Positions 1 through 64,000 of a DNA stretch of 64,000 nt are shown in pieces. The notes under the pieces are model-generated. The model was not told the origin of the DNA. It saw nothing but the letters and a program-made list of their open reading frames with translations, and did not search any database. This stretch comes from an uncultured Anaerolineales bacterium (GTDB taxonomy: Bacteria; Chloroflexota; Anaerolineae; Anaerolineales; E44-bin32), in assembly GCA_965195195.1 (NCBI GenBank), contig CBDAFF010000083.1, positions 4,225-68,224 on the forward strand, read 5' to 3'. Made by a program: the position numbers and the translations under genes. How positions within the stretch are numbered: the first letter of the stretch is position 1; every line of letters starts with the position of its first letter.

Positions 1-34
1 TGCTGGCCATCGCTGTCGTTGTGGCGAGCATGGA

Positions 35-241
35 TTATATAAGTTCAACCTTGCGTAAACGGCTTGTATAAAAACCATAGACGCAAGCTTTGGAGGACCG
101 TAATTTATACCAAGCTGTAACCAGAAGAATCGTCCCCCACTGGGGATGATTCTTTATATTTGATGGCTTCTCGCCTGTCCACTTAATAATATCTTTTGTG
201 GACTTTCCTCGAAATTCCCTGGAGGGAATAAGCGATTCCAT
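35..241 (-). CDS. Small hypothetical protein (68 aa); function unknown
   Basis: Open frame divergent from the 253..822 ORF. No motif recognised. It could be spurious. Confidence 0.25.
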   Translation of the reverse strand: MESLIPSREFRGKSTKDIIKWTGEKPSNIKNHPQWGTILLVTAWYKLRSSKACVYGFYTSRLRKVELI

Positions 242-252
242 CCTGCTCGTAT

Positions 253-822
253 ATGGGAATTATTATGGATGGTTCTAATTTGATTGGGTCAAACTCAGGC
301 GAGGAAGATGATTTCCGCCGTATATTTGTGCTTCACTGTAAACGCTATCCCCTCATGGAAGTGCAAGATATTTACAAACTCATTCATCAGGCATCTATGG
401 GCAGTGAACACGCTGTTCAAGATTTAGATGTCACTCGCTCTTTTCTCGAGCGTGAGGTGAATGAATTAGCTGACGGTCCTGAGGAGCCTATCCAAGATAT
501 CATCTCCGCGGATGGTCGAATGGCCAGAATAAATCTTCGTCCATACCTCGCCTCGAATGCGAGTCTTGAACATCTATTTCAGGCATTTGTTCGCACGGCA
601 AATGAATTCAAAGGCAGCACAATGAGGCTTAAGCGCTATCGTTCCTATGCTGAGCGGTTGACAGGCGAGTGTTCTTTAACTTTATCTCGCACTGAAATTC
701 GAACTTTCTTCGACCAGATGGAGGCCGCAGGATTTCCCGCCGTCCACCACTCCGCTTCATACGCTGCAGCTTACCAACCTGCCTACCGAGTCGTCTTGTA
801 CGAATTTTTAGATAACCCATAA
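253..822 (+). CDS. Hypothetical protein (189 aa)
   Basis: Uninterrupted ORF with an ATG start and ordinary, non-low-complexity composition. No family recognised. Confidence 0.6.
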   Translation: MGIIMDGSNLIGSNSGEEDDFRRIFVLHCKRYPLMEVQDIYKLIHQASMGSEHAVQDLDVTRSFLEREVNELADGPEEPIQDIISADGRMARINLRPYLASNASLEHLFQAFVRTANEFKGSTMRLKRYRSYAERLTGECSLTLSRTEIRTFFDQMEAAGFPAVHHSASYAAAYQPAYRVVLYEFLDNP

Positions 823-932
823 ACATCGCGCGGTTGCAGCGACGCTCGTAAACCCACCCAACACTTTTAATTACGTGGCTGAAGGAGAACCAAGTCTGGT
901 ATATAATCATAGGCTGATGAGGACATCCTGAT

Positions 933-1436
933 ATGCACCAGCCGGTACTGGTTCTGAATGCTAATTACGAACCGCTCAACGTCTGCTCGACGAAGCGGGC
1001 AATTGGGCTATACATGACCGGCAAAGCGGAGATGCTATTAAACGGTCGTGGCTATATTAGAACGGTTCGCCAGAATTACCCCAGGCCCTCGATCATTCGC
1101 CTGGGATATATGATCAAACGCCCTTACCCCCGGGTCTGGCTGACGAAGAAAGAGGTTTTTCGCCGTGACTCTCACACCTGCCAATACTGCGGAGAGAACG
1201 GCAGCCACCTGACCATCGATCATGTAATTCCCCGTCACCGCGACGGGGAGTACAGATGGAATAATCTTGTAACTGCATGTCCAAAATGCAATCTGAGGAA
1301 GGGTGGGAGAACGCTGCGCGATGCAAACATGCGCCTTAAACGCGAGCCTGCTGAACCTCGCGCAACGGCAATTTACCTCTATGGCACTTATCTAAAACAG
1401 AATGAAGAGTGGGAACCTTATCTCCGAGGCTGGTAA
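933..1436 (+). CDS. HNH endonuclease family protein
   Basis: Carries CQYCG...IDHVIPRHRDGEYRWNNLVTACPKCNLRKG, a classic HNH beta-beta-alpha-metal motif flanked by Cys pairs. Confidence 0.85.
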   Translation: MHQPVLVLNANYEPLNVCSTKRAIGLYMTGKAEMLLNGRGYIRTVRQNYPRPSIIRLGYMIKRPYPRVWLTKKEVFRRDSHTCQYCGENGSHLTIDHVIPRHRDGEYRWNNLVTACPKCNLRKGGRTLRDANMRLKREPAEPRATAIYLYGTYLKQNEEWEPYLRGW

Positions 1437-1437
1437 C

Positions 1438-2577
1438 CTATAGCGTTTCAAGAAGTGCAAGCAACCCCCCGGCAACAACCCCATGACCCCCAGCGACCAC
1501 CGGAATCGGCGATTCCATAATCGCGACTGTGAGGTTGCGGAGCGCTTCGTCGGAGATTTGTCCAGTCCAACCAAGGTCGGCAGCAAAACGATCAGCAGCG
1601 CTCGGGTAGCTGCCCCTCGAACCCATCCACACCCTGGTATCCCAGATGACCGCTTCTGACATTTGGCTCAGCCTGGCGAGAAAGCCGCTGGGCTGTAATT
1701 CATCAACCATATCTGCGATCAACGATTGCACCTCCCCCCGAGCCAATCGCTGACTTGCGACCATCCCCCGTTCTTCTACATAGATCCGCACCCAGATTTT
1801 TGTCCGCTCTTCCAGTTCTTTCCAAACTGCTGAGGATGCTCGTCCGATAATGGTTAAAGTGCTTGCTGGTGATTGGAGAACGCGTCGCAGGTTGGAAATG
1901 CTATCCAGCAAGGGTAGGTTTGTTTGCTTGAGAAAGTCACGACAATGCCTGCCAATCCCGGGATGACCGTGTAGAAGTATTAAATCCGCAGGTGTGTCTA
2001 TATCCAGCCGAGAACTCGCAGATGGCGGCATTGCGCGGACATCGAATTGCGCTTCTTGCTGCATCACCCACCCCAGTGGATTATCACTTGGAAGTTTTCC
2101 CTTTATCCCTTCAATGACACTTGTTTGGTTAAAGACCGCCCAATCTGAAGAGTACAGGTTATTAACAATGGCAGTTGGCGTTTTCTGCCGCAGGACCTGC
2201 TCGAAGACTTGCTGTAAATCTTTTTCCCCCATCAGTGGCGCACTCGCTCCTCCAAAGTACGCGAGCCTATCTAGATGATATTCTGAGATTATCTCGGCTA
2301 ATACCTCTCCAAAATGAAATGGTTTTACTGATGATTGAATTTGATCAAATCCCAATTCCTGCAACGCCAGTCGATCATCTTCTTCATGAGCAAGAACGAA
2401 GCATCGACCTGCAAGAGGATTCGCCTTAACTCGCTCAGCCAGATCACAAGCTGCAGCGAGTCGACCAGCAGCGACCCAGGCTTCCGCTTCAGATGAACCC
2501 TTGGGCGGCAGCATGAGAAAAACGGGGATTTTATCATCCATAGGATAGTCAGTAATAATCAACGGAGGAAATGTCAA
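1438..2577 (-). CDS. Hypothetical protein, possibly with a nucleotidyltransferase-like N-terminal half
   Basis: 379-aa ORF. The DIDTPADL motif recalls MobA/CofC-like NTP-transferases. The C-terminal half is unrecognised. Confidence 0.55.
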   Translation of the reverse strand: MTFPPLIITDYPMDDKIPVFLMLPPKGSSEAEAWVAAGRLAAACDLAERVKANPLAGRCFVLAHEEDDRLALQELGFDQIQSSVKPFHFGEVLAEIISEYHLDRLAYFGGASAPLMGEKDLQQVFEQVLRQKTPTAIVNNLYSSDWAVFNQTSVIEGIKGKLPSDNPLGWVMQQEAQFDVRAMPPSASSRLDIDTPADLILLHGHPGIGRHCRDFLKQTNLPLLDSISNLRRVLQSPASTLTIIGRASSAVWKELEERTKIWVRIYVEERGMVASQRLARGEVQSLIADMVDELQPSGFLARLSQMSEAVIWDTRVWMGSRGSYPSAADRFAADLGWTGQISDEALRNLTVAIMESPIPVVAGGHGVVAGGLLALLETL

Positions 2578-2594
2578 CTCTCAAAGAATTACCG

Positions 2595-3170
2595 TTATTT
2601 GTTCTCAGTTTCGATGAGCCCCAGAGTTCCATCCCTTCGTCGATAGAGCATATTAACCTGATTGTTTACAACGTCGAGGAAAATAAAGAAATCTTCATGC
2701 CCTAAGAGTTGCATCTGCTCAACCGCTTCGCTCTCATCCATCGGGATTAGGAAATGATGTTTTCGCCGTACAATCAAATCTGAGGGAGATTCCTCCTCTT
2801 CCGTAATCATCGGTTCATAAGAAGCTACTTCTGCTGCCGATCTGCCATCCCCGCGGCTTCTCCAATGGCGACCCTTGTAGCGCTCAATCTGACGATGGAT
2901 CTTATCCAGCACAAGATCAACGGAGGCGAACATATCTTCCGTTCTCTCTTCTGCCCTCAGCACCACTCCCTTGCCCCGAATGGTTAATTGTGCGACCTGG
3001 CGATCCTTTGCGTTACGAGCGGTTTTCTCATGAGTCAAATCAACTTGGGCTTGGTCAATGATATCCAGATATCGATCCAGCTTCGCAACCTTTGTCTCGA
3101 CGTAATCACGCAACTTGTCGCTGAGCTCCATGTTTTTGGCGTTGATTTCAATTTGTACAGCCATTAGCAA
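2595..3170 (-). CDS. hpf: Ribosome hibernation promoting factor, long form
   Basis: The N-terminus (IEINAKNMELSDKLRDYVETKVAKLDRYL...) is typical of HPF/RaiA, and a C-terminal dimerisation-type extension is present. The start could also be the ATG two codons downstream. Confidence 0.9.
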   Translation of the reverse strand: MLMAVQIEINAKNMELSDKLRDYVETKVAKLDRYLDIIDQAQVDLTHEKTARNAKDRQVAQLTIRGKGVVLRAEERTEDMFASVDLVLDKIHRQIERYKGRHWRSRGDGRSAAEVASYEPMITEEEESPSDLIVRRKHHFLIPMDESEAVEQMQLLGHEDFFIFLDVVNNQVNMLYRRRDGTLGLIETENK

Positions 3171-3206
3171 CCCCTTTCATGTCGTTGACGTACACGGATC
3201 TGCATA

Positions 3207-3923
3207 TCATGCTCTTCCTACAGTTAAACAAAAAACCTGCGCTGCCCCCGCGTTGAGGAGAGCGATTGCGCAGTTTTTTAGCGTTGCTCCGGATGTCAGC
3301 AAATCATCTATGAGAACAACTGATTGATCTTGAACGATGCGTGAGTCAGCCCGAAAAGCTCCTTCGACATTGATATGGCGCTCTTGACGGCCCAAGCCCA
3401 CTTGCGACTGGATCTCCCGCATCCGTTCGAGTGCGTTAGTGAATAAATGTAACTTCAATTCTTTTGCGAATGAAGTAGCGATCAAAGTAACCTGATTATA
3501 CCCCCTTTGCCGTAGCCGCACATCAGCCAGGGGGACCGGAATCACGCAATCTGCCATCCATCCCGTTCGACGGTAAACGCTGACCAACCAGGATGCCATC
3601 GTGTTGGCAAGCGCTTGATCAGGTCGGTACTTCAATTTTAATATTGCGGAAGAAAGTGGTTTCTTGTAATGAGCGAAAGGTTGGACGTGGATGCGATTTG
3701 GCCAATCCTCACATATGGTGCAAAGTGTTCCTTTCTCGAGGGGAAACCCACAAGCAGAGCAAAAGCGGCCTTTAGGTGGAGTGATGTGATCATTGCATTC
3801 TTCACACCATACAGTGCCATTCGCATTGCAGCCTGTACAACGCGGAGGAAAGATCAAATCGATGGTTTGCTTGAGCCAGTATGAAAACCAGCCCAGGCTT
3901 TGATGAGGAATGGGTCGCTTCAC
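3207..3923 (-). CDS. ComF-family phosphoribosyltransferase-like protein
   Basis: N-terminal Cys-rich double zinc ribbon (CTGC...CEEC...CSACG...CTIC) plus the PRPP-binding loop VVLIDDLLTSGATL. Confidence 0.85.
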   Translation of the reverse strand: MKRPIPHQSLGWFSYWLKQTIDLIFPPRCTGCNANGTVWCEECNDHITPPKGRFCSACGFPLEKGTLCTICEDWPNRIHVQPFAHYKKPLSSAILKLKYRPDQALANTMASWLVSVYRRTGWMADCVIPVPLADVRLRQRGYNQVTLIATSFAKELKLHLFTNALERMREIQSQVGLGRQERHINVEGAFRADSRIVQDQSVVLIDDLLTSGATLKNCAIALLNAGAAQVFCLTVGRA

Positions 3924-3965
3924 CGGGCACCCCTCCCCGAGTTAGCAGAAGCGAGTGCGGTGTTC

Positions 3966-4904
3966 CTAAAACATAGCCGCCATTGGGGAAGTTATGAGCA
4001 GCAACGCAGCCGGACCAAGCAGGATCAACATGATCGAGGGAAAGATAAGTAACGCAATCGGGAAGATCATTTTGATCGGCGCACGGTGAGCTTCCTCTTC
4101 CGCCATCTGCCGCCTGCGCACACGCATCTGATCCGATTGGATCCGGAGAACCTTCGCCATGCTAACACCAAGCTGTTCAGATTGAATGACGGCTGCCACG
4201 AAGCTTGTGAACTCCGCGACATCAAGCCGATCTGCCATATCCCGCAATGCTTCTCTTCGCAATTTGCCAAGCCCGATTTCTTGAATTACCCGCCCAAACT
4301 CCAAAGCGAGTTCGTCTTCCCATTTCTGGTTCACCTTGCGCATCGCTGCATCAAAACCAAGACCAGCTTCAACACAAATCGTCAACAAATCAAGCGCATC
4401 CGGAAGTCCTCTGAAAACAGCTTTCTGCCTGGCTGCAACTTTGCTTGAAAGCCACAGATCCGGTAGAAAGTATCCGAGCGCCATAAAGAGCGCCGAAATT
4501 CCTAAACCCTGAAGCCAATTACGCCCTGAGATCGAGAAAACCAAGAATAGACCGCCGCCCAATACTACTGCCAGAACGAAACGCAGGGCGATGAAAAAAG
4601 ACGGGTCCATTTGCATGGGGTTGCCAGCTTTAATGAGTTTTAACCGCGCAGATTCTAGCGTCGCCTGCGGAGTGAAGCGGGCGGCGATCATGCCAATGCT
4701 ATTAAAGAGCGGCAGCATAATTCGTTCATAAAAGCGCTGTGAAAGCTCGATCTCCTCGAGCGTCATCGCCTCCTCGCGAACGCTGTACTCCGCCAGGCGA
4801 CTGGAGATGGGATCAGAAGCTTGCGGCGCTCTTATCCCAGCGATAACCAGGAAAACAGCCAAGACGAGGATGCCAATGATGGCGGCAATTGTCAATAAAG
4901 GCAT
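3966..4904 (-). CDS. tadC: Tad pilus platform protein TadC (T2SS F-domain)
   Basis: Polytopic membrane protein of TadB/C size and topology, lying directly downstream of tadB and cpaF. Confidence 0.85.
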   Translation of the reverse strand: MPLLTIAAIIGILVLAVFLVIAGIRAPQASDPISSRLAEYSVREEAMTLEEIELSQRFYERIMLPLFNSIGMIAARFTPQATLESARLKLIKAGNPMQMDPSFFIALRFVLAVVLGGGLFLVFSISGRNWLQGLGISALFMALGYFLPDLWLSSKVAARQKAVFRGLPDALDLLTICVEAGLGFDAAMRKVNQKWEDELALEFGRVIQEIGLGKLRREALRDMADRLDVAEFTSFVAAVIQSEQLGVSMAKVLRIQSDQMRVRRRQMAEEEAHRAPIKMIFPIALLIFPSIMLILLGPAALLLITSPMAAMF

Positions 4905-4954
4905 TATTTCGCTCCTTGTTCTCCCGTGACGTTTATTCAGCCGCGGCCAAAACT

Positions 4955-5926
4955 TTAGATGTCGATATCCACGATTTTCTGCGTGGCTATAAAACCAGTG
5001 ATGATCATGACCGCTGCAAGAACGATGATTGGGATGCCGCAGCTTCGCGTCTCCGGATTGAAAAACTGCATAATATAGGACCGGTTTATCAAGAAAAGTA
5101 AAGCCACGAGTGCGATGGGCATAGCGGAGATTACCCAGGCTGTCGCTCGCCCCTGAGCGGTCAGTGCTTGGATTTCACCTTTGATTCGCACACGTTCTCG
5201 GATCGTGAATGAAATCGAATCCAGAATCTCGGCCAGGTTACCCCCGACCTCCCGCTGAACATTTATAGCGGTGATCACTAGATCGAGGTCCTCACTATTG
5301 ATTCGACGGAGGAGATGCTCGAGGGCATCCTCCATCATGATACCAAGCTGCATCTCCTGTACCACACGGTGGAATTCTTCGTTAATCGGTTTTGGAAGCT
5401 CGCGGCTGACAGCTTCCATCGCCTGAAGAGTTGAGAACCCGGCTCGCAAGCCATTCACCATCAAGTTGAGCATATCGCTCAACTGATTGTCGAATTTCTT
5501 CAGCCGGTTTTTCTCCTGCCGCTTTACATACATTCGCGGTACAAAAGCACCGAGGATCATCCCAACAACCGCGAATATCATCGAGCTGCTGATAATAAAG
5601 CCAATAACTCCAAAGGCGATTATCGAGATCACAATTACAGCAATGTATTCAGCCGGCCGGAGCTTCAGGTCTGCTCTAGCGAGGTCTCGAGAAAGATTAT
5701 TAAAGAGATCTGAGCCTTCACCAGCCCGTTCCAGGTAATCGGCGATGATCGAGCCACGCTGTTTTTTTGCTTCGTCACCTGATGTGGAGACAACCTGCCC
5801 CTCAGTGTAACGGCCCAAGCGTTCCTCAACGACCGATCGCTCACCCAGTAACGTCATTGCCAGACCAACTACCAGGAGCAGAAGCCCCAGACCGCCACCA
5901 ATGATGAGAACCGTTTGTGGATTCAT
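4955..5926 (-). CDS. tadB: Tad pilus platform protein TadB (T2SS F-domain)
   Basis: N-terminal TM segment, a cytoplasmic helical domain and C-terminal TM segments. Lies adjacent to cpaF. Confidence 0.85.
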   Translation of the reverse strand: MNPQTVLIIGGGLGLLLLVVGLAMTLLGERSVVEERLGRYTEGQVVSTSGDEAKKQRGSIIADYLERAGEGSDLFNNLSRDLARADLKLRPAEYIAVIVISIIAFGVIGFIISSSMIFAVVGMILGAFVPRMYVKRQEKNRLKKFDNQLSDMLNLMVNGLRAGFSTLQAMEAVSRELPKPINEEFHRVVQEMQLGIMMEDALEHLLRRINSEDLDLVITAINVQREVGGNLAEILDSISFTIRERVRIKGEIQALTAQGRATAWVISAMPIALVALLFLINRSYIMQFFNPETRSCGIPIIVLAAVMIITGFIATQKIVDIDI

Positions 5927-5929
5927 CGC

Positions 5930-7357
5930 CTAGTACCCCTTTGACCTGGTGCCTACGCCGAAGATTGCTGCAGGCAAATTAATGCCACTCGCTTCAATCT
6001 TATCGATGAATCTTGGTCGTAAGCCCGTTGGGCGGAGCCGTCCGATAACCTTGCCGTCCTCAAATCCGGTTTGCTCAAAGATGAAAAGATCCGTCATCGT
6101 GATCACATCACCTTCCATCCCCTGAATTTCGGCAATATGAGTCAATTTTCGAGTACCGTCACGAAGTCGCTCAAGATGGACAACAAGCTCAAGAGCGGAT
6201 GAAATTTGCTCCCGAATGGCGCGGATGGGAAGTTCCACACCTGACATAAGCGTCATGGTTTCAATACGAGCCAGTGTGTCCCTCGGGCTATTTGAGTGCG
6301 CTGTCGTCATTGACCCTTCATGGCCGGTGTTCATCGCCTGGAGCATATCGAGCGCCTCTTTTTCGCGGATCTCTCCTACGATAATCCGGTCGGGCCTCAT
6401 TCGCAGCGAGTTGACTACGAGGTTCTGAATCGTCACTTCACCCCGGCCTTCGATATTAGGTGGCCTGGATTCAAGGGTGATAACATGCTCCTGCCTCAAC
6501 TGCAGCTCGGCCGCATTCTCAATCGTTATGATTCGCTCATCACCAGGGATGTATTGTGAGATGATATTCAACATAGTGGTTTTTCCGGAACCGGTACCAC
6601 CGGAAATAACCATATTTATTCTCCCGATCACACACGCTTTAAGGAACTCAACGGCTTCAGGAGTTATCGTGCCCCATTCAATGAGTTGATCGGCTGTGAT
6701 GGGATCTCGAGCGAATTTCCGGATCGTGAGGGTGGGTCCCACAAGAGATATTGGAGGGATGATGGCGTTCACACGTGAACCATCCGGCAGTCGGGCGTCA
6801 ACATACGGGCTAGACTCATCAATCCGTCGTCCTAAGGGAGCCACAATACGATCGATGATGCGCATCAAGTGATCGTCGCTCTCGAAGGTCGCAGGTTCAC
6901 GGTAGATTTTACCGGACCGCTCGACGTATATCTGCTTGGCTCCGTTCACCATGATTTCTGTGATCGAGCCATCTGCAAGCAGCGGTTCGATGGGTCCAAG
7001 GCCCAGAATCTCAGCGACGATCTGCTCAAAAAGGCGCCTTCGCTCCGGTCTTGAGAGGACAATCCTCTCATCGGCCAGAATGTTCTCAAATAGCTCCTCG
7101 ATCGTCTGGCGAACCTCCGCTGTCTGACTGACATCCATGGAGGGATCCAATTCGCCGAGTAACTTATTTTGTACACGAGTCTTCAAATCGTGGTAAGTAT
7201 CTCGTTGCCCAGAACTTGGCGGTGCAACACGACGTGCTGAGAGGCCGCTCATACGCGATGAGCTCTGAATCTCTCCCCCATCTTGATTGTTTTCTTCGGT
7301 GAGGGCAGGTACGTTTTCTTCAGCTTGGCCTTGTTCGATTCTCTTCAATAACGACAC
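5930..7357 (-). CDS. cpaF: Tad pilus assembly ATPase CpaF/TadA
   Basis: Walker A motif GGTGSGKTT, with Asp-box and His-box regions typical of T2SS-E/VirB11-family secretion ATPases. Confidence 0.95.
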   Translation of the reverse strand: MSLLKRIEQGQAEENVPALTEENNQDGGEIQSSSRMSGLSARRVAPPSSGQRDTYHDLKTRVQNKLLGELDPSMDVSQTAEVRQTIEELFENILADERIVLSRPERRRLFEQIVAEILGLGPIEPLLADGSITEIMVNGAKQIYVERSGKIYREPATFESDDHLMRIIDRIVAPLGRRIDESSPYVDARLPDGSRVNAIIPPISLVGPTLTIRKFARDPITADQLIEWGTITPEAVEFLKACVIGRINMVISGGTGSGKTTMLNIISQYIPGDERIITIENAAELQLRQEHVITLESRPPNIEGRGEVTIQNLVVNSLRMRPDRIIVGEIREKEALDMLQAMNTGHEGSMTTAHSNSPRDTLARIETMTLMSGVELPIRAIREQISSALELVVHLERLRDGTRKLTHIAEIQGMEGDVITMTDLFIFEQTGFEDGKVIGRLRPTGLRPRFIDKIEASGINLPAAIFGVGTRSKGY

Positions 7358-7403
7358 GTTGCACGCTCCTTACTCAGCGGCGATTCGCTCCACAACACAA
7401 ATA

Positions 7404-8669
7404 TTACCGACTGAATAAACCCGTACGTTCGGCTTCAATCTCCTCTTCATCTTCCAAAACGTCAATCAGCACACGTTCTTTAATGCTTCCAAGAATACTG
7501 AAAATACTCTTTGCCGCTGGTTGACCTTTATCGCTGAGAAGGAGAGGAGAACCGCGGTTTATTGAAGTCGTTATCGCCCGTTCATCGAGAGGGATCTCCG
7601 CATCCACAGTGCACTTTAGGTTTTCTGATACCGCATCAGACGATATCCCCGAACGCTTATCGGTCTTATTCAAGACAAAGAAAATTCGTTCCTTCGGGAA
7701 TTCTAAGACACCCAGTAAATCGAACAGCAGTCTGGTGTCTTTAATCGAGGGTATCTCTGGTGTCGCAATAGTGATCAGTAGATCAGCAACATCTAACACT
7801 GCCAATGTAATGTCATCCATATTGGAACTTGTGTCAACAACGACATAGGCGAAATTCCGTTTTAAGAATTGGATGACATTACGTACTTGCCCGGCGGTGA
7901 CTTCATCTGCCACCTCCGGTCGCGGCGGCGCGGCGAGAACCCGCAATCCGGTACTGTGCCGGAGCAGGACCTCATCGACGAACTCTGCATCTAGTTCCTC
8001 CGCTCTGCTGGCTAGATCAATAAAACTGTTCTTCGCTTGCAAATTCAATGAGACGGCAACGTCGCCAAACTGCAGCGCAGCATCTACGAGCACTGTTGGG
8101 GTATCTGCGGTGTCTAAACCAACGGCGATATTTGTCGCCAGCATGGAACAGCCAACACCGCCCTTGGCGCTATAAACAACCATGACTTTTCCTTCAGGGC
8201 GCAGCGATCCAGTGTGTCCCCCTCCTGGACCTTGAACTACGACTGAAGGCAGAGATTGGCTTATCTTGTTCTTCTGTTCGTGTGCAAAAACTGCCAATGT
8301 CCTGATCGTGGATATTAGCTCGTCCGCAGATGGCGGCTTTGCTAGAAAATCCCTGGCTCCTGCTCGCATCGCCCGGCGAACATAGTCAGCGTCATTGTTC
8401 ACAGAAAGCATGACGATTTGAGCGAAGGGAACGTCTCTCACCAGCCCCTCAGTGGCTGTGATGCCGTCCATATCCGGCATATTGATATCCATGATAACGA
8501 CATCAGGCTCCGTTTCACGAGCCATTTCAATCGCTTCTATGCCGGTTCGCGCAGCACCTACGACGACGACATCGGACTCAAACTGAAGAAGTTTGCGTAT
8601 ATTTTCTCGTGTCTCGGCGATGTCATCGACGATCAGGACGCGGATCATCACCTCCGCGTTATCTGTCAT
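7404..8669 (-). CDS. tadZ: TadZ/CpaE-like ParA/MinD-family ATPase with an N-terminal receiver domain
   Basis: The receiver region has VDD...MDINMPDMDG...MLSV...LAKP. The C-terminal part has the deviant Walker A AKGGVGCS of MinD/ParA/CpaE proteins. Confidence 0.85.
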   Translation of the reverse strand: MTDNAEVMIRVLIVDDIAETRENIRKLLQFESDVVVVGAARTGIEAIEMARETEPDVVIMDINMPDMDGITATEGLVRDVPFAQIVMLSVNNDADYVRRAMRAGARDFLAKPPSADELISTIRTLAVFAHEQKNKISQSLPSVVVQGPGGGHTGSLRPEGKVMVVYSAKGGVGCSMLATNIAVGLDTADTPTVLVDAALQFGDVAVSLNLQAKNSFIDLASRAEELDAEFVDEVLLRHSTGLRVLAAPPRPEVADEVTAGQVRNVIQFLKRNFAYVVVDTSSNMDDITLAVLDVADLLITIATPEIPSIKDTRLLFDLLGVLEFPKERIFFVLNKTDKRSGISSDAVSENLKCTVDAEIPLDERAITTSINRGSPLLLSDKGQPAAKSIFSILGSIKERVLIDVLEDEEEIEAERTGLFSR

Positions 8670-8705
8670 TTATTAGCTCCATTCGAACACCAACGAGCAT
8701 ATTTG

Positions 8706-9851
8706 CTACTGCTGCGGCGGTGCAGGTGGTTGATCATTCGGCAGCTCTGGGATGATCAGATTATCAAGTCCGGGCTCCATCCCATAAGGCAATTTGGTTG
8801 GAACCGTGATCTCATACGTATCGAGCAGGTATTGCAGTGTAACACTGGTCGTTTCTGTTACCTCTCCATCGTTCGGAGCGCGCAAAGTGAACGTGAGATC
8901 TGCTCCAACTTTCATAGCCCAGTTTAATGCCAAGGCCTCCTGGGGAGTGACGATCAAGGTGATGATGTCAGGAGGTTCAATGGTTGGCGCAGGGGCTTGA
9001 CCCTCAGGCGCGGGAGCTCCAACACCTCCCTCAGGAACAGGAATCACCTCTCCTGCAACCTCACCTTCAAGCTGGAAGGTTCCTACATGCAATACGATGG
9101 CAGCTTCGATCAAGCGCTGCGATACCGTGCGCGGCCGTTGACGTTCCTGCGGAATGATATGAAACGGCTGGCCTGTCACTTCTTCCGTCTCAACCTTTCC
9201 AAAGGGAAGAGGTGGAATATTAACATCCTCTGAGGGTTCAGCTCCCACAACGCCCCCGGTGATAAAGCCCGCAGGGAATTCAGCCGTTCCTCCAGAACCG
9301 AATAGAGGCGTCGTTTGATTAGGCAGAATTGTTTGGAAGTCAGGATCAAGGTCTACAAGCAACAGCGTAATCAGGACATCGACCACATCTCCATCCTGCA
9401 TGGCAAAGGCTACACTTGAAAGTCGAGTCATGGGAATAGCAATCGCTGTATAACCCGCTGGAATCGCCAGGGCAGCATTTGATCCGCCCGCGAGTAAATC
9501 GCCAGAAGTCTCCGTAAGCATTGCCTCAGTGAGAGGAACTCCCCGGGCGATATCCTGGCGGGCGATGCGATCGACGATCCGCGAGCGGATTTCATCCTCA
9601 TCCTGGCCGCTGATCATCGTTTCGACGACCAAGTTCGCATTCATGCGGGACATGATTACGCCATCTTCAGGGATCTTCGCTCCACGCGAGATATCCTGAG
9701 CAGCAATAGCCACAAAGACGACATCGACTGGGGGTGGTGTGGCTTCACCTTCCGAGCCAGTACCGCCCCCTCTCCCTAAGAACAGATAAGCGGCTGCAGC
9801 GCCCAGGAGAAGGATTATCGCAAGCAGTATGAAGATGCGGGAACGTCGCAT
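8706..9851 (-). CDS. cpaB: Flp pilus assembly protein CpaB/RcpC-like
   Basis: N-terminal TM anchor, a SAF-like segment (VVFVAIAAQDISRGAKIPEDGV), and a position between tadZ and flp. Confidence 0.8.
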   Translation of the reverse strand: MRRSRIFILLAIILLLGAAAAYLFLGRGGGTGSEGEATPPPVDVVFVAIAAQDISRGAKIPEDGVIMSRMNANLVVETMISGQDEDEIRSRIVDRIARQDIARGVPLTEAMLTETSGDLLAGGSNAALAIPAGYTAIAIPMTRLSSVAFAMQDGDVVDVLITLLLVDLDPDFQTILPNQTTPLFGSGGTAEFPAGFITGGVVGAEPSEDVNIPPLPFGKVETEEVTGQPFHIIPQERQRPRTVSQRLIEAAIVLHVGTFQLEGEVAGEVIPVPEGGVGAPAPEGQAPAPTIEPPDIITLIVTPQEALALNWAMKVGADLTFTLRAPNDGEVTETTSVTLQYLLDTYEITVPTKLPYGMEPGLDNLIIPELPNDQPPAPPQQ

Positions 9852-9996
9852 GGGACCTCCTTAACTACACCGATGAACTTATTCTCGTGGGCAACCCACG
9901 AGTCGCGAGTATCATACGCTGATGGAAATAAAAGTCAAGTTGTGCATACTCTAACACAAGTGTGCCAGAATATTCGCTTACATTTCCCTTACACAA

Positions 9997-10021
9997 GGAG
10001 CCCTATACAGGATAGGGCTCC
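9997..10021 (-). terminator. Hairpin between flp and cpaB (candidate attenuating terminator or processing site)
   Basis: GGAGCCCTAT-cctgt-ATAGGGCTCC forms a perfect 10-bp stem, 59 nt downstream of the flp stop. The following tract is only moderately T-rich (TTGTGT). Confidence 0.4.
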
Positions 10022-10079
10022 TGGGTGATCCGTGTTTTTAGAAAACTCTTTCCCCCTCTCATTCTCACCATATTATCGA

Positions 10080-10226
10080 TTATATGGCGTTAACGATGCC
10101 ACTAAACACGTTTCCGATGGCAGGGCCGAGCAACGCAAGAATGACAATCACAACAACAGCCACTAGAACAAGAATTAAGGCGTACTCGACGAGGCCCTGT
10201 CCTTTCTCTTTTGGGGCAAATAACAT
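10080..10226 (-). CDS. flp: Flp-family type IVb pilin (48 aa), absent from the ORF track
   Basis: The reverse strand reads MLFAPKEKGQGLVEYALILVLVAVVVIVILALLGPAIGNVFSGIVNAI. This gives the G/QGLVEY prepilin processing motif followed by a hydrophobic helix. AGGAGG lies 7 nt upstream of the ATG. Confidence 0.85.
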   Translation of the reverse strand: MLFAPKEKGQGLVEYALILVLVAVVVIVILALLGPAIGNVFSGIVNAI

Positions 10227-10282
10227 AGCAGTTTCCTCCTTTCGTTAATATTTCGCCTGTTTTATGTTACAGGCTTGTAATC

Positions 10283-10311
10283 ATTATATTCAGGTGGAAT
10301 AGAAGATTCAA
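10283..10311 (-). promoter_or_regulatory. Candidate sigma-70-type promoter for flp
   Basis: The minus strand reads TTGAAT-N17-TATAAT, placing the -10 element about 57 nt upstream of the flp ATG. Confidence 0.5.
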
Positions 10312-10387
10312 TAGGACCAATATCCGGGGGAAGAGAGAACTATTCGTTTTTCAAAGGGTATTGGTGTGTATAAAAGCCGGGTTTCTA

Positions 10388-11455
10388 TTATTCCACCTGA
10401 TCCTCTGTAGATAATCGCACGACGATCCTTGCACCCTCGCCAGGTTTGCTGTCTATCTCCACCATTCCCCCGAGGCGTTCAATCTGGTTGCAGAGTACAT
10501 TGAGCGATCGCGATTCGTACTCCTCAGTCTCGATAATTTCAGGATCAAAGCCTACGCCATTATCCTCAATAGAAGCTCTCGCGTTCTTCTCGTCAAGATC
10601 GATCGTGATTTTTACCTGCGTAGCCTGTGCATGGTCGCGTACATTAGCAAGCAATGTCTGGATTGCACGGAAAAGCACAACCTCGTGATGAGATTCTAAA
10701 CGACGCTCAATGCCCGTGTTCAGTACAACGACATCTAAGCCCGTTTTTTCTTTAAACGCTTCAGCATAACGTTTAATAGTGGGCACCAACCCGAGATCAT
10801 CCAACATCATCGGGCGCAATTCGAAAATAAAATCGCGAATTTTTACAAAACTTGAGTTTGCCGCCTCCTTGAGATTTTCAAGCTCTTCGCGTGCTAATTC
10901 GACATCCGTGTCAAATAACCTGGCAGCAATCTCAGTTTGCAGGATAAAATTCGTCAGAACCTGAGCAGGGCCATCATGCATTTGACGCGAAATCTTACGT
11001 CTTTCATCCTCCTGGGCTTGAATGATTTTCCCAAACACGGTTTCCGAACCCCCCAATGGACTTTCCGCTTCTTCAACACCGATATCAGGTTTCTCCCCGA
11101 GGATTTTCAGCGTGCGCGTCAAGTACTCCGAGAATGTTTGAAGATGCTCCTCATCACTCTGCAGCTTCTCAAGCTGTCCGCGCATCGTGTAAAGGCGCTG
11201 TTGAGCATCAAGTGCGTCATCATAGGCCGTGCGGATATCCTCACGCGGGACAGTGTCGAAATGAGCCTGCAGTTGATGGATGCGGCTTGTGATATTAGCG
11301 TTGCGTTTCGCTAACTTTTCAACCTCGCCATGGCTTTGCTCGACAAGAAGCCTAATTTCCGTAATCCCTCGCTGCGCCTTGTCAAGGTGAGCGTGGGACT
11401 CCTCAAGGAAGGCTTCGAGGGGAGTGAGTTCTACAGCACCTTCATTCTCGGTCAT
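10388..11455 (-). CDS. Cytoplasmic sensor histidine kinase, HisKA_3/DegS-like
   Basis: No TM segment. A coiled-coil N-terminus is followed by the H-box ISRQMHDGPAQ and a C-terminal HATPase (DNGVGF). Confidence 0.85.
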   Translation of the reverse strand: MTENEGAVELTPLEAFLEESHAHLDKAQRGITEIRLLVEQSHGEVEKLAKRNANITSRIHQLQAHFDTVPREDIRTAYDDALDAQQRLYTMRGQLEKLQSDEEHLQTFSEYLTRTLKILGEKPDIGVEEAESPLGGSETVFGKIIQAQEDERRKISRQMHDGPAQVLTNFILQTEIAARLFDTDVELAREELENLKEAANSSFVKIRDFIFELRPMMLDDLGLVPTIKRYAEAFKEKTGLDVVVLNTGIERRLESHHEVVLFRAIQTLLANVRDHAQATQVKITIDLDEKNARASIEDNGVGFDPEIIETEEYESRSLNVLCNQIERLGGMVEIDSKPGEGARIVVRLSTEDQVE

Positions 11456-11467
11456 AACTGCTCCGGA

Positions 11468-12160
11468 TTATTTCCTCGTATCCTGTAGCCGTACCCATCC
11501 ATGCCTGAGGGCATACACAGCAGCCTGGGTTCGGTCTTCGACGTCTAACTTATGAAGTATAGCTGTCATATGGTTCTTTACAGTTTGATGGCTGATTCCC
11601 AATTTGGCTGCGATCTCCTTGTTACTCATGCCTCGTGTGACATATTGCAGAATCTCCATCTCGCGGGGTGAGAGCGGCGTGAAGGCTTCAATATCACCAT
11701 CTAGATGTGGTCGCCGTACGGCTTCAACACCACGAGAAAGCCAATCTTCAAGACCCTCTGCATCAAATACCTGGTCACCCACAATATAGAATCCACGGGC
11801 GACCTGCCGGACAATATCGACCAACTTCCCCGCCTCAACATCCTTCGAACAATATGCGGAGGCGCCCGCACTGAAAGCATGCAGGACTTGCTCAACATCG
11901 TCGTATGCCGTCAGGAGCACAATGGATGTATCTAAACGCTCAGCTTTTATCTGCCGCGTGACCTGCATACCATTCATGTTGGGCATATTAATGTCGATCA
12001 ATGCCACACGGGGGCGCAATTCACGCACCAATTGCAGCGCTTGATCGCCACTTGTCCCTTCCGCCAGAACATTCAAATCATCCTCAGCATCAATGACGCT
12101 TCGGACCCCCTCACGGAAAAGCGGATGATCATCGACAATGATGATACTGAATTTTTCCAT
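11468..12160 (-). CDS. NarL/LuxR-family response regulator (DegU-like)
   Basis: Receiver domain (IIIVDDHPLF...LIDINMPNMNG) plus a LuxR helix-turn-helix (LSPREMEILQYVTRGMSNKEIA). I chose the ATG at 12160 because GGTGG lies upstream. The open frame extends to 12202. Confidence 0.9.
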   Translation of the reverse strand: MEKFSIIIVDDHPLFREGVRSVIDAEDDLNVLAEGTSGDQALQLVRELRPRVALIDINMPNMNGMQVTRQIKAERLDTSIVLLTAYDDVEQVLHAFSAGASAYCSKDVEAGKLVDIVRQVARGFYIVGDQVFDAEGLEDWLSRGVEAVRRPHLDGDIEAFTPLSPREMEILQYVTRGMSNKEIAAKLGISHQTVKNHMTAILHKLDVEDRTQAAVYALRHGWVRLQDTRK

Positions 12161-12227
12161 AATATCGCCACCTTTAATATTTGACCGCGGGGAGTATAGC
12201 ATACTCAGATGATGCCGGGCAAACTCG

Positions 12228-13700
12228 TCAACGCCATCGGTAGATGGCCATATTTTCCCCGCCCGCTTGAGGTGAGAACTCCGAGTCCGTGGAGTATATC
12301 AACTCGCGGCCGCTGACTAAACGTGGATACCATCCCGGGAAAGTCATTAAGTAATCAGCGTAATGTCGATCAAGGAAGGAATCAAGAGCAACTTCACTGC
12401 GCATGATAGGTATCACCTCTGGCGTCACCAGGCCGGCAAGGTCGATGATCCCTCGCTTTCCAAAGTAACCGAGGGCTCCGATATCATGAGCTGCGATGGA
12501 CGAATCTGATTCCGTGTTCTCCGCTATCCAACGGGAAGCTCTTACCATCTCTGTTTCAATGATGGCGACATCAAGAGCATATGCCTGAGAACCCTGCCAC
12601 CAAAAAGTAACCACGACTGCTCCGAGCGAAATAATCCAAAAGCGATGGATGAAACGTCTTACCCTCGATTCCTCATACTGTGAGTACCAAATCCGGATCC
12701 CCTCGAAACCGACAACCAGTAGAATTGGTATTGTTGGGATGGCGTAACGGCCGTGCTGGTAGGTGGCGGGGAGTCGGAAAGCGTAAGCACCTATATAGGC
12801 ACCTGCCCAGATGATCGGAGCTAGCCGTTCCCATGAACGGGATTTAATCGCCTGGCTAATATAAAACAGAATACCCGGCAGCAGAATGATTAAAGCCCCG
12901 GCGGCGATCGCATTAAGTTGATCGAAGTAACGATAGAGGAAGGGTGACTGCTGAAGGACGCTGTACTCCACTTGCTTGGCGTAGAAAGTGCTTGGCCAAA
13001 CCGAGCCTGCCACGGACCAGTTCAAGGTCAAGTAGATCAGAAATGGTCCAGCTATGCCAACGATAACTCGCAGCAATGCGGCTCCAATTTGCCGTAGATT
13101 CCCTTGATGCATGATGAAAATAATCCAGGCTGCCGGAAGGAGAAGAGTCAACGCGTCCGGACGGACCCAGATACCGATGCCAATCAACACCCCCAAGCTA
13201 AAGAAGCCAAACACCCCCTTCGCCAATATCCAAAAAAATAGAACGGAGATAAATGCAAGAAGAATGGTCTCCATTCCTGACAACGCTGCCCAAACAAGAT
13301 GCCACTCTAAAAGAAGTAGTGCTGCCAATCCAATTCCCCACACACTGAAGGAACGATCCCTGGTTCTAACCCAGTCGACAGCTAGCCAGGCGGTCGCAAT
13401 CAATGCAGTTACACCAAGCCCATAAGTCCACCATTTGTATGGGATCTTTAATACATATCCGAGGGCAATTAGGGCGCTCCACAATGGAGCCGTCGAACCA
13501 GCGCTTGCTTGACCCGGAATGAACGACCACTCCCCCATTTCCCCGAGGTTACGGGCATATGTTTGATGAATCCACGCGTCGTCTAGAGGGAAGCCAAGAG
13601 AAATTTTTTGCGCGCATATGATAAGGAAAGCCCCAGCGGAGAGAGCCCCCACTGCGATGACAGCAAATAAAAATAACTTTCGTTTAGTGGAACCCTTCAC
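12228..13700 (-). CDS. Polytopic membrane protein, GT-C-like glycosyltransferase candidate (1 of 7)
   Basis: 490 aa with more than 10 predicted TM helices. The acidic motif PLDDAWIHQTYARNL follows TM1, and a soluble C-terminal domain is present. Confidence 0.65.
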   Translation of the reverse strand: MKGSTKRKLFLFAVIAVGALSAGAFLIICAQKISLGFPLDDAWIHQTYARNLGEMGEWSFIPGQASAGSTAPLWSALIALGYVLKIPYKWWTYGLGVTALIATAWLAVDWVRTRDRSFSVWGIGLAALLLLEWHLVWAALSGMETILLAFISVLFFWILAKGVFGFFSLGVLIGIGIWVRPDALTLLLPAAWIIFIMHQGNLRQIGAALLRVIVGIAGPFLIYLTLNWSVAGSVWPSTFYAKQVEYSVLQQSPFLYRYFDQLNAIAAGALIILLPGILFYISQAIKSRSWERLAPIIWAGAYIGAYAFRLPATYQHGRYAIPTIPILLVVGFEGIRIWYSQYEESRVRRFIHRFWIISLGAVVVTFWWQGSQAYALDVAIIETEMVRASRWIAENTESDSSIAAHDIGALGYFGKRGIIDLAGLVTPEVIPIMRSEVALDSFLDRHYADYLMTFPGWYPRLVSGRELIYSTDSEFSPQAGGENMAIYRWR

Positions 13701-13719
13701 ACCCTCACCTTTATTTCGC

Positions 13720-15276
13720 TCATTGGATTTCGAAAATCAGCACCGGCTCGTTATTGTGATCAAAGAACCTCACCCGCTCCTTCATCCATGGCACCTTTAT
13801 CTGGCCATGGTAAAGATCCGCCAGTCCTTCTGGGTGATTTACATCAAGTATGACCCACTCGACTGCGAAACGATCCACTACCTGATGTAATTCAGCTTCC
13901 CCACCATTCGGTATTACGACCGAACCCCGCAAAGATGAAAGATAGAAACCCGGCGGATTGTTGATGGCCACGATGCTGTCGTCAGAATCGAAGTTATTCA
14001 ATGTTGCTGCTGCTGCATCATAGGTTCGCTTCGGTCCCATCCAGAGAAGAGTATTCGTTTGAATTCCTATCACCTTCGTTACAAAGAGACCTACAGTGAG
14101 CATGGCCGCCATTGCAAATACCGTGACCGCAAACACCCGCTGCGCCTGCGCTTCATCCCAGCGACGGAGATGGCTCAGCCACTGAATAGCTCGATGAAGC
14201 CCGGCAGGAACGAGTACCCACAGCAGCGGCATCAACGCCGCGCTGGAATGGAAGAGTCCTCCAAGAGACCCGGCAAAAGGGAAAACGAAGCTCATCGTGA
14301 GGAATAAAACCACGAGATAGATCGCAGCCAGGCGGGTTTCAAACGCCTGCCACAATTCACGGAAACCAAGGATCATAAATGGAGCCAGTATGACCAAGCC
14401 ATTTTCGCCAATGAGCCGTTGTAGGTTTATCCAAAGTGCAGCGAACCTCACCTGCAGAATTGCGGATAAACCTTGTGAGATGAAGTGCTGGAGGGTCAAA
14501 ATGCTGCTAGGGTAGCTGAACAGTTCTGGATACGATCTCAACCACAGTGTCTTTGCTCCTGTCGAGGAGAGAAGTGATCCCACGATCAGATAATTTCGCA
14601 AAAACCACGGGGCCATAACTAGGAAGTAACCGGAGACCATCAATGCGAAGCGCTGAAGTTTCCTCTCACTTGAATAAGAGACGGCAGCAAGCGCAGGCAG
14701 GAAAAGGAGAAGCCCATCGGCGCGGGCGAGATGCGCCAGACCGATCATCATTCCTGAGACGAGCCAAGCACCGTTCCTTCCGCTACGTAAACCTTTCCCG
14801 GTAAAGTAGAAAAAAACGGCTCCAATTAGAGCGTAGACAATAAAAACATCCGTGGTCAGAAAGTATGGAAAGTAAAACCCTGGGACGAGAGCCAGCAAGC
14901 CCGAATACCATGCCCAGCTTCGATTGCCATGAACCTGGAGAGCAAGTGCAGCAGTGACCAAAGGAAGCGACGCACTCATCATGATGAATGGAATCTGCGC
15001 CACTCTAAATGCCTGCCCTAAGAAAGCCATCGGCAAAGCTGCGATAAGCGATGTGAGTGGCAGCCAATAAAGATGTGACGGATGCGGTAATCCAGTCGGA
15101 TCATCCAGATAATTCCAGAGAAATGGTTCGATGAACCCATGGCCTCGTGATAATTCTTGACCCGTAGCAAAATAGTAATCTGCATCCATGTAGCCAGGGC
15201 TTTGAATCCAAATGGCCCCAAGCCCTGCCACAAAAAGTCCAAGAACAAATAGCGATATCCAACGCCAGGTCCGCAT
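13720..15276 (-). CDS. Polytopic membrane protein, GT-C/GT39-like glycosyltransferase candidate (2 of 7)
   Basis: 518 aa and multi-TM. YMDADYYF follows TM1, and a soluble C-terminal domain is present. Confidence 0.65.
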   Translation of the reverse strand: MRTWRWISLFVLGLFVAGLGAIWIQSPGYMDADYYFATGQELSRGHGFIEPFLWNYLDDPTGLPHPSHLYWLPLTSLIAALPMAFLGQAFRVAQIPFIMMSASLPLVTAALALQVHGNRSWAWYSGLLALVPGFYFPYFLTTDVFIVYALIGAVFFYFTGKGLRSGRNGAWLVSGMMIGLAHLARADGLLLFLPALAAVSYSSERKLQRFALMVSGYFLVMAPWFLRNYLIVGSLLSSTGAKTLWLRSYPELFSYPSSILTLQHFISQGLSAILQVRFAALWINLQRLIGENGLVILAPFMILGFRELWQAFETRLAAIYLVVLFLTMSFVFPFAGSLGGLFHSSAALMPLLWVLVPAGLHRAIQWLSHLRRWDEAQAQRVFAVTVFAMAAMLTVGLFVTKVIGIQTNTLLWMGPKRTYDAAAATLNNFDSDDSIVAINNPPGFYLSSLRGSVVIPNGGEAELHQVVDRFAVEWVILDVNHPEGLADLYHGQIKVPWMKERVRFFDHNNEPVLIFEIQ

Positions 15277-15333
15277 CTTGAGAACTACCTCGTTAATCTC
15301 TATTAGCTTTAAAAGGTGTCCCTATCCAAAAGA

Positions 15334-16866
15334 TCAATCTAGGTTTACATTTTCTCTGCTTTCAAACCTGTAAAGGGATAAATCATCCCAGGCGGTTTGT
15401 TCAACCAGGCTATAGTGTTCTTCCAGCCATGAAAGGTGGGGATGTTTTTTCGCTCCAAGCGCATCATAATCGTCGAGCTCGCGCCCGAACATCACGAAAA
15501 ATACCTGCCGCGCGTCCCCAACCGCGTGGATCGCATCCGGTTGGGCAATAAGACCCAGTACTTCTTGTGTCGGCAACGCGAGGGTATCGCTCCCTGATCC
15601 AGGTGGATCGGCAATATAAGTATGCGGAAGCGACTCATCATAGTAATAAGCTGGGAGCATTGTGATTTTATTCGAGTGCAAGACAACCCCTCCCTCTTCT
15701 ATCTCGGAGTTGATGTAATCATTCACATTTTCAAATGGAGCATAAGGAAATCCCCGATAGGCTACACGAGAGAATAACCCAATCGCAAAAGCTAAAGCTA
15801 AACAACCGATCATGAGGTACGACTCCACGCGTCGCCCCGCACGGGGTGCAATAACCCACGCGATCCAGAGTAGAAAGATGACGCCGGAGGGCACTAAGCC
15901 CCGCACGACAAACAGGGGCCGAATCTGCGAGACAAGAAAAAGAAGAAGAACTGGGGCAGCGCTTAAATAAATCAACCAAATTACCCGCTCTGCGCGAGGA
16001 TCCCCCTCTCGAACCGCCCGGAATGTAATTACTCCCGCAAGAACAATCACAAGCAATGCACAAAAAAGAGTGACCGGAAGCCAACTTACATTGATAGGGA
16101 GACCAGAAATAAAGGACAGGACTGTTTGAACCAGGTCCACCAGCGTAGGCTTCGTAATCCAGTAAGCACGTTCGACTTTCGCAACTTGTGCAGGAAGCTG
16201 AAGTCCCCAGGGTAAATACAAAACAATCGCGATAAGCGCCGAGAGTAATGCGGGTCGAAATAATCTCACCTTGCGGAAATACAGCGGGGATAACCAGAGA
16301 GGGATGAGATAGAAGACTGCCAGGACATGCGTATACATCGCTAGAGCCGCAAAGATGCCAAAGGCGACCCATGGGAAATACTTGCCCCCTTGGATGCCCC
16401 TCCAAACGCACAGAGTGGCGAAAACGATCCATAGACTGAGAAGGCCGTACATACGCGCTTCCTGTCCGTAATGCACCTGGAAAGGCGCGAAGGAAAATAA
16501 TAACCCTGCCAATACAGCCTGCTTCAATCCAAACATCTCTTGCATCAGATACCATAGCAAGATGAGCAATGCGAGGTGAATTAGAACCGATAGGAAACGA
16601 ACGAAGATGACTTTCTGGCCAAAAAGCAGCATCCAAGCCCAGAGAAGCGTGTAATAGAGCAACGGGTGCACATCCGCGGCTGTTCCGTCTACGAGCCCCA
16701 GAGTTCCCTGCAGCATTGCCTTCGGGCCTGTGCGCGAAAATAGAATAGAGAATGCCTCGTCATACCACAGAGAGCGTGAAGCTAAGGATGGAATTCGGAT
16801 GGCGAGGACAAGCGCGAGAAGCGCGAGTAATAATATTTTCGTATTTTTCTGCAAAAATACTGTCAA
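15334..16866 (-). CDS. GT39/ArnT-PMT-like glycosyltransferase candidate (3 of 7)
   Basis: 510 aa and multi-TM. SLWYDEAFS follows TM1, a typical first-loop D-E motif of the ArnT/PMT-like family. Confidence 0.7.
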   Translation of the reverse strand: MTVFLQKNTKILLLALLALVLAIRIPSLASRSLWYDEAFSILFSRTGPKAMLQGTLGLVDGTAADVHPLLYYTLLWAWMLLFGQKVIFVRFLSVLIHLALLILLWYLMQEMFGLKQAVLAGLLFSFAPFQVHYGQEARMYGLLSLWIVFATLCVWRGIQGGKYFPWVAFGIFAALAMYTHVLAVFYLIPLWLSPLYFRKVRLFRPALLSALIAIVLYLPWGLQLPAQVAKVERAYWITKPTLVDLVQTVLSFISGLPINVSWLPVTLFCALLVIVLAGVITFRAVREGDPRAERVIWLIYLSAAPVLLLFLVSQIRPLFVVRGLVPSGVIFLLWIAWVIAPRAGRRVESYLMIGCLALAFAIGLFSRVAYRGFPYAPFENVNDYINSEIEEGGVVLHSNKITMLPAYYYDESLPHTYIADPPGSGSDTLALPTQEVLGLIAQPDAIHAVGDARQVFFVMFGRELDDYDALGAKKHPHLSWLEEHYSLVEQTAWDDLSLYRFESRENVNLD

Positions 16867-16911
16867 AGTTCCTCGCTTTTCTCTCTGAGCATAAGCACCC
16901 GTTCCATAAAT

Positions 16912-18141
16912 TCAGTCCTCCCACATTGGTAGACGAGTTGAACTTATGACCCACCAACGCGACCAGAGCAGCCCGAGCAGGGTTAGGATCGGTAGAGGCA
17001 GATACATCACAGCGTGTTCAACGTTCCCCTGCACGGTTACCAAGAATAACATCCACAACCCGACTAACAACCCCAAGAGTGTCAGCAAGGACGCGATCAA
17101 TCCGCCTTTGCCCCAACGATCTTCCCAGGTCTTGAAAATTATCAACAAAGCAGGCAGCATGACGACAAAATTCGTCGTAGCAGTCCGAAAAGCGATGAGG
17201 TTCGTGATCACAATTGTCAGCGCGGCCGCCCATTGGAACCATGGATCATCCTTGCCGGCTGCCATAATCCATTCCCATAATAAATAAAGAGATAGCAACC
17301 CGGTGAGGATCAGGTTAGCGATCCCGCCTCCTCCTGGTAGGAAGCTTGTTAGAATCGAGATCGGTGACCCCAGATCGGTGTAACTGGGATACGAAAGCAA
17401 TTGACCCAACCACCCCAACGGCCAACTCGGTAAGGCAATGAGAGAGCCGGCGATAAGAACCGTTATCACCCCAAGGAACCACCCCACGATCTTTAATCTT
17501 CGAGCGCGGAGAGACCAAATGAGGACGAAGGGGATAATTAGAAAAGACATCTGCGGCTTGGCAATCGTCAATGCCAGGACAATGCCGGCAGCCTCATCCA
17601 TCTCCCTTTGAATAGCGAGAAGAGCGATCGCGATTAAGACTGCTTCTATCACCGCAAATTGACCTATGATCACCGCCCGCGCGCCGTGATACCAGAGAAT
17701 AGAAAACAGGATGATGGCAGCCTGCACCAATCGATTCGGCGACCAGCGCGCCAAACGAAGACCTATGAGGCCTAGGACCACCAGGTATATCTCAAGGAGT
17801 GTCATCCAAATTGCGCGTGCTATCGGGAAAGGCAATAATCCGAAGGGTCCAAAAAACAACATAGCCGGAAGCGGGTAAACAAAATGGGCGATATCTTCAC
17901 CCTTTGAAGGGTCGGCTGGTCGGCCATAAATCATCGTCTGCGCGGCGAGACTAACCTCTTCATCGTATGGATTGACACCTTCAACCAGCCAGTAATGCGC
18001 GCCTGTCCATCGGGCGAGGAAATCATTACCCCCGGGAGATTGGCGCACAAAGCTGTAATTGGCGACAAACAAGCCAATAAGAAAACCGAATAGACCAATC
18101 AGAAGAGCGATTCTTAGCCAGTTTGGCAGATAGTATTTCAA
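16912..18141 (-). CDS. DUF2029/GT87-like membrane glycosyltransferase candidate (4 of 7)
   Basis: 409 aa and multi-TM. GGNDFLARWTGAHYWLVEGVNPYD follows TM1, resembling PimE/GT87-type mannosyltransferases. Confidence 0.6.
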   Translation of the reverse strand: MKYYLPNWLRIALLIGLFGFLIGLFVANYSFVRQSPGGNDFLARWTGAHYWLVEGVNPYDEEVSLAAQTMIYGRPADPSKGEDIAHFVYPLPAMLFFGPFGLLPFPIARAIWMTLLEIYLVVLGLIGLRLARWSPNRLVQAAIILFSILWYHGARAVIIGQFAVIEAVLIAIALLAIQREMDEAAGIVLALTIAKPQMSFLIIPFVLIWSLRARRLKIVGWFLGVITVLIAGSLIALPSWPLGWLGQLLSYPSYTDLGSPISILTSFLPGGGGIANLILTGLLSLYLLWEWIMAAGKDDPWFQWAAALTIVITNLIAFRTATTNFVVMLPALLIIFKTWEDRWGKGGLIASLLTLLGLLVGLWMLFLVTVQGNVEHAVMYLPLPILTLLGLLWSRWWVISSTRLPMWED

Positions 18142-18253
18142 ACTTCACCCCCGGAAACGGCTCGACAAACCATACTCTTCGAGGAACGAAATATTATCGA
18201 TTCTCTTTCGATAGTTAGTTGTTCCCCATTGTGAGATCCCATAAACATCATCC

Positions 18254-19735
18254 CTATTGAGGAAAGCTGAGAACGACCGCAAGCTCATCCTCGTAGTCGA
18301 TTTCCCAGCCTTGCGATTCAAGGCGTATCCTCAGAGGAGCCCAGGGCTCGAGCAACACTATCTCGATATCCCACGTCTCAAAGACTTGTTCCCAGCCTTG
18401 TAAGCCTCGCCAGCTAATGAGGTATTCATCCAGAATCTCGTCGTCGAAGAGATCCGTTCGACCGTCTACAAAACTAAGAAAATCGGGATGAAGCTCCCAA
18501 ATAACATAACCTCCCCAGTTATATGAATTAAAAAGGTTCTTGTTAGGCTTGACAGACCGTAGATATTCAACCGCACGAACCGGGAATTCCTCCTCGATTG
18601 CATCCTGGTTCACCTGAGAAGATAACGACAACGAGATCTTCAAGCCCGAAGCTACAACTAATAATAAAAATACAGTAAGGTTCACCCACTTGGCGGCACT
18701 TTGCGGAAGCTGCACCGCAGAACCTGAGCCGAGGTGCATATCATCCAGAATTTCATCAAGATGGCGTGTGATAACCGGCGCGGCAACGAGTGCAAATAAT
18801 GCGATATTCCGGCTAGCGAGAAGAGCAAGCGCTAGAAATACGAGAACAAGGATGATTTCCGTGGGATCACCCCTGCGGCGAGACCTGTATAAAGTTCCGA
18901 TTAGAAGCAATAACATCAGAAGAAAGGGTAAAACCTGAGCCTGATGAAAATTTGGAGATTGCCATTCCTGAATGTAATCCTGAAGAACCTGAATAGAGAC
19001 CGTCTTGAAGGGGTAAAGAAGCATCTGTGGTCCGTGCGGATTGATTGAAACCGCTAGAGCGCAAAGAAAACTGACCAAAAGAAGGTTGAATATCTCCCTT
19101 TTGTGCTGATCCCACGCGGATCGCCAATCCCCGTCACCTTGAAAAGCTTCGTGGACCAGCTGGACGGTTTCTCCGCAAAGATAAACTCCAAGGATCAAAA
19201 AGCCGATCGCGAAACCTCCATGCACATTAACCCAGAGAATCATCGCCAACGGAAGTGACCATAGCAACCACGTTCTTCGCTTCCGAGGAGGATAGAGCAC
19301 GAATAGGAAATAGCCTGCAAGAACAAAGCTGATGATCTGCGGTCGTGCGGACCAATACACTCCGGAAGCAGACGCAGCGAGCAGGATAACGAAAGCCTTA
19401 AGCAGGTCTCGACCCTCGAGCGTGCACCACACGAACGCGAAAGCAGCCACCACCATCAACGCAGTGAATAAATTTAAACCTGCGAAGCTGAAGTTCCGAA
19501 AGGCGGCATAGAGAAGAATCTGCGCAAGCCATCCGGGGTAAATCCAAGCAGAGCCCTGACGTGTAAGTGAATAAAGATCCGTTCGCAGGATCGCCCGATT
19601 GGCAAGCATCCACTCACCCGCTTTTAGATGCCACCACGTATCGTAGCCAATGGAGGCACGGACAGCCATGGTGAAAATAGCCAGGAAAGTGATACCAAAC
19701 ACCAGGCGTTTGAACGTCATAGGTGTGCCTTCCAT
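18254..19735 (-). CDS. Polytopic membrane protein, GT-C-like candidate (5 of 7)
   Basis: 493 aa and multi-TM. GYDTWWHLKAGEWM follows TM1, and a soluble C-terminal domain is present. Confidence 0.55.
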   Translation of the reverse strand: MEGTPMTFKRLVFGITFLAIFTMAVRASIGYDTWWHLKAGEWMLANRAILRTDLYSLTRQGSAWIYPGWLAQILLYAAFRNFSFAGLNLFTALMVVAAFAFVWCTLEGRDLLKAFVILLAASASGVYWSARPQIISFVLAGYFLFVLYPPRKRRTWLLWSLPLAMILWVNVHGGFAIGFLILGVYLCGETVQLVHEAFQGDGDWRSAWDQHKREIFNLLLVSFLCALAVSINPHGPQMLLYPFKTVSIQVLQDYIQEWQSPNFHQAQVLPFLLMLLLLIGTLYRSRRRGDPTEIILVLVFLALALLASRNIALFALVAAPVITRHLDEILDDMHLGSGSAVQLPQSAAKWVNLTVFLLLVVASGLKISLSLSSQVNQDAIEEEFPVRAVEYLRSVKPNKNLFNSYNWGGYVIWELHPDFLSFVDGRTDLFDDEILDEYLISWRGLQGWEQVFETWDIEIVLLEPWAPLRIRLESQGWEIDYEDELAVVLSFPQ

Positions 19736-19921
19736 CTACTAATGCTGGATGATGAATGCATGATATTTTCCTGTGGAGAACCACCCGATCCAATTTGCAG
19801 ATGTATAAACATCCACCCCAAATTATCCAGTTTCACCCTTGCATCTCCTGTGCCAATAGCAGAAGAATACTCATCAGCTTCAAACTTACCCAAGCTGCCT
19901 TGATAAGGCTGCTTGCTGCAG

Positions 19922-21541
19922 CTAATTTCCCAACCAGGCTTCGCCGATCTCCTCGGGTCGCACGGGGCGTGAGAGATTATAGAAGATTTGGTAATCCCCG
20001 ATCATTTCCTCCTCCCACACTACTCCAAGCCTACGGAAACTCGCCCTGATGCTCTCATCAAGGGCTGGATGGAATGTAGTGATGTATGCAACGCGGTCAC
20101 TTCGTTCCACGAGAACCTGGTATGGTTCATAGCGATCATCCCGAGCGGTGTATCGGAAATCCAGATGGTACGGGAGCCTGGGGATATAGATCAACTCCTC
20201 GTCTGACTCAAAGGCAAGCGGATAGGAAACCCAATAGTTAGAATACCCCCTCGTCTCTCCATGTTTGGATAGAAAATCGACAAGCTGCTCATCAAACCTG
20301 TGATTAACCCTGGTGACTGCATCAAATTGTGTGGTCATCCCAGGAGGATATTGGGCCGCTGCTTCCAGGTTGCTCCACAAGTTGAACGCTACAACAAATA
20401 CCAGGATCAACGCACGAAATCGTGCGTTGATCTTGAAAGCCGGCTGGGCGAAGAAGTCTCCTGCGAAAATTGCCAAGGTGAAATAAACAGGAAGAAAATA
20501 CCGACCTGACGGGTCGGATCCAAATGGAGTAACCACAAACATAAGGATCACCGCACCCATAACACCTGCAACCATCCAGTAAATCGCTCGCCGCGAGCTC
20601 TCATCCCGCAACCTGTGAAAAATTTGGATAAACACCAACAACCAGAAGACCAAAGCCAAGGGCACTAGTAAAAGAGCGATGGGTTCGGTCGTCCATGGGG
20701 GTCGAAATCCAAGAGTCACAGTAATTCCAAAGAGGAAAATATATTGGATATGTTTGGCTATCGTTGATAGGAACGCCGAGCCTGCATCGACCACAATTGC
20801 GGACCCAAAGAGTTCTTGAAATAAAACGCTGACACCATTTTCATAAGCCCAGATGATGAGTGGTAAAGCGCCGATAATTCCCGCAATAAAGATCAACGCT
20901 CCTTGAACCCACCATCGACTCCGCCGCGATTTAATCAAGCTGCGTACTACGATAACGGACGTCGGTAGGATGTATGCGATGGTCAACCCAAATGCCCAGA
21001 AACCGAGACCGGAAAAGAAACCCCACAACAGGTAGTTCATAGTATTGTCGGGTTGCTCATCAATTTGGACCGCCAGGAGAAGGAGCACTGCTCCAATAAG
21101 AAGCGCTTCCCCATACCCGCCAAGAGAGACGGTTGTGTAGAGGGTTAAGTTCACTGTGGGTACGGCTAAGAGCAAACCTGTTACCAGCCCCGCGAGTTGA
21201 CTCCTAAATATTCGCGCACTCAGATTTACGGCCAGAATAATCGTCCCGAGATAGAGCAGAATTTGGATCGCCCGGATGACGAAGACTTCGCTGCCGAAGA
21301 TCGTGAAGCCCAGCGCGGCGAGAGTCGCGTCCAGGCTTCCCATGTAGGTTTGTCCATAGAAGAAGACCGGCCAATTCCCTTCCAGGATATGGCGAGCCAT
21401 CAAGCCAACAATCGCTTCATCTGCGTTAAAGGGGAAAGCCCCTACGCTTAGAAGAGCTACTTTTAAAATGACGGCGAGGAAGAACAGACCAATGAGTATC
21501 CATATCAACAATTGGCGCGTTTGATCTGACTTTCCCATCAC
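19922..21541 (-). CDS. GT39/ArnT-like glycosyltransferase candidate (6 of 7)
   Basis: 539 aa and multi-TM. FPFNADEAIVGLMARHILEG follows TM1, and a soluble C-terminal domain is present. Confidence 0.7.
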   Translation of the reverse strand: MMGKSDQTRQLLIWILIGLFFLAVILKVALLSVGAFPFNADEAIVGLMARHILEGNWPVFFYGQTYMGSLDATLAALGFTIFGSEVFVIRAIQILLYLGTIILAVNLSARIFRSQLAGLVTGLLLAVPTVNLTLYTTVSLGGYGEALLIGAVLLLLAVQIDEQPDNTMNYLLWGFFSGLGFWAFGLTIAYILPTSVIVVRSLIKSRRSRWWVQGALIFIAGIIGALPLIIWAYENGVSVLFQELFGSAIVVDAGSAFLSTIAKHIQYIFLFGITVTLGFRPPWTTEPIALLLVPLALVFWLLVFIQIFHRLRDESSRRAIYWMVAGVMGAVILMFVVTPFGSDPSGRYFLPVYFTLAIFAGDFFAQPAFKINARFRALILVFVVAFNLWSNLEAAAQYPPGMTTQFDAVTRVNHRFDEQLVDFLSKHGETRGYSNYWVSYPLAFESDEELIYIPRLPYHLDFRYTARDDRYEPYQVLVERSDRVAYITTFHPALDESIRASFRRLGVVWEEEMIGDYQIFYNLSRPVRPEEIGEAWLGN

Positions 21542-21565
21542 GGATAGCCTCTGTATAATGCGCGG

Positions 21566-23071
21566 GTGCGTTTAAATAAATTCTTCAAACCCCAATGTCT
21601 CATACCGCTTCTCGCTATTGCACTCCGACTGATACCCGGAGCTCGAACCGTCGATGATGCCTTCATCACCTTCCGCTATGCCCAAAACCTCATCGCCGGG
21701 AATGGTCTTGTGTACAACCCGGGCGAATGGGTTTTAGGAACGACGACGCCCCTTTACGCTTTGTTGATTGCCGCCATAGGTTCTATCACAGGTGGCATCC
21801 AGGCTCCCTATCCAGAAATCGCAGTAGTAATTAGCGCTATTGCCGATGCGATGAGTTGCTTGATTATCATCCGTTTCTCGACGAACCTTGGATACCGCCG
21901 TGCTGGTATAGCTGCTGCATTGATATGGGCCGTTGCTCCGATGTCTGTCACTTTCGCGATTGGCGGCATGGAGACGAGCCTATTCATCCTCCTAATGTTG
22001 GGCACATTTTACATGCATTCGACCAACCAGCCAGTCCTCGCTGCCTTTATCGGCTCACTCAGCCTGCTAACCCGCCCTGATGCCCTTCTTTTTCTCCTTC
22101 CTCTAGGTCTTGAGCGCGCCTATCGAATATTCCGTTCGCACAATCGTCGCTTGCCACTTGCAGAGATCGCATCCTTCGTCATTCCAGTACTCATATGGTC
22201 CATTATTAGTACTATCTACTATGGGGATCCTCTCCCCCGCTCGATGGCGGCAAAAGCGGTTGCCTACTACCTTCCACCTGAAGCCGGAATCGTTCGACTG
22301 CTTCAGCATTATGCTACACCGTTCTTTAGCCACCTTGTTTTTGGAGCCTTCTCAATCGCGATTGGAATCATCCTATTTCCGACCCTCTTCATGATTGGCT
22401 GGTGGAGAATCATACGGGATAGAACCTGCATATGGCCCCTGGCCATCTACCCGATCCTCTATTTGTTCGTATTTTCAATCGCTAATCCGCTAATTTTTCG
22501 ATGGTACCTTACACCCCCGCTTCCCATATACTTTCTGGGGATCTTTATCGGCATTGAGGTATTAGGGCGGAATCTTCATTCACCGCTCCCTCTTACCATC
22601 TGCGGCATATTAGCGTTCGGCTTCACGCTCCACGGATGGACACTGCATCCGGATCATGGCCTGGATAGACCGGCACCGAAGATGGCCTATATTAAACTTG
22701 AAGAAGTTTATAGGCAGGTCGCATCCGATCTTCAGGGACAGATTCGCGAGGAGCAGATCCTCGCCGCTGCGGACATAGGGGTTTTGGGTTACTACACAGG
22801 ATCTCGCATTCTGGACACTGTCGGCTTAATCTCGCCTGAGAGTGAGGTTTACTACCCGCTTCCCGACGATTTCTATATCACCAACTACGCAATTCCCCCT
22901 GATCTCATCCACCAAGAAAAACCAGACTACCTTATATTCTTGGAGGTGTACGGTCGAAATGGCCTGCTTATGGATCCGCAGTTCCTGGACGAATATGATT
23001 TATTATTTCGGTACCAGACGGATATTTATGGGTCGGATGGGATGTTAGTCTACGTTCGTGTTAAACGATGA
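21566..23071 (+). CDS. Polytopic membrane protein, GT-C-like candidate (7 of 7), divergent from the other six
   Basis: 501 aa. TVDDAFITFRYAQNLIAGNG follows TM1 and resembles the motif in gene 1 of the array. GTG start. The gap to the divergent neighbour is only 24 nt. Confidence 0.65.
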   Translation: MRLNKFFKPQCLIPLLAIALRLIPGARTVDDAFITFRYAQNLIAGNGLVYNPGEWVLGTTTPLYALLIAAIGSITGGIQAPYPEIAVVISAIADAMSCLIIIRFSTNLGYRRAGIAAALIWAVAPMSVTFAIGGMETSLFILLMLGTFYMHSTNQPVLAAFIGSLSLLTRPDALLFLLPLGLERAYRIFRSHNRRLPLAEIASFVIPVLIWSIISTIYYGDPLPRSMAAKAVAYYLPPEAGIVRLLQHYATPFFSHLVFGAFSIAIGIILFPTLFMIGWWRIIRDRTCIWPLAIYPILYLFVFSIANPLIFRWYLTPPLPIYFLGIFIGIEVLGRNLHSPLPLTICGILAFGFTLHGWTLHPDHGLDRPAPKMAYIKLEEVYRQVASDLQGQIREEQILAAADIGVLGYYTGSRILDTVGLISPESEVYYPLPDDFYITNYAIPPDLIHQEKPDYLIFLEVYGRNGLLMDPQFLDEYDLLFRYQTDIYGSDGMLVYVRVKR

Positions 23072-23150
23072 AATTCGAAACCATATGAGGGGGATGTTAA
23101 GTCTCAAGTTCTGGTCTAAGGCGATACGACTGGTTAAATATAAGCTGGTG

Positions 23151-24443
23151 TCACTCCCCGAGAAAGTCAACCAAACGCTCGCGATGGTTCGGATGACGCA
23201 GGCGAGTCAGAGCCTGGGCTTCAATTTGTCTTATACGTTCACGCGTAACACCCATCTTTCGACCAACCTCTTCCAAGGTATAACTCCGTCCGTCTAAAAG
23301 ACCATAGCGTAGCTGTAAAATCCGAACCTCTCGCGGCGGGAGCGTACCTAGAGCTTCGCTGAGGTTCTCCTTAAGCAGATTTTGCGTCGCAATTTCAACA
23401 GGAGCAGGAGATTCAACATCCTGAATGAAATCGCCAAGGATTGAATCCGAATCCTCATCCGTCGGCATCTCAAGCGAGAGAGGACGGCGGGACACTTTCA
23501 TTAAATCTTCCGCTTTTCTAGGCGAAATTTGCAGCGCCTCTGCGAGATCTTCAGATGTGGGTGTGTGTCCCAATTGCTGCGTCAATTGATGAGAAACCCT
23601 CAGCATTTTATTTATTTGATCTCCCATATGGACAGGTACACGAATCGTTCTTCCTTGATCGGCAATAGCTCGGGTTACAGCTTGCCGTATCCACCATGTC
23701 GCATACGTAGAAAATTTATGCCCTCTGCGGTAATCGAACTTTTTCGCAGCCCGAATTAATCCAATATTCCCCTCCTGGATTAAATCCAAGAACGGCACAC
23801 CCCGACCGAGATATTTCTTCGCCACGCTAATCACAAGGCGCGAGTTTGCGGTAATGAGGTGCTCGCGAGCGGCCCACCCATCCTCAATCGAGACCTGAAG
23901 TTCAGCGCGTTTTTTCTGGGAAAGACTCTCTTGAGCAAGTTTCTCCCGAGCTCGCCAACCCCGCTCGATTCTCTTAGTGATTTCAACTTCTTCTTGAGCG
24001 GTAAGTAATGGGACACCACCCACTTCCCGAAGATAAAGACCAACTGAATCGTCCGTATCTACATTACTCAGGACATCCTCATCCGCTTTGTCTTTTACCT
24101 GTGCTTCAGGTTTAGCTTCTCGCTCAGTGCCTTCTTCCTCCGCACTCTCATCTACTACATTTATCCCTGCGGCGAGGAGCGCTGAATACATCTCTTCAAG
24201 CTGATCTAAATCTTGCTCGGCTTCTGGGAAGGCGCCGAGGATATCATCTAGCGTGATGTAACCACGATCTTTCCCGAGTTCGATCAGCTGGTCGATCGCG
24301 GGATTCTCTAGTTCGCTGGCAAGATTCTCATTGGAATCTATGCTCTCCTGGCGCGAGCCATTATTATTTTCGCCTAAGGGCAATTTCATTGATTTTGTAC
24401 TTCGTTTCTTATTACTCAATCTACGATACTCCGACTCCAGCAT
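23151..24443 (-). CDS. rpoD: Primary-type RNA polymerase sigma factor (RpoD/SigA)
   Basis: Region 2 ([27 protein letters not shown]), region 3, region 4 ([18 protein letters not shown]) and an acidic N-terminal region are all present. The start is uncertain: the open frame begins at a TTG at 24467, and ATG candidates lie at 24443 and 24389. Confidence 0.9.
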
Positions 24444-24840
24444 ACATTCTTCCGCCCCGCCCCGCAATACCCATCAGGTACACTCAATAGCGAGACAGTC
24501 GAACTTATATGACCACTAACGTAGGCACTGTCGCTAGTGTGAGACAATCAGTTTTCTTAAATTGTCCAATTTCCAGAAAATTAAGCGCAGACTTGGAAAT
24601 CTTGGTTTTTCAGCGGGTTCAGGTGCAAGATCAGACGTAGAAAAAGCACCGCTGCCGCGAAATGGAAGGCAACATGTGCTTTTGAAGACCAAAAAATGTG
24701 CCGAACCTCCAAAACACTATACATAAAGGGAACACCGAAGTCAATATGCAATTGACTTCAGGTGTCACCCTTCTCTGCCTGAATACTCGAAGTTTGCAGA
24801 AGCGGAAATGACAAGCAGGTTGATTTATTGAAAAATCATC

Positions 24841-24869
24841 TTGACATCACCTAGAGCGCACATTACAAT
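24841..24869 (+). promoter_or_regulatory. Near-consensus sigma-70-type promoter upstream of hppA
   Basis: TTGACA (24841-24846), a 17-nt spacer, then TACAAT (24864-24869). This implies a leader of about 205-210 nt before the ATG at 25082. Confidence 0.5.
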
Positions 24870-25081
24870 CTCTCGGCTTCCAAACCAACAATTGTAAGCT
24901 CCACTCCTCTGATACTTTAACGATGCTCATAGATGTTGGCTGACACGTTTTATGAGAGATGAGCGACAGGGATCTTGGGCGAGCCAAACCGGCTCGTATT
25001 TATATTCTGTCGCTAATTGATATTAAATCAAAAGTGAAAATTAAGCACAGTATCATGACCGATTATTAAAAAGGAGACCAA

Positions 25082-27343
25082 ATGAACGAGCTTAATCCGA
25101 TCGAGCAGACAATGTTATGGGGCGTGATGGCCGTTGCCTTCATCAGCCTTATCTATGCTTACTGGCTATGGAAACAAACAATAGGCAAAGACAAAGGCAC
25201 GCAAAAAATGCAGGATGTGTGGCTCGCCATTAAAGCGGGAGCGGAAGGCTATCTGCGCAAGCAGCTCCGAACCATTGCATTGGTCGTCGTCGCGCTGACA
25301 GTTATTCTCTTCCTGAGCGTTTACGTTATCCCACCCTCACGAGAGGCTGTTGAACGGTTCGGTGATAATGCTGTGATCATCATCGCCGTCGGGCGTACAC
25401 TCGCTTTTATCCTCGGTGCGGCATTTTCCACGATTGTCGGTCAGTTAGGCATGCGTGTGGCCATTGAAGGTAATATCCGCGTCGCTGCAGAAGCGGTACG
25501 CGAAGACTACAATGGAGCTTTGACAGTTGCCTACCGAGCCGGGACCTTCACAGGAATGCTCGTCGACGGCTTGGGTTTGCTTGGCGGAACAGCAATTTTC
25601 ATGATCTTCGGCCGCGCAGCGCCCGACGCGCTCCTCGGCTTCGGCTTCGGTGGAACCCTCGTAGCGCTCTTCATGCGCATTGGCGGCGGGATCTATACGA
25701 AAGCCGCTGACGTCGGCGCAGATCTCGTGGGCAAGGTCGAAGAGGGTCTCCCTGAGGATGACCCCCGCAATGCCGGCGTGATTGCAGATCTCGTCGGCGA
25801 CAATGTGGGTGACTGCGCCGGAATGGCGGCAGACATCTTCGAATCCTACGAAGTGACAATCGTCTCCACCTTAATCCTCGGACTCGTATTGCTTCACATA
25901 ACCGGGGATACCTTCTGGATCGTCTTCCCCCTTATCGTGCGCGCGATCGGCGTGATCTCCTCTATCATAGGGACTCTCACAGTCCCCATCTGGGAAAAGT
26001 TCCCGATAAAGTTACTTCGCGCGAAGGATGCAGAGGAAGCCATGTTCCGCTCCTACGAGGTTTCCAGCATCAACACGGTGGTGTGGACTTTCGTCTTCGC
26101 TATGCTCTATGCGGGTGAGTGGAAGCTGGCATTGCTTAGTTCTATCGGCGTCGGTTTGGCGGTAGTATTCAACCCGCTTTCCTCTTACTTCACTTCCTAC
26201 CATAAGAAGCCAGTGAAGGAAATCGTCGAGTCAATGAAGACCGGCACGGCAACGACTGTGCTGTCCGGTCTCGCAGTTGGTCTAGAAGCGAGCGTATGGA
26301 GTGTATTAGTTATCTGCGTAGCCCTGGCATCAAGCTACTTACTCTATCTAGGAGAAGCGCCGATTTATGCCTTGTACGGCGTAGCCATGGTCGGGATCGG
26401 TATGCTCTCGCACACCGGCAACAACGTTGCGATGGATTCGTTTGGACCGATTGCCGACAATGCAAACGGCATTGGTGAAATGGCTGGCGTTGGCGAGAAA
26501 GCCTGGAAAATCATGGCTGAGCTCGACGCAGTCGGTAATACCACCAAGGCAATCACAAAACAAATCGCTATTGCCTCAGCCGTCATCGCTGCCACCAGCT
26601 TGTTTTTCTCCTACGTAACCGATATCGGCCTCATGCAGGAACGGCTCGGCGTGGAGGTTCTTGATTCGATTCGAATATCGACTCTTGACACCGTAATTGG
26701 CTTCTTAATTGGTGGCGCTCTGCCCTTCCTCTTCTCTTCATACAGCATCAAAGCTGTAGCCCGTGGAGCAAACCTGGTTGTCGAGGAAGTGCGACGACAG
26801 TTCCGCATCCCCGGCGTTCTTGAAGGAAAGGTTACTCCTGACTACGCCAAGGTGGTCAGTATTACTACAGCCGCCTCTCAGAAAGAACTTCTCAGTCTTA
26901 CCGTACTCACCGTGGCGACTCCTCTACTTGTGGGTATCCTCTTCAATGTTGAGGCGCTCGGCGCCTTCCTGGCTGGGGTAATCCTCTCCGGACAACTACT
27001 GGCTGTATTTATGGCCATATCCGGCGGCGCGCTGGATAACGCCAAGAAGTACGTCGAGGATGGTCATCTCGGCGGCAAAGGCTCACCCGCTCATCGAGCC
27101 GGCGTCGAAGGTGATACGGTCGGCGATCCACTAAAGGATACGGCCGGACCCGCGCTGAATCCGATGATCAAGGTCGTCAATCTCATCAGTCTCCTGGCGG
27201 CACCTGTAATCGTGCAATACCAGGGAACAATTGGCTCATGGATCGTTGCCGGCATCCTACTCTTGATGACGATCTGGGCCATCCGCAAAAGCTCCACCCC
27301 GATGGAGCACCATGAAATCGAAAAGGCTCTTGCAGAGTCATAA
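25082..27343 (+). CDS. hppA: Membrane-integral pyrophosphate-energised cation pump (M-PPase)
   Basis: 753 aa with about 16 TM helices. Motifs include GGGIYTKAADVGADLVGK, DNVGDCAGMAAD and GDTVGDPLKDTAGPALN. GNTTKAITK has Lys at the position associated with K+-independent enzymes. AGGAG ribosome-binding site. Confidence 0.95.
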   Translation: MNELNPIEQTMLWGVMAVAFISLIYAYWLWKQTIGKDKGTQKMQDVWLAIKAGAEGYLRKQLRTIALVVVALTVILFLSVYVIPPSREAVERFGDNAVIIIAVGRTLAFILGAAFSTIVGQLGMRVAIEGNIRVAAEAVREDYNGALTVAYRAGTFTGMLVDGLGLLGGTAIFMIFGRAAPDALLGFGFGGTLVALFMRIGGGIYTKAADVGADLVGKVEEGLPEDDPRNAGVIADLVGDNVGDCAGMAADIFESYEVTIVSTLILGLVLLHITGDTFWIVFPLIVRAIGVISSIIGTLTVPIWEKFPIKLLRAKDAEEAMFRSYEVSSINTVVWTFVFAMLYAGEWKLALLSSIGVGLAVVFNPLSSYFTSYHKKPVKEIVESMKTGTATTVLSGLAVGLEASVWSVLVICVALASSYLLYLGEAPIYALYGVAMVGIGMLSHTGNNVAMDSFGPIADNANGIGEMAGVGEKAWKIMAELDAVGNTTKAITKQIAIASAVIAATSLFFSYVTDIGLMQERLGVEVLDSIRISTLDTVIGFLIGGALPFLFSSYSIKAVARGANLVVEEVRRQFRIPGVLEGKVTPDYAKVVSITTAASQKELLSLTVLTVATPLLVGILFNVEALGAFLAGVILSGQLLAVFMAISGGALDNAKKYVEDGHLGGKGSPAHRAGVEGDTVGDPLKDTAGPALNPMIKVVNLISLLAAPVIVQYQGTIGSWIVAGILLLMTIWAIRKSSTPMEHHEIEKALAES

Positions 27344-27373
27344 ACAAAACCGTAACTGAACCGCTTTCCAAAA

Positions 27374-27399
27374 AGCCCGGCATGATGCCGGGCTTTTTT
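27374..27399 (+). terminator. Rho-independent terminator of hppA
   Basis: AGCCCGGC-atgat-GCCGGGCT stem-loop followed by TTTTTT, 31 nt after the stop codon. Confidence 0.8.
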
Positions 27400-27611
27400 A
27401 CTTTCTTGTAAAACACCGCTGTTGTACAATATCGGGCAAACGTTTGATGCTCAACTGTGGTCATAGTATCCATGCAAGTCATTACACTTTGGACTGCGTC
27501 TATGATTGAGAGTTTCTCCACATGATGAAGGTTCTCGATTTACGGATTTCGTGAGCGCGGTCGGCATTATCACTATTACCGCCGAATTATGGAGAAAAAC
27601 CAATCTCATCA

Positions 27612-29984
27612 ATGCAAAATAATCGGCGCCCTCTCTACACTTATGCCTTCTCAGTTCTATTCCTGCTTGTCATCAGCCTTAGCTATGAAAGTCTAAACCC
27701 TTATCTCGAGGCTTTTGGACTGGTTTTCTCGATTAGCATGGGATTCGCATTCCTCATATTCCGTGACCGCAGCCGCCCTATCCGCATCCCAAAAGCCCTT
27801 GTAGTTATTGGCGCCTATATACTGTACTGCGGCTTACTTATACTACGCTCTCCCCAACCTCTTCCCGGCTTAGAGAAGTGGGCAATCAATATCCTGCTCT
27901 TTCTCGCTTTTTTTATCGTAAGCGACTCACTCGAGGCTGGCTGGTCAAATAATACCTGGGAAAACGCCCTGCTAAACCTTGCAGTAGTATTTTCCTTGCT
28001 TGAGATTGCCCTTGCAGGAGCATGGTACCTACGATGGGCAAACATCGCAGGGACGATCTTCTCTTTGCCACCTGTGGGTTATCGTTTATTTGGTCTTTTT
28101 ATTGGACATGCGAATGTATTCTCGGGTTATATCAACCTCCTGCTTCCAATTGTCCTCTTGCGATTAATCCAAAGTCGGAATACTCGACTGCGATTGCTCT
28201 GGGGGTTTGTCATTGGCCTCTTTATTCTGGTCCAATACTTCGCATCATCACGAGGTGGTTGGATCAGCGCCATAGCTGGTCTAGGGATTACTATCCTCCT
28301 TTTCCGTTGGCCGCGGATTCGAGCATTTCTCTTGCACGGCCGCCGGACAATGGTCCAACGTAGAACCTTAAAAAACCTTACCATTTTCGCCTTGAGTGCT
28401 GGATTAATAATTGCTCTTGGCGTAATCTTCATACTACAAGTTCAGGTTTCCCCCGGCCATGCCCCTATCACATCAGCTCGCACTGGAATTTGGTCAGCTG
28501 CATTGGAAATCATTTCACAATCGCCAATATTCGGGCATGGTCCTGGCTCTTTCTCTACACTCTTCGCCCAAACTAACCAGCTCCCACCTGGATTTTCCAC
28601 GAGTCACGCTCACAACGCCCTTCTGCAGGTCACTGCTCAGAGTGGTCTGGTGGGTCTTGGATTGATTATTGCCGCTGTTGTAATACTCGCTGTCACAATC
28701 ACTTCGATATATCGAAGAGCGGATGCGAAAGAAAGAATCCGATTATCTGCCTACATTGGAGCTGGAGCAGCAGTCGCAATCCATCATCTGTTTGATTATC
28801 TCTTTGAGAGTCCTGCCTATACAGCCGCTGTGCTTGTCATCCTTGCACTCACACTTCGTCAGTCGAGAGATCGGGGCAACATCGTCGTTTCCCCCCGCCA
28901 GGGAATATTAATTTTCCTTCCCCTACTCCTTCTCGCAGTTGGAGGATGGTCCCTGGCATCTCGAGGTGCATTCACGTATTGGCGTGGAATATCTGCCGCA
29001 CGGGCAGAAGATTACGAGCTTGCATCTGAAAATCTATGTCGAGCTGCTGATAAGAATCCTGATTTCTCCCTTTACTCTTTTCAATGTGGCCTTGCATTGG
29101 CTTACCTTGACGATCAAGTACACGATGTCCACCACCTTCAGGAAGCCATCAGAGCTTATGAGCATGGTCTTTCGATAGATCCTTTTTGGCCTCCCCACCA
29201 AGCAAACTATGCCGCCTTGCTCTGGGCAATTGGAGAACAAGAAGATGCGATTCAAGAATTGAACTTTGCGCGTGATTCTGCCCCTCGGCAAAGTATTTTT
29301 CATCAGAATGCGGGAATGTGGCTGGAGACTTTGCAGCGTCCCGTGGAAGCACAATCTGCATATCTCAAAGCGCTGGAAAGCGGACCACATTTAGCGAACA
29401 GCAAATTCTTCGAACTGTCCTCCATTCGTAAGCAAGCACTTTCAAGTTACATTGAGGAACAGAACTTACAGGCAACAGAAACGCCAATCATAGTAGGTTG
29501 GGAATTTCTGCAGGACGGTGATCTTCTCCAGGCTCATGCCGCCTTTACCAACGCATTAGATCAGAATCCCCTGAATGTGGAGGCCTATCGAGGTCTCGCA
29601 CAAACCTCTCTTCTTATGGGTGAACTTGTGGAAGCGAAAAAGTTAATTGACACGGCGTATTTCGTCGGTGGCAACTCGGCTAGGGTATCCTTCACCGCTG
29701 CGGAGATCGCACTTGCTCAAGGAGACCGACAAACTGCTGAAAACATCGTTCTACAGGGCTTCAATCAGATCTTGAATCATTCCAGCTCCTGGTCTTTCTA
29801 TGGACGCACTTATGGAAGATTTTTTCCTGAACCAGATCTTGTACCTCAACTTTACCGATTAAACCTCAGTGAAAAAGACCTGGTGACGGTATCTATAGTC
29901 ATTGACTATCTCCGTGAACAAGGCAATTACGAGGAAGCTGCCTTCATCGAGATGAAATTGTCTCAGGAAGGATACATCGACTGA
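27612..29984 (+). CDS. O-antigen-ligase-like (Wzy_C) membrane protein fused to C-terminal TPR repeats
   Basis: The N-terminal 440 aa or so are multi-TM, with FGHGPGSF...HAHNALLQVTAQSGLVG (a Wzy_C-type loop). About 340 aa of TPR-like repeats follow. Confidence 0.8.
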   Translation: MQNNRRPLYTYAFSVLFLLVISLSYESLNPYLEAFGLVFSISMGFAFLIFRDRSRPIRIPKALVVIGAYILYCGLLILRSPQPLPGLEKWAINILLFLAFFIVSDSLEAGWSNNTWENALLNLAVVFSLLEIALAGAWYLRWANIAGTIFSLPPVGYRLFGLFIGHANVFSGYINLLLPIVLLRLIQSRNTRLRLLWGFVIGLFILVQYFASSRGGWISAIAGLGITILLFRWPRIRAFLLHGRRTMVQRRTLKNLTIFALSAGLIIALGVIFILQVQVSPGHAPITSARTGIWSAALEIISQSPIFGHGPGSFSTLFAQTNQLPPGFSTSHAHNALLQVTAQSGLVGLGLIIAAVVILAVTITSIYRRADAKERIRLSAYIGAGAAVAIHHLFDYLFESPAYTAAVLVILALTLRQSRDRGNIVVSPRQGILIFLPLLLLAVGGWSLASRGAFTYWRGISAARAEDYELASENLCRAADKNPDFSLYSFQCGLALAYLDDQVHDVHHLQEAIRAYEHGLSIDPFWPPHQANYAALLWAIGEQEDAIQELNFARDSAPRQSIFHQNAGMWLETLQRPVEAQSAYLKALESGPHLANSKFFELSSIRKQALSSYIEEQNLQATETPIIVGWEFLQDGDLLQAHAAFTNALDQNPLNVEAYRGLAQTSLLMGELVEAKKLIDTAYFVGGNSARVSFTAAEIALAQGDRQTAENIVLQGFNQILNHSSSWSFYGRTYGRFFPEPDLVPQLYRLNLSEKDLVTVSIVIDYLREQGNYEEAAFIEMKLSQEGYID

Positions 29985-30128
29985 AATCAGGGACGAAGCC
30001 GAACAGGTTTATTAACTTATGTATTCTAGAGCACAGATGCGGATAGACCGGCCTATACAAGTTATACTCAGCCTTCTCGTCTACACGTCCATTGCCCGAT
30101 CATCAACTCCAGCGTATGATTGCCTGAA

Positions 30129-31157
30129 ATGACCCATCAAAAAATTGCTGTAACATTTGTCCCCTCTCCAAACCATTCTTTTCCTGGACACCCGGAAAGT
30201 CCCGGCCGTTTTCGGTTTTTCGACCAGCTTCAAAGCAGTCCCATCTCTGACTCGTTGGTCATCATCGATCCTGAACCTCTTACACCTGACAAGCTTGACA
30301 GCGTCCACTCGGAGCAATACATCCAGTCGGTAGAGGAAGCTGTAGAACGTGCACCGACCTACCTTGACTACGGCGACACCTATGCTACCCCCTCATCCCT
30401 TGGAGCTGCACTCAATGCCGCTGGGGGGACACTCTCAGTTCTAGACCAGATACTTGACGGAACTGCGAATACCGGTTTTGCGCTCGTCCGACCGCCCGGT
30501 CACCACGCAACCCAGTCCCAGGCGATGGGATTCTGCCTTTTTAACAACATCGCCATCGCCGCAAGACACGCTCAAATCCGAGGAATTGATCGGGTGATGA
30601 TTGTCGATTTCGACGTGCACCATGGCAACGGAACTCAAGACATTTTCGAGACCGATCCGAGCGTCTTATATTTCTCCACACATCAATGGGGGATTTATCC
30701 AGGCACCGGACACCAAAAGGAAACCGGGCAGGGGGATGGAGAAGGATCGATCATTAATGTCCCCCTCCCCGCTCGCGCTGGAGATCAAGCGTTTGAGCGA
30801 GTCTGGGAGGAGATCCTCCCCGCTGCTGCAGAGCGTTTTCTACCGAATATCATCCTAGTCTCAGCGGGATTCGACGCCCATTGGGATGATCCACTTGCCG
30901 GTCTTCAATTAACAACGTCGGGCTATCATCGATTAAGCAGCCGCCTGCTTGAATTGGCTGGCCGATTCTGTGAAAACCGAATGCTCTTCGTGCTTGAAGG
31001 CGGATATGCACCCGAGACGCTCGCGGATAACATTCAAGCATGTCTTCTTGCGCTGGCGCATAAACCAATAAACGAAGACCGGCTCGGCCCTGCACCTTTT
31101 GATGAACCATCTATAAATACACTTGTCGAAGGGATACGTGAAATCCACGAATTTTAA
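30129..31157 (+). CDS. Histone-deacetylase-family (class II / AcuC-like) deacetylase
   Basis: [18 protein letters not shown] and EGGY motifs. The open frame begins at a TTG at 30120. The first ATG is at 30129. Confidence 0.9.
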
Positions 31158-31300
31158 CATTTTTAGGAACCCTTTCCTTCTGGCACATTTCTTGTTACAA
31201 AGTTAGAATGATTCGGATGGTCTGTGATATGCGAGCTGGATTTTGTGTTCCTTCTTGCGCAATAAGAATAGATAAGGCATACTTTTGGTGAGGTTCTGCA

Positions 31301-34300
31301 ATGGCAGAAATGGATTTACGCGCATATATAAAAGAAATTGACGACCTTATAGAACGAAATCAGTTGGATGAGGCTATCGCACACTGCCGCCACATCCTTC
31401 AGACTTATCCGAAACATCTCGGTTCCTACCGCTTGCTGGGGAAAGCCTACCTCGAAGCGAAGCGATTCGGAGATGCCGCAGATATTTTTCAACGCGTTCT
31501 CTCTGCAATCCCCAATGATTTTGTCTCTCACATCGGCATGGCCATTGTGCGGGAAGATGAGGGTAATCTCGACTCGGCGATCTGGCATATGGAGCGCGCC
31601 TTCGAAACCAACCCCGCGAATCCTGCAATTCGCCAAGAACTCTCTCGCCTAATAGGTCGTCGAGATGGCCTCGAACCACACAAGATACGCCTTACTCGGG
31701 GGGCACTCGCCCGACAATATGCGCAAGGAGAGCTTTACTTGCAGGCAATTGCTGAACTCCGCTCCGCACTCGGCGAAGACCCCGACCGCCCTGATCTCGA
31801 AGTCCTACTGGGGAAGATGTACTGGCGAGCGGATCAACACGCGGAAGCAAAGGATGTCTTCAGCCAAATCTTGGAGAAGCTCCCATACTGCCTTGATGCT
31901 AATCGCTACATGGCTGCAATACTCCACGAGGAAGATAATGACGCGGATGCCGCAAGATATCATCGGCATTTAGCGGCGCTGGACCCGTACTTCGCATTCC
32001 TAGAAAGTACAACCGCCGACCCAAAGACTATTGACGCCAAGGCCGTTCGTATCGAACGGTCGGGTTGGGTCCCTGGCCAACCACTTCCAACTGCCGAGTC
32101 TGGCCCACCAGAATGGGTTGAATCCCTTGGTGTAGATCTAAGTGAAGCGGCGCCTACTCCCCTTGAAGCCGATGATGCTCCCCCCTGGATGGCAGAGATC
32201 GATCAAGCTACAACCCCCGGGAGCACTCCTCCTGCAGTATCAGCAGATGCCCTCCAACCCGCTGCAGAAGACGAAATACCTGAGTGGATGGAGGAAGCAG
32301 GATGGGTTCCATCCAGCGGCGAGGTTGAAGAAGCTCCTATTTCCTTCTCGGATGCTGAACTCGAATCAATCGACGCTGGGGATACTAAAGAGGAAACTGG
32401 TGAACTCGCCCCCGCGGACATCCCTGGTTGGGTCCAAGAAATCGCCCCTGAGATTCCCGACGCTTCATCTGAAACCGACGAACCGGCAGCGGCCCCAGTG
32501 GGCAAAGCAGAATTTATGCCCGAATGGCTCTCGGATATCGCCTCTGACGCGGAGCAGATTACACCTGACCCGATGCCTTCATCTACGGATGAGCCACTAG
32601 AAGAAGCTAAACCCGTTTTGAGCGCGGATCCGTCAAGCGTTGAGGGAAGTGCCGAGAAAGATCTACTTGCGGAGGATGATGCTCCTGAGGTACCCACGTG
32701 GATTGATCCACAAGCGCCAGGCGCAACATCTACCATCATCACCTGGCTCGACGACCGCCCGAGTAAGGATGCAGAACCTGAGAAAGCAGAACTCCCTACA
32801 GAAGCAGTAGAAGAAGCCATTGAAGACGCCCTTGCGGATGCGGAAGTCCCTTCTTGGCTGGACGAGATCGCAGAAGGGGATGAAGTCCCTGAATTCGAAA
32901 CCGAAGCCCCTGAACCAGAACTCGAAAGCCCATCATGGCTTGCCGGTCTAGCAGAAGCAGCATCACAACAAGACCTTGAGCCCGAGCCAGCTGTCGGTGC
33001 TGAAACTCCGGAAAAGCTAGATGAAGAAGCTGCGCCTGAGTGGCTTGAAGGGATCAGTGAACTGGAAGAGGAGCCTGCCCCCGTACCCGCCAGCGATGAT
33101 GCGCCAGATTGGCTGCAAGGCATCGCTGAACCCGAGTCAGTCGATGCGGCCAGGAGTCCGGCAGAAGATCCCGAAACTGGACCTCCTGATTGGGCCTCTG
33201 AGGTCGAGAAAGCGGCTGAGGAGCCGGCTGCTGAAGCAGCACAACCACAGGATGATGTCCCAGACTGGTTGACGGGCATCGCCGATTCGGTAGTTGAGAG
33301 GACTGTTGACGAGGATTTTCTAGCGGAAGCAGATCCAGAGCCTACAGAGAGAGCTGCGGCAGTGCCTGGAGAGGCACCTGGCTGGTTGCATGAGTTTGCC
33401 GACTCAGCTGAGGAAATCCCAGATCCTGTGAGTAAGGTTGACGAACCTGAGATTGACGTACAATCTCTCCAGCAACTTGAGGAGGAGATTAGTGCTCAAG
33501 CAGGTGAGGCATCTCCACCGGATACCCTAGGCGTTAGCGATGAAGTTGACGATGATGAAGTCTTCCGCTGGCTGGAGGATCTTGCTGAGACTCAAGAAGC
33601 TGAGGAAAGCAAACCTCTAACCCCACCTACGGAGAGACCAGTTGAAGCGACCCGGGAACCCTCTCCGACGATCAGCGAAGCGATTCCTCCTGAAGAAGCT
33701 GGTGAGAGTTTGCAATGGCTCGAGGATCTCGCCTCACAGCGAGGTATGGATGTTGATATCGCCGCAACAACTGCCCCTGACGCATCGCCTGCTGAGACGC
33801 TTGTCTCGAAGCCTCCCCCGGTTCCAACCGAGGAAATTGACGCTATAAGCGATATTGCTCCAGACGATGAGACCATCATCTCGGCAGTTGCTCAGGAGAC
33901 TCTTCAAGAAGAGCCCATGCCGGATATACCCGGTTGGCTCGATGAAGCAACGTCTGCCGCAGAGGCGGTACCCCCTGAACCGGCAAAAGAAGCTACCCCT
34001 CCTGTCATCAAAGAGGAAATTCATCCTCCGGAACCAACTCCCGTCGTGGCTGCACCTGTGGTCGAGCTCCCTCCTGTCCCTGAACCCATCGAGGAGGCCA
34101 TTTCCCCGCCAGAAGCTGCTCCTCACATCCCGGCCGCGGCCGCTGAGAAAGCCCCTCCGGAAGCCGAGAAGGTAGAACCTGCTGTAGAAGTTGCACCATC
34201 GAAATATAAGGAACCTGCTTCGCAATTACTCCAGGGCGCACGCCAGGCCCTCACCGCTGGCGATGCTGGACGAGCCTTATCAGATTATAAGAAGTTGATC

Positions 34301-34465
34301 GAGAGAAAACAGGATCTCGACACTGTGATCAGCGATTTGGAGCACGCGTTGGAGCGCTACCCGAACCTGCCGACGATGTGGCAAGTTTTGGGAGATGCAT
34401 ACATGAAGTCAGATCAACTCCAAGAAGCGATCAACGCATATCAACGAGGTATGGAGGTCGCTTGA
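31301..34465 (+). CDS. TPR protein with a roughly 750-aa acidic, Pro-rich central region carrying reiterated P-x-W-[LMIV] motifs
   Basis: TPR-like helices sit at both ends. The centre is rich in E, D, P and A, with about 16 copies of motifs such as PEWM, PGWV, PEWL, PSWL and PDWL. Confidence 0.8.
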   Translation: MAEMDLRAYIKEIDDLIERNQLDEAIAHCRHILQTYPKHLGSYRLLGKAYLEAKRFGDAADIFQRVLSAIPNDFVSHIGMAIVREDEGNLDSAIWHMERAFETNPANPAIRQELSRLIGRRDGLEPHKIRLTRGALARQYAQGELYLQAIAELRSALGEDPDRPDLEVLLGKMYWRADQHAEAKDVFSQILEKLPYCLDANRYMAAILHEEDNDADAARYHRHLAALDPYFAFLESTTADPKTIDAKAVRIERSGWVPGQPLPTAESGPPEWVESLGVDLSEAAPTPLEADDAPPWMAEIDQATTPGSTPPAVSADALQPAAEDEIPEWMEEAGWVPSSGEVEEAPISFSDAELESIDAGDTKEETGELAPADIPGWVQEIAPEIPDASSETDEPAAAPVGKAEFMPEWLSDIASDAEQITPDPMPSSTDEPLEEAKPVLSADPSSVEGSAEKDLLAEDDAPEVPTWIDPQAPGATSTIITWLDDRPSKDAEPEKAELPTEAVEEAIEDALADAEVPSWLDEIAEGDEVPEFETEAPEPELESPSWLAGLAEAASQQDLEPEPAVGAETPEKLDEEAAPEWLEGISELEEEPAPVPASDDAPDWLQGIAEPESVDAARSPAEDPETGPPDWASEVEKAAEEPAAEAAQPQDDVPDWLTGIADSVVERTVDEDFLAEADPEPTERAAAVPGEAPGWLHEFADSAEEIPDPVSKVDEPEIDVQSLQQLEEEISAQAGEASPPDTLGVSDEVDDDEVFRWLEDLAETQEAEESKPLTPPTERPVEATREPSPTISEAIPPEEAGESLQWLEDLASQRGMDVDIAATTAPDASPAETLVSKPPPVPTEEIDAISDIAPDDETIISAVAQETLQEEPMPDIPGWLDEATSAAEAVPPEPAKEATPPVIKEEIHPPEPTPVVAAPVVELPPVPEPIEEAISPPEAAPHIPAAAAEKAPPEAEKVEPAVEVAPSKYKEPASQLLQGARQALTAGDAGRALSDYKKLIERKQDLDTVISDLEHALERYPNLPTMWQVLGDAYMKSDQLQEAINAYQRGMEVA

Positions 34466-34537
34466 TCGCTTCCATCTCTCGACTATTCAAACTAAACTCG
34501 GGGTCTCCCCGAGTTTATATTTTATGGAGGTAACACC

Positions 34538-34990
34538 TTGGAGCAAACTCTTGTCCTAATAAAACCGGATGGCGTTCAACGTGGTCTCATCGGTGAGGTC
34601 ATTCACCGCTTAGAGAACCGTGGTCTCCGACTGGTCGGTGCGAACTTTCAGCAAATCTCGAAAGATTTCGCAGAACTTCATTACGCAGTGCATAAAGGCA
34701 AACCCTTTTACGATGGATTAATTGACTACATCACCTCTGGGCCCGTGATGGCGATGGTCTGGGAGGGTCCCAAAGCGATCTTAGCGGTTCGGCAAACAAT
34801 GGGGGCTACAAAACCTACTGAAGCCGCCCCAGGCTCGCTCAGGCACGATTTTGCCCTTGAAGTGGGAAGAAACCTTACCCACGCATCCGACTCATCTGAG
34901 ACAGCTCGAGCAGAGATCGAACTTTGGTTTAGGGCTGATGATCTGGTCAAGTGGGATCGTGATATGGACCGCTGGGTATTCGAAGCCTGA
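34538..34990 (+). CDS. ndk: Nucleoside diphosphate kinase
   Basis: EQTLVLIKPDGVQRGLIGEV...NLTHASDS (catalytic His region). TTG start with GGAGG 8 nt upstream. Confidence 0.95.
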   Translation: MEQTLVLIKPDGVQRGLIGEVIHRLENRGLRLVGANFQQISKDFAELHYAVHKGKPFYDGLIDYITSGPVMAMVWEGPKAILAVRQTMGATKPTEAAPGSLRHDFALEVGRNLTHASDSSETARAEIELWFRADDLVKWDRDMDRWVFEA

Positions 34991-35259
34991 CAATACCCTC
35001 ACTTCACACCCAAACTTCAGTATGGAGTTAGCCTTGAGCCGGCTCGTCGCCCTGACAGTTGCGAGGGCATCAGCTACGAGCGGAGCCCCTACCTTCGCGG
35101 CGTCGAAGGTCTCTTAGGTATATCGAACGGATTATCTCTCTGCTCTAAGTCCCCTCCATCGAGAACAACACAGAAGAAACGCCGAATAGATCTATCGGTG
35201 TAAAGCGACAATTGGATTACAGGATTAGTGGGTGGATCAATAGAGCTTTTTAGAAGAGC

Positions 35260-35577
35260 CTATTGCATATGAAGGAGCACTCTTCCTTCTTTCCATAAAT
35301 CCTCGAGAGCGTAGTATTCCCGCACAGCGGGAGAGAAGATATGGATGACTAAATCTCCATAATCGATCAGGGTCCAACCTACACCCGTCTTACCCTCGAC
35401 ACTCTGTGCCTGGATAGAATGGCTTTTCTTGAGAGACACCTGTACCTCGTCGGAGAGTGCACGGAGCATCCTTTCACTCGTCCCGGAGCAAATTACGAAA
35501 TAATCGGTAAAAGAACAGACGCCGATAAGATCGAGAAGGAGGATGTTCTCACCCTTCTTCTTGTCGAGTGTATCCAC
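35260..35577 (-). CDS. rsfS: Ribosomal silencing factor RsfS
   Basis: DKKGENILLLDL...FTDYFVICSGTSERMLRAL...WTLIDYGDLVIHIF is typical of RsfS/IojAP. The true N-terminus probably lies upstream (see findings). Confidence 0.85.
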   Translation of the reverse strand: MDTLDKKKGENILLLDLIGVCSFTDYFVICSGTSERMLRALSDEVQVSLKKSHSIQAQSVEGKTGVGWTLIDYGDLVIHIFSPAVREYYALEDLWKEGRVLLHMQ

Positions 35578-35633
35578 GATGATGTGAGCAAGTTCTAATG
35601 CGTTCTCTATCGCCGCCTCCTAGGAGTTCAATT

Positions 35634-36110
35634 TTACAGGATTCCCTCTAACGCCAGTTCTACTGCTTCTTCAGGTGTTTCTACGATTTGAATTGGCGTT
35701 CGACTCCCATCTGCAGAAAGCGGGTCCCACGTCCTCAAACCCACTACCTGCTTCCCCATCTTAAGCGCGAATGCAATCTCTGAGAGGGTACCAAACTTGC
35801 CGCCAATGGCGATCACAGCCCTCCCTGCCCGGGCGACGATCACGTTTCGCCCCTCCCCAAGCCCTGTTGGAATAGCGATTGATAAATACCGATTCCCCTC
35901 ATCCAAAGTCAATCCCGGGAGTATTCCTATCGTGATCCCTCCAGCTTCATGGGCTCCACGGCATACAGCTTCCATTACACCCCCTCGCCCGCCGCAAATT
36001 ACAGTAATGTCGTTAGAGGCAAGCAGTCTGCCCACACTCTCGGCCGCTTGGGCTTCCCATTCAGAGCATTCACCAGGTCCGATAACACTGATAACTGTTT
36101 TCCCTGTCAT
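35634..36110 (-). CDS. TIGR00725 / LOG-like Rossmann-fold protein
   Basis: VIGPG...ITVICGGRGGVMEAVCRGAHEAGG.TIGILPG fits the TIGR00725/LOG-like family as I remember it. Confidence 0.7.
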   Translation of the reverse strand: MTGKTVISVIGPGECSEWEAQAAESVGRLLASNDITVICGGRGGVMEAVCRGAHEAGGITIGILPGLTLDEGNRYLSIAIPTGLGEGRNVIVARAGRAVIAIGGKFGTLSEIAFALKMGKQVVGLRTWDPLSADGSRTPIQIVETPEEAVELALEGIL

Positions 36111-36703
36111 CCGTCGCCTTTATTCCCTAAAGTATACTCGCCCAGTGTGCAATACTCGGCTCCTGTGGGTTTTAAGATACTTTCTATGAGGTGGATATCT
36201 CTTACCTCGAACTGCCCGATCTGCCCCACAACGAAGTCCTTAACTGCATCCTGGAGTTGGGTCAAATCGGATATTGAACAATTACGCCTTAACCGCCCCA
36301 GAGTGAGGTGTGGGTGAAATGGCCTTCCCTCTTTCTCAAATCCTAAGGGAACTATTCTCTCGTCGATTGAGGATTGTACCTGCGCGAGCGTGCCCTGATC
36401 CTCGGTGATTCCAATCCATAAAACTCTTGGTCTACGGCGATTAGGAAAACAACCGAACCCGCCAACGCTCAATGTGCAGATAGGATGCTTTTCGATCTCT
36501 CGTTCAAGGATCTGACGAATCTCTCCGAGGTTGCTGCTGGAGATCTCGCCAAGGAATTTGAGCGTTAGATGGATCCCTTCGGACCGCACCCAGCGCACGG
36601 ATTCGCCACGAATGAGAGCTCGCAGTCGCTCGATCTCCATCTTGAGATTCTGCTTGATCTCCGCAGGGATATTCACCGCAACAAACGTCCGCATCATACG
36701 CAT
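36107..36703 (-). CDS. thpR: RNA 2',3'-cyclic phosphodiesterase (2H family, ThpR/LigT)
   Basis: Two H-x-T-x motifs (GIHLTLKF and HPHLTLGR). Overlaps the downstream gene by 4 nt. Confidence 0.85.
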   Translation of the reverse strand: MRMMRTFVAVNIPAEIKQNLKMEIERLRALIRGESVRWVRSEGIHLTLKFLGEISSSNLGEIRQILEREIEKHPICTLSVGGFGCFPNRRRPRVLWIGITEDQGTLAQVQSSIDERIVPLGFEKEGRPFHPHLTLGRLRRNCSISDLTQLQDAVKDFVVGQIGQFEVRDIHLIESILKPTGAEYCTLGEYTLGNKGDG

Positions 36704-36898
36704 GTTTTACCTGAAACTCACCGCCCCGTCAAAGTCTGATTTATACAAACAGTACCGGTTACTGTGGAATTTTGCTGTGCGATCCCTTCTTTGATGTGTG
36801 GCTATACGCAATTTCCCTGTGTATAGAACAAACGCCCATTCTGTCGATAAATGGGTTCTCCTATTGATCCAATCCCATTCAATAGGTAGAATTGCGTT

Positions 36899-37930
36899 AT
36901 GGTGCTCAAGCTCAAGAGGAGGGATTTCATGAAGCTGGCAGGTCTCGCTGCCGGCGTTTCCGTTATTAAACCCCCTCCTCCAACTCCGTTTATGAAACCT
37001 TACGGCCTCGGACGAGTCGCGGATACCTGGATTGGTCTTTATAAAGAACCGAGCTTCAGCGCCCCTCTGCTGACAACCATCCACCGAGATACCCTGCTAA
37101 CTTTGCTGAAACGCGAAGTCTCCGATGAAGGTCCGCTCCACAATCCGCTTTGGTATCGGGTTCCCGACGGTTATGTTCATTCAGGGAAAATCCAGCAGGT
37201 AAAATGGAATACGCAGGCACCCTGGACAAAGATCCCCGAGACAGGCGCCCTATTTGAAGTCGCCGTCCCATACACACGCAGTTACCGCGAGGCTGATCCG
37301 CAATCAGATCCACTTTATCGCCTCTATTATCAATCGATTGCATGGGTTGAGGCACTTGTTGAAGGTACGGATGGTCGTCTCTGGTATCAATTACTTGACG
37401 ACCTGCTCAAAATCAACTATTTCGTACGCGCTGAACACCTGCGCCGAATTCAACCAGAAGAGCTCAAGCCACTATCCCCCGAAGTGCCTGTAGGTGCTAA
37501 ACGGATAGACATCTCCCTCGCTCATCAGGAGTTAATGGCTTACGAGAATGATCGGCTGGTATTGCGAACAAGGATCGCAAGCGGCACCCCGAGTTCCCGT
37601 CCCCGTCCCAATGGAATCCCGACGGCGACACCACGGGGACAGTTTTACATCACCCAGAAGATGCCTCTCCGCCATATGGGGGACGGCCATATCACTGCAA
37701 ATCTCGAGGCTTATGAACTTCCGGGCGTACCCTGGGTATCCTACTTCACCAACACAGGTGTAGCCTTCCACGGCACATATTGGCACTGCGATTACGGACG
37801 ACCTCAGAGTCATGGCTGTATTAACATGCGACCTGAGGAAGCGAAATGGCTCTTCCGTTGGTCCACGCCGATCATCGAAGCGGATGTCATCTTAGCAACG
37901 GGGCATGGGACACCCGTGTATATCTATTAA
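36899..37930 (+). CDS. L,D-transpeptidase (YkuD domain) with a Tat-like signal
   Basis: KRRDFMKLAGLAAG twin-arginine-type leader. The catalytic HGCINM motif lies near the C-terminus. Confidence 0.85.
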   Translation: MVLKLKRRDFMKLAGLAAGVSVIKPPPPTPFMKPYGLGRVADTWIGLYKEPSFSAPLLTTIHRDTLLTLLKREVSDEGPLHNPLWYRVPDGYVHSGKIQQVKWNTQAPWTKIPETGALFEVAVPYTRSYREADPQSDPLYRLYYQSIAWVEALVEGTDGRLWYQLLDDLLKINYFVRAEHLRRIQPEELKPLSPEVPVGAKRIDISLAHQELMAYENDRLVLRTRIASGTPSSRPRPNGIPTATPRGQFYITQKMPLRHMGDGHITANLEAYELPGVPWVSYFTNTGVAFHGTYWHCDYGRPQSHGCINMRPEEAKWLFRWSTPIIEADVILATGHGTPVYIY

Positions 37931-38002
37931 CCAAGTGTATTTCCAACAGAAAGGAAGTCTTACCAGAGAGGAACGTATTGACGAAGGTTTCCTGTAATAC
38001 GG

Positions 38003-39301
38003 TTATCGCTTTCCATTCTCCCCCTTCACACGGTCGAACAGATCCCCAAGCTTTCCCGTCTCACCATACCCACTTGCGCCATGACTGATCGCGGCTTGCC
38101 CTTCTTCATCCGTGAGCGCATCCGCGATGACATAGATCTCCATCTCCATCTCCGCCGGTATTTGCCGCAGCTGCTTAATCAACCAATAATCTCGCTCCTG
38201 AGCAAGCCGCGCATTAGTTAGCACCAGCCCAACCCGTACGCGTTCAGCTAGAGCAACCGCCTCCCCCACTGAGCGCGCTTCAACAACGGGATACCCAAAA
38301 GCCTGGATGCGGAGGATCATGTTCTCCCGCAGAACATCATCCGGTTCGACGATGAGCACTCTCGAGGCCGGATGAATGCCGCCGTTCAGCGCAGTATGAA
38401 TTGTTGCCAGGAGAGCACCCGTGCCCTCTGCCCGGAAAAGAAAACTCGCCGTCCCCATCTGAACCTCACCTTCGGGTCCGGGATACGTGGTAAGAAACAG
38501 GACAGGGATCTCTTGAGTACGGCGGTCCCCTTTCAACAGCAAGGCCAGATCGAATGCCGAAGGAGTCCGCACACTAAGATCAAGGATGATCAGATCGGGT
38601 GTCTCAGCCAGCGCCAACGCGTTCACATCATTTGCACTAGAGGACACAATGACACGATACCCTGCCTCCACAAGATCATTCGCTAAGAGATCGCGCAAGC
38701 CTGGATCTTCGACGAAAACAAGAAGAGTGTTTACTGTCTGTGAGCCTTCCGGAATGTGCGTTTCAACCGCCCGGCGAATTTCGGAGATATCAGCCAGGGG
38801 CTCGATCGCTGCTCTGAGCGGCATCGCAATCCATAGTCGGATGTCCGAGCTGCTCGTAGTCTCTTGCCAAAGATGACCATGGAATCCTTCGATTGCAGCT
38901 CTGCTTTCCTCGATCTTGATTTCTACATGCTCAAGGACAGAAGAGTCGCCTCTTTCTCCAGATTCAGCGAAAGGAGCTTCAATATCTGAGATGGAGAGCA
39001 GCATCCATGGTCCGCTATGCAGCGTCTCGCCGGTCACTTCAGTCTGTGAGAGATGATCGAGTGAGGGACTGTCGCCAGGAGCAATCTGTGCCCGTACGCG
39101 CACTTCCGTACGCACAGTTCCCGCGATTACTTGTGAGAGTAAATCACCTAATGCGTGGACCAGGATAGTTTCGTCAGCAATTATTGCCGGTAAGTGCGCC
39201 GGGAATTCCGCAATTACTGACACCGGTCTATCCCCGGCGGTCTCCGAAATCGAAGCTATCGCTTTTTCAATTGTTTTTTGTATATACACCCAATCGGACA
39301 T
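38003..39301 (-). CDS. Signalling protein: degenerate HATPase-like N-terminus plus two receiver-like domains
   Basis: The first receiver-like domain has LIILDLSV. The second has LVLTNARL, with Asn where the phospho-acceptor Asp is expected. No DNA-binding or enzymatic output domain was recognised. Confidence 0.7.
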   Translation of the reverse strand: MSDWVYIQKTIEKAIASISETAGDRPVSVIAEFPAHLPAIIADETILVHALGDLLSQVIAGTVRTEVRVRAQIAPGDSPSLDHLSQTEVTGETLHSGPWMLLSISDIEAPFAESGERGDSSVLEHVEIKIEESRAAIEGFHGHLWQETTSSSDIRLWIAMPLRAAIEPLADISEIRRAVETHIPEGSQTVNTLLVFVEDPGLRDLLANDLVEAGYRVIVSSSANDVNALALAETPDLIILDLSVRTPSAFDLALLLKGDRRTQEIPVLFLTTYPGPEGEVQMGTASFLFRAEGTGALLATIHTALNGGIHPASRVLIVEPDDVLRENMILRIQAFGYPVVEARSVGEAVALAERVRVGLVLTNARLAQERDYWLIKQLRQIPAEMEMEIYVIADALTDEEGQAAISHGASGYGETGKLGDLFDRVKGENGKR

Positions 39302-39443
39302 ATCTAAACCCAGCTCTTGTCAAGAGCGTTGTATTTTTCACTAGCTGAATCACCATTCTACTCTACTTGATAATCCAACCAATGCACCTTGCAAAACAAT
39401 AACAAATTGGACACTGACGCCACTGCATTGTAGAATCCATTTC

Positions 39444-40148
39444 ATGGAAGCTCAAGTAGCGGTAGTAAAAGTCGGCAAATACGCAACCTCCGAAAGCGGT
39501 GACACACTTGAAATGACCGAAAGACCTGGCGGAGGATTATCCTTTGTTCTGGTTGACGGCCAACGCTCCGGTAAATCTGCAAAGCTGATCGCAAACGTTG
39601 TCGCCCGGAAAGCAATCAGCCTTCTCGCAGAGGGCGTGCGTGATGGCGCCGCTGCACGCGCCGCCTCAGATTACCTGCATACATACCGCTCCGGGAAGGT
39701 CATGGCTACATTGAATATCCTCTCCATCGATTTATCAAGCCAAACGATGGTAATCACACGAAACAATCATGCACCGGCAATTCTTATCGAGGACGAACAA
39801 ATCCGGGTTCTCGATGAGGATGTCGATCCAGTCGGAGTCCGGCGGGGAATCCGCCCTTCGATCACAGAAATTCCACTCCAAATCGGTCTTACAGCGATTA
39901 TCTTCACCGATGGTTTAATTCATGCCGGGTCGCGCTCAGGTACCGCCTTCGACGTTCTCGCGTTTGTACAAACACTCTATGAGCAAGGCCCGCCAAATCC
40001 GAGAGAATGGGCGGATCGCCTGCTCGAGCGTGCAGTCGAACTCGACCAGGGACGTCCGGCAGACGATATCAGCGTTCTCATCGCCGCGGCGCTGCCCCGA
40101 GAAGGTGATGGTGAGACTCGTCGGCTGCTGGCGCGGATGCCACTCTGA
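39444..40148 (+). CDS. Stand-alone PP2C/SpoIIE-like phosphatase domain protein
   Basis: Acidic metal-site-like motifs occur at PP2C-like spacing: SGDTLE, LVDGQRSG, IFTDGLIHAG and ADDISVL. Confidence 0.65.
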   Translation: MEAQVAVVKVGKYATSESGDTLEMTERPGGGLSFVLVDGQRSGKSAKLIANVVARKAISLLAEGVRDGAAARAASDYLHTYRSGKVMATLNILSIDLSSQTMVITRNNHAPAILIEDEQIRVLDEDVDPVGVRRGIRPSITEIPLQIGLTAIIFTDGLIHAGSRSGTAFDVLAFVQTLYEQGPPNPREWADRLLERAVELDQGRPADDISVLIAAALPREGDGETRRLLARMPL

Positions 40149-40197
40149 GATAGATTATTTAGATTCGTCCCCTTAGAAAGCACGGTAAATAATCAGA

Positions 40198-40542
40198 ATG
40201 AGGATCGCGATTGTGGGCCCCTGCGGATCTGGTAAAACCGTCCTGGTCAACGGACTGAAGCAGCACGATTATCATGCCCGTCAGATCGCACAGGAGCACT
40301 CCTTCGTACGAGATATGTGGCAGGTGCTGACGAAACCGGATATCTTAATCTACCTGGACGCGAGCTATGAAACGTGCACAGAGCGGAAGGCGCTAAACTG
40401 GAAGCAGCATGAATATACAGAGCAACTCCGTCGATTGGCGCACGCTCGAGAGCACTGCGATATCTATGTCTCAACGGATGACCTGTCACCCGAGCAAGTC
40501 TTGAAAGAGATCTTGGTCCAGCTTCAAGGGATTTCAAGCTAA
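40198..40542 (+). CDS. Small P-loop NTPase (114 aa)
   Basis: Walker A motif at the extreme N-terminus (IAIVGPCGSGKT) and a Walker-B-like ILIYLD. Confidence 0.6.
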   Translation: MRIAIVGPCGSGKTVLVNGLKQHDYHARQIAQEHSFVRDMWQVLTKPDILIYLDASYETCTERKALNWKQHEYTEQLRRLAHAREHCDIYVSTDDLSPEQVLKEILVQLQGISS

Positions 40543-40577
40543 GGCTGGTCTAATTTCCCCGCCACAGACCTTCCTGG

Positions 40578-40865
40578 CTGTCATTTCGAGTGAACCGTGC
40601 AACCGTAAGGGAATGATAGTGTGCCGCCACCTGTCATGCTGAACCCATTCGGCTTCGCTCCCCGCTCCCTCCGGTCGGGGACTTCGCCCCACAAACTGAA
40701 TGGGACTTCGCAGGCTAAACTCCGTGGAGCATCTCGTTCTTCGACATTATGGGTACTTCCCGCCGAGAACGAGCTTCTTCGCTTCCTGCGGTCGCTCAGA
40801 ATGACAATGAAGGAAGGGTTCTGCAATACCAAATGTCATTTCGAGCGATGCGAGAAATCCCTATG
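40578..40865. repeat. Intergenic modular repeat, copy A
   Basis: Shares long, near-identical stretches with 62527..62737. Examples are CATGCTGAACCC.TTCG.CTTCGCTCCCC.CTCCCTCCGGTCGGGGACTTCGCCCC, CTCAGAATGACA and TGTCATTTCGAGCGA.GCGAGAAATCCCT. Confidence 0.75.
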
Positions 40866-40916
40866 ATGTTACTCAGAATGGTCCCTTCCTTGAAACACAG
40901 CGGAATAGAATGAATA

Positions 40917-40946
40917 CGAAAAAGGCCAGACATCTGCTGTCTGGCC
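40917..40946 (-). terminator. Rho-independent terminator of the giant surface-protein gene
   Basis: GGCCAGACA-gcaga-TGTCTGGCC stem-loop followed by TTTTTCG on the minus strand, 46 nt after the stop codon. Confidence 0.7.
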
Positions 40947-40991
40947 TGATATTTCACCCTCGATTTTCGAGCCGGTTGCCGTTCGCCTCTC

Positions 40992-43900
40992 TTATCTCGG
41001 CCGTGGAGAGCGCTTCACTTTCCCCCACCAGGAGAGGATAAATGGGGTCACGAGCATCGCTACAGGGATCAGGAAGGCGATGGCTGCTTCGATGGTTCCA
41101 TCGGATTGCGTTGATGCCATTGCCCAAGATGAGAAGGGAGCCCCCAAGGCAGTAGGTCCATTAATCTCTGCAGGGCCGGTGGCAGTTGTGCCGTTCGTCG
41201 ATGTGATCGTCGCCGTGAAAGTACAAGCTACTCCCGAAGGACCCGCTTGAACGTCTGCAGTGGTGAGAAGACCATCTCCCGCATCCATCGAACCTGATGT
41301 AATGATGGGATTTGGTGTCAAGAGTGTGCAATCACCGGTTACTGCTCCGCTTATCACTATTCCATAAGCGGTTCCCGGTCCACTATTGCCAAAGAGCAAG
41401 TCAAAAGTGAAAACTTCATTTGGATTCAAAGTTACAGCAGAAGGCGAAACGCTGATAAACATTTGTGGATCAGGAACTGGATTGACTACGATCGTCACAC
41501 TCGCCGAGGAACATACAGGACTTGGATCACAGATTTCATAGGTGAACGTGTCCGTTCCGTTGTAATTGTTGTTTGGCATGTAGGTAAAGGAACCATCACT
41601 TCCGAACGCTAATGTTCCATTGCTGACATTCGAAACCAACGTGGGTGAAAACGGATCCCCATCCACATCGTAGTCGTTCGTCAGCACACCTGGAGCGGTA
41701 ATAACTAATGGGGTTAGGGTGTCTTCATCGACGTTATAAGGTCCATCATCTATTGCCACCGGCGGGTCGTTCACCGCATTCACCGTGATCGTCACAGTAG
41801 CCGCTGGGCTCGTATCCGAAGTCTCATCAGGCGCCAACGCACCACTATCCGTGATCTCATATTGGAAGGTCGTCGTTCCGTTGTAATCCGGCGCTGGCAC
41901 AAAGCTAAAGGAGCCATCATCATTCAGGTTGACTGTCCCCTCTGATGGCGGTGGCGTTGCCACCACCGATAGCGTAAGCAGTATGTCACCTAGGCCCGTG
42001 TCGTTGCTCAGCATACCCGGCGCTGATACGTTCAGCGTCACGTCCTCATCCGTGCTGTATCCAGGATCGGCGTTCGCCACCGGTACGTCGTTCACTGGCG
42101 TTACTGCCAAGTCTACTATTGCCGTATCGCACAGCGTTGGCGAAGGTACTCCAGGATCACATATTTCATACTCAAAGCTGTCCGGTCCTCGGTAGTCCGC
42201 GTTCGGCGTGTAATCGAACGATCCATCTGCATACAGCGTCAGCGTCCCATTGCTCACATCGGTCACCGGCGTGGTATTCACCACCAATGTGTCCCACAAT
42301 GGCACGGTCACATCATCCGCAGGATCGCTGTCATTTGTTCTCACCCCCGGTGCAACTTCGTTTAGAATCTCATCTTCACTGACACTATAGCTGTCACCCA
42401 CCGCGTCAGGCGGGTCGTTCACCGAATTCACTGTGATCGTCACCGTGGCCGCTGCACTCGTCTCCGATGTCTCATCAGGCGCTAACGCACCACTGTCCGT
42501 GATCGTGTATACAAAGCTGTCCGACCCGTTGTAGTTCGCCGCTGGCGTGTAGCTGAACGATCCATCATTGTTCAGTGTGAACCCGCCCGGCGCAGCATTT
42601 GTCGGCCCGCTCACCAAATTCAGTGTCAGCAGAATATCCCCTAGCCCCGTGTCATTACTCAGCACTCCGGGCGCTGATGCGTTAAGCGTCGTGTCCTCAT
42701 TTGTGCTGTATCCAGGATCGGCGTTCGCCACCGGTACATCGTTCACCGGGTCCACCGTGATCGTCACCGTTACCGCTGCACTTGTCTCCGATGTCTCCCC
42801 AGGCAGCGTTCCACTGTCCGTGATCGTGTATACAAAGCTGTCCGTACCACGATAGTCCGCCTCCGGCGTGTAGCTGAACGATCCATCATTGTTCAGTGTG
42901 AACCCGCTCGGCGCCGCATTTGTCGGCCCGCTCACCAAATTCAGTGTCAGCAGAATATCGCCCAGGCCCGTGTCATTGCTCAGCACGCCCGGCGCCGATG
43001 CGTTCAGCGTTACGTCCTCATCCGTGCTGTATCCAGGATCGGCGTTCGCCACCGGTACATCGTTCACCGGGTCCACCGTGATCGATACCGTCGCCGTGTT
43101 CGACGTCGCTCCCTGATTATCATCCACCGTATACGTGAAGCTGTCTAAGCCCCGGTAATCCGCATTCGGCGTGTAATCCACTGTGCCGTCGCTTTTTGCT
43201 GTCGCCGTGCCATTAGTCGGACCAGTTATCACCACTACCGACGTAACATCAATCGTCCCATCCACATCCGTGTCACCATCAACCACGTTGATGTTAAAGT
43301 CGATGCTGTCCTCATCCAGTGTGGCACTGTCATTATCCGCCACCGGCGGGTCGTTCACCGAGTTCACCGTTATCGTCACCGTCGCTGATCCACTCGTCTC
43401 CGATGTCTCCCCAGGCAGCGTTCCACTGTCCGTGATCGTGTAATCAAAGCTGTCCGTCCCGAACCAGTTCGCCGCCGGCGTATAGCTAAAAGATCCATCA
43501 TTGTTCAGTGTGAACCCGCTCGGCGCCGCATTTGTCGGCCCGCTCACCAAATTCAGTGTCAGCGGAATATCGCCCAGGCCCGTGTCATTGCTCAGCACGC
43601 CCGGCGCCGATGCGTTAAGCGTCGTGTCCTCATTTGTGCTGTATCCAGGATCGGCGTTCGCCACCGGTACATCGTTCACCGGGTCCACCGTGATCGATAC
43701 CGTCGCCGTGTTCGACGTCGCTCCCAGATTATCATCCACCGTATACGTGAAGCTGTCTAAGCCCCGGTAATCCGCATTCGGCGTGTAATCCACTGTGCCG
43801 TCGCTTTGTGCCGTCGCCGTACCATTACTCGGCCCAGTGGTCACCACTACCGTCGTATCATCAATCGTCCCATCTACATCCGTGTCACCCGCGGTCACGT

Positions 43901-45569
43901 CGATGTTGAAGTCGATGCTGTCCTCATCCAGGGTCGCACTGTCATTATCCGCTTCTGGCGGGTCGTTCACGGAATTCACCGTGATCGTCACCGTCGCTGT
44001 GTCACAAAGTGATGGCGGTGGCACTCCAGGATCACACACCTCATAAACAAAAGTTTCAATTCCGTTAAAGTTCAGGACTGAATCATAGTAAATGGCGCCC
44101 GTGTCATATAAAGTCAGGAAGCCACCCGCATCTGGTGTGCTTATTGGAGTTGTATTAACTGTCAGCGTATCCCAATAATCCGGTGGGACTAAGTCATCCC
44201 CATCACTGTCGTTAACACGCAAACCAGGACTCGCAAACTGAAGTGGGGGACCGTCCTCATCAATCGTGTATGAGTCATCGATTGCGATAGGTGCATCCGG
44301 AATGGATATGACAGTAATCTCCACATCCGCAATATCACACAAACTCCCTGCATCACACGCCCGATAGCTGAAAGTAACCAGTCCGTTGGTATTTAGTTCG
44401 GGTGTGAAGGTGAAAGTGCCATCCAGGTTCAGATTCAATGTTCCACTCGATGGGCCGCTTACTACTTGCGCAGTGAGCACATCCGGAGTCCCATTCCAAA
44501 GTAAATCTACATCATTCCCCAAGACGCCCCCAACCGGAGCGTCCGAATTCGGATCGGAAATAACAAGAGTTGTGTCCTCATTAATACTGTAATCGTCATC
44601 ATAAGCAGTTGGCGCCCCAGTAGGTGTGCTGGTCGGGGTCGGAGTAAAGACATAGACAGGCCTGTAAAAGACCGCAGTCTCGATATTGTCCCCCCAAGTA
44701 TGAACCTCGTTTATGAGAACCTGTCCAGCGACTGTATTCTGCGCATTCGCCTGAAAGGTGAAACTCGGCAATGTGAAGCCACCTTGCGAAATAATTAACG
44801 CCGGACTGAATTGCCAGTAAACCGCAGGGCCTGTAAGGACTCCATCGGGATCAGGACATGGTCCGAAAGTCCCACCTTGATTAGCTGAACCAGGAACATA
44901 TGTCATATCGGCTGGCAGAAAATCACAAATGAGGGTTACTTCGGCAGGTGGAATACTTCCCCAATTTATCACCATTACTTCAAAATCGACCGTGACCGGT
45001 GCGGGTCCAGGTGGGATCTTATAGGGATTGGCAATTTTGACCGGATACACACGCGGCGTCGGCGTCGGCGTATTAGTGGGCGTGGGTGTAATTGTGGGTG
45101 TGTCCGTAGTTGTCGGCGTGAAAGTTGGAATCCACGTGTTTGTTGCTGTGGGCGTATTCGTCGGTGTTGGCGTGCTCGTCGGCGTGGAAGTTACCGTGGG
45201 GGTGCTCGTCGGCAGAGCCGTTGGAGAAGGCGGGTTTGGCGTACAGTTCCCGAGCAGGAAACAGGAATCTGATGGATCCGAAGCGAGAAATATCCCGCCG
45301 CCGTTGTCACCCGCGGCCTCGGCGATGATGAGCGGATTGATGCCGCCAAAGGCGACCGGCGTCCAGATCCCGTAATCTACCGTCAGCCCTGAATGAATCT
45401 CCACATCTTCAAGACCACCGGAGTCGAACCACATGGCGGTCTGCCCGCATCCGAAGAGCACAAAGAAGATTAATAACGCCCACAGCAGCCAGAAGAGAGG
45501 CTGCCGGCGGTCGCCTTCACTCTCTTTATCAGCTCCCATGAGCGTTCTACGATCGATATCGTCGATCAT
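40992..45569 (-). CDS. Giant surface protein/adhesin candidate (1525 aa) with tandem Ig/cadherin-like repeats
   Basis: N-terminal TM segment, a Pro/Thr linker and a DUF11-like segment. At least 10 tandem domains of about 100 aa follow, each opening VNDVPVANADPGYST or VNDPPVADNDSATLDED. The protein ends in a C-terminal TM helix and a basic tail (KVKRSPRPR). Confidence 0.9.
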   Translation of the reverse strand: MIDDIDRRTLMGADKESEGDRRQPLFWLLWALLIFFVLFGCGQTAMWFDSGGLEDVEIHSGLTVDYGIWTPVAFGGINPLIIAEAAGDNGGGIFLASDPSDSCFLLGNCTPNPPSPTALPTSTPTVTSTPTSTPTPTNTPTATNTWIPTFTPTTTDTPTITPTPTNTPTPTPRVYPVKIANPYKIPPGPAPVTVDFEVMVINWGSIPPAEVTLICDFLPADMTYVPGSANQGGTFGPCPDPDGVLTGPAVYWQFSPALIISQGGFTLPSFTFQANAQNTVAGQVLINEVHTWGDNIETAVFYRPVYVFTPTPTSTPTGAPTAYDDDYSINEDTTLVISDPNSDAPVGGVLGNDVDLLWNGTPDVLTAQVVSGPSSGTLNLNLDGTFTFTPELNTNGLVTFSYRACDAGSLCDIADVEITVISIPDAPIAIDDSYTIDEDGPPLQFASPGLRVNDSDGDDLVPPDYWDTLTVNTTPISTPDAGGFLTLYDTGAIYYDSVLNFNGIETFVYEVCDPGVPPPSLCDTATVTITVNSVNDPPEADNDSATLDEDSIDFNIDVTAGDTDVDGTIDDTTVVVTTGPSNGTATAQSDGTVDYTPNADYRGLDSFTYTVDDNLGATSNTATVSITVDPVNDVPVANADPGYSTNEDTTLNASAPGVLSNDTGLGDIPLTLNLVSGPTNAAPSGFTLNNDGSFSYTPAANWFGTDSFDYTITDSGTLPGETSETSGSATVTITVNSVNDPPVADNDSATLDEDSIDFNINVVDGDTDVDGTIDVTSVVVITGPTNGTATAKSDGTVDYTPNADYRGLDSFTYTVDDNQGATSNTATVSITVDPVNDVPVANADPGYSTDEDVTLNASAPGVLSNDTGLGDILLTLNLVSGPTNAAPSGFTLNNDGSFSYTPEADYRGTDSFVYTITDSGTLPGETSETSAAVTVTITVDPVNDVPVANADPGYSTNEDTTLNASAPGVLSNDTGLGDILLTLNLVSGPTNAAPGGFTLNNDGSFSYTPAANYNGSDSFVYTITDSGALAPDETSETSAAATVTITVNSVNDPPDAVGDSYSVSEDEILNEVAPGVRTNDSDPADDVTVPLWDTLVVNTTPVTDVSNGTLTLYADGSFDYTPNADYRGPDSFEYEICDPGVPSPTLCDTAIVDLAVTPVNDVPVANADPGYSTDEDVTLNVSAPGMLSNDTGLGDILLTLSVVATPPPSEGTVNLNDDGSFSFVPAPDYNGTTTFQYEITDSGALAPDETSDTSPAATVTITVNAVNDPPVAIDDGPYNVDEDTLTPLVITAPGVLTNDYDVDGDPFSPTLVSNVSNGTLAFGSDGSFTYMPNNNYNGTDTFTYEICDPSPVCSSASVTIVVNPVPDPQMFISVSPSAVTLNPNEVFTFDLLFGNSGPGTAYGIVISGAVTGDCTLLTPNPIITSGSMDAGDGLLTTADVQAGPSGVACTFTATITSTNGTTATGPAEINGPTALGAPFSSWAMASTQSDGTIEAAIAFLIPVAMLVTPFILSWWGKVKRSPRPR
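42540..43990. repeat. Near-identical tandem DNA repeats inside the adhesin gene
   Basis: 42889..43500 and roughly 43501..43990 align base for base with few mismatches, defining a 612-nt unit that encodes two domains. 42568..42888 is a further 321-nt partial unit. Confidence 0.8.
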
Positions 45570-46657
45570 CGTTCCTTCCTGAGCGGCGGCTCACCACTCG
45601 CCGCATCTTTACTCTTCAGATCCTCTTCAACCACGACTTCAGCGGGTTCTGCCACCTTGGTCTCTTCTCCAGTATCCTTCGTTACCGAGCTCTTTGAAAT
45701 AGTCAATTCGCTCCATTGCGGTGCAAATCCACTGATGCGGACCCCTGGTCCGCCCACTTTTATCTTGAGATCTCTGAATAGATCCCGCAGCGCCTTGATC
45801 CTAGTTGAGACAGCCTCACCCACAGGCTGACGAGTAAGCCATTCCAGGCTGCCCTCGATTTCCTTCCATGGGAGATCGAGAATAGGTTGTTCTTCTTGCT
45901 TCCCCAATTCTTTAATGACCACAACTTTTCGCTCCACAGTTGTGGTTTTCGGTAAAGGCCGCATGCTGAGTTCGAGAGAAGTGCCATCCAGATCAATTTC
46001 CCACTCGGAAGAAGCCCATTCCTCATGCATTGACTCAAGGTATTTATGGATTGGGTGATCTGGATCGGAACGATCCTTCGCCAGCCAGATATCGGCGGTT
46101 GGGTTGCTCGTTACCACCCGCCCGCCTGGCTCCACAACCAGCACCCCATCCGGCAGGCTTGCGAGCAGATCCTGCAATTCCCGCCGCCTTCGCTGCAGTT
46201 GAACAACTCTATCGGTTACTTCTTCCTCCAGCATGTCGCCCCTCCGCTGCTGGATCTTCGCCAGACGCTCGTTATCCAGAAGCGCCTGCCGGAATTGCAG
46301 CGCACGGGCGACGACATTGTCGAAGACGCTGTAATGATCAAAGGGTTTCACGAGGTATGCAAAAGCGCCGTTATTCAATGCCTGTACCGCGTTTTCAAGC
46401 GTGGCCCCGGCGGTGACGATGATCACCTGGGTTTGCGGATCGCCTTCTTTCGCCTGCTGCAGCAACTCCAATCCGGTAACCCCGGGCATATAGATATCGC
46501 TCACGACCAGGTCAAAGCTTACATTCTCAAGTTTAACGAGCGCTTCACGCCCGTCTAAAGCTTGATGAATCTCAAGGCCCTGTTTCTCCAGTCTGCGGAC
46601 CATTAATTGCAGCATCGCTGCATCGTCATCAGCGACTAAAACAACTGGGTTAGCCAT
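45566..46657 (-). CDS. Response regulator: receiver plus PAS-like domain, no recognisable output
   Basis: Canonical receiver (VVLVADDD...VVSDIYMPGVTG...VKPF), then a coiled coil and a PAS-like segment. The TGA stop overlaps the adhesin ATG (ATGA). Confidence 0.85.
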   Translation of the reverse strand: MANPVVLVADDDAAMLQLMVRRLEKQGLEIHQALDGREALVKLENVSFDLVVSDIYMPGVTGLELLQQAKEGDPQTQVIIVTAGATLENAVQALNNGAFAYLVKPFDHYSVFDNVVARALQFRQALLDNERLAKIQQRRGDMLEEEVTDRVVQLQRRRRELQDLLASLPDGVLVVEPGGRVVTSNPTADIWLAKDRSDPDHPIHKYLESMHEEWASSEWEIDLDGTSLELSMRPLPKTTTVERKVVVIKELGKQEEQPILDLPWKEIEGSLEWLTRQPVGEAVSTRIKALRDLFRDLKIKVGGPGVRISGFAPQWSELTISKSSVTKDTGEETKVAEPAEVVVEEDLKSKDAASGEPPLRKER

Positions 46658-46726
46658 TCTTCACATCTTTCCTTCTCTACAGCTTTTTCCTAATCCTACA
46701 AACGGTTCAAGATATTCACCAAGTCG

Positions 46727-48190
46727 TCAAGCCAGCTCCCTTTCCCCCTCGGCAATGGGCAAGGAGATCGCGATTGTGCTTCCTACAGTGCCCTGTCCCC
46801 TAACCCAGACCTGGCCTCCCATTCGATTAACAATTGCTTTGACCATCTCCAATCCAAAACCCTCGAGCTCTTGCAGGTATTCCGCCCCCTCTAATTCATT
46901 TTCTTCCACGGTACCTGGCTTCCGTTTCTGCAAACCATCATCCGTTACTTCAATCCAGACAAGATCTTGATGCCTCTTCCCGGAAACTCTTACGGAACCG
47001 CCACGCGAACTTCGAGCGGCTGCACGATTGATGAGGCCCTGAAGCATCCTCTCGAAGACACTTTTCTCTACACGGATTTCAGGAAGATCATCCTCGATCT
47101 CGAGGGCCAAGTGTATATCGCGCTCTTTATTCAACTCGTCAAAACGTGTTTGGAGATCTTTGTTCGCAACCTCCGTAACCGCAACCTCGCCCGTCTGGTA
47201 CCCGATCCCCGCTTCCACACGGACCAAGGAGATTAATTCATCCATCCAATTTTGTATCCTGCCCAGCAACTTAGCGAGCTGATAGACCGTTGCTGATCGA
47301 TCTTCATCAGAGATTTCCGATGCATCTCCCAACTCGGCTAATCGTGATACAGCTTGTGCTAAAGGCAGACGGATTTTTCCAGCTGCTTCTGTTAACATCC
47401 GCATTTTTAATTCATCGAGATTCTTCAGATGCGTAATGTCTCGGCAGATCATGACCCAACCCCGTCCACCATCGCCTCCTTCAACGATCGAAGCCAGACT
47501 TACAAGCTGCAGCGCATCATCTGGCCAATTTAACTCGGCAACCGTCGGCTCTGAATCGCCAATCGTCTGCCATCCATCCAGCAAATCCACCAATGCCATC
47601 GGCAAGACCTCATGCGCGTTCGAGCCAATTAGATCTGATCTCCCAAACAAGTGCGCTGCGGATGGGTTGGCAACGGAGATCGTACCGGTTTGATCGACGG
47701 AGATAATGGCATCACCACTATGAGTCATCAACGCTTGCAGGCGTGAGGCCTCAGCCGTCAGTTGATCGTTCAGGCGATCACGATCGAACAGCAGGTTCCG
47801 ATGTTGTGCAGCTCGACCTACTGCTAGCGATAGCTCTCCAATCGTCTCCAGCGGCTTAAGCAGGTAATCGAAAGCACCATCTTCCCGCATCGCCGAGACG
47901 GCGTTTTCAACCTGACCTGATGCGGTAATGACAATAACCTCAAGCCATGGATCCAATTTTTTCGCCTGGCGCAGTAGATCCAGCCCTGACACTTTTGGCA
48001 TCATCAAATCGGTCACAAGGACTTCGAAGGATTCTTCCTGCAGACGCGCAAGAGCCTGCTTCCCATCACTCGCTTTTTCGACTTCGAAGCCTTTTCGCTC
48101 CAGATGGCCAGCCATCAAGGTGCTATAGGCTTCCTCGTCATCAACGACTAGAACTCGCGACATTCTTCTCAACTTCCATGGGTTGTTCAT
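46727..48190 (-). CDS. Receiver-PAS-kinase-like hybrid protein; the H-box appears to lack His
   Basis: Canonical receiver (VLVVDDEE...LVTDLMMPKVSG). The HATPase has DDG and GFGLE boxes. The expected H-box reads MLTEAAGKIRLPL rather than ..SHE.RTPL. Confidence 0.8.
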   Translation of the reverse strand: MNNPWKLRRMSRVLVVDDEEAYSTLMAGHLERKGFEVEKASDGKQALARLQEESFEVLVTDLMMPKVSGLDLLRQAKKLDPWLEVIVITASGQVENAVSAMREDGAFDYLLKPLETIGELSLAVGRAAQHRNLLFDRDRLNDQLTAEASRLQALMTHSGDAIISVDQTGTISVANPSAAHLFGRSDLIGSNAHEVLPMALVDLLDGWQTIGDSEPTVAELNWPDDALQLVSLASIVEGGDGGRGWVMICRDITHLKNLDELKMRMLTEAAGKIRLPLAQAVSRLAELGDASEISDEDRSATVYQLAKLLGRIQNWMDELISLVRVEAGIGYQTGEVAVTEVANKDLQTRFDELNKERDIHLALEIEDDLPEIRVEKSVFERMLQGLINRAAARSSRGGSVRVSGKRHQDLVWIEVTDDGLQKRKPGTVEENELEGAEYLQELEGFGLEMVKAIVNRMGGQVWVRGQGTVGSTIAISLPIAEGERELA

Positions 48191-50150
48191 CTAAGCTGTC
48201 AGCTCGTAACGGTAGAGAGACGATGAAGGTTGTTCCGATGCCGACCTCGCTCTCTACGTCGATGCGACCTCTGTGGCGCGAAACGATGCCGTAGCTCACG
48301 GAGAGGCCTAAACCCGTTCCCTCTCCCTCGGGTTTCGTGGTAAAGAAAGGATCGAAAATTCTAACGACGTTCTCTTCAGGAATCCCCACCCCGCTATCGC
48401 GCATAGTTATAACGAGATTATCATTATCTTCTTTCAACGATACGTCCAGCGTGCCTCCATCATGCATCGCTTGGACGGCATTCGTCACGAGGTTGATAAG
48501 CACCTGTTCGATTTGCTGCGGGTCATAAGTCGCCATGACCGAAGTCAGAGGTAGGTCTTGTACAAGCGTGACGTTTCCTTTTCGCACGAGATATTCGGTC
48601 AGGCGGAAAACCGACTCCAGCGTAGCGCGCATATCACGAGTCTGCATTTCAGGCGTTGATTGCCGGGCGAACTTGAGCAAGTCGGTGACGATCGTGTTCG
48701 CCTTGGATGCACTGTCACGAATGGTCTCAAGGCCATCTACAGCAAACTCATCCAGGTCACCTTCTTCGGACAACTCTTCGGCTAAGCCTTTAATAACTGC
48801 CAGCGGGTTCTTGACGTCATGAACAATGCCCGCTGTCAACTGCCCGACGGAAGCGAGCTTCTCAGACTGGATCAGCTGCGCCTGTGTCGCCTGCAGTCGG
48901 GCGTTCATCTCCTCCAACTCCTTCGCCCTTTGAATGGCTTCTTTATATAGGCGTGCAGCTTCCTCGGTACGCTCCCGCAATCGCAAAGTCATGATGTCGA
49001 ATGCATTCGCCAATTCGCCGATCTCATCCCTCCGCACTAACCCACTACTGCGCTCAAGATCCCCCCCCGCGACTGCCTGTGACATTGAGCGCAGTTGGAG
49101 GATCGGACGAGCGACGTGCTGCGCGAGCAGATAGCCGAGTACGATTACCGCTCCAGTACCGAGTGTGAAGATTAGGCTGAAGGTATTGCGGTTGGTTGAC
49201 AGAGCATTGGCGATATACTCGCTGGAGGTCACAACTCCGATGAAACCAGCTTCGGCGTCGCGGATCACTAATGGGGTGTAGAGGACTTCATAATCGCGCC
49301 CGTAGAGTTCCATCTCTCGATTTAGGGATGTCAAACCCGCATCTCTGAGCGACTCCCCATCAATCTCGAGGATGCCATAACCTCCTTCCGGTTCCACCAG
49401 CGTGGTCGTGACCAATGAACCATCCGGATTCAAGATAAGAATATCGGCGAGAGCCTGCTGTCTTAACTCATCCAGAAGAATACCGATTTTTGTCCCAATC
49501 AAGAGTGCCCCGACGAGTTTTTCGTCGGCATCCCTAACCGGTGCAATGGTGAAGATGAACTTCCCCAAGTGAGTATCCAGGATACCCGCAAACTTATCCC
49601 CAATCTCATCATACTGTCCAGAGAGAACGTCTTGAACCCATACGAAGGATGAATAATCATCCCCTGTATAGAATTCTGTGCTGCCAGCCTCGGGATCATA
49701 GGTTAAGGTGATAATCCCCTTCCCCTGATCATCAATTGCGGCAATCACATTAATATTGTTATTTATTGCCAGCCCCTCAAACGTCGCTTGGAGACTCTCA
49801 CGGTCCCGTTTCTCAATTGCCTCCGATACGCCTGCCATGTAAGTGAGCAGGCGCAGGTCTTCCAAGTGCTTTTTCTCTTTGCGAACAATTCCATCCGCCG
49901 TCACTCGGCTAGCTTCAACCATTTGATTTCCAAAACGCTCTTCAAAAGAACCCGAAACGAGGCGAGTGATAATAAACACGCCAACCATTGCAACGACGAG
50001 AGTTAACAAGGCATAGGGAACGATGAGCTTGGCGCGCAGGCTCGAGAAGATGGGGATGCGGGCAATAACGCTCTCAAAGAAGTTGTTCATCCGTTTGAGG
50101 ACGTCCTTTGGAGCTTTCTCTCTAAACCAGGCTCTAATATCCATAAGCAT
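48141..50150 (-). CDS. Membrane sensor histidine kinase (extracytoplasmic sensor, HAMP, HisKA, HATPase)
   Basis: Two TM segments flank a loop of about 270 aa. HAMP ([18 protein letters not shown]), H-box ([10 protein letters not shown]) and HATPase (DSGVGI...GTGLGL) are all present. Confidence 0.9.
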
Positions 50151-50313
50151 TCTAACGATCAGATCCGACCCTCGTTCTTACTGCTGTACGGAGTCTCAAT
50201 TTGGTGCTTCAATGGTGGAATGCTCAAAGCGATGCCTTCGCGACCGGAAAGTTTCTCGCTTCCAGGGAATGGGTTCTCTAAACCAAAATCACGATCAACA
50301 GAGGACATAGCAC

Positions 50314-51261
50314 TCACTCCACAGGACCTTGGGCCTCAGCCGCGAGAACATGGAGCCTCTCGCCCTCAGAGCGCTTGGCGAGATACATCGCCTCATCGGC
50401 TGCATGGACGAAGTCTTTCGATGTGTCAAATCCTGAGTGCCACTGCACGACTCCCATGCTTACAGAGAGCTTCCCTGACTCAAACTCTACGTTCAATATA
50501 GCCTCACGAATGCGTTTCGCGACTGCAGCCGCTTCCTCACGGTCCGCCTCCGGGAGAAGAACAATGAACTCATCACCTCCAAATCGCGTACCCAGGTCAA
50601 CTTTTCGAATCGAATGCTGGATGGATCGCGCTACAAGCTTCAGCGCTTCATCCCCGGCTGCATGGCCGTAGCTGTCATTGATGGCCTTGAGCTTATCCAT
50701 ATCGATCATGATGATGGACAGCGGCCGGCTGTATCGTTTCGCTCGTTCTAATTCCGTATCTAAGTTATCCTGCAACTTGTGGCGATTGTATAAACCAGTG
50801 AGCGAATCAGTCACCGCCAGACGCTGGATTTCCTCGAAGAGGCGCTTGTTTTCCTTCACCAGATACCTGCGTTCAAGCGCACGAGATAAGGCGAGTTCAA
50901 AACTGGTCATCGACTCCAGAGGTTTGGTGAGGTAGTCGTATACGCCTGCCCGCAGCGCCTCTACGGCGGTCTCGACGGAGGCGCTTCCCGTGAGAATGAG
51001 CGCTTGAACATCCGGATCAATCTTACGCGCAGCATCGATCACTTCCAAGCCGGTATGCTCAGGCATGTATAAATCGAGTACAAGCGCGTCGAATTCACGC
51101 TCGTTCACCGCATCCATCGCCTGTTGACCATTCGCTGCCTGGTAGACCTCGAGACCCATGCGGGAGGCGCGGCGAGAGAGGAGCCGCCGATAATCTGGAT
51201 CATCCTCAGCGATTAATATCGTTCCAACCTGCATGCTGCCTTTCTTTTTATCTTCAGTCAA
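50314..51261 (-). CDS. Response regulator with a GGDEF diguanylate cyclase output (PleD/WspR-like)
   Basis: Receiver (ILIAEDDPD...LVLDLYMPEHTG...TKPL). The GGDEF active site is intact (RFGGDEF), with an RxxD I-site (RKVD) five residues upstream. Confidence 0.9.
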   Translation of the reverse strand: MTEDKKKGSMQVGTILIAEDDPDYRRLLSRRASRMGLEVYQAANGQQAMDAVNEREFDALVLDLYMPEHTGLEVIDAARKIDPDVQALILTGSASVETAVEALRAGVYDYLTKPLESMTSFELALSRALERRYLVKENKRLFEEIQRLAVTDSLTGLYNRHKLQDNLDTELERAKRYSRPLSIIMIDMDKLKAINDSYGHAAGDEALKLVARSIQHSIRKVDLGTRFGGDEFIVLLPEADREEAAAVAKRIREAILNVEFESGKLSVSMGVVQWHSGFDTSKDFVHAADEAMYLAKRSEGERLHVLAAEAQGPVE

Positions 51262-51617
51262 GACATATCCTCCATGTGGGCTTCTCTAAAACGGAAAACC
51301 TAATGCCACATGCGGTACAAGCGTTACTTTTCACCCACATCTTACCTGAATTAGCGGGTAAAAAACCTTGCAACCGACCTACATCTAAACAGCAGCCCTT
51401 TGAGAAGGATTCATCATGCAAAAGCTCATATTTCTGCTGAAATTCCTTCTTGTAAATCGTGAACCCGTTTAAACACAAACTAAGCCAACCTCCGTCCCGA
51501 AAAAAAACGAGGTTGCCCCCTGCTCCGATAACCATCTACCGGACTGATTTCATACACTGTGTACTATGAGGATTTTATGTCATGTTGAAGTGCAAAGCAA
51601 GTATGGTTATACGAAAC

Positions 51618-51645
51618 AAGAACCCCACATCACTGCGGGGTTCTT
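51618..51645 (-). terminator. Candidate terminator downstream of the 764-aa TadE-like gene
   Basis: GAACCCC...GGGGTTC stem followed by TTGTTTCGT on the minus strand, about 30 nt after the stop codon. Confidence 0.55.
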
Positions 51646-51676
51646 CAATGGGCTATCTGCTTAATTATTCTCTCGC

Positions 51677-53971
51677 CTAACCGAAATCTGGTGGTGTACT
51701 CGTCACTGTCGGGGTGGGCGTCACCGTCGGCGTGCTTGTAAATGGCGGCGGCGTAAATGTTTTTGTGGGCGTTGGCGTAGCCGTCCAGATAGGTGTCCGC
51801 GTTGGCGTTGGCGGTGGCTCCGCCCAGTAGCTACCTACCACCTGACAGGTACCCCACCCCGGGAAATTAAACGTTAAGGTGCCGCGGTAGAAACCGTTGA
51901 AGGGCTGTCCATTCAAGTCGAAGTACGTATCCCACCAGCGATCCGCACCCGTCGAGAGAGGGATCGAAGGCGCTGCCGCAGAGACAGGAGAGCTGAACGA
52001 AGATCCGCCGTAGGAGGTGCCCTGGAACTTGAAATAGTCGAAGTTCATCGGCGGCGCATAAGTTGTGTTCCATTGCAGAGTTGAGCTCGTCAGGTACGCT
52101 GTCTGTGGGTTGTGGTTGATCAGGCGAATGCCGAAGGTATTATTCTTCAACCGGGTGCCGATGTTTTGCAGTAGATTGCAGTTCGGCGTCGGAGTAGGCG
52201 TAATCGTTGGCGTGTTCGTTACTGTCGGGGTGTTGGACGGTGTGGGCGTGATCGTCGGTGTGAGCGTAATCGTCGATGTGGGTGTAATCGTCGGCGTGAG
52301 CGTCGCCGTTCCCGTCGCCGTAGGAGAGGGCGTCGGTGTAATTGTTGGGAAGGTGATCGGCGCGGCCCCGCTAGATAGATTGCACGCGGGGTCGCTGAAC
52401 TGGATCGTGAAGCCAAAGTGGCTTGAATTGAGATTCAGCGGCGAAGAGGAAAAGTAGCCCTCAAAGCCGCCGTTGAAATTCATATAGATGTAGGTCGAGT
52501 TCGGCCCCAATGCCACTGGTTTCGGCAAGCCTGTATTTGCCGATGTTGAAGAGCTGTAGTCGTTCCCATTATGGACTTTTGATGTATACCAATACATCCA
52601 GTCGAGGTATTCATTCCAACCATATTGATTTGAAGCCTGCTCGACTGGATTCCAATTGGCCGTCACACCTACGACCTCCAGCCCTGGATAGCTGGTGTTG
52701 TTGATCCATTGGGCGACGCGAGCGTCACTGAAGAAGCGAAACTGGCCAAAGCTCACACCCTCGCAAGAAGGTGTCGGCGTCAAAGTTGGTGTCGGTGTCA
52801 ACGTTGGTGTCGGTGTCGGTGGGACGCCGATTTCAAACACCACATCAGCCCAATTACTCCAAATCCCTTCATCGTCGAGCGCTCTCGCCAAGAGTTTATG
52901 CTGACCCGACTCTATCGGTTGCCCGTTGGGCCATTTAGCACTTACCACAGGGTGACCATTGCAAGGAGCATTACCGCCAAATGCGCAGTAATCCGTTGTG
53001 TAATCCACCTCGGTATAGCGCCAAGCCCAGCCAGCACCATCCCACCAGAAGAACTGGAAATCCACTTGCATGATCCCGTCCCCATCAGGTCCAACACCCG
53101 CGCATGTCGCCGTGTCGGAGTTATCCGGGTCATACGCCTGTGCATAAGCGGGAATCTTTGAGCCCGGACCGCTGAATATATCACCTGGCGATGGTCGTAG
53201 TATGGTAATCAACGGCGGTACCTTGCAGGGTGTCTCCGTCGGCGTCGGTGTGTGCGTTGGGGGAGGGGTCATCGTAGGAGTTGCCGTTGACGTAGGGGTC
53301 GCGGTGTTTGTTGGCGTGAACGTCGGTACCGAAATCGTCGCCGGCAAGCCAACAACACGGGCAACTCGGTACTGTTCAACGATGCCTTCGCGCTTAGCAG
53401 TAAGCCGGATTTTCGGCATCCATGAGCTTATGATTGGGCTTATGATCGGATGATCGAAATCCAGCGTAACCGAAACCCGATTGCCCGAACCGCCCGCATC
53501 TTCAGTCAGCTGACAATCTGCCGATATACTGGCAGATGAATCCGAGGGGAAATAGACAATATCCTTTTTATTCGAACAGACTGTAATCTTTAAATAACCC
53601 GGCGCACCGGGAGGTGCAGAGAGGTCCCGCAGAATACCCGCTGATCCAGATAAGGCATTGTCTTTAATCGAAGGGATGCGAGCGCCATCCTCCTCCGTTT
53701 TTGAATCGCAGATCCCCCCGGGGTACCCGGCACAATAAGTCTGTTCATATTCACCTGTGACGGCGTAGCGAACACCAAAGCGAGCGCCATTCTCGATCGA
53801 GACCCAGGCGTGCAGCAATCGGGCGATCTCGATGATCGCGAAGAGAAGCAGGAGCATGACAGGCAAAATGAGTGTAAACTCGACAAGTGCCTGTCCTTTG
53901 AATTTCGAGTGTCCTTTTTCTTTCATAATTTTTTCGCCCCGCACATCCAAGTTAATCAAACAACCCGACAT
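51677..53971 (-). CDS. Giant TadE-like pseudopilin fusion, paralog A (764 aa)
   Basis: N-terminus KFKGQALVEFTLILPVMLLLLFAIIEIARLLHAW is a TadE-type prepilin-like leader and helix. Three Cys-bounded beta-rich modules follow, separated by Pro/Thr linkers. The protein ends ...TSTPPDFG. A more likely start is the ATG at 53926 (MKEKGHSKFKGQ...). Confidence 0.8.
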   Translation of the reverse strand: MSGCLINLDVRGEKIMKEKGHSKFKGQALVEFTLILPVMLLLLFAIIEIARLLHAWVSIENGARFGVRYAVTGEYEQTYCAGYPGGICDSKTEEDGARIPSIKDNALSGSAGILRDLSAPPGAPGYLKITVCSNKKDIVYFPSDSSASISADCQLTEDAGGSGNRVSVTLDFDHPIISPIISSWMPKIRLTAKREGIVEQYRVARVVGLPATISVPTFTPTNTATPTSTATPTMTPPPTHTPTPTETPCKVPPLITILRPSPGDIFSGPGSKIPAYAQAYDPDNSDTATCAGVGPDGDGIMQVDFQFFWWDGAGWAWRYTEVDYTTDYCAFGGNAPCNGHPVVSAKWPNGQPIESGQHKLLARALDDEGIWSNWADVVFEIGVPPTPTPTLTPTPTLTPTPSCEGVSFGQFRFFSDARVAQWINNTSYPGLEVVGVTANWNPVEQASNQYGWNEYLDWMYWYTSKVHNGNDYSSSTSANTGLPKPVALGPNSTYIYMNFNGGFEGYFSSSPLNLNSSHFGFTIQFSDPACNLSSGAAPITFPTITPTPSPTATGTATLTPTITPTSTITLTPTITPTPSNTPTVTNTPTITPTPTPNCNLLQNIGTRLKNNTFGIRLINHNPQTAYLTSSTLQWNTTYAPPMNFDYFKFQGTSYGGSSFSSPVSAAAPSIPLSTGADRWWDTYFDLNGQPFNGFYRGTLTFNFPGWGTCQVVGSYWAEPPPTPTRTPIWTATPTPTKTFTPPPFTSTPTVTPTPTVTSTPPDFG

Positions 53972-54136
53972 TAATCGTCGTTCGTCACCTGTTCCAAGTT
54001 TACACGCGGGAGTCTTAATTCGTCCTTACAACCAACTTACGGCTTCGGTAGCGGGAGATTGGGGAGTCTGTCTAAAGAAAGAAATCCCGGTGGCGATACG
54101 GAAAGCATTGTTCAGTCATGGGGAAATATGAGGAGT

Positions 54137-54265
54137 TGTCATTCTGAGAGACCGCAGGGAGCGAAGATTCTCGTTCCAGGCCAGGAGACCCATCAATTCT
54201 AAGAACGAGATGCTTCACTTCGTTCAGCATGACAAGTTCCTGCATGCTGTCATTTCGAGAAGAGA
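54137..54265. repeat. Intergenic modular repeat, copy B (shorter and inverted)
   Basis: GTCATTCTGAGAGACCGCAGGGAGCGAAGATTCTCGTTCCAGGCCAGGAGACCCATCA is the reverse complement of 62639..62697. It is followed by CATGCTGTCATTTCGAGAAGAGAATC. Confidence 0.65.
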
Positions 54266-54281
54266 ATCAAGCGCTAAGGGC

Positions 54282-54959
54282 TTACGTCTCCAGGCGGTAG
54301 CCGTAGCCCCGGACGGTGACCAGCCGCGTCGGATTCTCCGGGTCTGGTTCGATCTTCCGGCGTAGAAGCCAGATATAGCGTCGCAGCGCGCTGCCGCTCT
54401 TAACTCGCATCTCCCCCCAAACATCTGCTATCAGATCATCCTGCGAAACAGCTTCTCCAGAACGACGAGCGAGCGCGGCGAGAAGTCGAAATTCTGTTGG
54501 AGTGAGGTCGAGCACTCGATCCTCTATGCACGCCTCGCGTTTTAGCATATCCACTGCAATCACACCAGCGAAGAGGACATCATCCTCGCTGTCCGACTGT
54601 GTTCGAGCGAGCACAGCTTGAATGCGGGCAACGAGCTCGGCCATGCTGAATGGCTTAGTGATGTAGTCGTCAACGCCAAGACGGAAGCCGCGCAGCTTGT
54701 CTGCTTCCGCGGTCTTGGCCGTGAGTAGAATTACAGGCACATCGGCCAATTCCTTGAGGCGGGCGCAAACCTCCCAGCCGTCCATCCCGGGCATCATGAC
54801 ATCCAGAAGCACAATCGCCGGACGCTCCTTGTAGAATTGGCGCAGCGCCTTCTGCCCACGGTCTGCGATCGAAACCTGGAAACCCTCTTTCTCTAAGTAT
54901 TCAGAGACAAAGCGTAGCAGAGTTTTATCATCATCGACGACAAGCACTTTATTCGTCAT
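54282..54959 (-). CDS. OmpR/PhoB-family response regulator
   Basis: Receiver (VLVVDDDK...LLDVMMPGMDG...TKPF) plus a winged-helix domain (LTPTEFRLLAALA...VRGYGYRL). Confidence 0.9.
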   Translation of the reverse strand: MTNKVLVVDDDKTLLRFVSEYLEKEGFQVSIADRGQKALRQFYKERPAIVLLDVMMPGMDGWEVCARLKELADVPVILLTAKTAEADKLRGFRLGVDDYITKPFSMAELVARIQAVLARTQSDSEDDVLFAGVIAVDMLKREACIEDRVLDLTPTEFRLLAALARRSGEAVSQDDLIADVWGEMRVKSGSALRRYIWLLRRKIEPDPENPTRLVTVRGYGYRLET

Positions 54960-55103
54960 GGCAAACCTCGGTAAATAATCCTTTCACCAACTATGGATTC
55001 CCGATTATCGGATTGCTTCCATAGATTGAAAAACTTAAGGCTCTCTCAGTGATCCTCAATCGATGAACCTAACCAGGAAACAAGGAAACCTTCCCCCACT
55101 CAC

Positions 55104-57275
55104 TTACTTTATCGGCAGCCAAAATTCAAGGCACGTTCCCGCCATCGCTTTTTCATCCACTCGAATTCCGCCTCCCATAGCTTCCAGTAATCGTGACACC
55201 ATGGGTAAACCCAATCCGTGGCCATAGACCTCACGTGCATCGCTTGCATCTAATCGATGGAACAGCTCGAAGACATGCTCGCGCTGGTCCGCGGGGATTC
55301 CCGGACCCGAATCGACAACTGTAATAACAACCCTCTCCGATTCCTCATGAGCTTCGATGATGATGTCACCAGATGGTGCATACTTCACCGCGTTGTCCAG
55401 CAAATGGAAGAAGACGCTATCGAGTGCGCGCACATCCGCGATCGCCAGGACCAGGTCCTCCCCGATTTTCGTTTTTACTCGAGATTTGACGGTGCGGGCG
55501 GGAAAGCGTGCAATCGTCCTCTCAAGGACCTCGGCAATCGAGAGCGGCGAGAGCGTTAGCTGAAATCTCCCGGCTTCTAATGCCGATAAATCCAGGATAG
55601 TCTCAACAAATAGAGAAAGGCGCTCTGTCTCGTCTTGAACGAGCTGCAGAGATTGACTCGACTTCTTCCCAAGTTTTGAACGGTTCTTGAGGACGAGCTC
55701 TATCCCACCGCGTATGTTCGTCAGCGGCGCCCTCAGTTCATGTGATACGAGGGCTACGAATTCCGATTTGAGGTTGTCGAGCGTTTTTAACTCCTCATTT
55801 AACCTCTCGAGATCTGCGACTGTGTCCTCTAATTCTCGGGTTCTCCCCTCGACCTTCTCCTCCAGTTCAGCGTTCAATCTGGCAAGGTCGTTGCGGGCCT
55901 GAGCAATTTGCTCCATAGCATTTCGCAGGTCGGTCTCACGCTCGCGGATCATCGTCAGATCGTAAGCGGTACCCGCCAGCAAGGCACTCTGGCCGCGGGC
56001 AGCCTCTATCGGGTTGAGTGAAAGTTGCACCGGAAGCCTCGAGCCACCCTCTCCAACGATCACAACCTCCCCGCTCCAACCCCCATCGAGAGCACTATCG
56101 AGGAGCGTATCAAACGACGCCGGCTCGTCGCCTTCGATTTGGAAGAATAAATTCACATTCTGAGCTTTTTCGTCGCCTATCGCCCTTCGCAGTGCTGGAT
56201 TAGAGAGCTGTATTTCACCCGCCGGAGTGCAAATGAAAGCCAGGTCAGAGGTCGCATTGATGAGCGCCGCGAACTGCACCATCTCCTGCTGACCGGTAAT
56301 TACGCCCTGGCGGGCGAACAGAAGCAGGATCAGGATCCCTGCCGCGACGATACTTACCCAATCCAGAGCATCTGTATACCACCAATCAAAAAGGATGTAG
56401 CCAACAACGGCATAAGTGAAGGCTATAGGCAAAAGCAGTTCTATCCGCAGCCGCCACTCCCTCCGCCCGGATTCCTCTTGACGGTGGTCTGCATACCGGC
56501 CTTGTAAGATCTGATAAGCAATGCCAATAAGCACCATTCCCACCATCCAACCCGCCTCGACAAAGCTCGGCATCCCAACCCGCGCCTCGCCGCGCAGCAG
56601 ACCATTTCCTAAATCGCTTACAAAAAATACTATAAAAGCTATCGCCAAGAGCGGAAAGACCCAGCGCTCCTGGGGATGCCTACGAAGTAGATTTAATCTC
56701 AAAACAAGAACGAGCAGTATAAGGTCTAAAGTGGGAAGAACACTCAACCAAAAAGCATCCCCTAGAGAGAGCGTTCGTGCGCGGAATGTGGAGCCCAAGA
56801 AGATGAGCCAGGAGATCGTTAAGACGGAGAGGATCAAGATGGCGAGATCAAGCGTTTCCCGCAAACGCCCGAAGCGCCCCGGCTGCTCGGTAGGATAGGT
56901 GATAAATGCTGTAAGTGCAGCAAGATAACCCGCCAGTATTAATAACTCGCGAAAAGTCGGCGGGGATAGGGGTTGACCGCGTAAAAGCCATAGTAGGACG
57001 GCAAGCACATCCGCGGCAGCCCAAATCAGCAGTGCGACGGCGAGCAGCCGCCAGGAGCGCTGCTCGGATTTCAAACGGATGCCAGGAAGCGTCTTAACCA
57101 CAGCCCAGGCGACAATCAGCCTGACGCCTAAAACCAGAAACGCAGGAAACAAGCTGCCTTCCATCGTCTCTGGCGCTCGCGCTATCCAGAGGACGTAAGA
57201 TGCTGTAACCAGGGCCACAAAAACCGGCCAATGCCGACTGTATAGCTCGGAGAGATGTGAATTCTCGTTCATCAA
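55104..57275 (-). CDS. Sensor histidine kinase with a multi-TM N-terminal sensor, a PAS domain and a coiled coil
   Basis: About 8 TM helices, a PAS-like region, H-box VSHELRAPLTNI and HATPase DSGPGI...GHGLGL. Confidence 0.9.
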   Translation of the reverse strand: MMNENSHLSELYSRHWPVFVALVTASYVLWIARAPETMEGSLFPAFLVLGVRLIVAWAVVKTLPGIRLKSEQRSWRLLAVALLIWAAADVLAVLLWLLRGQPLSPPTFRELLILAGYLAALTAFITYPTEQPGRFGRLRETLDLAILILSVLTISWLIFLGSTFRARTLSLGDAFWLSVLPTLDLILLVLVLRLNLLRRHPQERWVFPLLAIAFIVFFVSDLGNGLLRGEARVGMPSFVEAGWMVGMVLIGIAYQILQGRYADHRQEESGRREWRLRIELLLPIAFTYAVVGYILFDWWYTDALDWVSIVAAGILILLLFARQGVITGQQEMVQFAALINATSDLAFICTPAGEIQLSNPALRRAIGDEKAQNVNLFFQIEGDEPASFDTLLDSALDGGWSGEVVIVGEGGSRLPVQLSLNPIEAARGQSALLAGTAYDLTMIRERETDLRNAMEQIAQARNDLARLNAELEEKVEGRTRELEDTVADLERLNEELKTLDNLKSEFVALVSHELRAPLTNIRGGIELVLKNRSKLGKKSSQSLQLVQDETERLSLFVETILDLSALEAGRFQLTLSPLSIAEVLERTIARFPARTVKSRVKTKIGEDLVLAIADVRALDSVFFHLLDNAVKYAPSGDIIIEAHEESERVVITVVDSGPGIPADQREHVFELFHRLDASDAREVYGHGLGLPMVSRLLEAMGGGIRVDEKAMAGTCLEFWLPIK

Positions 57276-57364
57276 GGCGATTGTATGTCAGCTAAATCAG
57301 GGGGGCAAGAACAGAAATAGTATCGGCCCCGCTTGTTAGCAGGGCCGATATTCATTATTGGTCG

Positions 57365-59281
57365 CTAGCCGAAATCTGGTGTTCCCGTACGCGTCGGAGT
57401 CCTTGTGGGAGTCGGACTTGGAGACGTAGGAGACGATGTAGGCGTTCTCGTGATCGTTGGTGTGCGCGTTACCGTTGGCGTTGGTGTTCTTGTCGGGGTA
57501 CGCGTGATCGTTGGTGTACGCGTTACCGTTGGCGTTGGTGTTCTTGTCGGGGTTCTTGTCGGAGTGCGTGTGATCGTCGGAGTCCGAGTTATAGTAGGAG
57601 TCCGAGTGATGGTCGGTGTTAAAGTCACAGTCGGAGTACGCGTTATCGTAGGTGAAACCGTCGGTGTTACCGACTGCGTTGGAGTCGGCGTATTGGTCAC
57701 GGTCGACGTGCTCGTCGGTGTTGGTATTGTGATCGATGAGGATACCGGACATACATAATCGAATGTCAGGGTCGTCGCGAAATTGCCATACAGTACACCG
57801 GCCGGTGTGTTATCGAAATCCGCCCGCCAGTAAATCGAGGCGCTGGATGGATGCGGGAAGGAGCTCGGAACGGCCGGTCCTTGAATTGTCGGCGAGCTGA
57901 AATCATCGCCTGGATAATACTGCATCCAGTTGAATTGTAGTTGGTTAACGAAGTGGGCGGCGCTCATCTCCGTCCAATTCGTATTGGAGCCGGTAAGGTA
58001 AATCGTCATTGGATTATCGTTTCTTACCCACATGTAGAGCTGATCGCCAGCAGTGTAGTAGTTTCTCACGACGATATTATTGCAGTCGATCGTTGGAGTA
58101 ACGGTTGGAGTTAAGGTAGGCGTGGGGGTCAGCGTTGGCGGGACATTTAACGAAAACTGCACTTCGTCAATGGGGCTCAGCTCGCCTTCGTCATCTGTCG
58201 CTATCACCTGCATGCGGTGCAGACCCGAATTCATTGTAGCTCCACCGGGCCATGATGCCGTGTTCGTCGGATGCTCACTGCAGGGCGCATTCCCAAGAAA
58301 ACCACAGTAGGCTTGTGCGACATCTGTGGACGTGTAGACCCTCACCCAAGCAAACCCATTCCAGTAATCGATGGCGAAATCTACCTGCACGATCCCCTCG
58401 CCATCGACGCCAACGCCCGCGCAGGCTACAGGATCGGCGTTATCTGGATCGTATGCTACTGCTTGGGCGGGTAATTTATCGATATATGTCCCCCCATTGG
58501 CTGGAAAGATGATTTGAACGACAGGGGGCACCTTGCACGGCGTAGTCGAAGGAGTAGGCGTCTGTGTAGTAGTTGCCGTCGGTGTGTTTGTCGCTGTGGC
58601 AGTCGATGTGAATGTCGGCACAGAGATAGTCGCCGGTAAGCCGACAACGCGGGCGACACGGAATTGCTCAACGATGCCTTCTCGTTTAGACGTAAGGTGG
58701 ATGTGGGGTAATGCCGAGCTGATGAGTGGCACGATTAGCGGGTGCTCGAAATCGACGGTCACGGAAACGCGATCGCCTGGTCCGCCTGCGTCTTCTATTG
58801 GATTTGTTGTGGCAACCTCCTCACACCACGCCGGCTGATGCAAAGGTGTGACCGAATCGTGATAAGAAAAAAGAGGTCCAGCCCCGGTTCGCTTGCTGGA
58901 GCAAAGCGTGATCTTAAAGTAACCCGGCGAAGCGACTGGGACAGTTTCGTTGCGCATGATGGCGACGGCTCCCGCTCGTGCCGCTTCTTGGATGGAGGGA
59001 ATGCGGGCAAATTCCTGCTCTGGAAGATCGTCGCAAATTCCTCCTGGGAACACTGAGCAAAAGGTATCATCAAATTCCCCGGTTACTGCATAGCGAACAC
59101 CGAAGCGCGCCCCATTTTCAACCGCGAGCCAAGCGTGCAGCAGACGCGCCATTTCTATGATTACGAACAGGACCAGCAGCATAACCGGCAGCACAAGCGC
59201 AAACTCGACAAGAGTCTGCCCGCGGAAACGCCGCTTATGTTGAGGGTCGCTGGGAGATTGGCTGGCTGGTAATACGTACAT
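57365..59281 (-). CDS. Giant TadE-like pseudopilin fusion, paralog B (638 aa)
   Basis: N-terminus RFRGQTLVEFALVLPVMLLVLFVIIEMARLLHAW. It is collinear with paralog A through the TadE module, the first Pro/Thr linker and the PCKVPP...YDPDN...CAGVG..G.GI.QVDF domain. It ends in a long TPT/TRT tail and ...GTPDFG. Confidence 0.8.
   Translation of the reverse strand: MYVLPASQSPSDPQHKRRFRGQTLVEFALVLPVMLLVLFVIIEMARLLHAWLAVENGARFGVRYAVTGEFDDTFCSVFPGGICDDLPEQEFARIPSIQEAARAGAVAIMRNETVPVASPGYFKITLCSSKRTGAGPLFSYHDSVTPLHQPAWCEEVATTNPIEDAGGPGDRVSVTVDFEHPLIVPLISSALPHIHLTSKREGIVEQFRVARVVGLPATISVPTFTSTATATNTPTATTTQTPTPSTTPCKVPPVVQIIFPANGGTYIDKLPAQAVAYDPDNADPVACAGVGVDGEGIVQVDFAIDYWNGFAWVRVYTSTDVAQAYCGFLGNAPCSEHPTNTASWPGGATMNSGLHRMQVIATDDEGELSPIDEVQFSLNVPPTLTPTPTLTPTVTPTIDCNNIVVRNYYTAGDQLYMWVRNDNPMTIYLTGSNTNWTEMSAAHFVNQLQFNWMQYYPGDDFSSPTIQGPAVPSSFPHPSSASIYWRADFDNTPAGVLYGNFATTLTFDYVCPVSSSITIPTPTSTSTVTNTPTPTQSVTPTVSPTITRTPTVTLTPTITRTPTITRTPTITRTPTRTPTRTPTPTVTRTPTITRTPTRTPTPTVTRTPTITRTPTSSPTSPSPTPTRTPTRTGTPDFG
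57450..57557. repeat. Tandem 54-nt duplication inside the Pro/Thr/Arg tail of paralog B
   Basis: 57450..57503 and 57504..57557 are near-identical, each encoding TPTRTPTPTVTRTPTITR on the minus strand. They sit within a wider low-complexity tract at about 57380..57720. Confidence 0.7.
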
Positions 59282-59296
59282 CGTGATTCTCCCTCG

Positions 59297-60916
59297 TTAG
59301 TGGACGATGCGTGTAAAGATACGTGATGCAATCGCTTCGAATACCTGAATGAGCCCTGTGCCGGTCGGCGAGAAATAGTAATTTCCGCAGGATTGACCAG
59401 TTGGTATGCTCGAGCACGGATCTGTGTGTGGATCGCCGTCGTCTCCGACAGCAGCGATATAGCGCAGCAATTGCTCACCCTGATCCGCTTCGCATCCGCC
59501 AGGGTAAGCACTGAGATCGCAATGTGTGTCGTTAATCAACTCATCACCAAGGCCGATCGTGAAGATGACCGCTCCCTGCCCTGGTCCGAGGCAAGAAGTG
59601 GTCGTCGGGTCGTACGCGTTTGCATCCGGGCAGCCGACGAAATAAGCCCGCTCAACTGCCCAGTCCTCTGCATCTTTTCCATAAGCACCCAGTGTACTCG
59701 CCTGGCCAGGCGGATCGCTGACCTCGAAGTCCTCGTCATGGCAAAAAGGCTCGACCCAGGTTGGCTTACCCGCACCAAGGGCGTTGGGGCAGATGATATT
59801 GGCGACCGGAAGAGTATCATCCGTTGCCGCATTCGCAGAGCCATCGCTTAGCAGGATGAAGATCGGAACTGCTTCTTGACGAAGGTAGGGAGGAGCGTAA
59901 AGTGCCCCTCCAACTTTTAAGCCGTCAGCGATGTTGGTATTCGTGCAACCGGTTGGATCACCAAATGCCCACCCAGCACAACTAGGCAGCTTGTACACCA
60001 ATAGGCTACCGATTGATGACTTGATTGAGGAAGCGTTGTCGCTTGGTATGAGCTGGACAACAGCATTTTTATCGAAACTAACAACCGCCATGCGATCGTA
60101 AGGGAAATACATTCGATCGACGAGTGCGAGCGCGGCCGCACGTACATGCTCGAAGGGATAGCATTCACCCTGGACACCGGCTGCAGGGTTAGGGTCATTG
60201 CAGTTATCGGGATCTCGTCCCCAATCATCAGCGAAACCGCCAACTTGGGGGACGGTCCCACCAACATTGCAATCGTCAGCCCCATCGGGAAACCCTAATC
60301 CCCCGACAAGGTTAGTTTCAGCCCAAGCATCATCATCATCGTTATCGCCGCACTCTGCATCGTAGGCCATCGACTGTGAGGTGTCGATCGCGAGCACGAT
60401 ATCCACTGAGGCGGTCTCGGAGATGGCTTCTGCACGAATATCGATCGAGCCCCAGCCAATAATGGGTAGGAAAGCGAATTCAACCGGCATCGTCGCTTCA
60501 ACGCGCACGAACTTACGCGGCGGTTCATCGTTATGAATTCCATCTCCATCTATATCCGGAGGGCAGAGATTAATATCGTGGTAGACGTTGGTGTTTCCCG
60601 CCGTCGGGTCGGTGATATCACAAATGAAAATCACGGCATTGGCTGGGTTGAGGCTGTTTAAACTGATGAATTCATCGGCGGCAGCCTCGATCTCAGCCAC
60701 CGTGCGCCCCTCACGGAATTGGTTAGCCGCGGCGAGGGATGCTGAGTCAACCGCGCGGCGCAGGTGGCCGATCTGGATGAAAAGGATCCCAACATCAACG
60801 GTCAGACCGATGAAAGCTGCCAGACCGATGAAGGCCAAGGCGATGAGTACCATCGCCTGCCCGCGCTGGAGTTTAGATGAAGCGTTACGGGGTTGGTGTT
60901 GGTTCGACATAGGCAT
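59297..60916 (-). CDS. TadG-like pseudopilin with a von Willebrand factor A domain
   Basis: N-terminus LQRGQAMVLIALAFIGLAAFIGLTVDVG...RRAVDSASLAAA is TadG/Tad_N-like. MIDAS-type DIVLAIDTSQSM. Confidence 0.8.
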   Translation of the reverse strand: MPMSNQHQPRNASSKLQRGQAMVLIALAFIGLAAFIGLTVDVGILFIQIGHLRRAVDSASLAAANQFREGRTVAEIEAAADEFISLNSLNPANAVIFICDITDPTAGNTNVYHDINLCPPDIDGDGIHNDEPPRKFVRVEATMPVEFAFLPIIGWGSIDIRAEAISETASVDIVLAIDTSQSMAYDAECGDNDDDDAWAETNLVGGLGFPDGADDCNVGGTVPQVGGFADDWGRDPDNCNDPNPAAGVQGECYPFEHVRAAALALVDRMYFPYDRMAVVSFDKNAVVQLIPSDNASSIKSSIGSLLVYKLPSCAGWAFGDPTGCTNTNIADGLKVGGALYAPPYLRQEAVPIFILLSDGSANAATDDTLPVANIICPNALGAGKPTWVEPFCHDEDFEVSDPPGQASTLGAYGKDAEDWAVERAYFVGCPDANAYDPTTTSCLGPGQGAVIFTIGLGDELINDTHCDLSAYPGGCEADQGEQLLRYIAAVGDDGDPHTDPCSSIPTGQSCGNYYFSPTGTGLIQVFEAIASRIFTRIVH

Positions 60917-61607
60917 TTGGCATTATGCTATAAGCATGAAGTGTGATCGTGTCCGGCACGAACATCGTGATCCAGGGAAGCCCCAGGACCATGTGGTAAT
61001 CGTAAAAGATTTCGACCATGACCATTCCGGTGGCCGGCGCAGCGCCATTTAGCATACTGTTGATTTTCGCTGTATCAATTTTCGAAACATGGTTGCCTTT
61101 GTAACTCCAACCATCCGCGTCCGGGAAGCGTTGAGTCACTGAGCCGCCTGCAGCCGCGATGGCTGAGATGACAAGATCATCGGTCGCCGGATTTAGAACG
61201 ACTTGCTCAGAGAGAACCTGATCGGCCATACATGGCAGCAGCCGGTAGAAGTATGTTGTATTGAAGCAATCCATAACCCCATCATCCCCCTCAAGCGGGT
61301 CCAGATTCGCGCCAAACCTTGCGATCTCCCTGGCTCCATCGATCAGATCCAGATAGTAGTTAAGCATGAAACCAAATTCGATCAAGCCTGAGAGCATCAT
61401 GACCAAGAGCGGCAGTAGAACCATGAACTCGACGATGCTTTGCCCACGCGATTTCTTGCGTGTTGTATTTGAGCGCAACCTAGGAAGGCCTCGTGTTTTT
61501 TCCATTTCCACTAATCCCATGCCATCAGCAATGGCATCCATGTGACATTCATCATTATACGCGCCGGGCTTAACTCGAGGGCTAGTACCGCGGGGCCAAG
61601 AGAGCAT
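60885..61607 (-). CDS. TadE-like pseudopilin (conventional size)
   Basis: SRGQSIVEFMVLLPLLVMMLSGLIEFGFML. The real start is probably an internal ATG, for example 61505 (MEKTRGLPRL...). Confidence 0.75.
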   Translation of the reverse strand: MLSWPRGTSPRVKPGAYNDECHMDAIADGMGLVEMEKTRGLPRLRSNTTRKKSRGQSIVEFMVLLPLLVMMLSGLIEFGFMLNYYLDLIDGAREIARFGANLDPLEGDDGVMDCFNTTYFYRLLPCMADQVLSEQVVLNPATDDLVISAIAAAGGSVTQRFPDADGWSYKGNHVSKIDTAKINSMLNGAAPATGMVMVEIFYDYHMVLGLPWITMFVPDTITLHAYSIMPNAYVEPTPTP

Positions 61608-61675
61608 ACTGTCAGGTCATTGAGACGTCTTTGTAACAATATCAAAACAAACCAAAGCTCGATACGAGTTTTCCT

Positions 61676-62467
61676 CTACATATTGAGGATATTTTCCAAC
61701 CATGCCCACCCCCAGAAATAAACCCACCAGGCGCCCAAGATGAGGAAGGGACCATAAGGAATCGGTGTAAACGCGTTGTAACGGCGGTGCATCTTCATGA
61801 ATATTAAATAGGCGATACTGAACAAACCGGCTGCCAGGATACCGCGCAGCAACGCTTCGATCACCCCTGGAAAACCAACCGCCAACCCAATGATCGTGGC
61901 CAGAGTCACATCACCAAAACCAAGAGCGACTTCATCGTCGTCCTGGTCTTGCCCCCCAGAAACATTGCGAGCGAATATACCTCCGAGCAGATAGAGCAGG
62001 AGGAACAGACCGAAGCCGACCGCCCCACCCAGAAGTATCCTGCCCAGACTCATCTGCGGATTCAATAGGCCGAGCAATATAAATAAGACAGCAGCCGGAA
62101 AAGTAACAACATGGAGGATGAGTTTATGCTCCATATCGATGACGATGATGAGCAGGAAAACCGCGCTTACAAGAAAAGCCGGCCAGAAATTCGTTGGGGA
62201 ATTGCTCCAGAAGAAAATTCCAATGGATCCGGCGATGGCCAGCATTTCAACAAGCAAAGTTCGCGTCTGCCGTCTGGTGCCGCAATACTCACAGCGCCAA
62301 ACTCGGGTAATGACCGCAGGAATAGCGAACCAGGAGATCGGTGAGAGAGGGGCTGTGCATGCAGGGCAGCGTGGCACCGCCGGTTTGCGAAAAAACGGGA
62401 GGCTGTCTGCAAGCCAGTTGATGGCGACCCCGAAGGACCAACCGAGGATAGCAACGGCAATAATCAT
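61676..62467 (-). CDS. A24-family prepilin peptidase
   Basis: Polytopic membrane protein with an N-terminal CPAC...CEYCG Cys pair motif. Conserved Asp-containing segments are VIDMEH and LGFGDV. Confidence 0.85.
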   Translation of the reverse strand: MIIAVAILGWSFGVAINWLADSLPFFRKPAVPRCPACTAPLSPISWFAIPAVITRVWRCEYCGTRRQTRTLLVEMLAIAGSIGIFFWSNSPTNFWPAFLVSAVFLLIIVIDMEHKLILHVVTFPAAVLFILLGLLNPQMSLGRILLGGAVGFGLFLLLYLLGGIFARNVSGGQDQDDDEVALGFGDVTLATIIGLAVGFPGVIEALLRGILAAGLFSIAYLIFMKMHRRYNAFTPIPYGPFLILGAWWVYFWGWAWLENILNM

Positions 62468-62526
62468 AATGACTGATTATACATTTTCTTTGGAATATCA
62501 CCGCGGTTATCCCATTCTCGATATGG

Positions 62527-62737
62527 CATGCTGAACCCGTTCGACTTCGCTCCCCACTCCCTCCGGTCGGGGACTTCGCCCCCCAAAGTACGGGGGACTT
62601 CGCAGGATAAACTCCGTGAAGCTCGTTCTTCGAACTGATGGGTTCTCCTGGCCTGGAACGAGATTCTTCGCTCCCTACGGTCTCTCAGAATGACATTAGC
62701 GAGGATCCTGTCATTTCGAGCGAAGCGAGAAATCCCT
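62527..62737. repeat. Intergenic modular repeat, copy C
   Basis: Collinear with copy A and in the same orientation (see 40578..40865). Confidence 0.75.
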
Positions 62738-62851
62738 GAATTGTATTATTTATAGTAGCTGCAACGAAGGATCCGAAAAGATTCATTCCTTTAAACCATC
62801 AGACAGCAATTAGACTAGGCATCCTCGCTTAACGAGTGCTAGAATGCTCCT

Positions 62852-63670
62852 ATGCGTAGTGACCTACCCCAACCCGACCGGGACCGTCTTAGCACGCTAA
62901 CGGCGCTGGTGATCCTGAGCTATGCCTTAATCCGAATCGTGGTCATGCCTATATTCTCGGCAGAACTCACTTTCGCAGGCTTGATCTTCGAATTCAAGGT
63001 GGATACTCGCCTGATCATGTTGACTCTTGCAGCGGCGCTCACTGTTGCCGGGGCAGACTGGTTGCTCCGTTCCCACCCATCATTGAAATCAGGCGAGCGG
63101 ACATTCGAGCATTGGATCGTTCCTGGCTTGACCGCACTAGCGGCGGGGATCATCGTGACGCGCTTGCCGGAAGGGCCTGCACTTTGGGTCGGTCTGGTGG
63201 CTGGGGCTGCACTCTTAATGGCGGTGCTCCTATCGGAGTTTTTAATCCACGATCCAGCAGACCCTCGACACGACCTCGCCGCTCTGGTCTTGAGAACCCT
63301 GGCTTACCTTCTGATGGTCGGTATTCTGTTCACGATGCATGCGGTCGATTTACGCTCGGTATACCGTGTCCCACTTTCGTTGGTTGTTGTCGCAGTCATC
63401 AGTTGGCGGCTACTGCAGCTTTCTACATCGGATGACGGCCTGGCTGCAGTTTCCGCCCTGATCGTTGGTGGAATCTCGGCACAGCTTGTTTGGGCATTGC
63501 ACTACTGGCCTTTGCCCTCATTTCGATTCGCTTTGATCGTAGGTTTGTTTGTTTATATAAGCAATGGATTGATAGAGACTTTGCGCGCTGGGGAGATGAG
63601 TAGAGCACGACTGATCGAGCTTACCTCCGTCGCGCTCGTTGGTTTAACAGGGATCCTCGTGTTTTCGTAA
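62852..63670 (+). CDS. Polytopic membrane protein of unknown function (272 aa)
   Basis: Seven or eight hydrophobic helices. No motif recognised. Confidence 0.6.
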   Translation: MRSDLPQPDRDRLSTLTALVILSYALIRIVVMPIFSAELTFAGLIFEFKVDTRLIMLTLAAALTVAGADWLLRSHPSLKSGERTFEHWIVPGLTALAAGIIVTRLPEGPALWVGLVAGAALLMAVLLSEFLIHDPADPRHDLAALVLRTLAYLLMVGILFTMHAVDLRSVYRVPLSLVVVAVISWRLLQLSTSDDGLAAVSALIVGGISAQLVWALHYWPLPSFRFALIVGLFVYISNGLIETLRAGEMSRARLIELTSVALVGLTGILVFS

Positions 63671-63731
63671 CAGCGGTTTGTTCAAGAATGCTCGCCTCGT
63701 TTTCCCAAGCAAAGCTTGTCGCGAAACACCC

Positions 63732-64000
63732 CTAAGAGTTTTCGGACTCGGTCAAGTCCGTCTCTTGTCTCGATATTCCGTGTTCCTCTTTAATTTTCTT
63801 TCGAGCACGCCACCCCACAAGTCGTTCATCGCCATTCAAAAGGCGTTTGATATTCGGGCGCAATGCCCAGATCACCAATAATTCTGCCAGAATTGCATAG
63901 CCGACATACGCCCAGGGGCCGAGGCCGAGCGCTGCCCGGATTGCGAAGATGATCCCGGCCAGGAATGATACGCTCATCGTTGTCACTGAAGCGTAGCCGA
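63732..64000 (-). CDS. plsY: C-terminal part of a PlsY-like glycerol-3-phosphate acyltransferase; the gene runs off the window
   Basis: The frame stays open to the window edge. The hydrophobic C-terminal helices followed by LRPNIKRLLNGDERLVG resemble the RH..NI.RL..G.E..IG ending of PlsY. Confidence 0.5.
   Translation of the reverse strand, partial: GYASVTTMSVSFLAGIIFAIRAALGLGPWAYVGYAILAELLVIWALRPNIKRLLNGDERLVGWRARKKIKEEHGISRQETDLTESENS

Follow-up and report, generated by a model that had tools for sequence, protein, structure and literature searches.

Two long TadE paralogues of Anaerolineales as candidate modular Tad minor pilins

Results

Two genes in the window (the whole 64,000-nucleotide stretch of DNA analysed) encode long paralogous TadE proteins, A and B. 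From their domain anatomy, N-terminal TadE membership, conservation and gene context, we infer that they are modular type IVc (Tad/Flp) minor pilins displaying tethered binding modules. We put the probability of this reading at roughly 55%. Proteins of the A/B type probably turn the pilus into a long-reach adhesin.

Both open reading frames lie on the minus strand, as do all features below, exactly where the preliminary description had placed them. Gene A (51677-53971) is listed as encoding 764 aa and gene B (57365-59281) encodes 638 aa. Since homologues of A begin at the equivalent of its residue M16 (MKEKGHSKFKG...; position 53926), the true start of A is probably M16, giving 749 aa rather than 764. 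A and B are 47% identical across about 570 aa (E 4e-115). The Pfam TadE profile (PF07811; cutoff 22.9 bits) matches residues 26-68 of A with 51.1 bits and residues 21-63 of B with 50.0 bits. The TadE leader and helix proposed earlier for both proteins are borne out by these matches, far above the cutoff, and by a G/QxLVEF class III signal in each. All of the motifs picked out previously (KGQALVEF, RGQTLVEF, ARVVGLPATISVPTFT, PCKVPP, AYDPDN and CAGVG) were found in A/B.

Segmentation and AF2 modelling confirmed that discrete beta-rich modules sit on Pro/Thr linkers C-terminal to TadE, as had been suggested. The architecture is D1-D2-DX-DX in A and D1-D2-DX in B. In A, the leader, class III signal KG/QALVEF and TadE pilin-like module make up D1 (aa 1-215; 53327-53971). 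Linker 1 (aa 216-247; 53231-53326) leads to D2, a Big_7-like Ig domain with four invariant Cys (aa 248-383; 52823-53230). Linker 2 (aa 384-402; 52766-52822), partly encoded by 18-nt tandem repeats, joins this to D3, a DX beta-sandwich module of the long subtype (aa 403-537; 52361-52765). Linker 3 (aa 538-597; 52181-52360), encoded by 18-nt tandem repeats, precedes D4, also a DX module (aa 598-716; 51824-52180). A terminal Pro/Thr tail ends in the tetrapeptide PDFG (aa 717-764; 51680-51823). In B, D1 has the leader, signal RG/QTLVEF and TadE pilin-like module (aa 1-228; 58598-59281). It is followed by the Big_7-like D2 (aa 249-378; 58148-58537), a DX module as D3 (aa 399-517; 57731-58087) and a terminal Pro/Thr tail of about 118 aa ending in DFG (aa 518-638; 57368-57730). 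Tandem repeats of 18, 54 and 66 nt encode this tail, one 54-nt unit being present in 1.9 copies at 98% identity. Across A and B the Pro/Thr linkers measure 19-118 aa each. The extreme C-terminal tetrapeptide is conserved in the family as CxDC or PxFG/D.

D1, about 200 aa long, constitutes an entire pilin-like TadE module. In an alignment of 110 family members, Q+1, E+5 and F+6 show no variation and G-1 is kept in at least 90%. Pfam and this alignment mark the N-termini as genuine TadE-type class III signal and helix modules. The AF2 model of D1 (pLDDT 85) has an N-terminal helix of 48 residues leading into a beta-sheet, a predicted topology that is pilin-like. Foldseek returned no solved pilin resembling this model (best E 0.46), so the pilin fold is assigned by topology. 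D1 modules are 42-90% identical to that of A and DX modules are 15-50% identical. Such far better conservation of D1 than of the cargo modules is expected if D1 is a constrained assembly interface. The short TadE of the operon resembles A in the N-terminal helix only.

The Big_7 profile (PF17957) matched D2 of 13/30 family members (best E 1.2e-6), and the D2 profile matched PDB 9kvu, 'bacterial immunoglobulin domain B1' (E 7e-5). D2 of A itself gave no Pfam match at E<=1. The D2 signature, P-x-G...A-x-A-x-D-(P)D and G-x-H-x-L-x-A-x-A-x-D-D-x-G, is held in common with Big_7 (PF17957) and glycoside hydrolase X2/Fn3-like modules (PDB 9kvu, 3pdd, 3pe9). D2 differs from these by a 40-50 residue insertion that carries two extra Cys pairs.

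The modules previously described as Cys-bounded, two in A and one in B, belong to a single beta-sandwich family, DX (A-D3, A-D4 and B-D3). Their terminal Cys residues are invariant or nearly so at both ends. The last module of B does resemble the last of A, B-D3 and A-D4 being 27% identical, compared with only 17% for A-D3 and A-D4. The AF2 model of A-D4, built from a 46-sequence alignment, has nine strands and a pLDDT of 96.2. DX has no Pfam family, A-D4 has no Pfam or PDB sequence match, and Foldseek gave no match to the A-D4 model at E<=1e-3 in PDB or BFVD. Structural neighbours of DX reach a TM of at most 0.51, indicating a generic beta-sandwich fold. Modelling, proposed earlier as a check on the modules, thus yielded a confident beta-sandwich for A-D4 but not an informative structural match. 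As modelled, DX is a new beta-sandwich family. Since its fold is generic and its neighbours are uninformative, a binding role is assigned to DX by analogy.

DX, D2 and the C-terminal tetrapeptide of the family are found as well on non-pilins with a Sec signal or membrane anchor. For DX and D2, such a distribution is the hallmark of cargo that has been grafted onto carrier proteins. D1, D2 and DX all have conserved Cys residues, consistent with a position outside the cytoplasm.

The surrounding genes provide a Tad minor-pilin operon setting, in agreement with the preliminary description. By Pfam, an A24 family prepilin peptidase (61676-62467; Peptidase_A24, A24_N_bact), a short TadE (60885-61607; TadE E 1.9e-10) and a TadG-like, VWA-containing minor pilin of 539 aa (59297-60916; Tad, Tad_C, VWA_2, VWA) adjoin. 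The short TadE is listed at 240 aa and its start is probably further in. Between B and A lie a histidine kinase (55104-57275), whose position is conserved in related genomes, and a response regulator (54282-54959), which is of OmpR type in homologous loci. Directly downstream of A is a REC-GGDEF response regulator (50314-51261), with the GGDEF motif visible in translation; its position is also kept. The conserved locus ends with a 1525 aa cadherin/Big_9 repeat adhesin (40992-45569).

The gene order of prepilin peptidase, short TadE, TadG-VWA, long TadE, kinase and regulator, long TadE, REC-GGDEF, further kinases and giant cadherin adhesin recurs in L001, L002 and L003, genomes that are either complete or long, where each locus has 1-4 long TadE paralogues. 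In all three, the kinase equivalents are PAS-HisKA-HATPase genes. Giant adhesins occupy the equivalent position in L002 and L003.

Elsewhere in the window, a motif scan identified a 48 aa Flp-type major pilin (10080-10226; KG/QGLVEY), and Pfam identified the Tad assembly genes cpaB/rcpC, REC-tadZ, cpaF/tadA, tadB and tadC (3966-9851). No secretin was found by Pfam among the scanned open reading frames of the window, so nothing obvious limits the size of displayed cargo. The window also has five genes for GT-C (PMT_2/GT87) glycosyltransferases. Terminator-like hairpins lie directly past the stop codons of A (51618-51645; 12-bp stem) and B (57321-57350; 13-bp stem, 8 GC pairs). Over the region as a whole, terminator-like sites are no more numerous than expected from shuffling. 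Hence, only the position and stem length of the hairpins are suggestive.

A search at E<=1e-3 recovered 431 homologues, most of 430-1000 aa with the layout of A and B. This effectively refutes an origin of A and B as chance open reading frames or by read-through. The homologues, numbering in the hundreds and spanning 430-1200 aa, are almost all from Anaerolineales/Chloroflexota MAGs, and sequence comparison identifies A/B-type proteins as a conserved family in Anaerolineales. Architectures are shuffled, with D1 followed by one to five DX modules and D2 optional. In the scan that recovered these proteins, TadE matches from other phyla measured 128-189 aa, consistent with the earlier remark that canonical TadE is much shorter. 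Databases name the homologues 'TadE/TadG family type IV pilus assembly protein', 'pilus assembly protein' or 'hypothetical'. In the literature searched, we found no description of a TadE-based, multi-module, Pro/Thr-linked Anaerolineales family or of the DX beta-sandwich module. Within that literature the family and DX are new, but the novelty suggested previously needs correction as to the concept, since 'modular pilins' were described in 2021 in a survey limited to IPR012902 pilins (PMC8179133). Tad tip complexes, with TadE/F/G-like minor pilins bearing modular C-terminal domains, followed in 2025 (PMC12075869).

Discussion

In the mechanism we favour, the nearby A24 peptidase would cleave past the Gly of KG/QALVEF in A and RG/QTLVEF in B. 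The hydrophobic N-terminal helix, with its Glu+5, and the highly conserved globular part of D1 would then associate with the short TadE and TadG-VWA to form a pilus-priming tip complex; alternatively, D1 would insert sporadically into the Flp fibre. The C-terminal string (a Big_7 Ig domain with two DX modules in A and one in B, on Pro/Thr linkers of 19-118 aa) would stay clear of the helical core and form a flexible tether tens of nanometres long. This tether would present binding modules for attachment or aggregation. Pilus incorporation, a tip-adhesin role and glycosylation of A and B are all plausible. A and B end separate apparent transcription units with a two-component system between them and hence may be alternative, separately regulated tips.

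The minor-pilin reading is supported by TadE matches well above the gathering score, invariance of Q+1, E+5 and F+6 with conservation of G-1, and the pilin-like topology predicted for D1. The operon-like row of A24 peptidase, short TadE and TadG-VWA, the presence of flp, cpaB, tadZ, cpaF, tadB and tadC elsewhere in the window, and the gene order common to L001, L002 and L003 point the same way. So do module shuffling among homologues, the hairpins directly past A and B, and precedents among adhesin modular pilins (PMC8179133) and Tad TadE/F/G-like tips with modular extremities (PMC12075869). Against it we count the Foldseek result for D1 (no similar solved pilin; best E 0.46), the generic fold of DX with its binding role by analogy, and the number of terminator-like sites, which is no higher than the shuffled expectation. 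Furthermore, the large modular subunit in published models of Tad tips is of TadG/KilN type, not TadE.

The TadE-type N-terminus could instead do no more than supply a class III signal and anchor the protein in the membrane, as in archaeal sugar-binding proteins with a class III signal, and A and B would never enter a fibre. Pro/Thr stalks would then span the multilayered envelope of what is probably a monoderm cell and expose the beta-sandwich modules at the surface. The stalks do resemble wall-spanning spacers, and DX, D2 and the C-terminal tetrapeptide are shared with Sec-signal or membrane-anchored non-pilins. Chloroflexota envelopes are reported to be multilayered and probably monoderm (bioRxiv 10.1101/2025.08.19.671072), which also fits. 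However, invariant Glu+5 and very strong conservation of D1 would be needless for a mere anchor, and in all genomes compared the long TadE genes are strictly syntenic with the short TadE and TadG-VWA. Moreover, multiple paralogues that have one conserved D1 in common resemble subunits that can replace each other within one assembly. We consider pilus-independent display unlikely.

A and B might also be priming or structural pseudopilins without an adhesin function. Their modules would be spacers, envelope-penetrating or shielding elements (e.g. a glycosylated brush) or a mechanosensing tether feeding the adjacent kinase, regulator and GGDEF proteins. Every locus examined has a PAS kinase and OmpR regulator pair between the paralogues, with REC-GGDEF and further kinases downstream, DX has no recognisable binding-site homology, and the window encodes five GT-C glycosyltransferases. 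Conversely, module number and type shuffle freely between species, which is typical of ligand-facing cargo and not of a fixed mechanical part. The dedicated giant cadherin adhesin also speaks against a non-adhesin role, as it shows the locus to be adhesion-related. Such a role seems quite improbable. An annotation or assembly artefact (Pro/Thr low-complexity read-through, or a short tadE fused to a downstream gene) is scarcely credible: tandem DNA repeats do encode the linkers and generate spurious opposite-strand GV-rich open reading frames, but one continuous architecture recurs in hundreds of independent assemblies, among them a complete genome of 3.4 Mb, the modules fold at very high predicted confidence and the extreme C-terminal motif is conserved.

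The canonical TadE/TadF pseudopilins (type IVc, PF07811) include TadE/TadF of Aggregatibacter and CpaJ/CpaK of Caulobacter. Like these, A and B carry an N-terminal TadE motif that includes Gly-1 and Glu+5, and their genes adjoin an A24 prepilin peptidase and TadG. Mature D1 alone (about 190 aa) equals a whole canonical TadE in size. In contrast, A and B add 400-550 residues, comprising 2-3 autonomous beta-sandwich domains on Pro/Thr linkers, and a conserved C-terminal tetrapeptide. Outside the helix, globular D1 cannot be aligned even with the operon's own short TadE.

The large type IVb minor pilins of CofB/TcpB type also have a pilin module, a linker and beta-rich domains; they are located at the tip and initiate assembly (discussed in PMC8179133). 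They belong to another pilin class, lack Pro/Thr linkers and gave no sequence or structure match to A or B. The modular type IV pilins PilB (vWA) and PilC (lectin) of Streptococcus sanguinis likewise have a pilin carrier with grafted modules also found in non-pilins, a monoderm host, and a proposed tip exposure and adhesion role (PMC8179133, PMC9934059). However, these pilins belong to IPR012902 (T4a/Com-type) and usually bear a single module on a short loop, whereas the carrier here is TadE-type, bears up to five modules strung like beads on long Pro/Thr linkers in the family, and has a main module, DX, with no database family.

The Tad 'Tip' complexes of the Myxococcus Kil pilus and predicted TadE/F/G tips share several features with this locus (PMC12075869). 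These are several paralogous minor-pilin sets, a gene trio of two TadE-like and one TadG-like members, numerous predicted disulfides, and modular C-terminal domains proposed to customise the pilus extremity. In those tips, the large modular member resembles KilN/TadG and has a compact domain that packs against the helix bundle. The present locus also has TadG-VWA, but it is TadE-type subunits that bear flexible, Pro/Thr-linked strings of domains.

Two long genes encode TadE-type proteins

The preliminary description reported two giant TadE-like genes, and both appear in the ORF listing, on the minus strand. Long TadE A occupies 51677-53971 (764 aa as listed) and its paralogue B occupies 57365-59281 (638 aa). 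The two proteins share 47% identity over ~570 residues (BLASTP, E 4e-115). Their N-termini had been described as TadE type, and Pfam agreed. Thus, the TadE profile PF07811 scored 51.1 bits against A (residues 26-68) and 50.0 bits against B (residues 21-63), compared with a gathering score of 22.9 bits. All 43 profile positions were covered in both cases. The class III signal reads KG|QALVEFTLILPVMLLLLFAII in A and RG|QTLVEFALVLPVMLLVLFVII in B. Each protein has a basic leader ending in glycine, a hydrophobic helix and a glutamate at position +5 (Glu+5), and each is encoded among tad genes that include a prepilin peptidase. By every sequence-level criterion, A and B belong to the TadE family. 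No NCBIfam family scored above cutoff for A, B, the neighbouring short TadE or the peptidase, and a PDB sequence search with full-length A returned no meaningful match.

Homologues begin at the counterpart of M16 in A, for example P0001 (MRETRHSKSKGQTLVEF). The annotated ATG of A is therefore unlikely to be where translation starts, and the true protein is probably 749 aa. Initiation at M16 (MKEKGHSKFKG…) gives an 11-residue leader; the excess N-terminal stretch corresponds to 53927-53971. The start of B is consistent with its homologues.

A pilin-like module precedes Ig-like domains

Segment borders were set using a window scan for Pro/Thr-rich stretches and phmmer. Briefly, A consists of an N-terminal TadE pilin-like module (D1, residues 1-215), a linker, a putative Ig domain (D2, 248-383), a second linker, a beta-sandwich module (D3, 403-537), a 60-aa linker, another beta-sandwich module (D4, 598-716) and a 44-aa Pro/Thr-rich tail ending PDFG. 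B comprises D1 (1-228), D2 (249-378), D3 (399-517) and a 118-aa Pro/Thr-rich tail ending DFG.

In an alignment of 110 D1 sequences, Q+1, E+5 and F+6 are invariant, as are three cysteines and many further positions. G-1 is at least 90% conserved. The D1 modules of homologues are 42-90% identical to that of A; the closest match in the genome collection, with 90% identity over D1, is locus L004 of an Anaerolineales MAG, which indicates the taxonomic position of the window. The exact sequence of protein A had no entry in the assembly index. An AF2 model based on the same alignment (pLDDT 85) predicts a 48-residue N-terminal helix (10-57), two short helices and a 4-5-stranded sheet. The modelled topology is pilin-like. 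Foldseek found no solved pilin or other alike structure in the PDB for this model (best E 0.46, which is noise).

Profile matches suggest that D2, which has four invariant cysteines, is a Big_7-like Ig domain. PF17957 (Big_7) matched 13 of 30 D2 homologues (best E 1.2e-6) and did not match the D2 of A itself at E<=1. Against the PDB, the D2 profile matched 9kvu ('bacterial immunoglobulin domain B1') with E 7e-5, and there were weak matches to the X2/Fn3-like modules 3pdd and 3pe9.

D3 and D4 define an extracellular domain family

Judged by sequence, D3 and D4 are a single family, named DX. The modules are 115-135 aa long. The C-terminal cysteine, one asparagine and one tryptophan are invariant, the N-terminal cysteine is at least 90% conserved, and the motifs VRN-x-N, GND-x-SPT and W-x-ADF recur. 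The resemblance noticed earlier between the module of B and the last module of A is evident: D3 of B is 27% identical to D4 of A, compared with 17% between D3 and D4 of A.

DX corresponds to no Pfam family, and the DX profile found no relative among PDB sequences. An AF2 model, derived from 46 diverse modules, is a nine-strand beta-sandwich (pLDDT 96.2, pTM 0.89). Foldseek returned nothing at E<=1e-3 in the PDB or BFVD. The best PDB neighbours were the archaeal type IV pilin 8fk7 (TMq 0.51), FlaF, fimbrial lectin domains and glycosidase sandwiches (TMq ~0.5). We read the modelled fold as a generic Ig-like sandwich. Three other origins were considered and rejected. The likeness to 8fk7 and FlaF is at generic Ig-sandwich level only, too weak to indicate descent from a pilin head. 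Derivation from the D1 sheet, or kinship with D2, received an hhalign probability of <=1%. A CBM2 module was suspected because of the terminal cysteine pair, the N/W motifs and the Pro/Thr linkers. PF00553 touched just one of the 46 modules, weakly (E 0.0066), and no carbohydrate-binding-module entry was present, by description, among the Foldseek PDB matches listed.

When 1.84 billion representatives were searched exhaustively with the DX profile (hmmsearch), 467 clusters scored at E<=1e-3, of which 202 reached 1e-10. DX would be a new extracellular domain family of 467 clusters at 50% identity. The 131 representatives that were new to the homologue search include 56 with D1; many others are gene fragments and ~30 are complete non-pilin proteins. 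DX is found in proteins with a Sec-type signal or TM anchor (P0145, P0155, P0186, P0187, P0211 and P0235), behind a kinase-like N-terminus (P0126) and behind a PA14-like N-terminus (P0180). Because it occurs both in TadE proteins and in these Sec, TM and other non-pilin proteins, DX is best described as a lineage-restricted extracellular module, carried mostly but not solely by TadE. A modular pilin joins a pilin module to an extra domain that is not pilus-specific, and both D2 and DX are also found in non-pilin proteins.

In one further protein, P0246 (2177 aa), four DX modules come after a Flp-type N-terminus (…QRGQGLLEYALILAMVSLAIIAILALVGP). From this example, the major-pilin (Flp) class seems also to be used as a DX carrier.

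Long TadE proteins come mostly from related lineages

A protein homology search, which scored only the 8000 candidates with most words in common, recovered 431 homologues at E<=1e-3. The best 120 of these are mostly 430-1002 aa, contain PF07811 and derive from Anaerolineales or Chloroflexota MAGs. Their database names are 'TadE/TadG family type IV pilus assembly protein', 'pilus assembly protein' and 'hypothetical'. Architectures are shuffled among the best homologues: D1-D2-DX-DX (48), D1-DX (31), D1-D2-DX (18) and D1-DX-DX (13). The largest number of modules occurs in P0074, which has D1 and five DX.

Scanning species-representative genomes with a D1 pattern left 78 loci. Complete ORFs matching most of D1 in Anaerolineales, Anaerolineaceae and Thermoflexales were mostly about 500-1200 aa. 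Matches from Bacillus, Neobacillus, Clostridium, Actinomycetota, Terriglobia and others covered the N-terminal helix only, in proteins of 128-189 aa. The contention that A and B far exceed the usual TadE length is therefore upheld by this survey, in which helix-only relatives outside the lineage are the short ones.

Repetitive linkers precede a conserved tetrapeptide

The linker DNA is composed of imperfect 18-nt tandem repeats (52238-52303, 52770-52817 and 57449-57649), and linker length is therefore evolutionarily plastic. In the tail of B, one 54-nt unit is present in 1.9 copies with 98% identity, pointing to a recent expansion and to linkers that vary in length. The linker repeats also generate spurious Gly/Val-rich plus-strand ORFs, such as 57405-57758, 52065-52457 and 45028-45375.

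Directly behind the last Pro/Thr linker, 95 of 122 family members carry a four-residue C-terminal motif. This is C-x-[DE]-C in 42 of the 122 and x-Phi-[D/F]-[G/D] in 53, including A and B. Cysteine occupies position -4 in 42 cases, every one inside C-x-[DE]-C. The motif is encoded at 51680-51691 and 57368-57376 in the window. In L001, the related locus of the complete 3.4-Mb Anaerolineaceae genome CP070708.1, it is found at 11339-11350 and 17114-17125. The long TadE paralogues of a second related locus, L002, end in GPGD or GPSD. No hydrophobic or TM segment lies beyond the tetrapeptide in the 122 family members. The same tails are present on DX proteins that are not TadE (P0155, P0180, P0213, P0224 and P0244). 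Among ORFs of the window, L001 and L002, none besides the long TadE genes combines a Pro/Thr tail with the terminal motif, and NCBIfam has no model recognising the tetrapeptide. The motif may serve as a tag specific to the lineage, for sorting, capping or cross-linking of the proteins or for recognition by a processing enzyme. Its conservation may be a trace of a processing or anchoring step not yet recognised.

The long TadE genes lie in a conserved locus

All genes of the locus are on the minus strand. Pfam identified an A24 prepilin peptidase (61676-62467), a short TadE (60885-61607) and a TadG-like protein with Tad, Tad_C and VWA domains (59297-60916). The short TadE and TadG ORFs overlap by 32 nt; the true start of the former is probably further in than listed. 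Between B and A are genes for a histidine kinase (55104-57275) and a response regulator (54282-54959). Beyond A is a gene with receiver and GGDEF domains (REC-GGDEF, 50314-51261), then more kinases and regulators, and a 1525-aa cadherin/Big_9 adhesin (40992-45569). Hairpins with stems of 13 bp and 12 bp directly follow the stop codons of B and A, respectively. These two long hairpins are suggestive; totals from the promoter and terminator scan were not above those for shuffled sequences.

The genes flp, cpaB, REC-tadZ, cpaF, tadB and tadC are in the same window, ~40 kb from the long TadE locus. A motif scan located the 48-aa Flp-type major pilin (MLFAPKEKG|QGLVEYALILVLVAVVVIVILALLGPAIGNVFSGIVNAI) at 10080-10226 on the minus strand, just upstream of cpaB and below the default ORF-length cutoff. 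The TadZ/CpaE-like ATPase (7404-8669, minus strand) has a complete receiver domain at its N-terminus (Response_reg, E 1.6e-28), which adds to the indications that pilus assembly is tied to phosphorelay signalling. No secretin was found among the window ORFs scanned.

The locus (~20-25 kb; 40992-62467 in the window) is conserved across Anaerolineales, in the window and in related loci L001, L002 and L003. The order is A24 peptidase, short TadE, TadG-VWA, one to three long TadE, PAS-histidine kinase, OmpR-type response regulator and a long TadE. There follow REC-GGDEF, dCache-histidine kinase, REC-histidine kinase, in some cases a further receiver gene, and a giant cadherin/Big_9 adhesin (1525 to >6000 aa). 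L001 encodes, in order, DUF5656, A24, TadE (209 aa), VWA (536 aa), long TadE (449 aa), histidine kinase, response regulator, a 708-aa D1-DX-DX-DX protein ending GCGMDC, REC-GGDEF and histidine kinase. Four long TadE paralogues are present in L002, with a 6178-aa protein downstream; L003 has a giant cadherin-repeat protein at the equivalent position. This order suggests that control of pilus, c-di-GMP and adhesin is coupled.

Other genes in the window were also noted. A divergent gene for a DUF5656 membrane protein adjoins the prepilin peptidase both here (62852-63670, plus strand) and in L001 (5583-6398), and could belong to this Tad locus as an accessory gene not recognised so far. A minus-strand cluster of GT-C-type glycosyltransferases (13720-21541) contains three PMT_2, one GT87 and unassigned ORFs of membrane-protein size, and a Wzy_C/TPR protein is encoded at 27612-29984. 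These are candidate O-glycosylation enzymes for the Pro/Thr linkers.

A and B may display adhesive cargo on the pilus

The TadE-type N-terminus, domain make-up, conservation and gene neighbourhood are the direct results behind the following proposal. The A24 peptidase would cleave A and B. Through its helix and Glu+5, D1 would then join the short TadE and TadG-VWA in a tip or priming complex, and the modules tethered by Pro/Thr linkers would be shown outward as adhesive cargo. We favour this division into carrier and cargo because the modules are far less conserved than D1, are shuffled between species and are common to non-pilin secreted proteins, and because there is published precedent (PMC8179133, PMC12075869).

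The main alternative is that A and B are displayed from the membrane, independently of any pilus. The Pro/Thr stalks look like wall-spanners, and the same modules and C-terminal tag occur on Sec- or TM-anchored proteins. However, Glu+5 is invariant and synteny with other minor pilins is strict, which argues against this reading. Were A and B merely membrane-anchored, the finding would be a useful annotation, but ordinary. A second alternative would give the proteins a structural or sensing function connected with the two-component and GGDEF genes embedded in the locus. An assembly or annotation artefact is excluded by the hundreds of homologues, their shared architectures and the complete genome CP070708.1.

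Pilus display can be extended to a more speculative picture, to which we give a probability of roughly one in four. Here, the Anaerolineales Tad pilus would carry long, flexible, possibly O-glycosylated 'tassels', built from TadE-type pilins (Flp-type in P0246) with interchangeable DX strings. The terminal tag (CxDC, PxFG or PxFD) would represent a new sorting, cross-linking or capping system common to other secreted proteins of the lineage, and the two-component and c-di-GMP genes embedded in the locus would switch expression between alternative tips. If true, this would be a pilus-adhesin hybrid, possible only without a secretin limiting cargo size.

Comparison with known pilus systems

In digesters and wastewater plants, Anaerolineae are core filamentous formers of flocs and granules; their Tad pili show high expression and have been linked to aggregation (PMC4877987). 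Papers from our literature search also report Tad pili for Chloroflexota and Anaerolineae. The long TadE family provides concrete candidates for the adhesive parts of these pili. The suggestion that such an architecture is undescribed for Tad pili holds in part. Thus, no description of these long TadE proteins was found in open-access papers or bioRxiv, but modular pilins and modular Tad tips are already published.

In Myxococcus Kil pili, TadE/F/G-like minor pilins form modular tips, and paralogous tips confer different specificities (PMC12075869). The Tad tip complex is a heterotrimer of TadE/F/G or KilL/M/N encoded together (PMC12075869). Consistent with this, the short TadE, TadG-VWA and long TadE B form one gene row, with A nearby. 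In A and B the modular subunit is of TadE type. Furthermore, Kil and TadEFG tips are a compact cap, whereas the cargo of A and B would be a flexible multi-domain string. Compared with canonical TadE, D1 alone equals the complete protein in size.

Modular pilins of Streptococcus sanguinis are adhesins (PMC8179133). The accompanying survey of modular pilins used the IPR012902 N-terminal methylation motif only (PMC8179133). A and B fit its definition, but their N-terminus is of TadE type (PF07811), a class outside that survey. With this family, the idea of a 'modular pilin' also covers the TadE class and cargo made of several domains separated by linkers.
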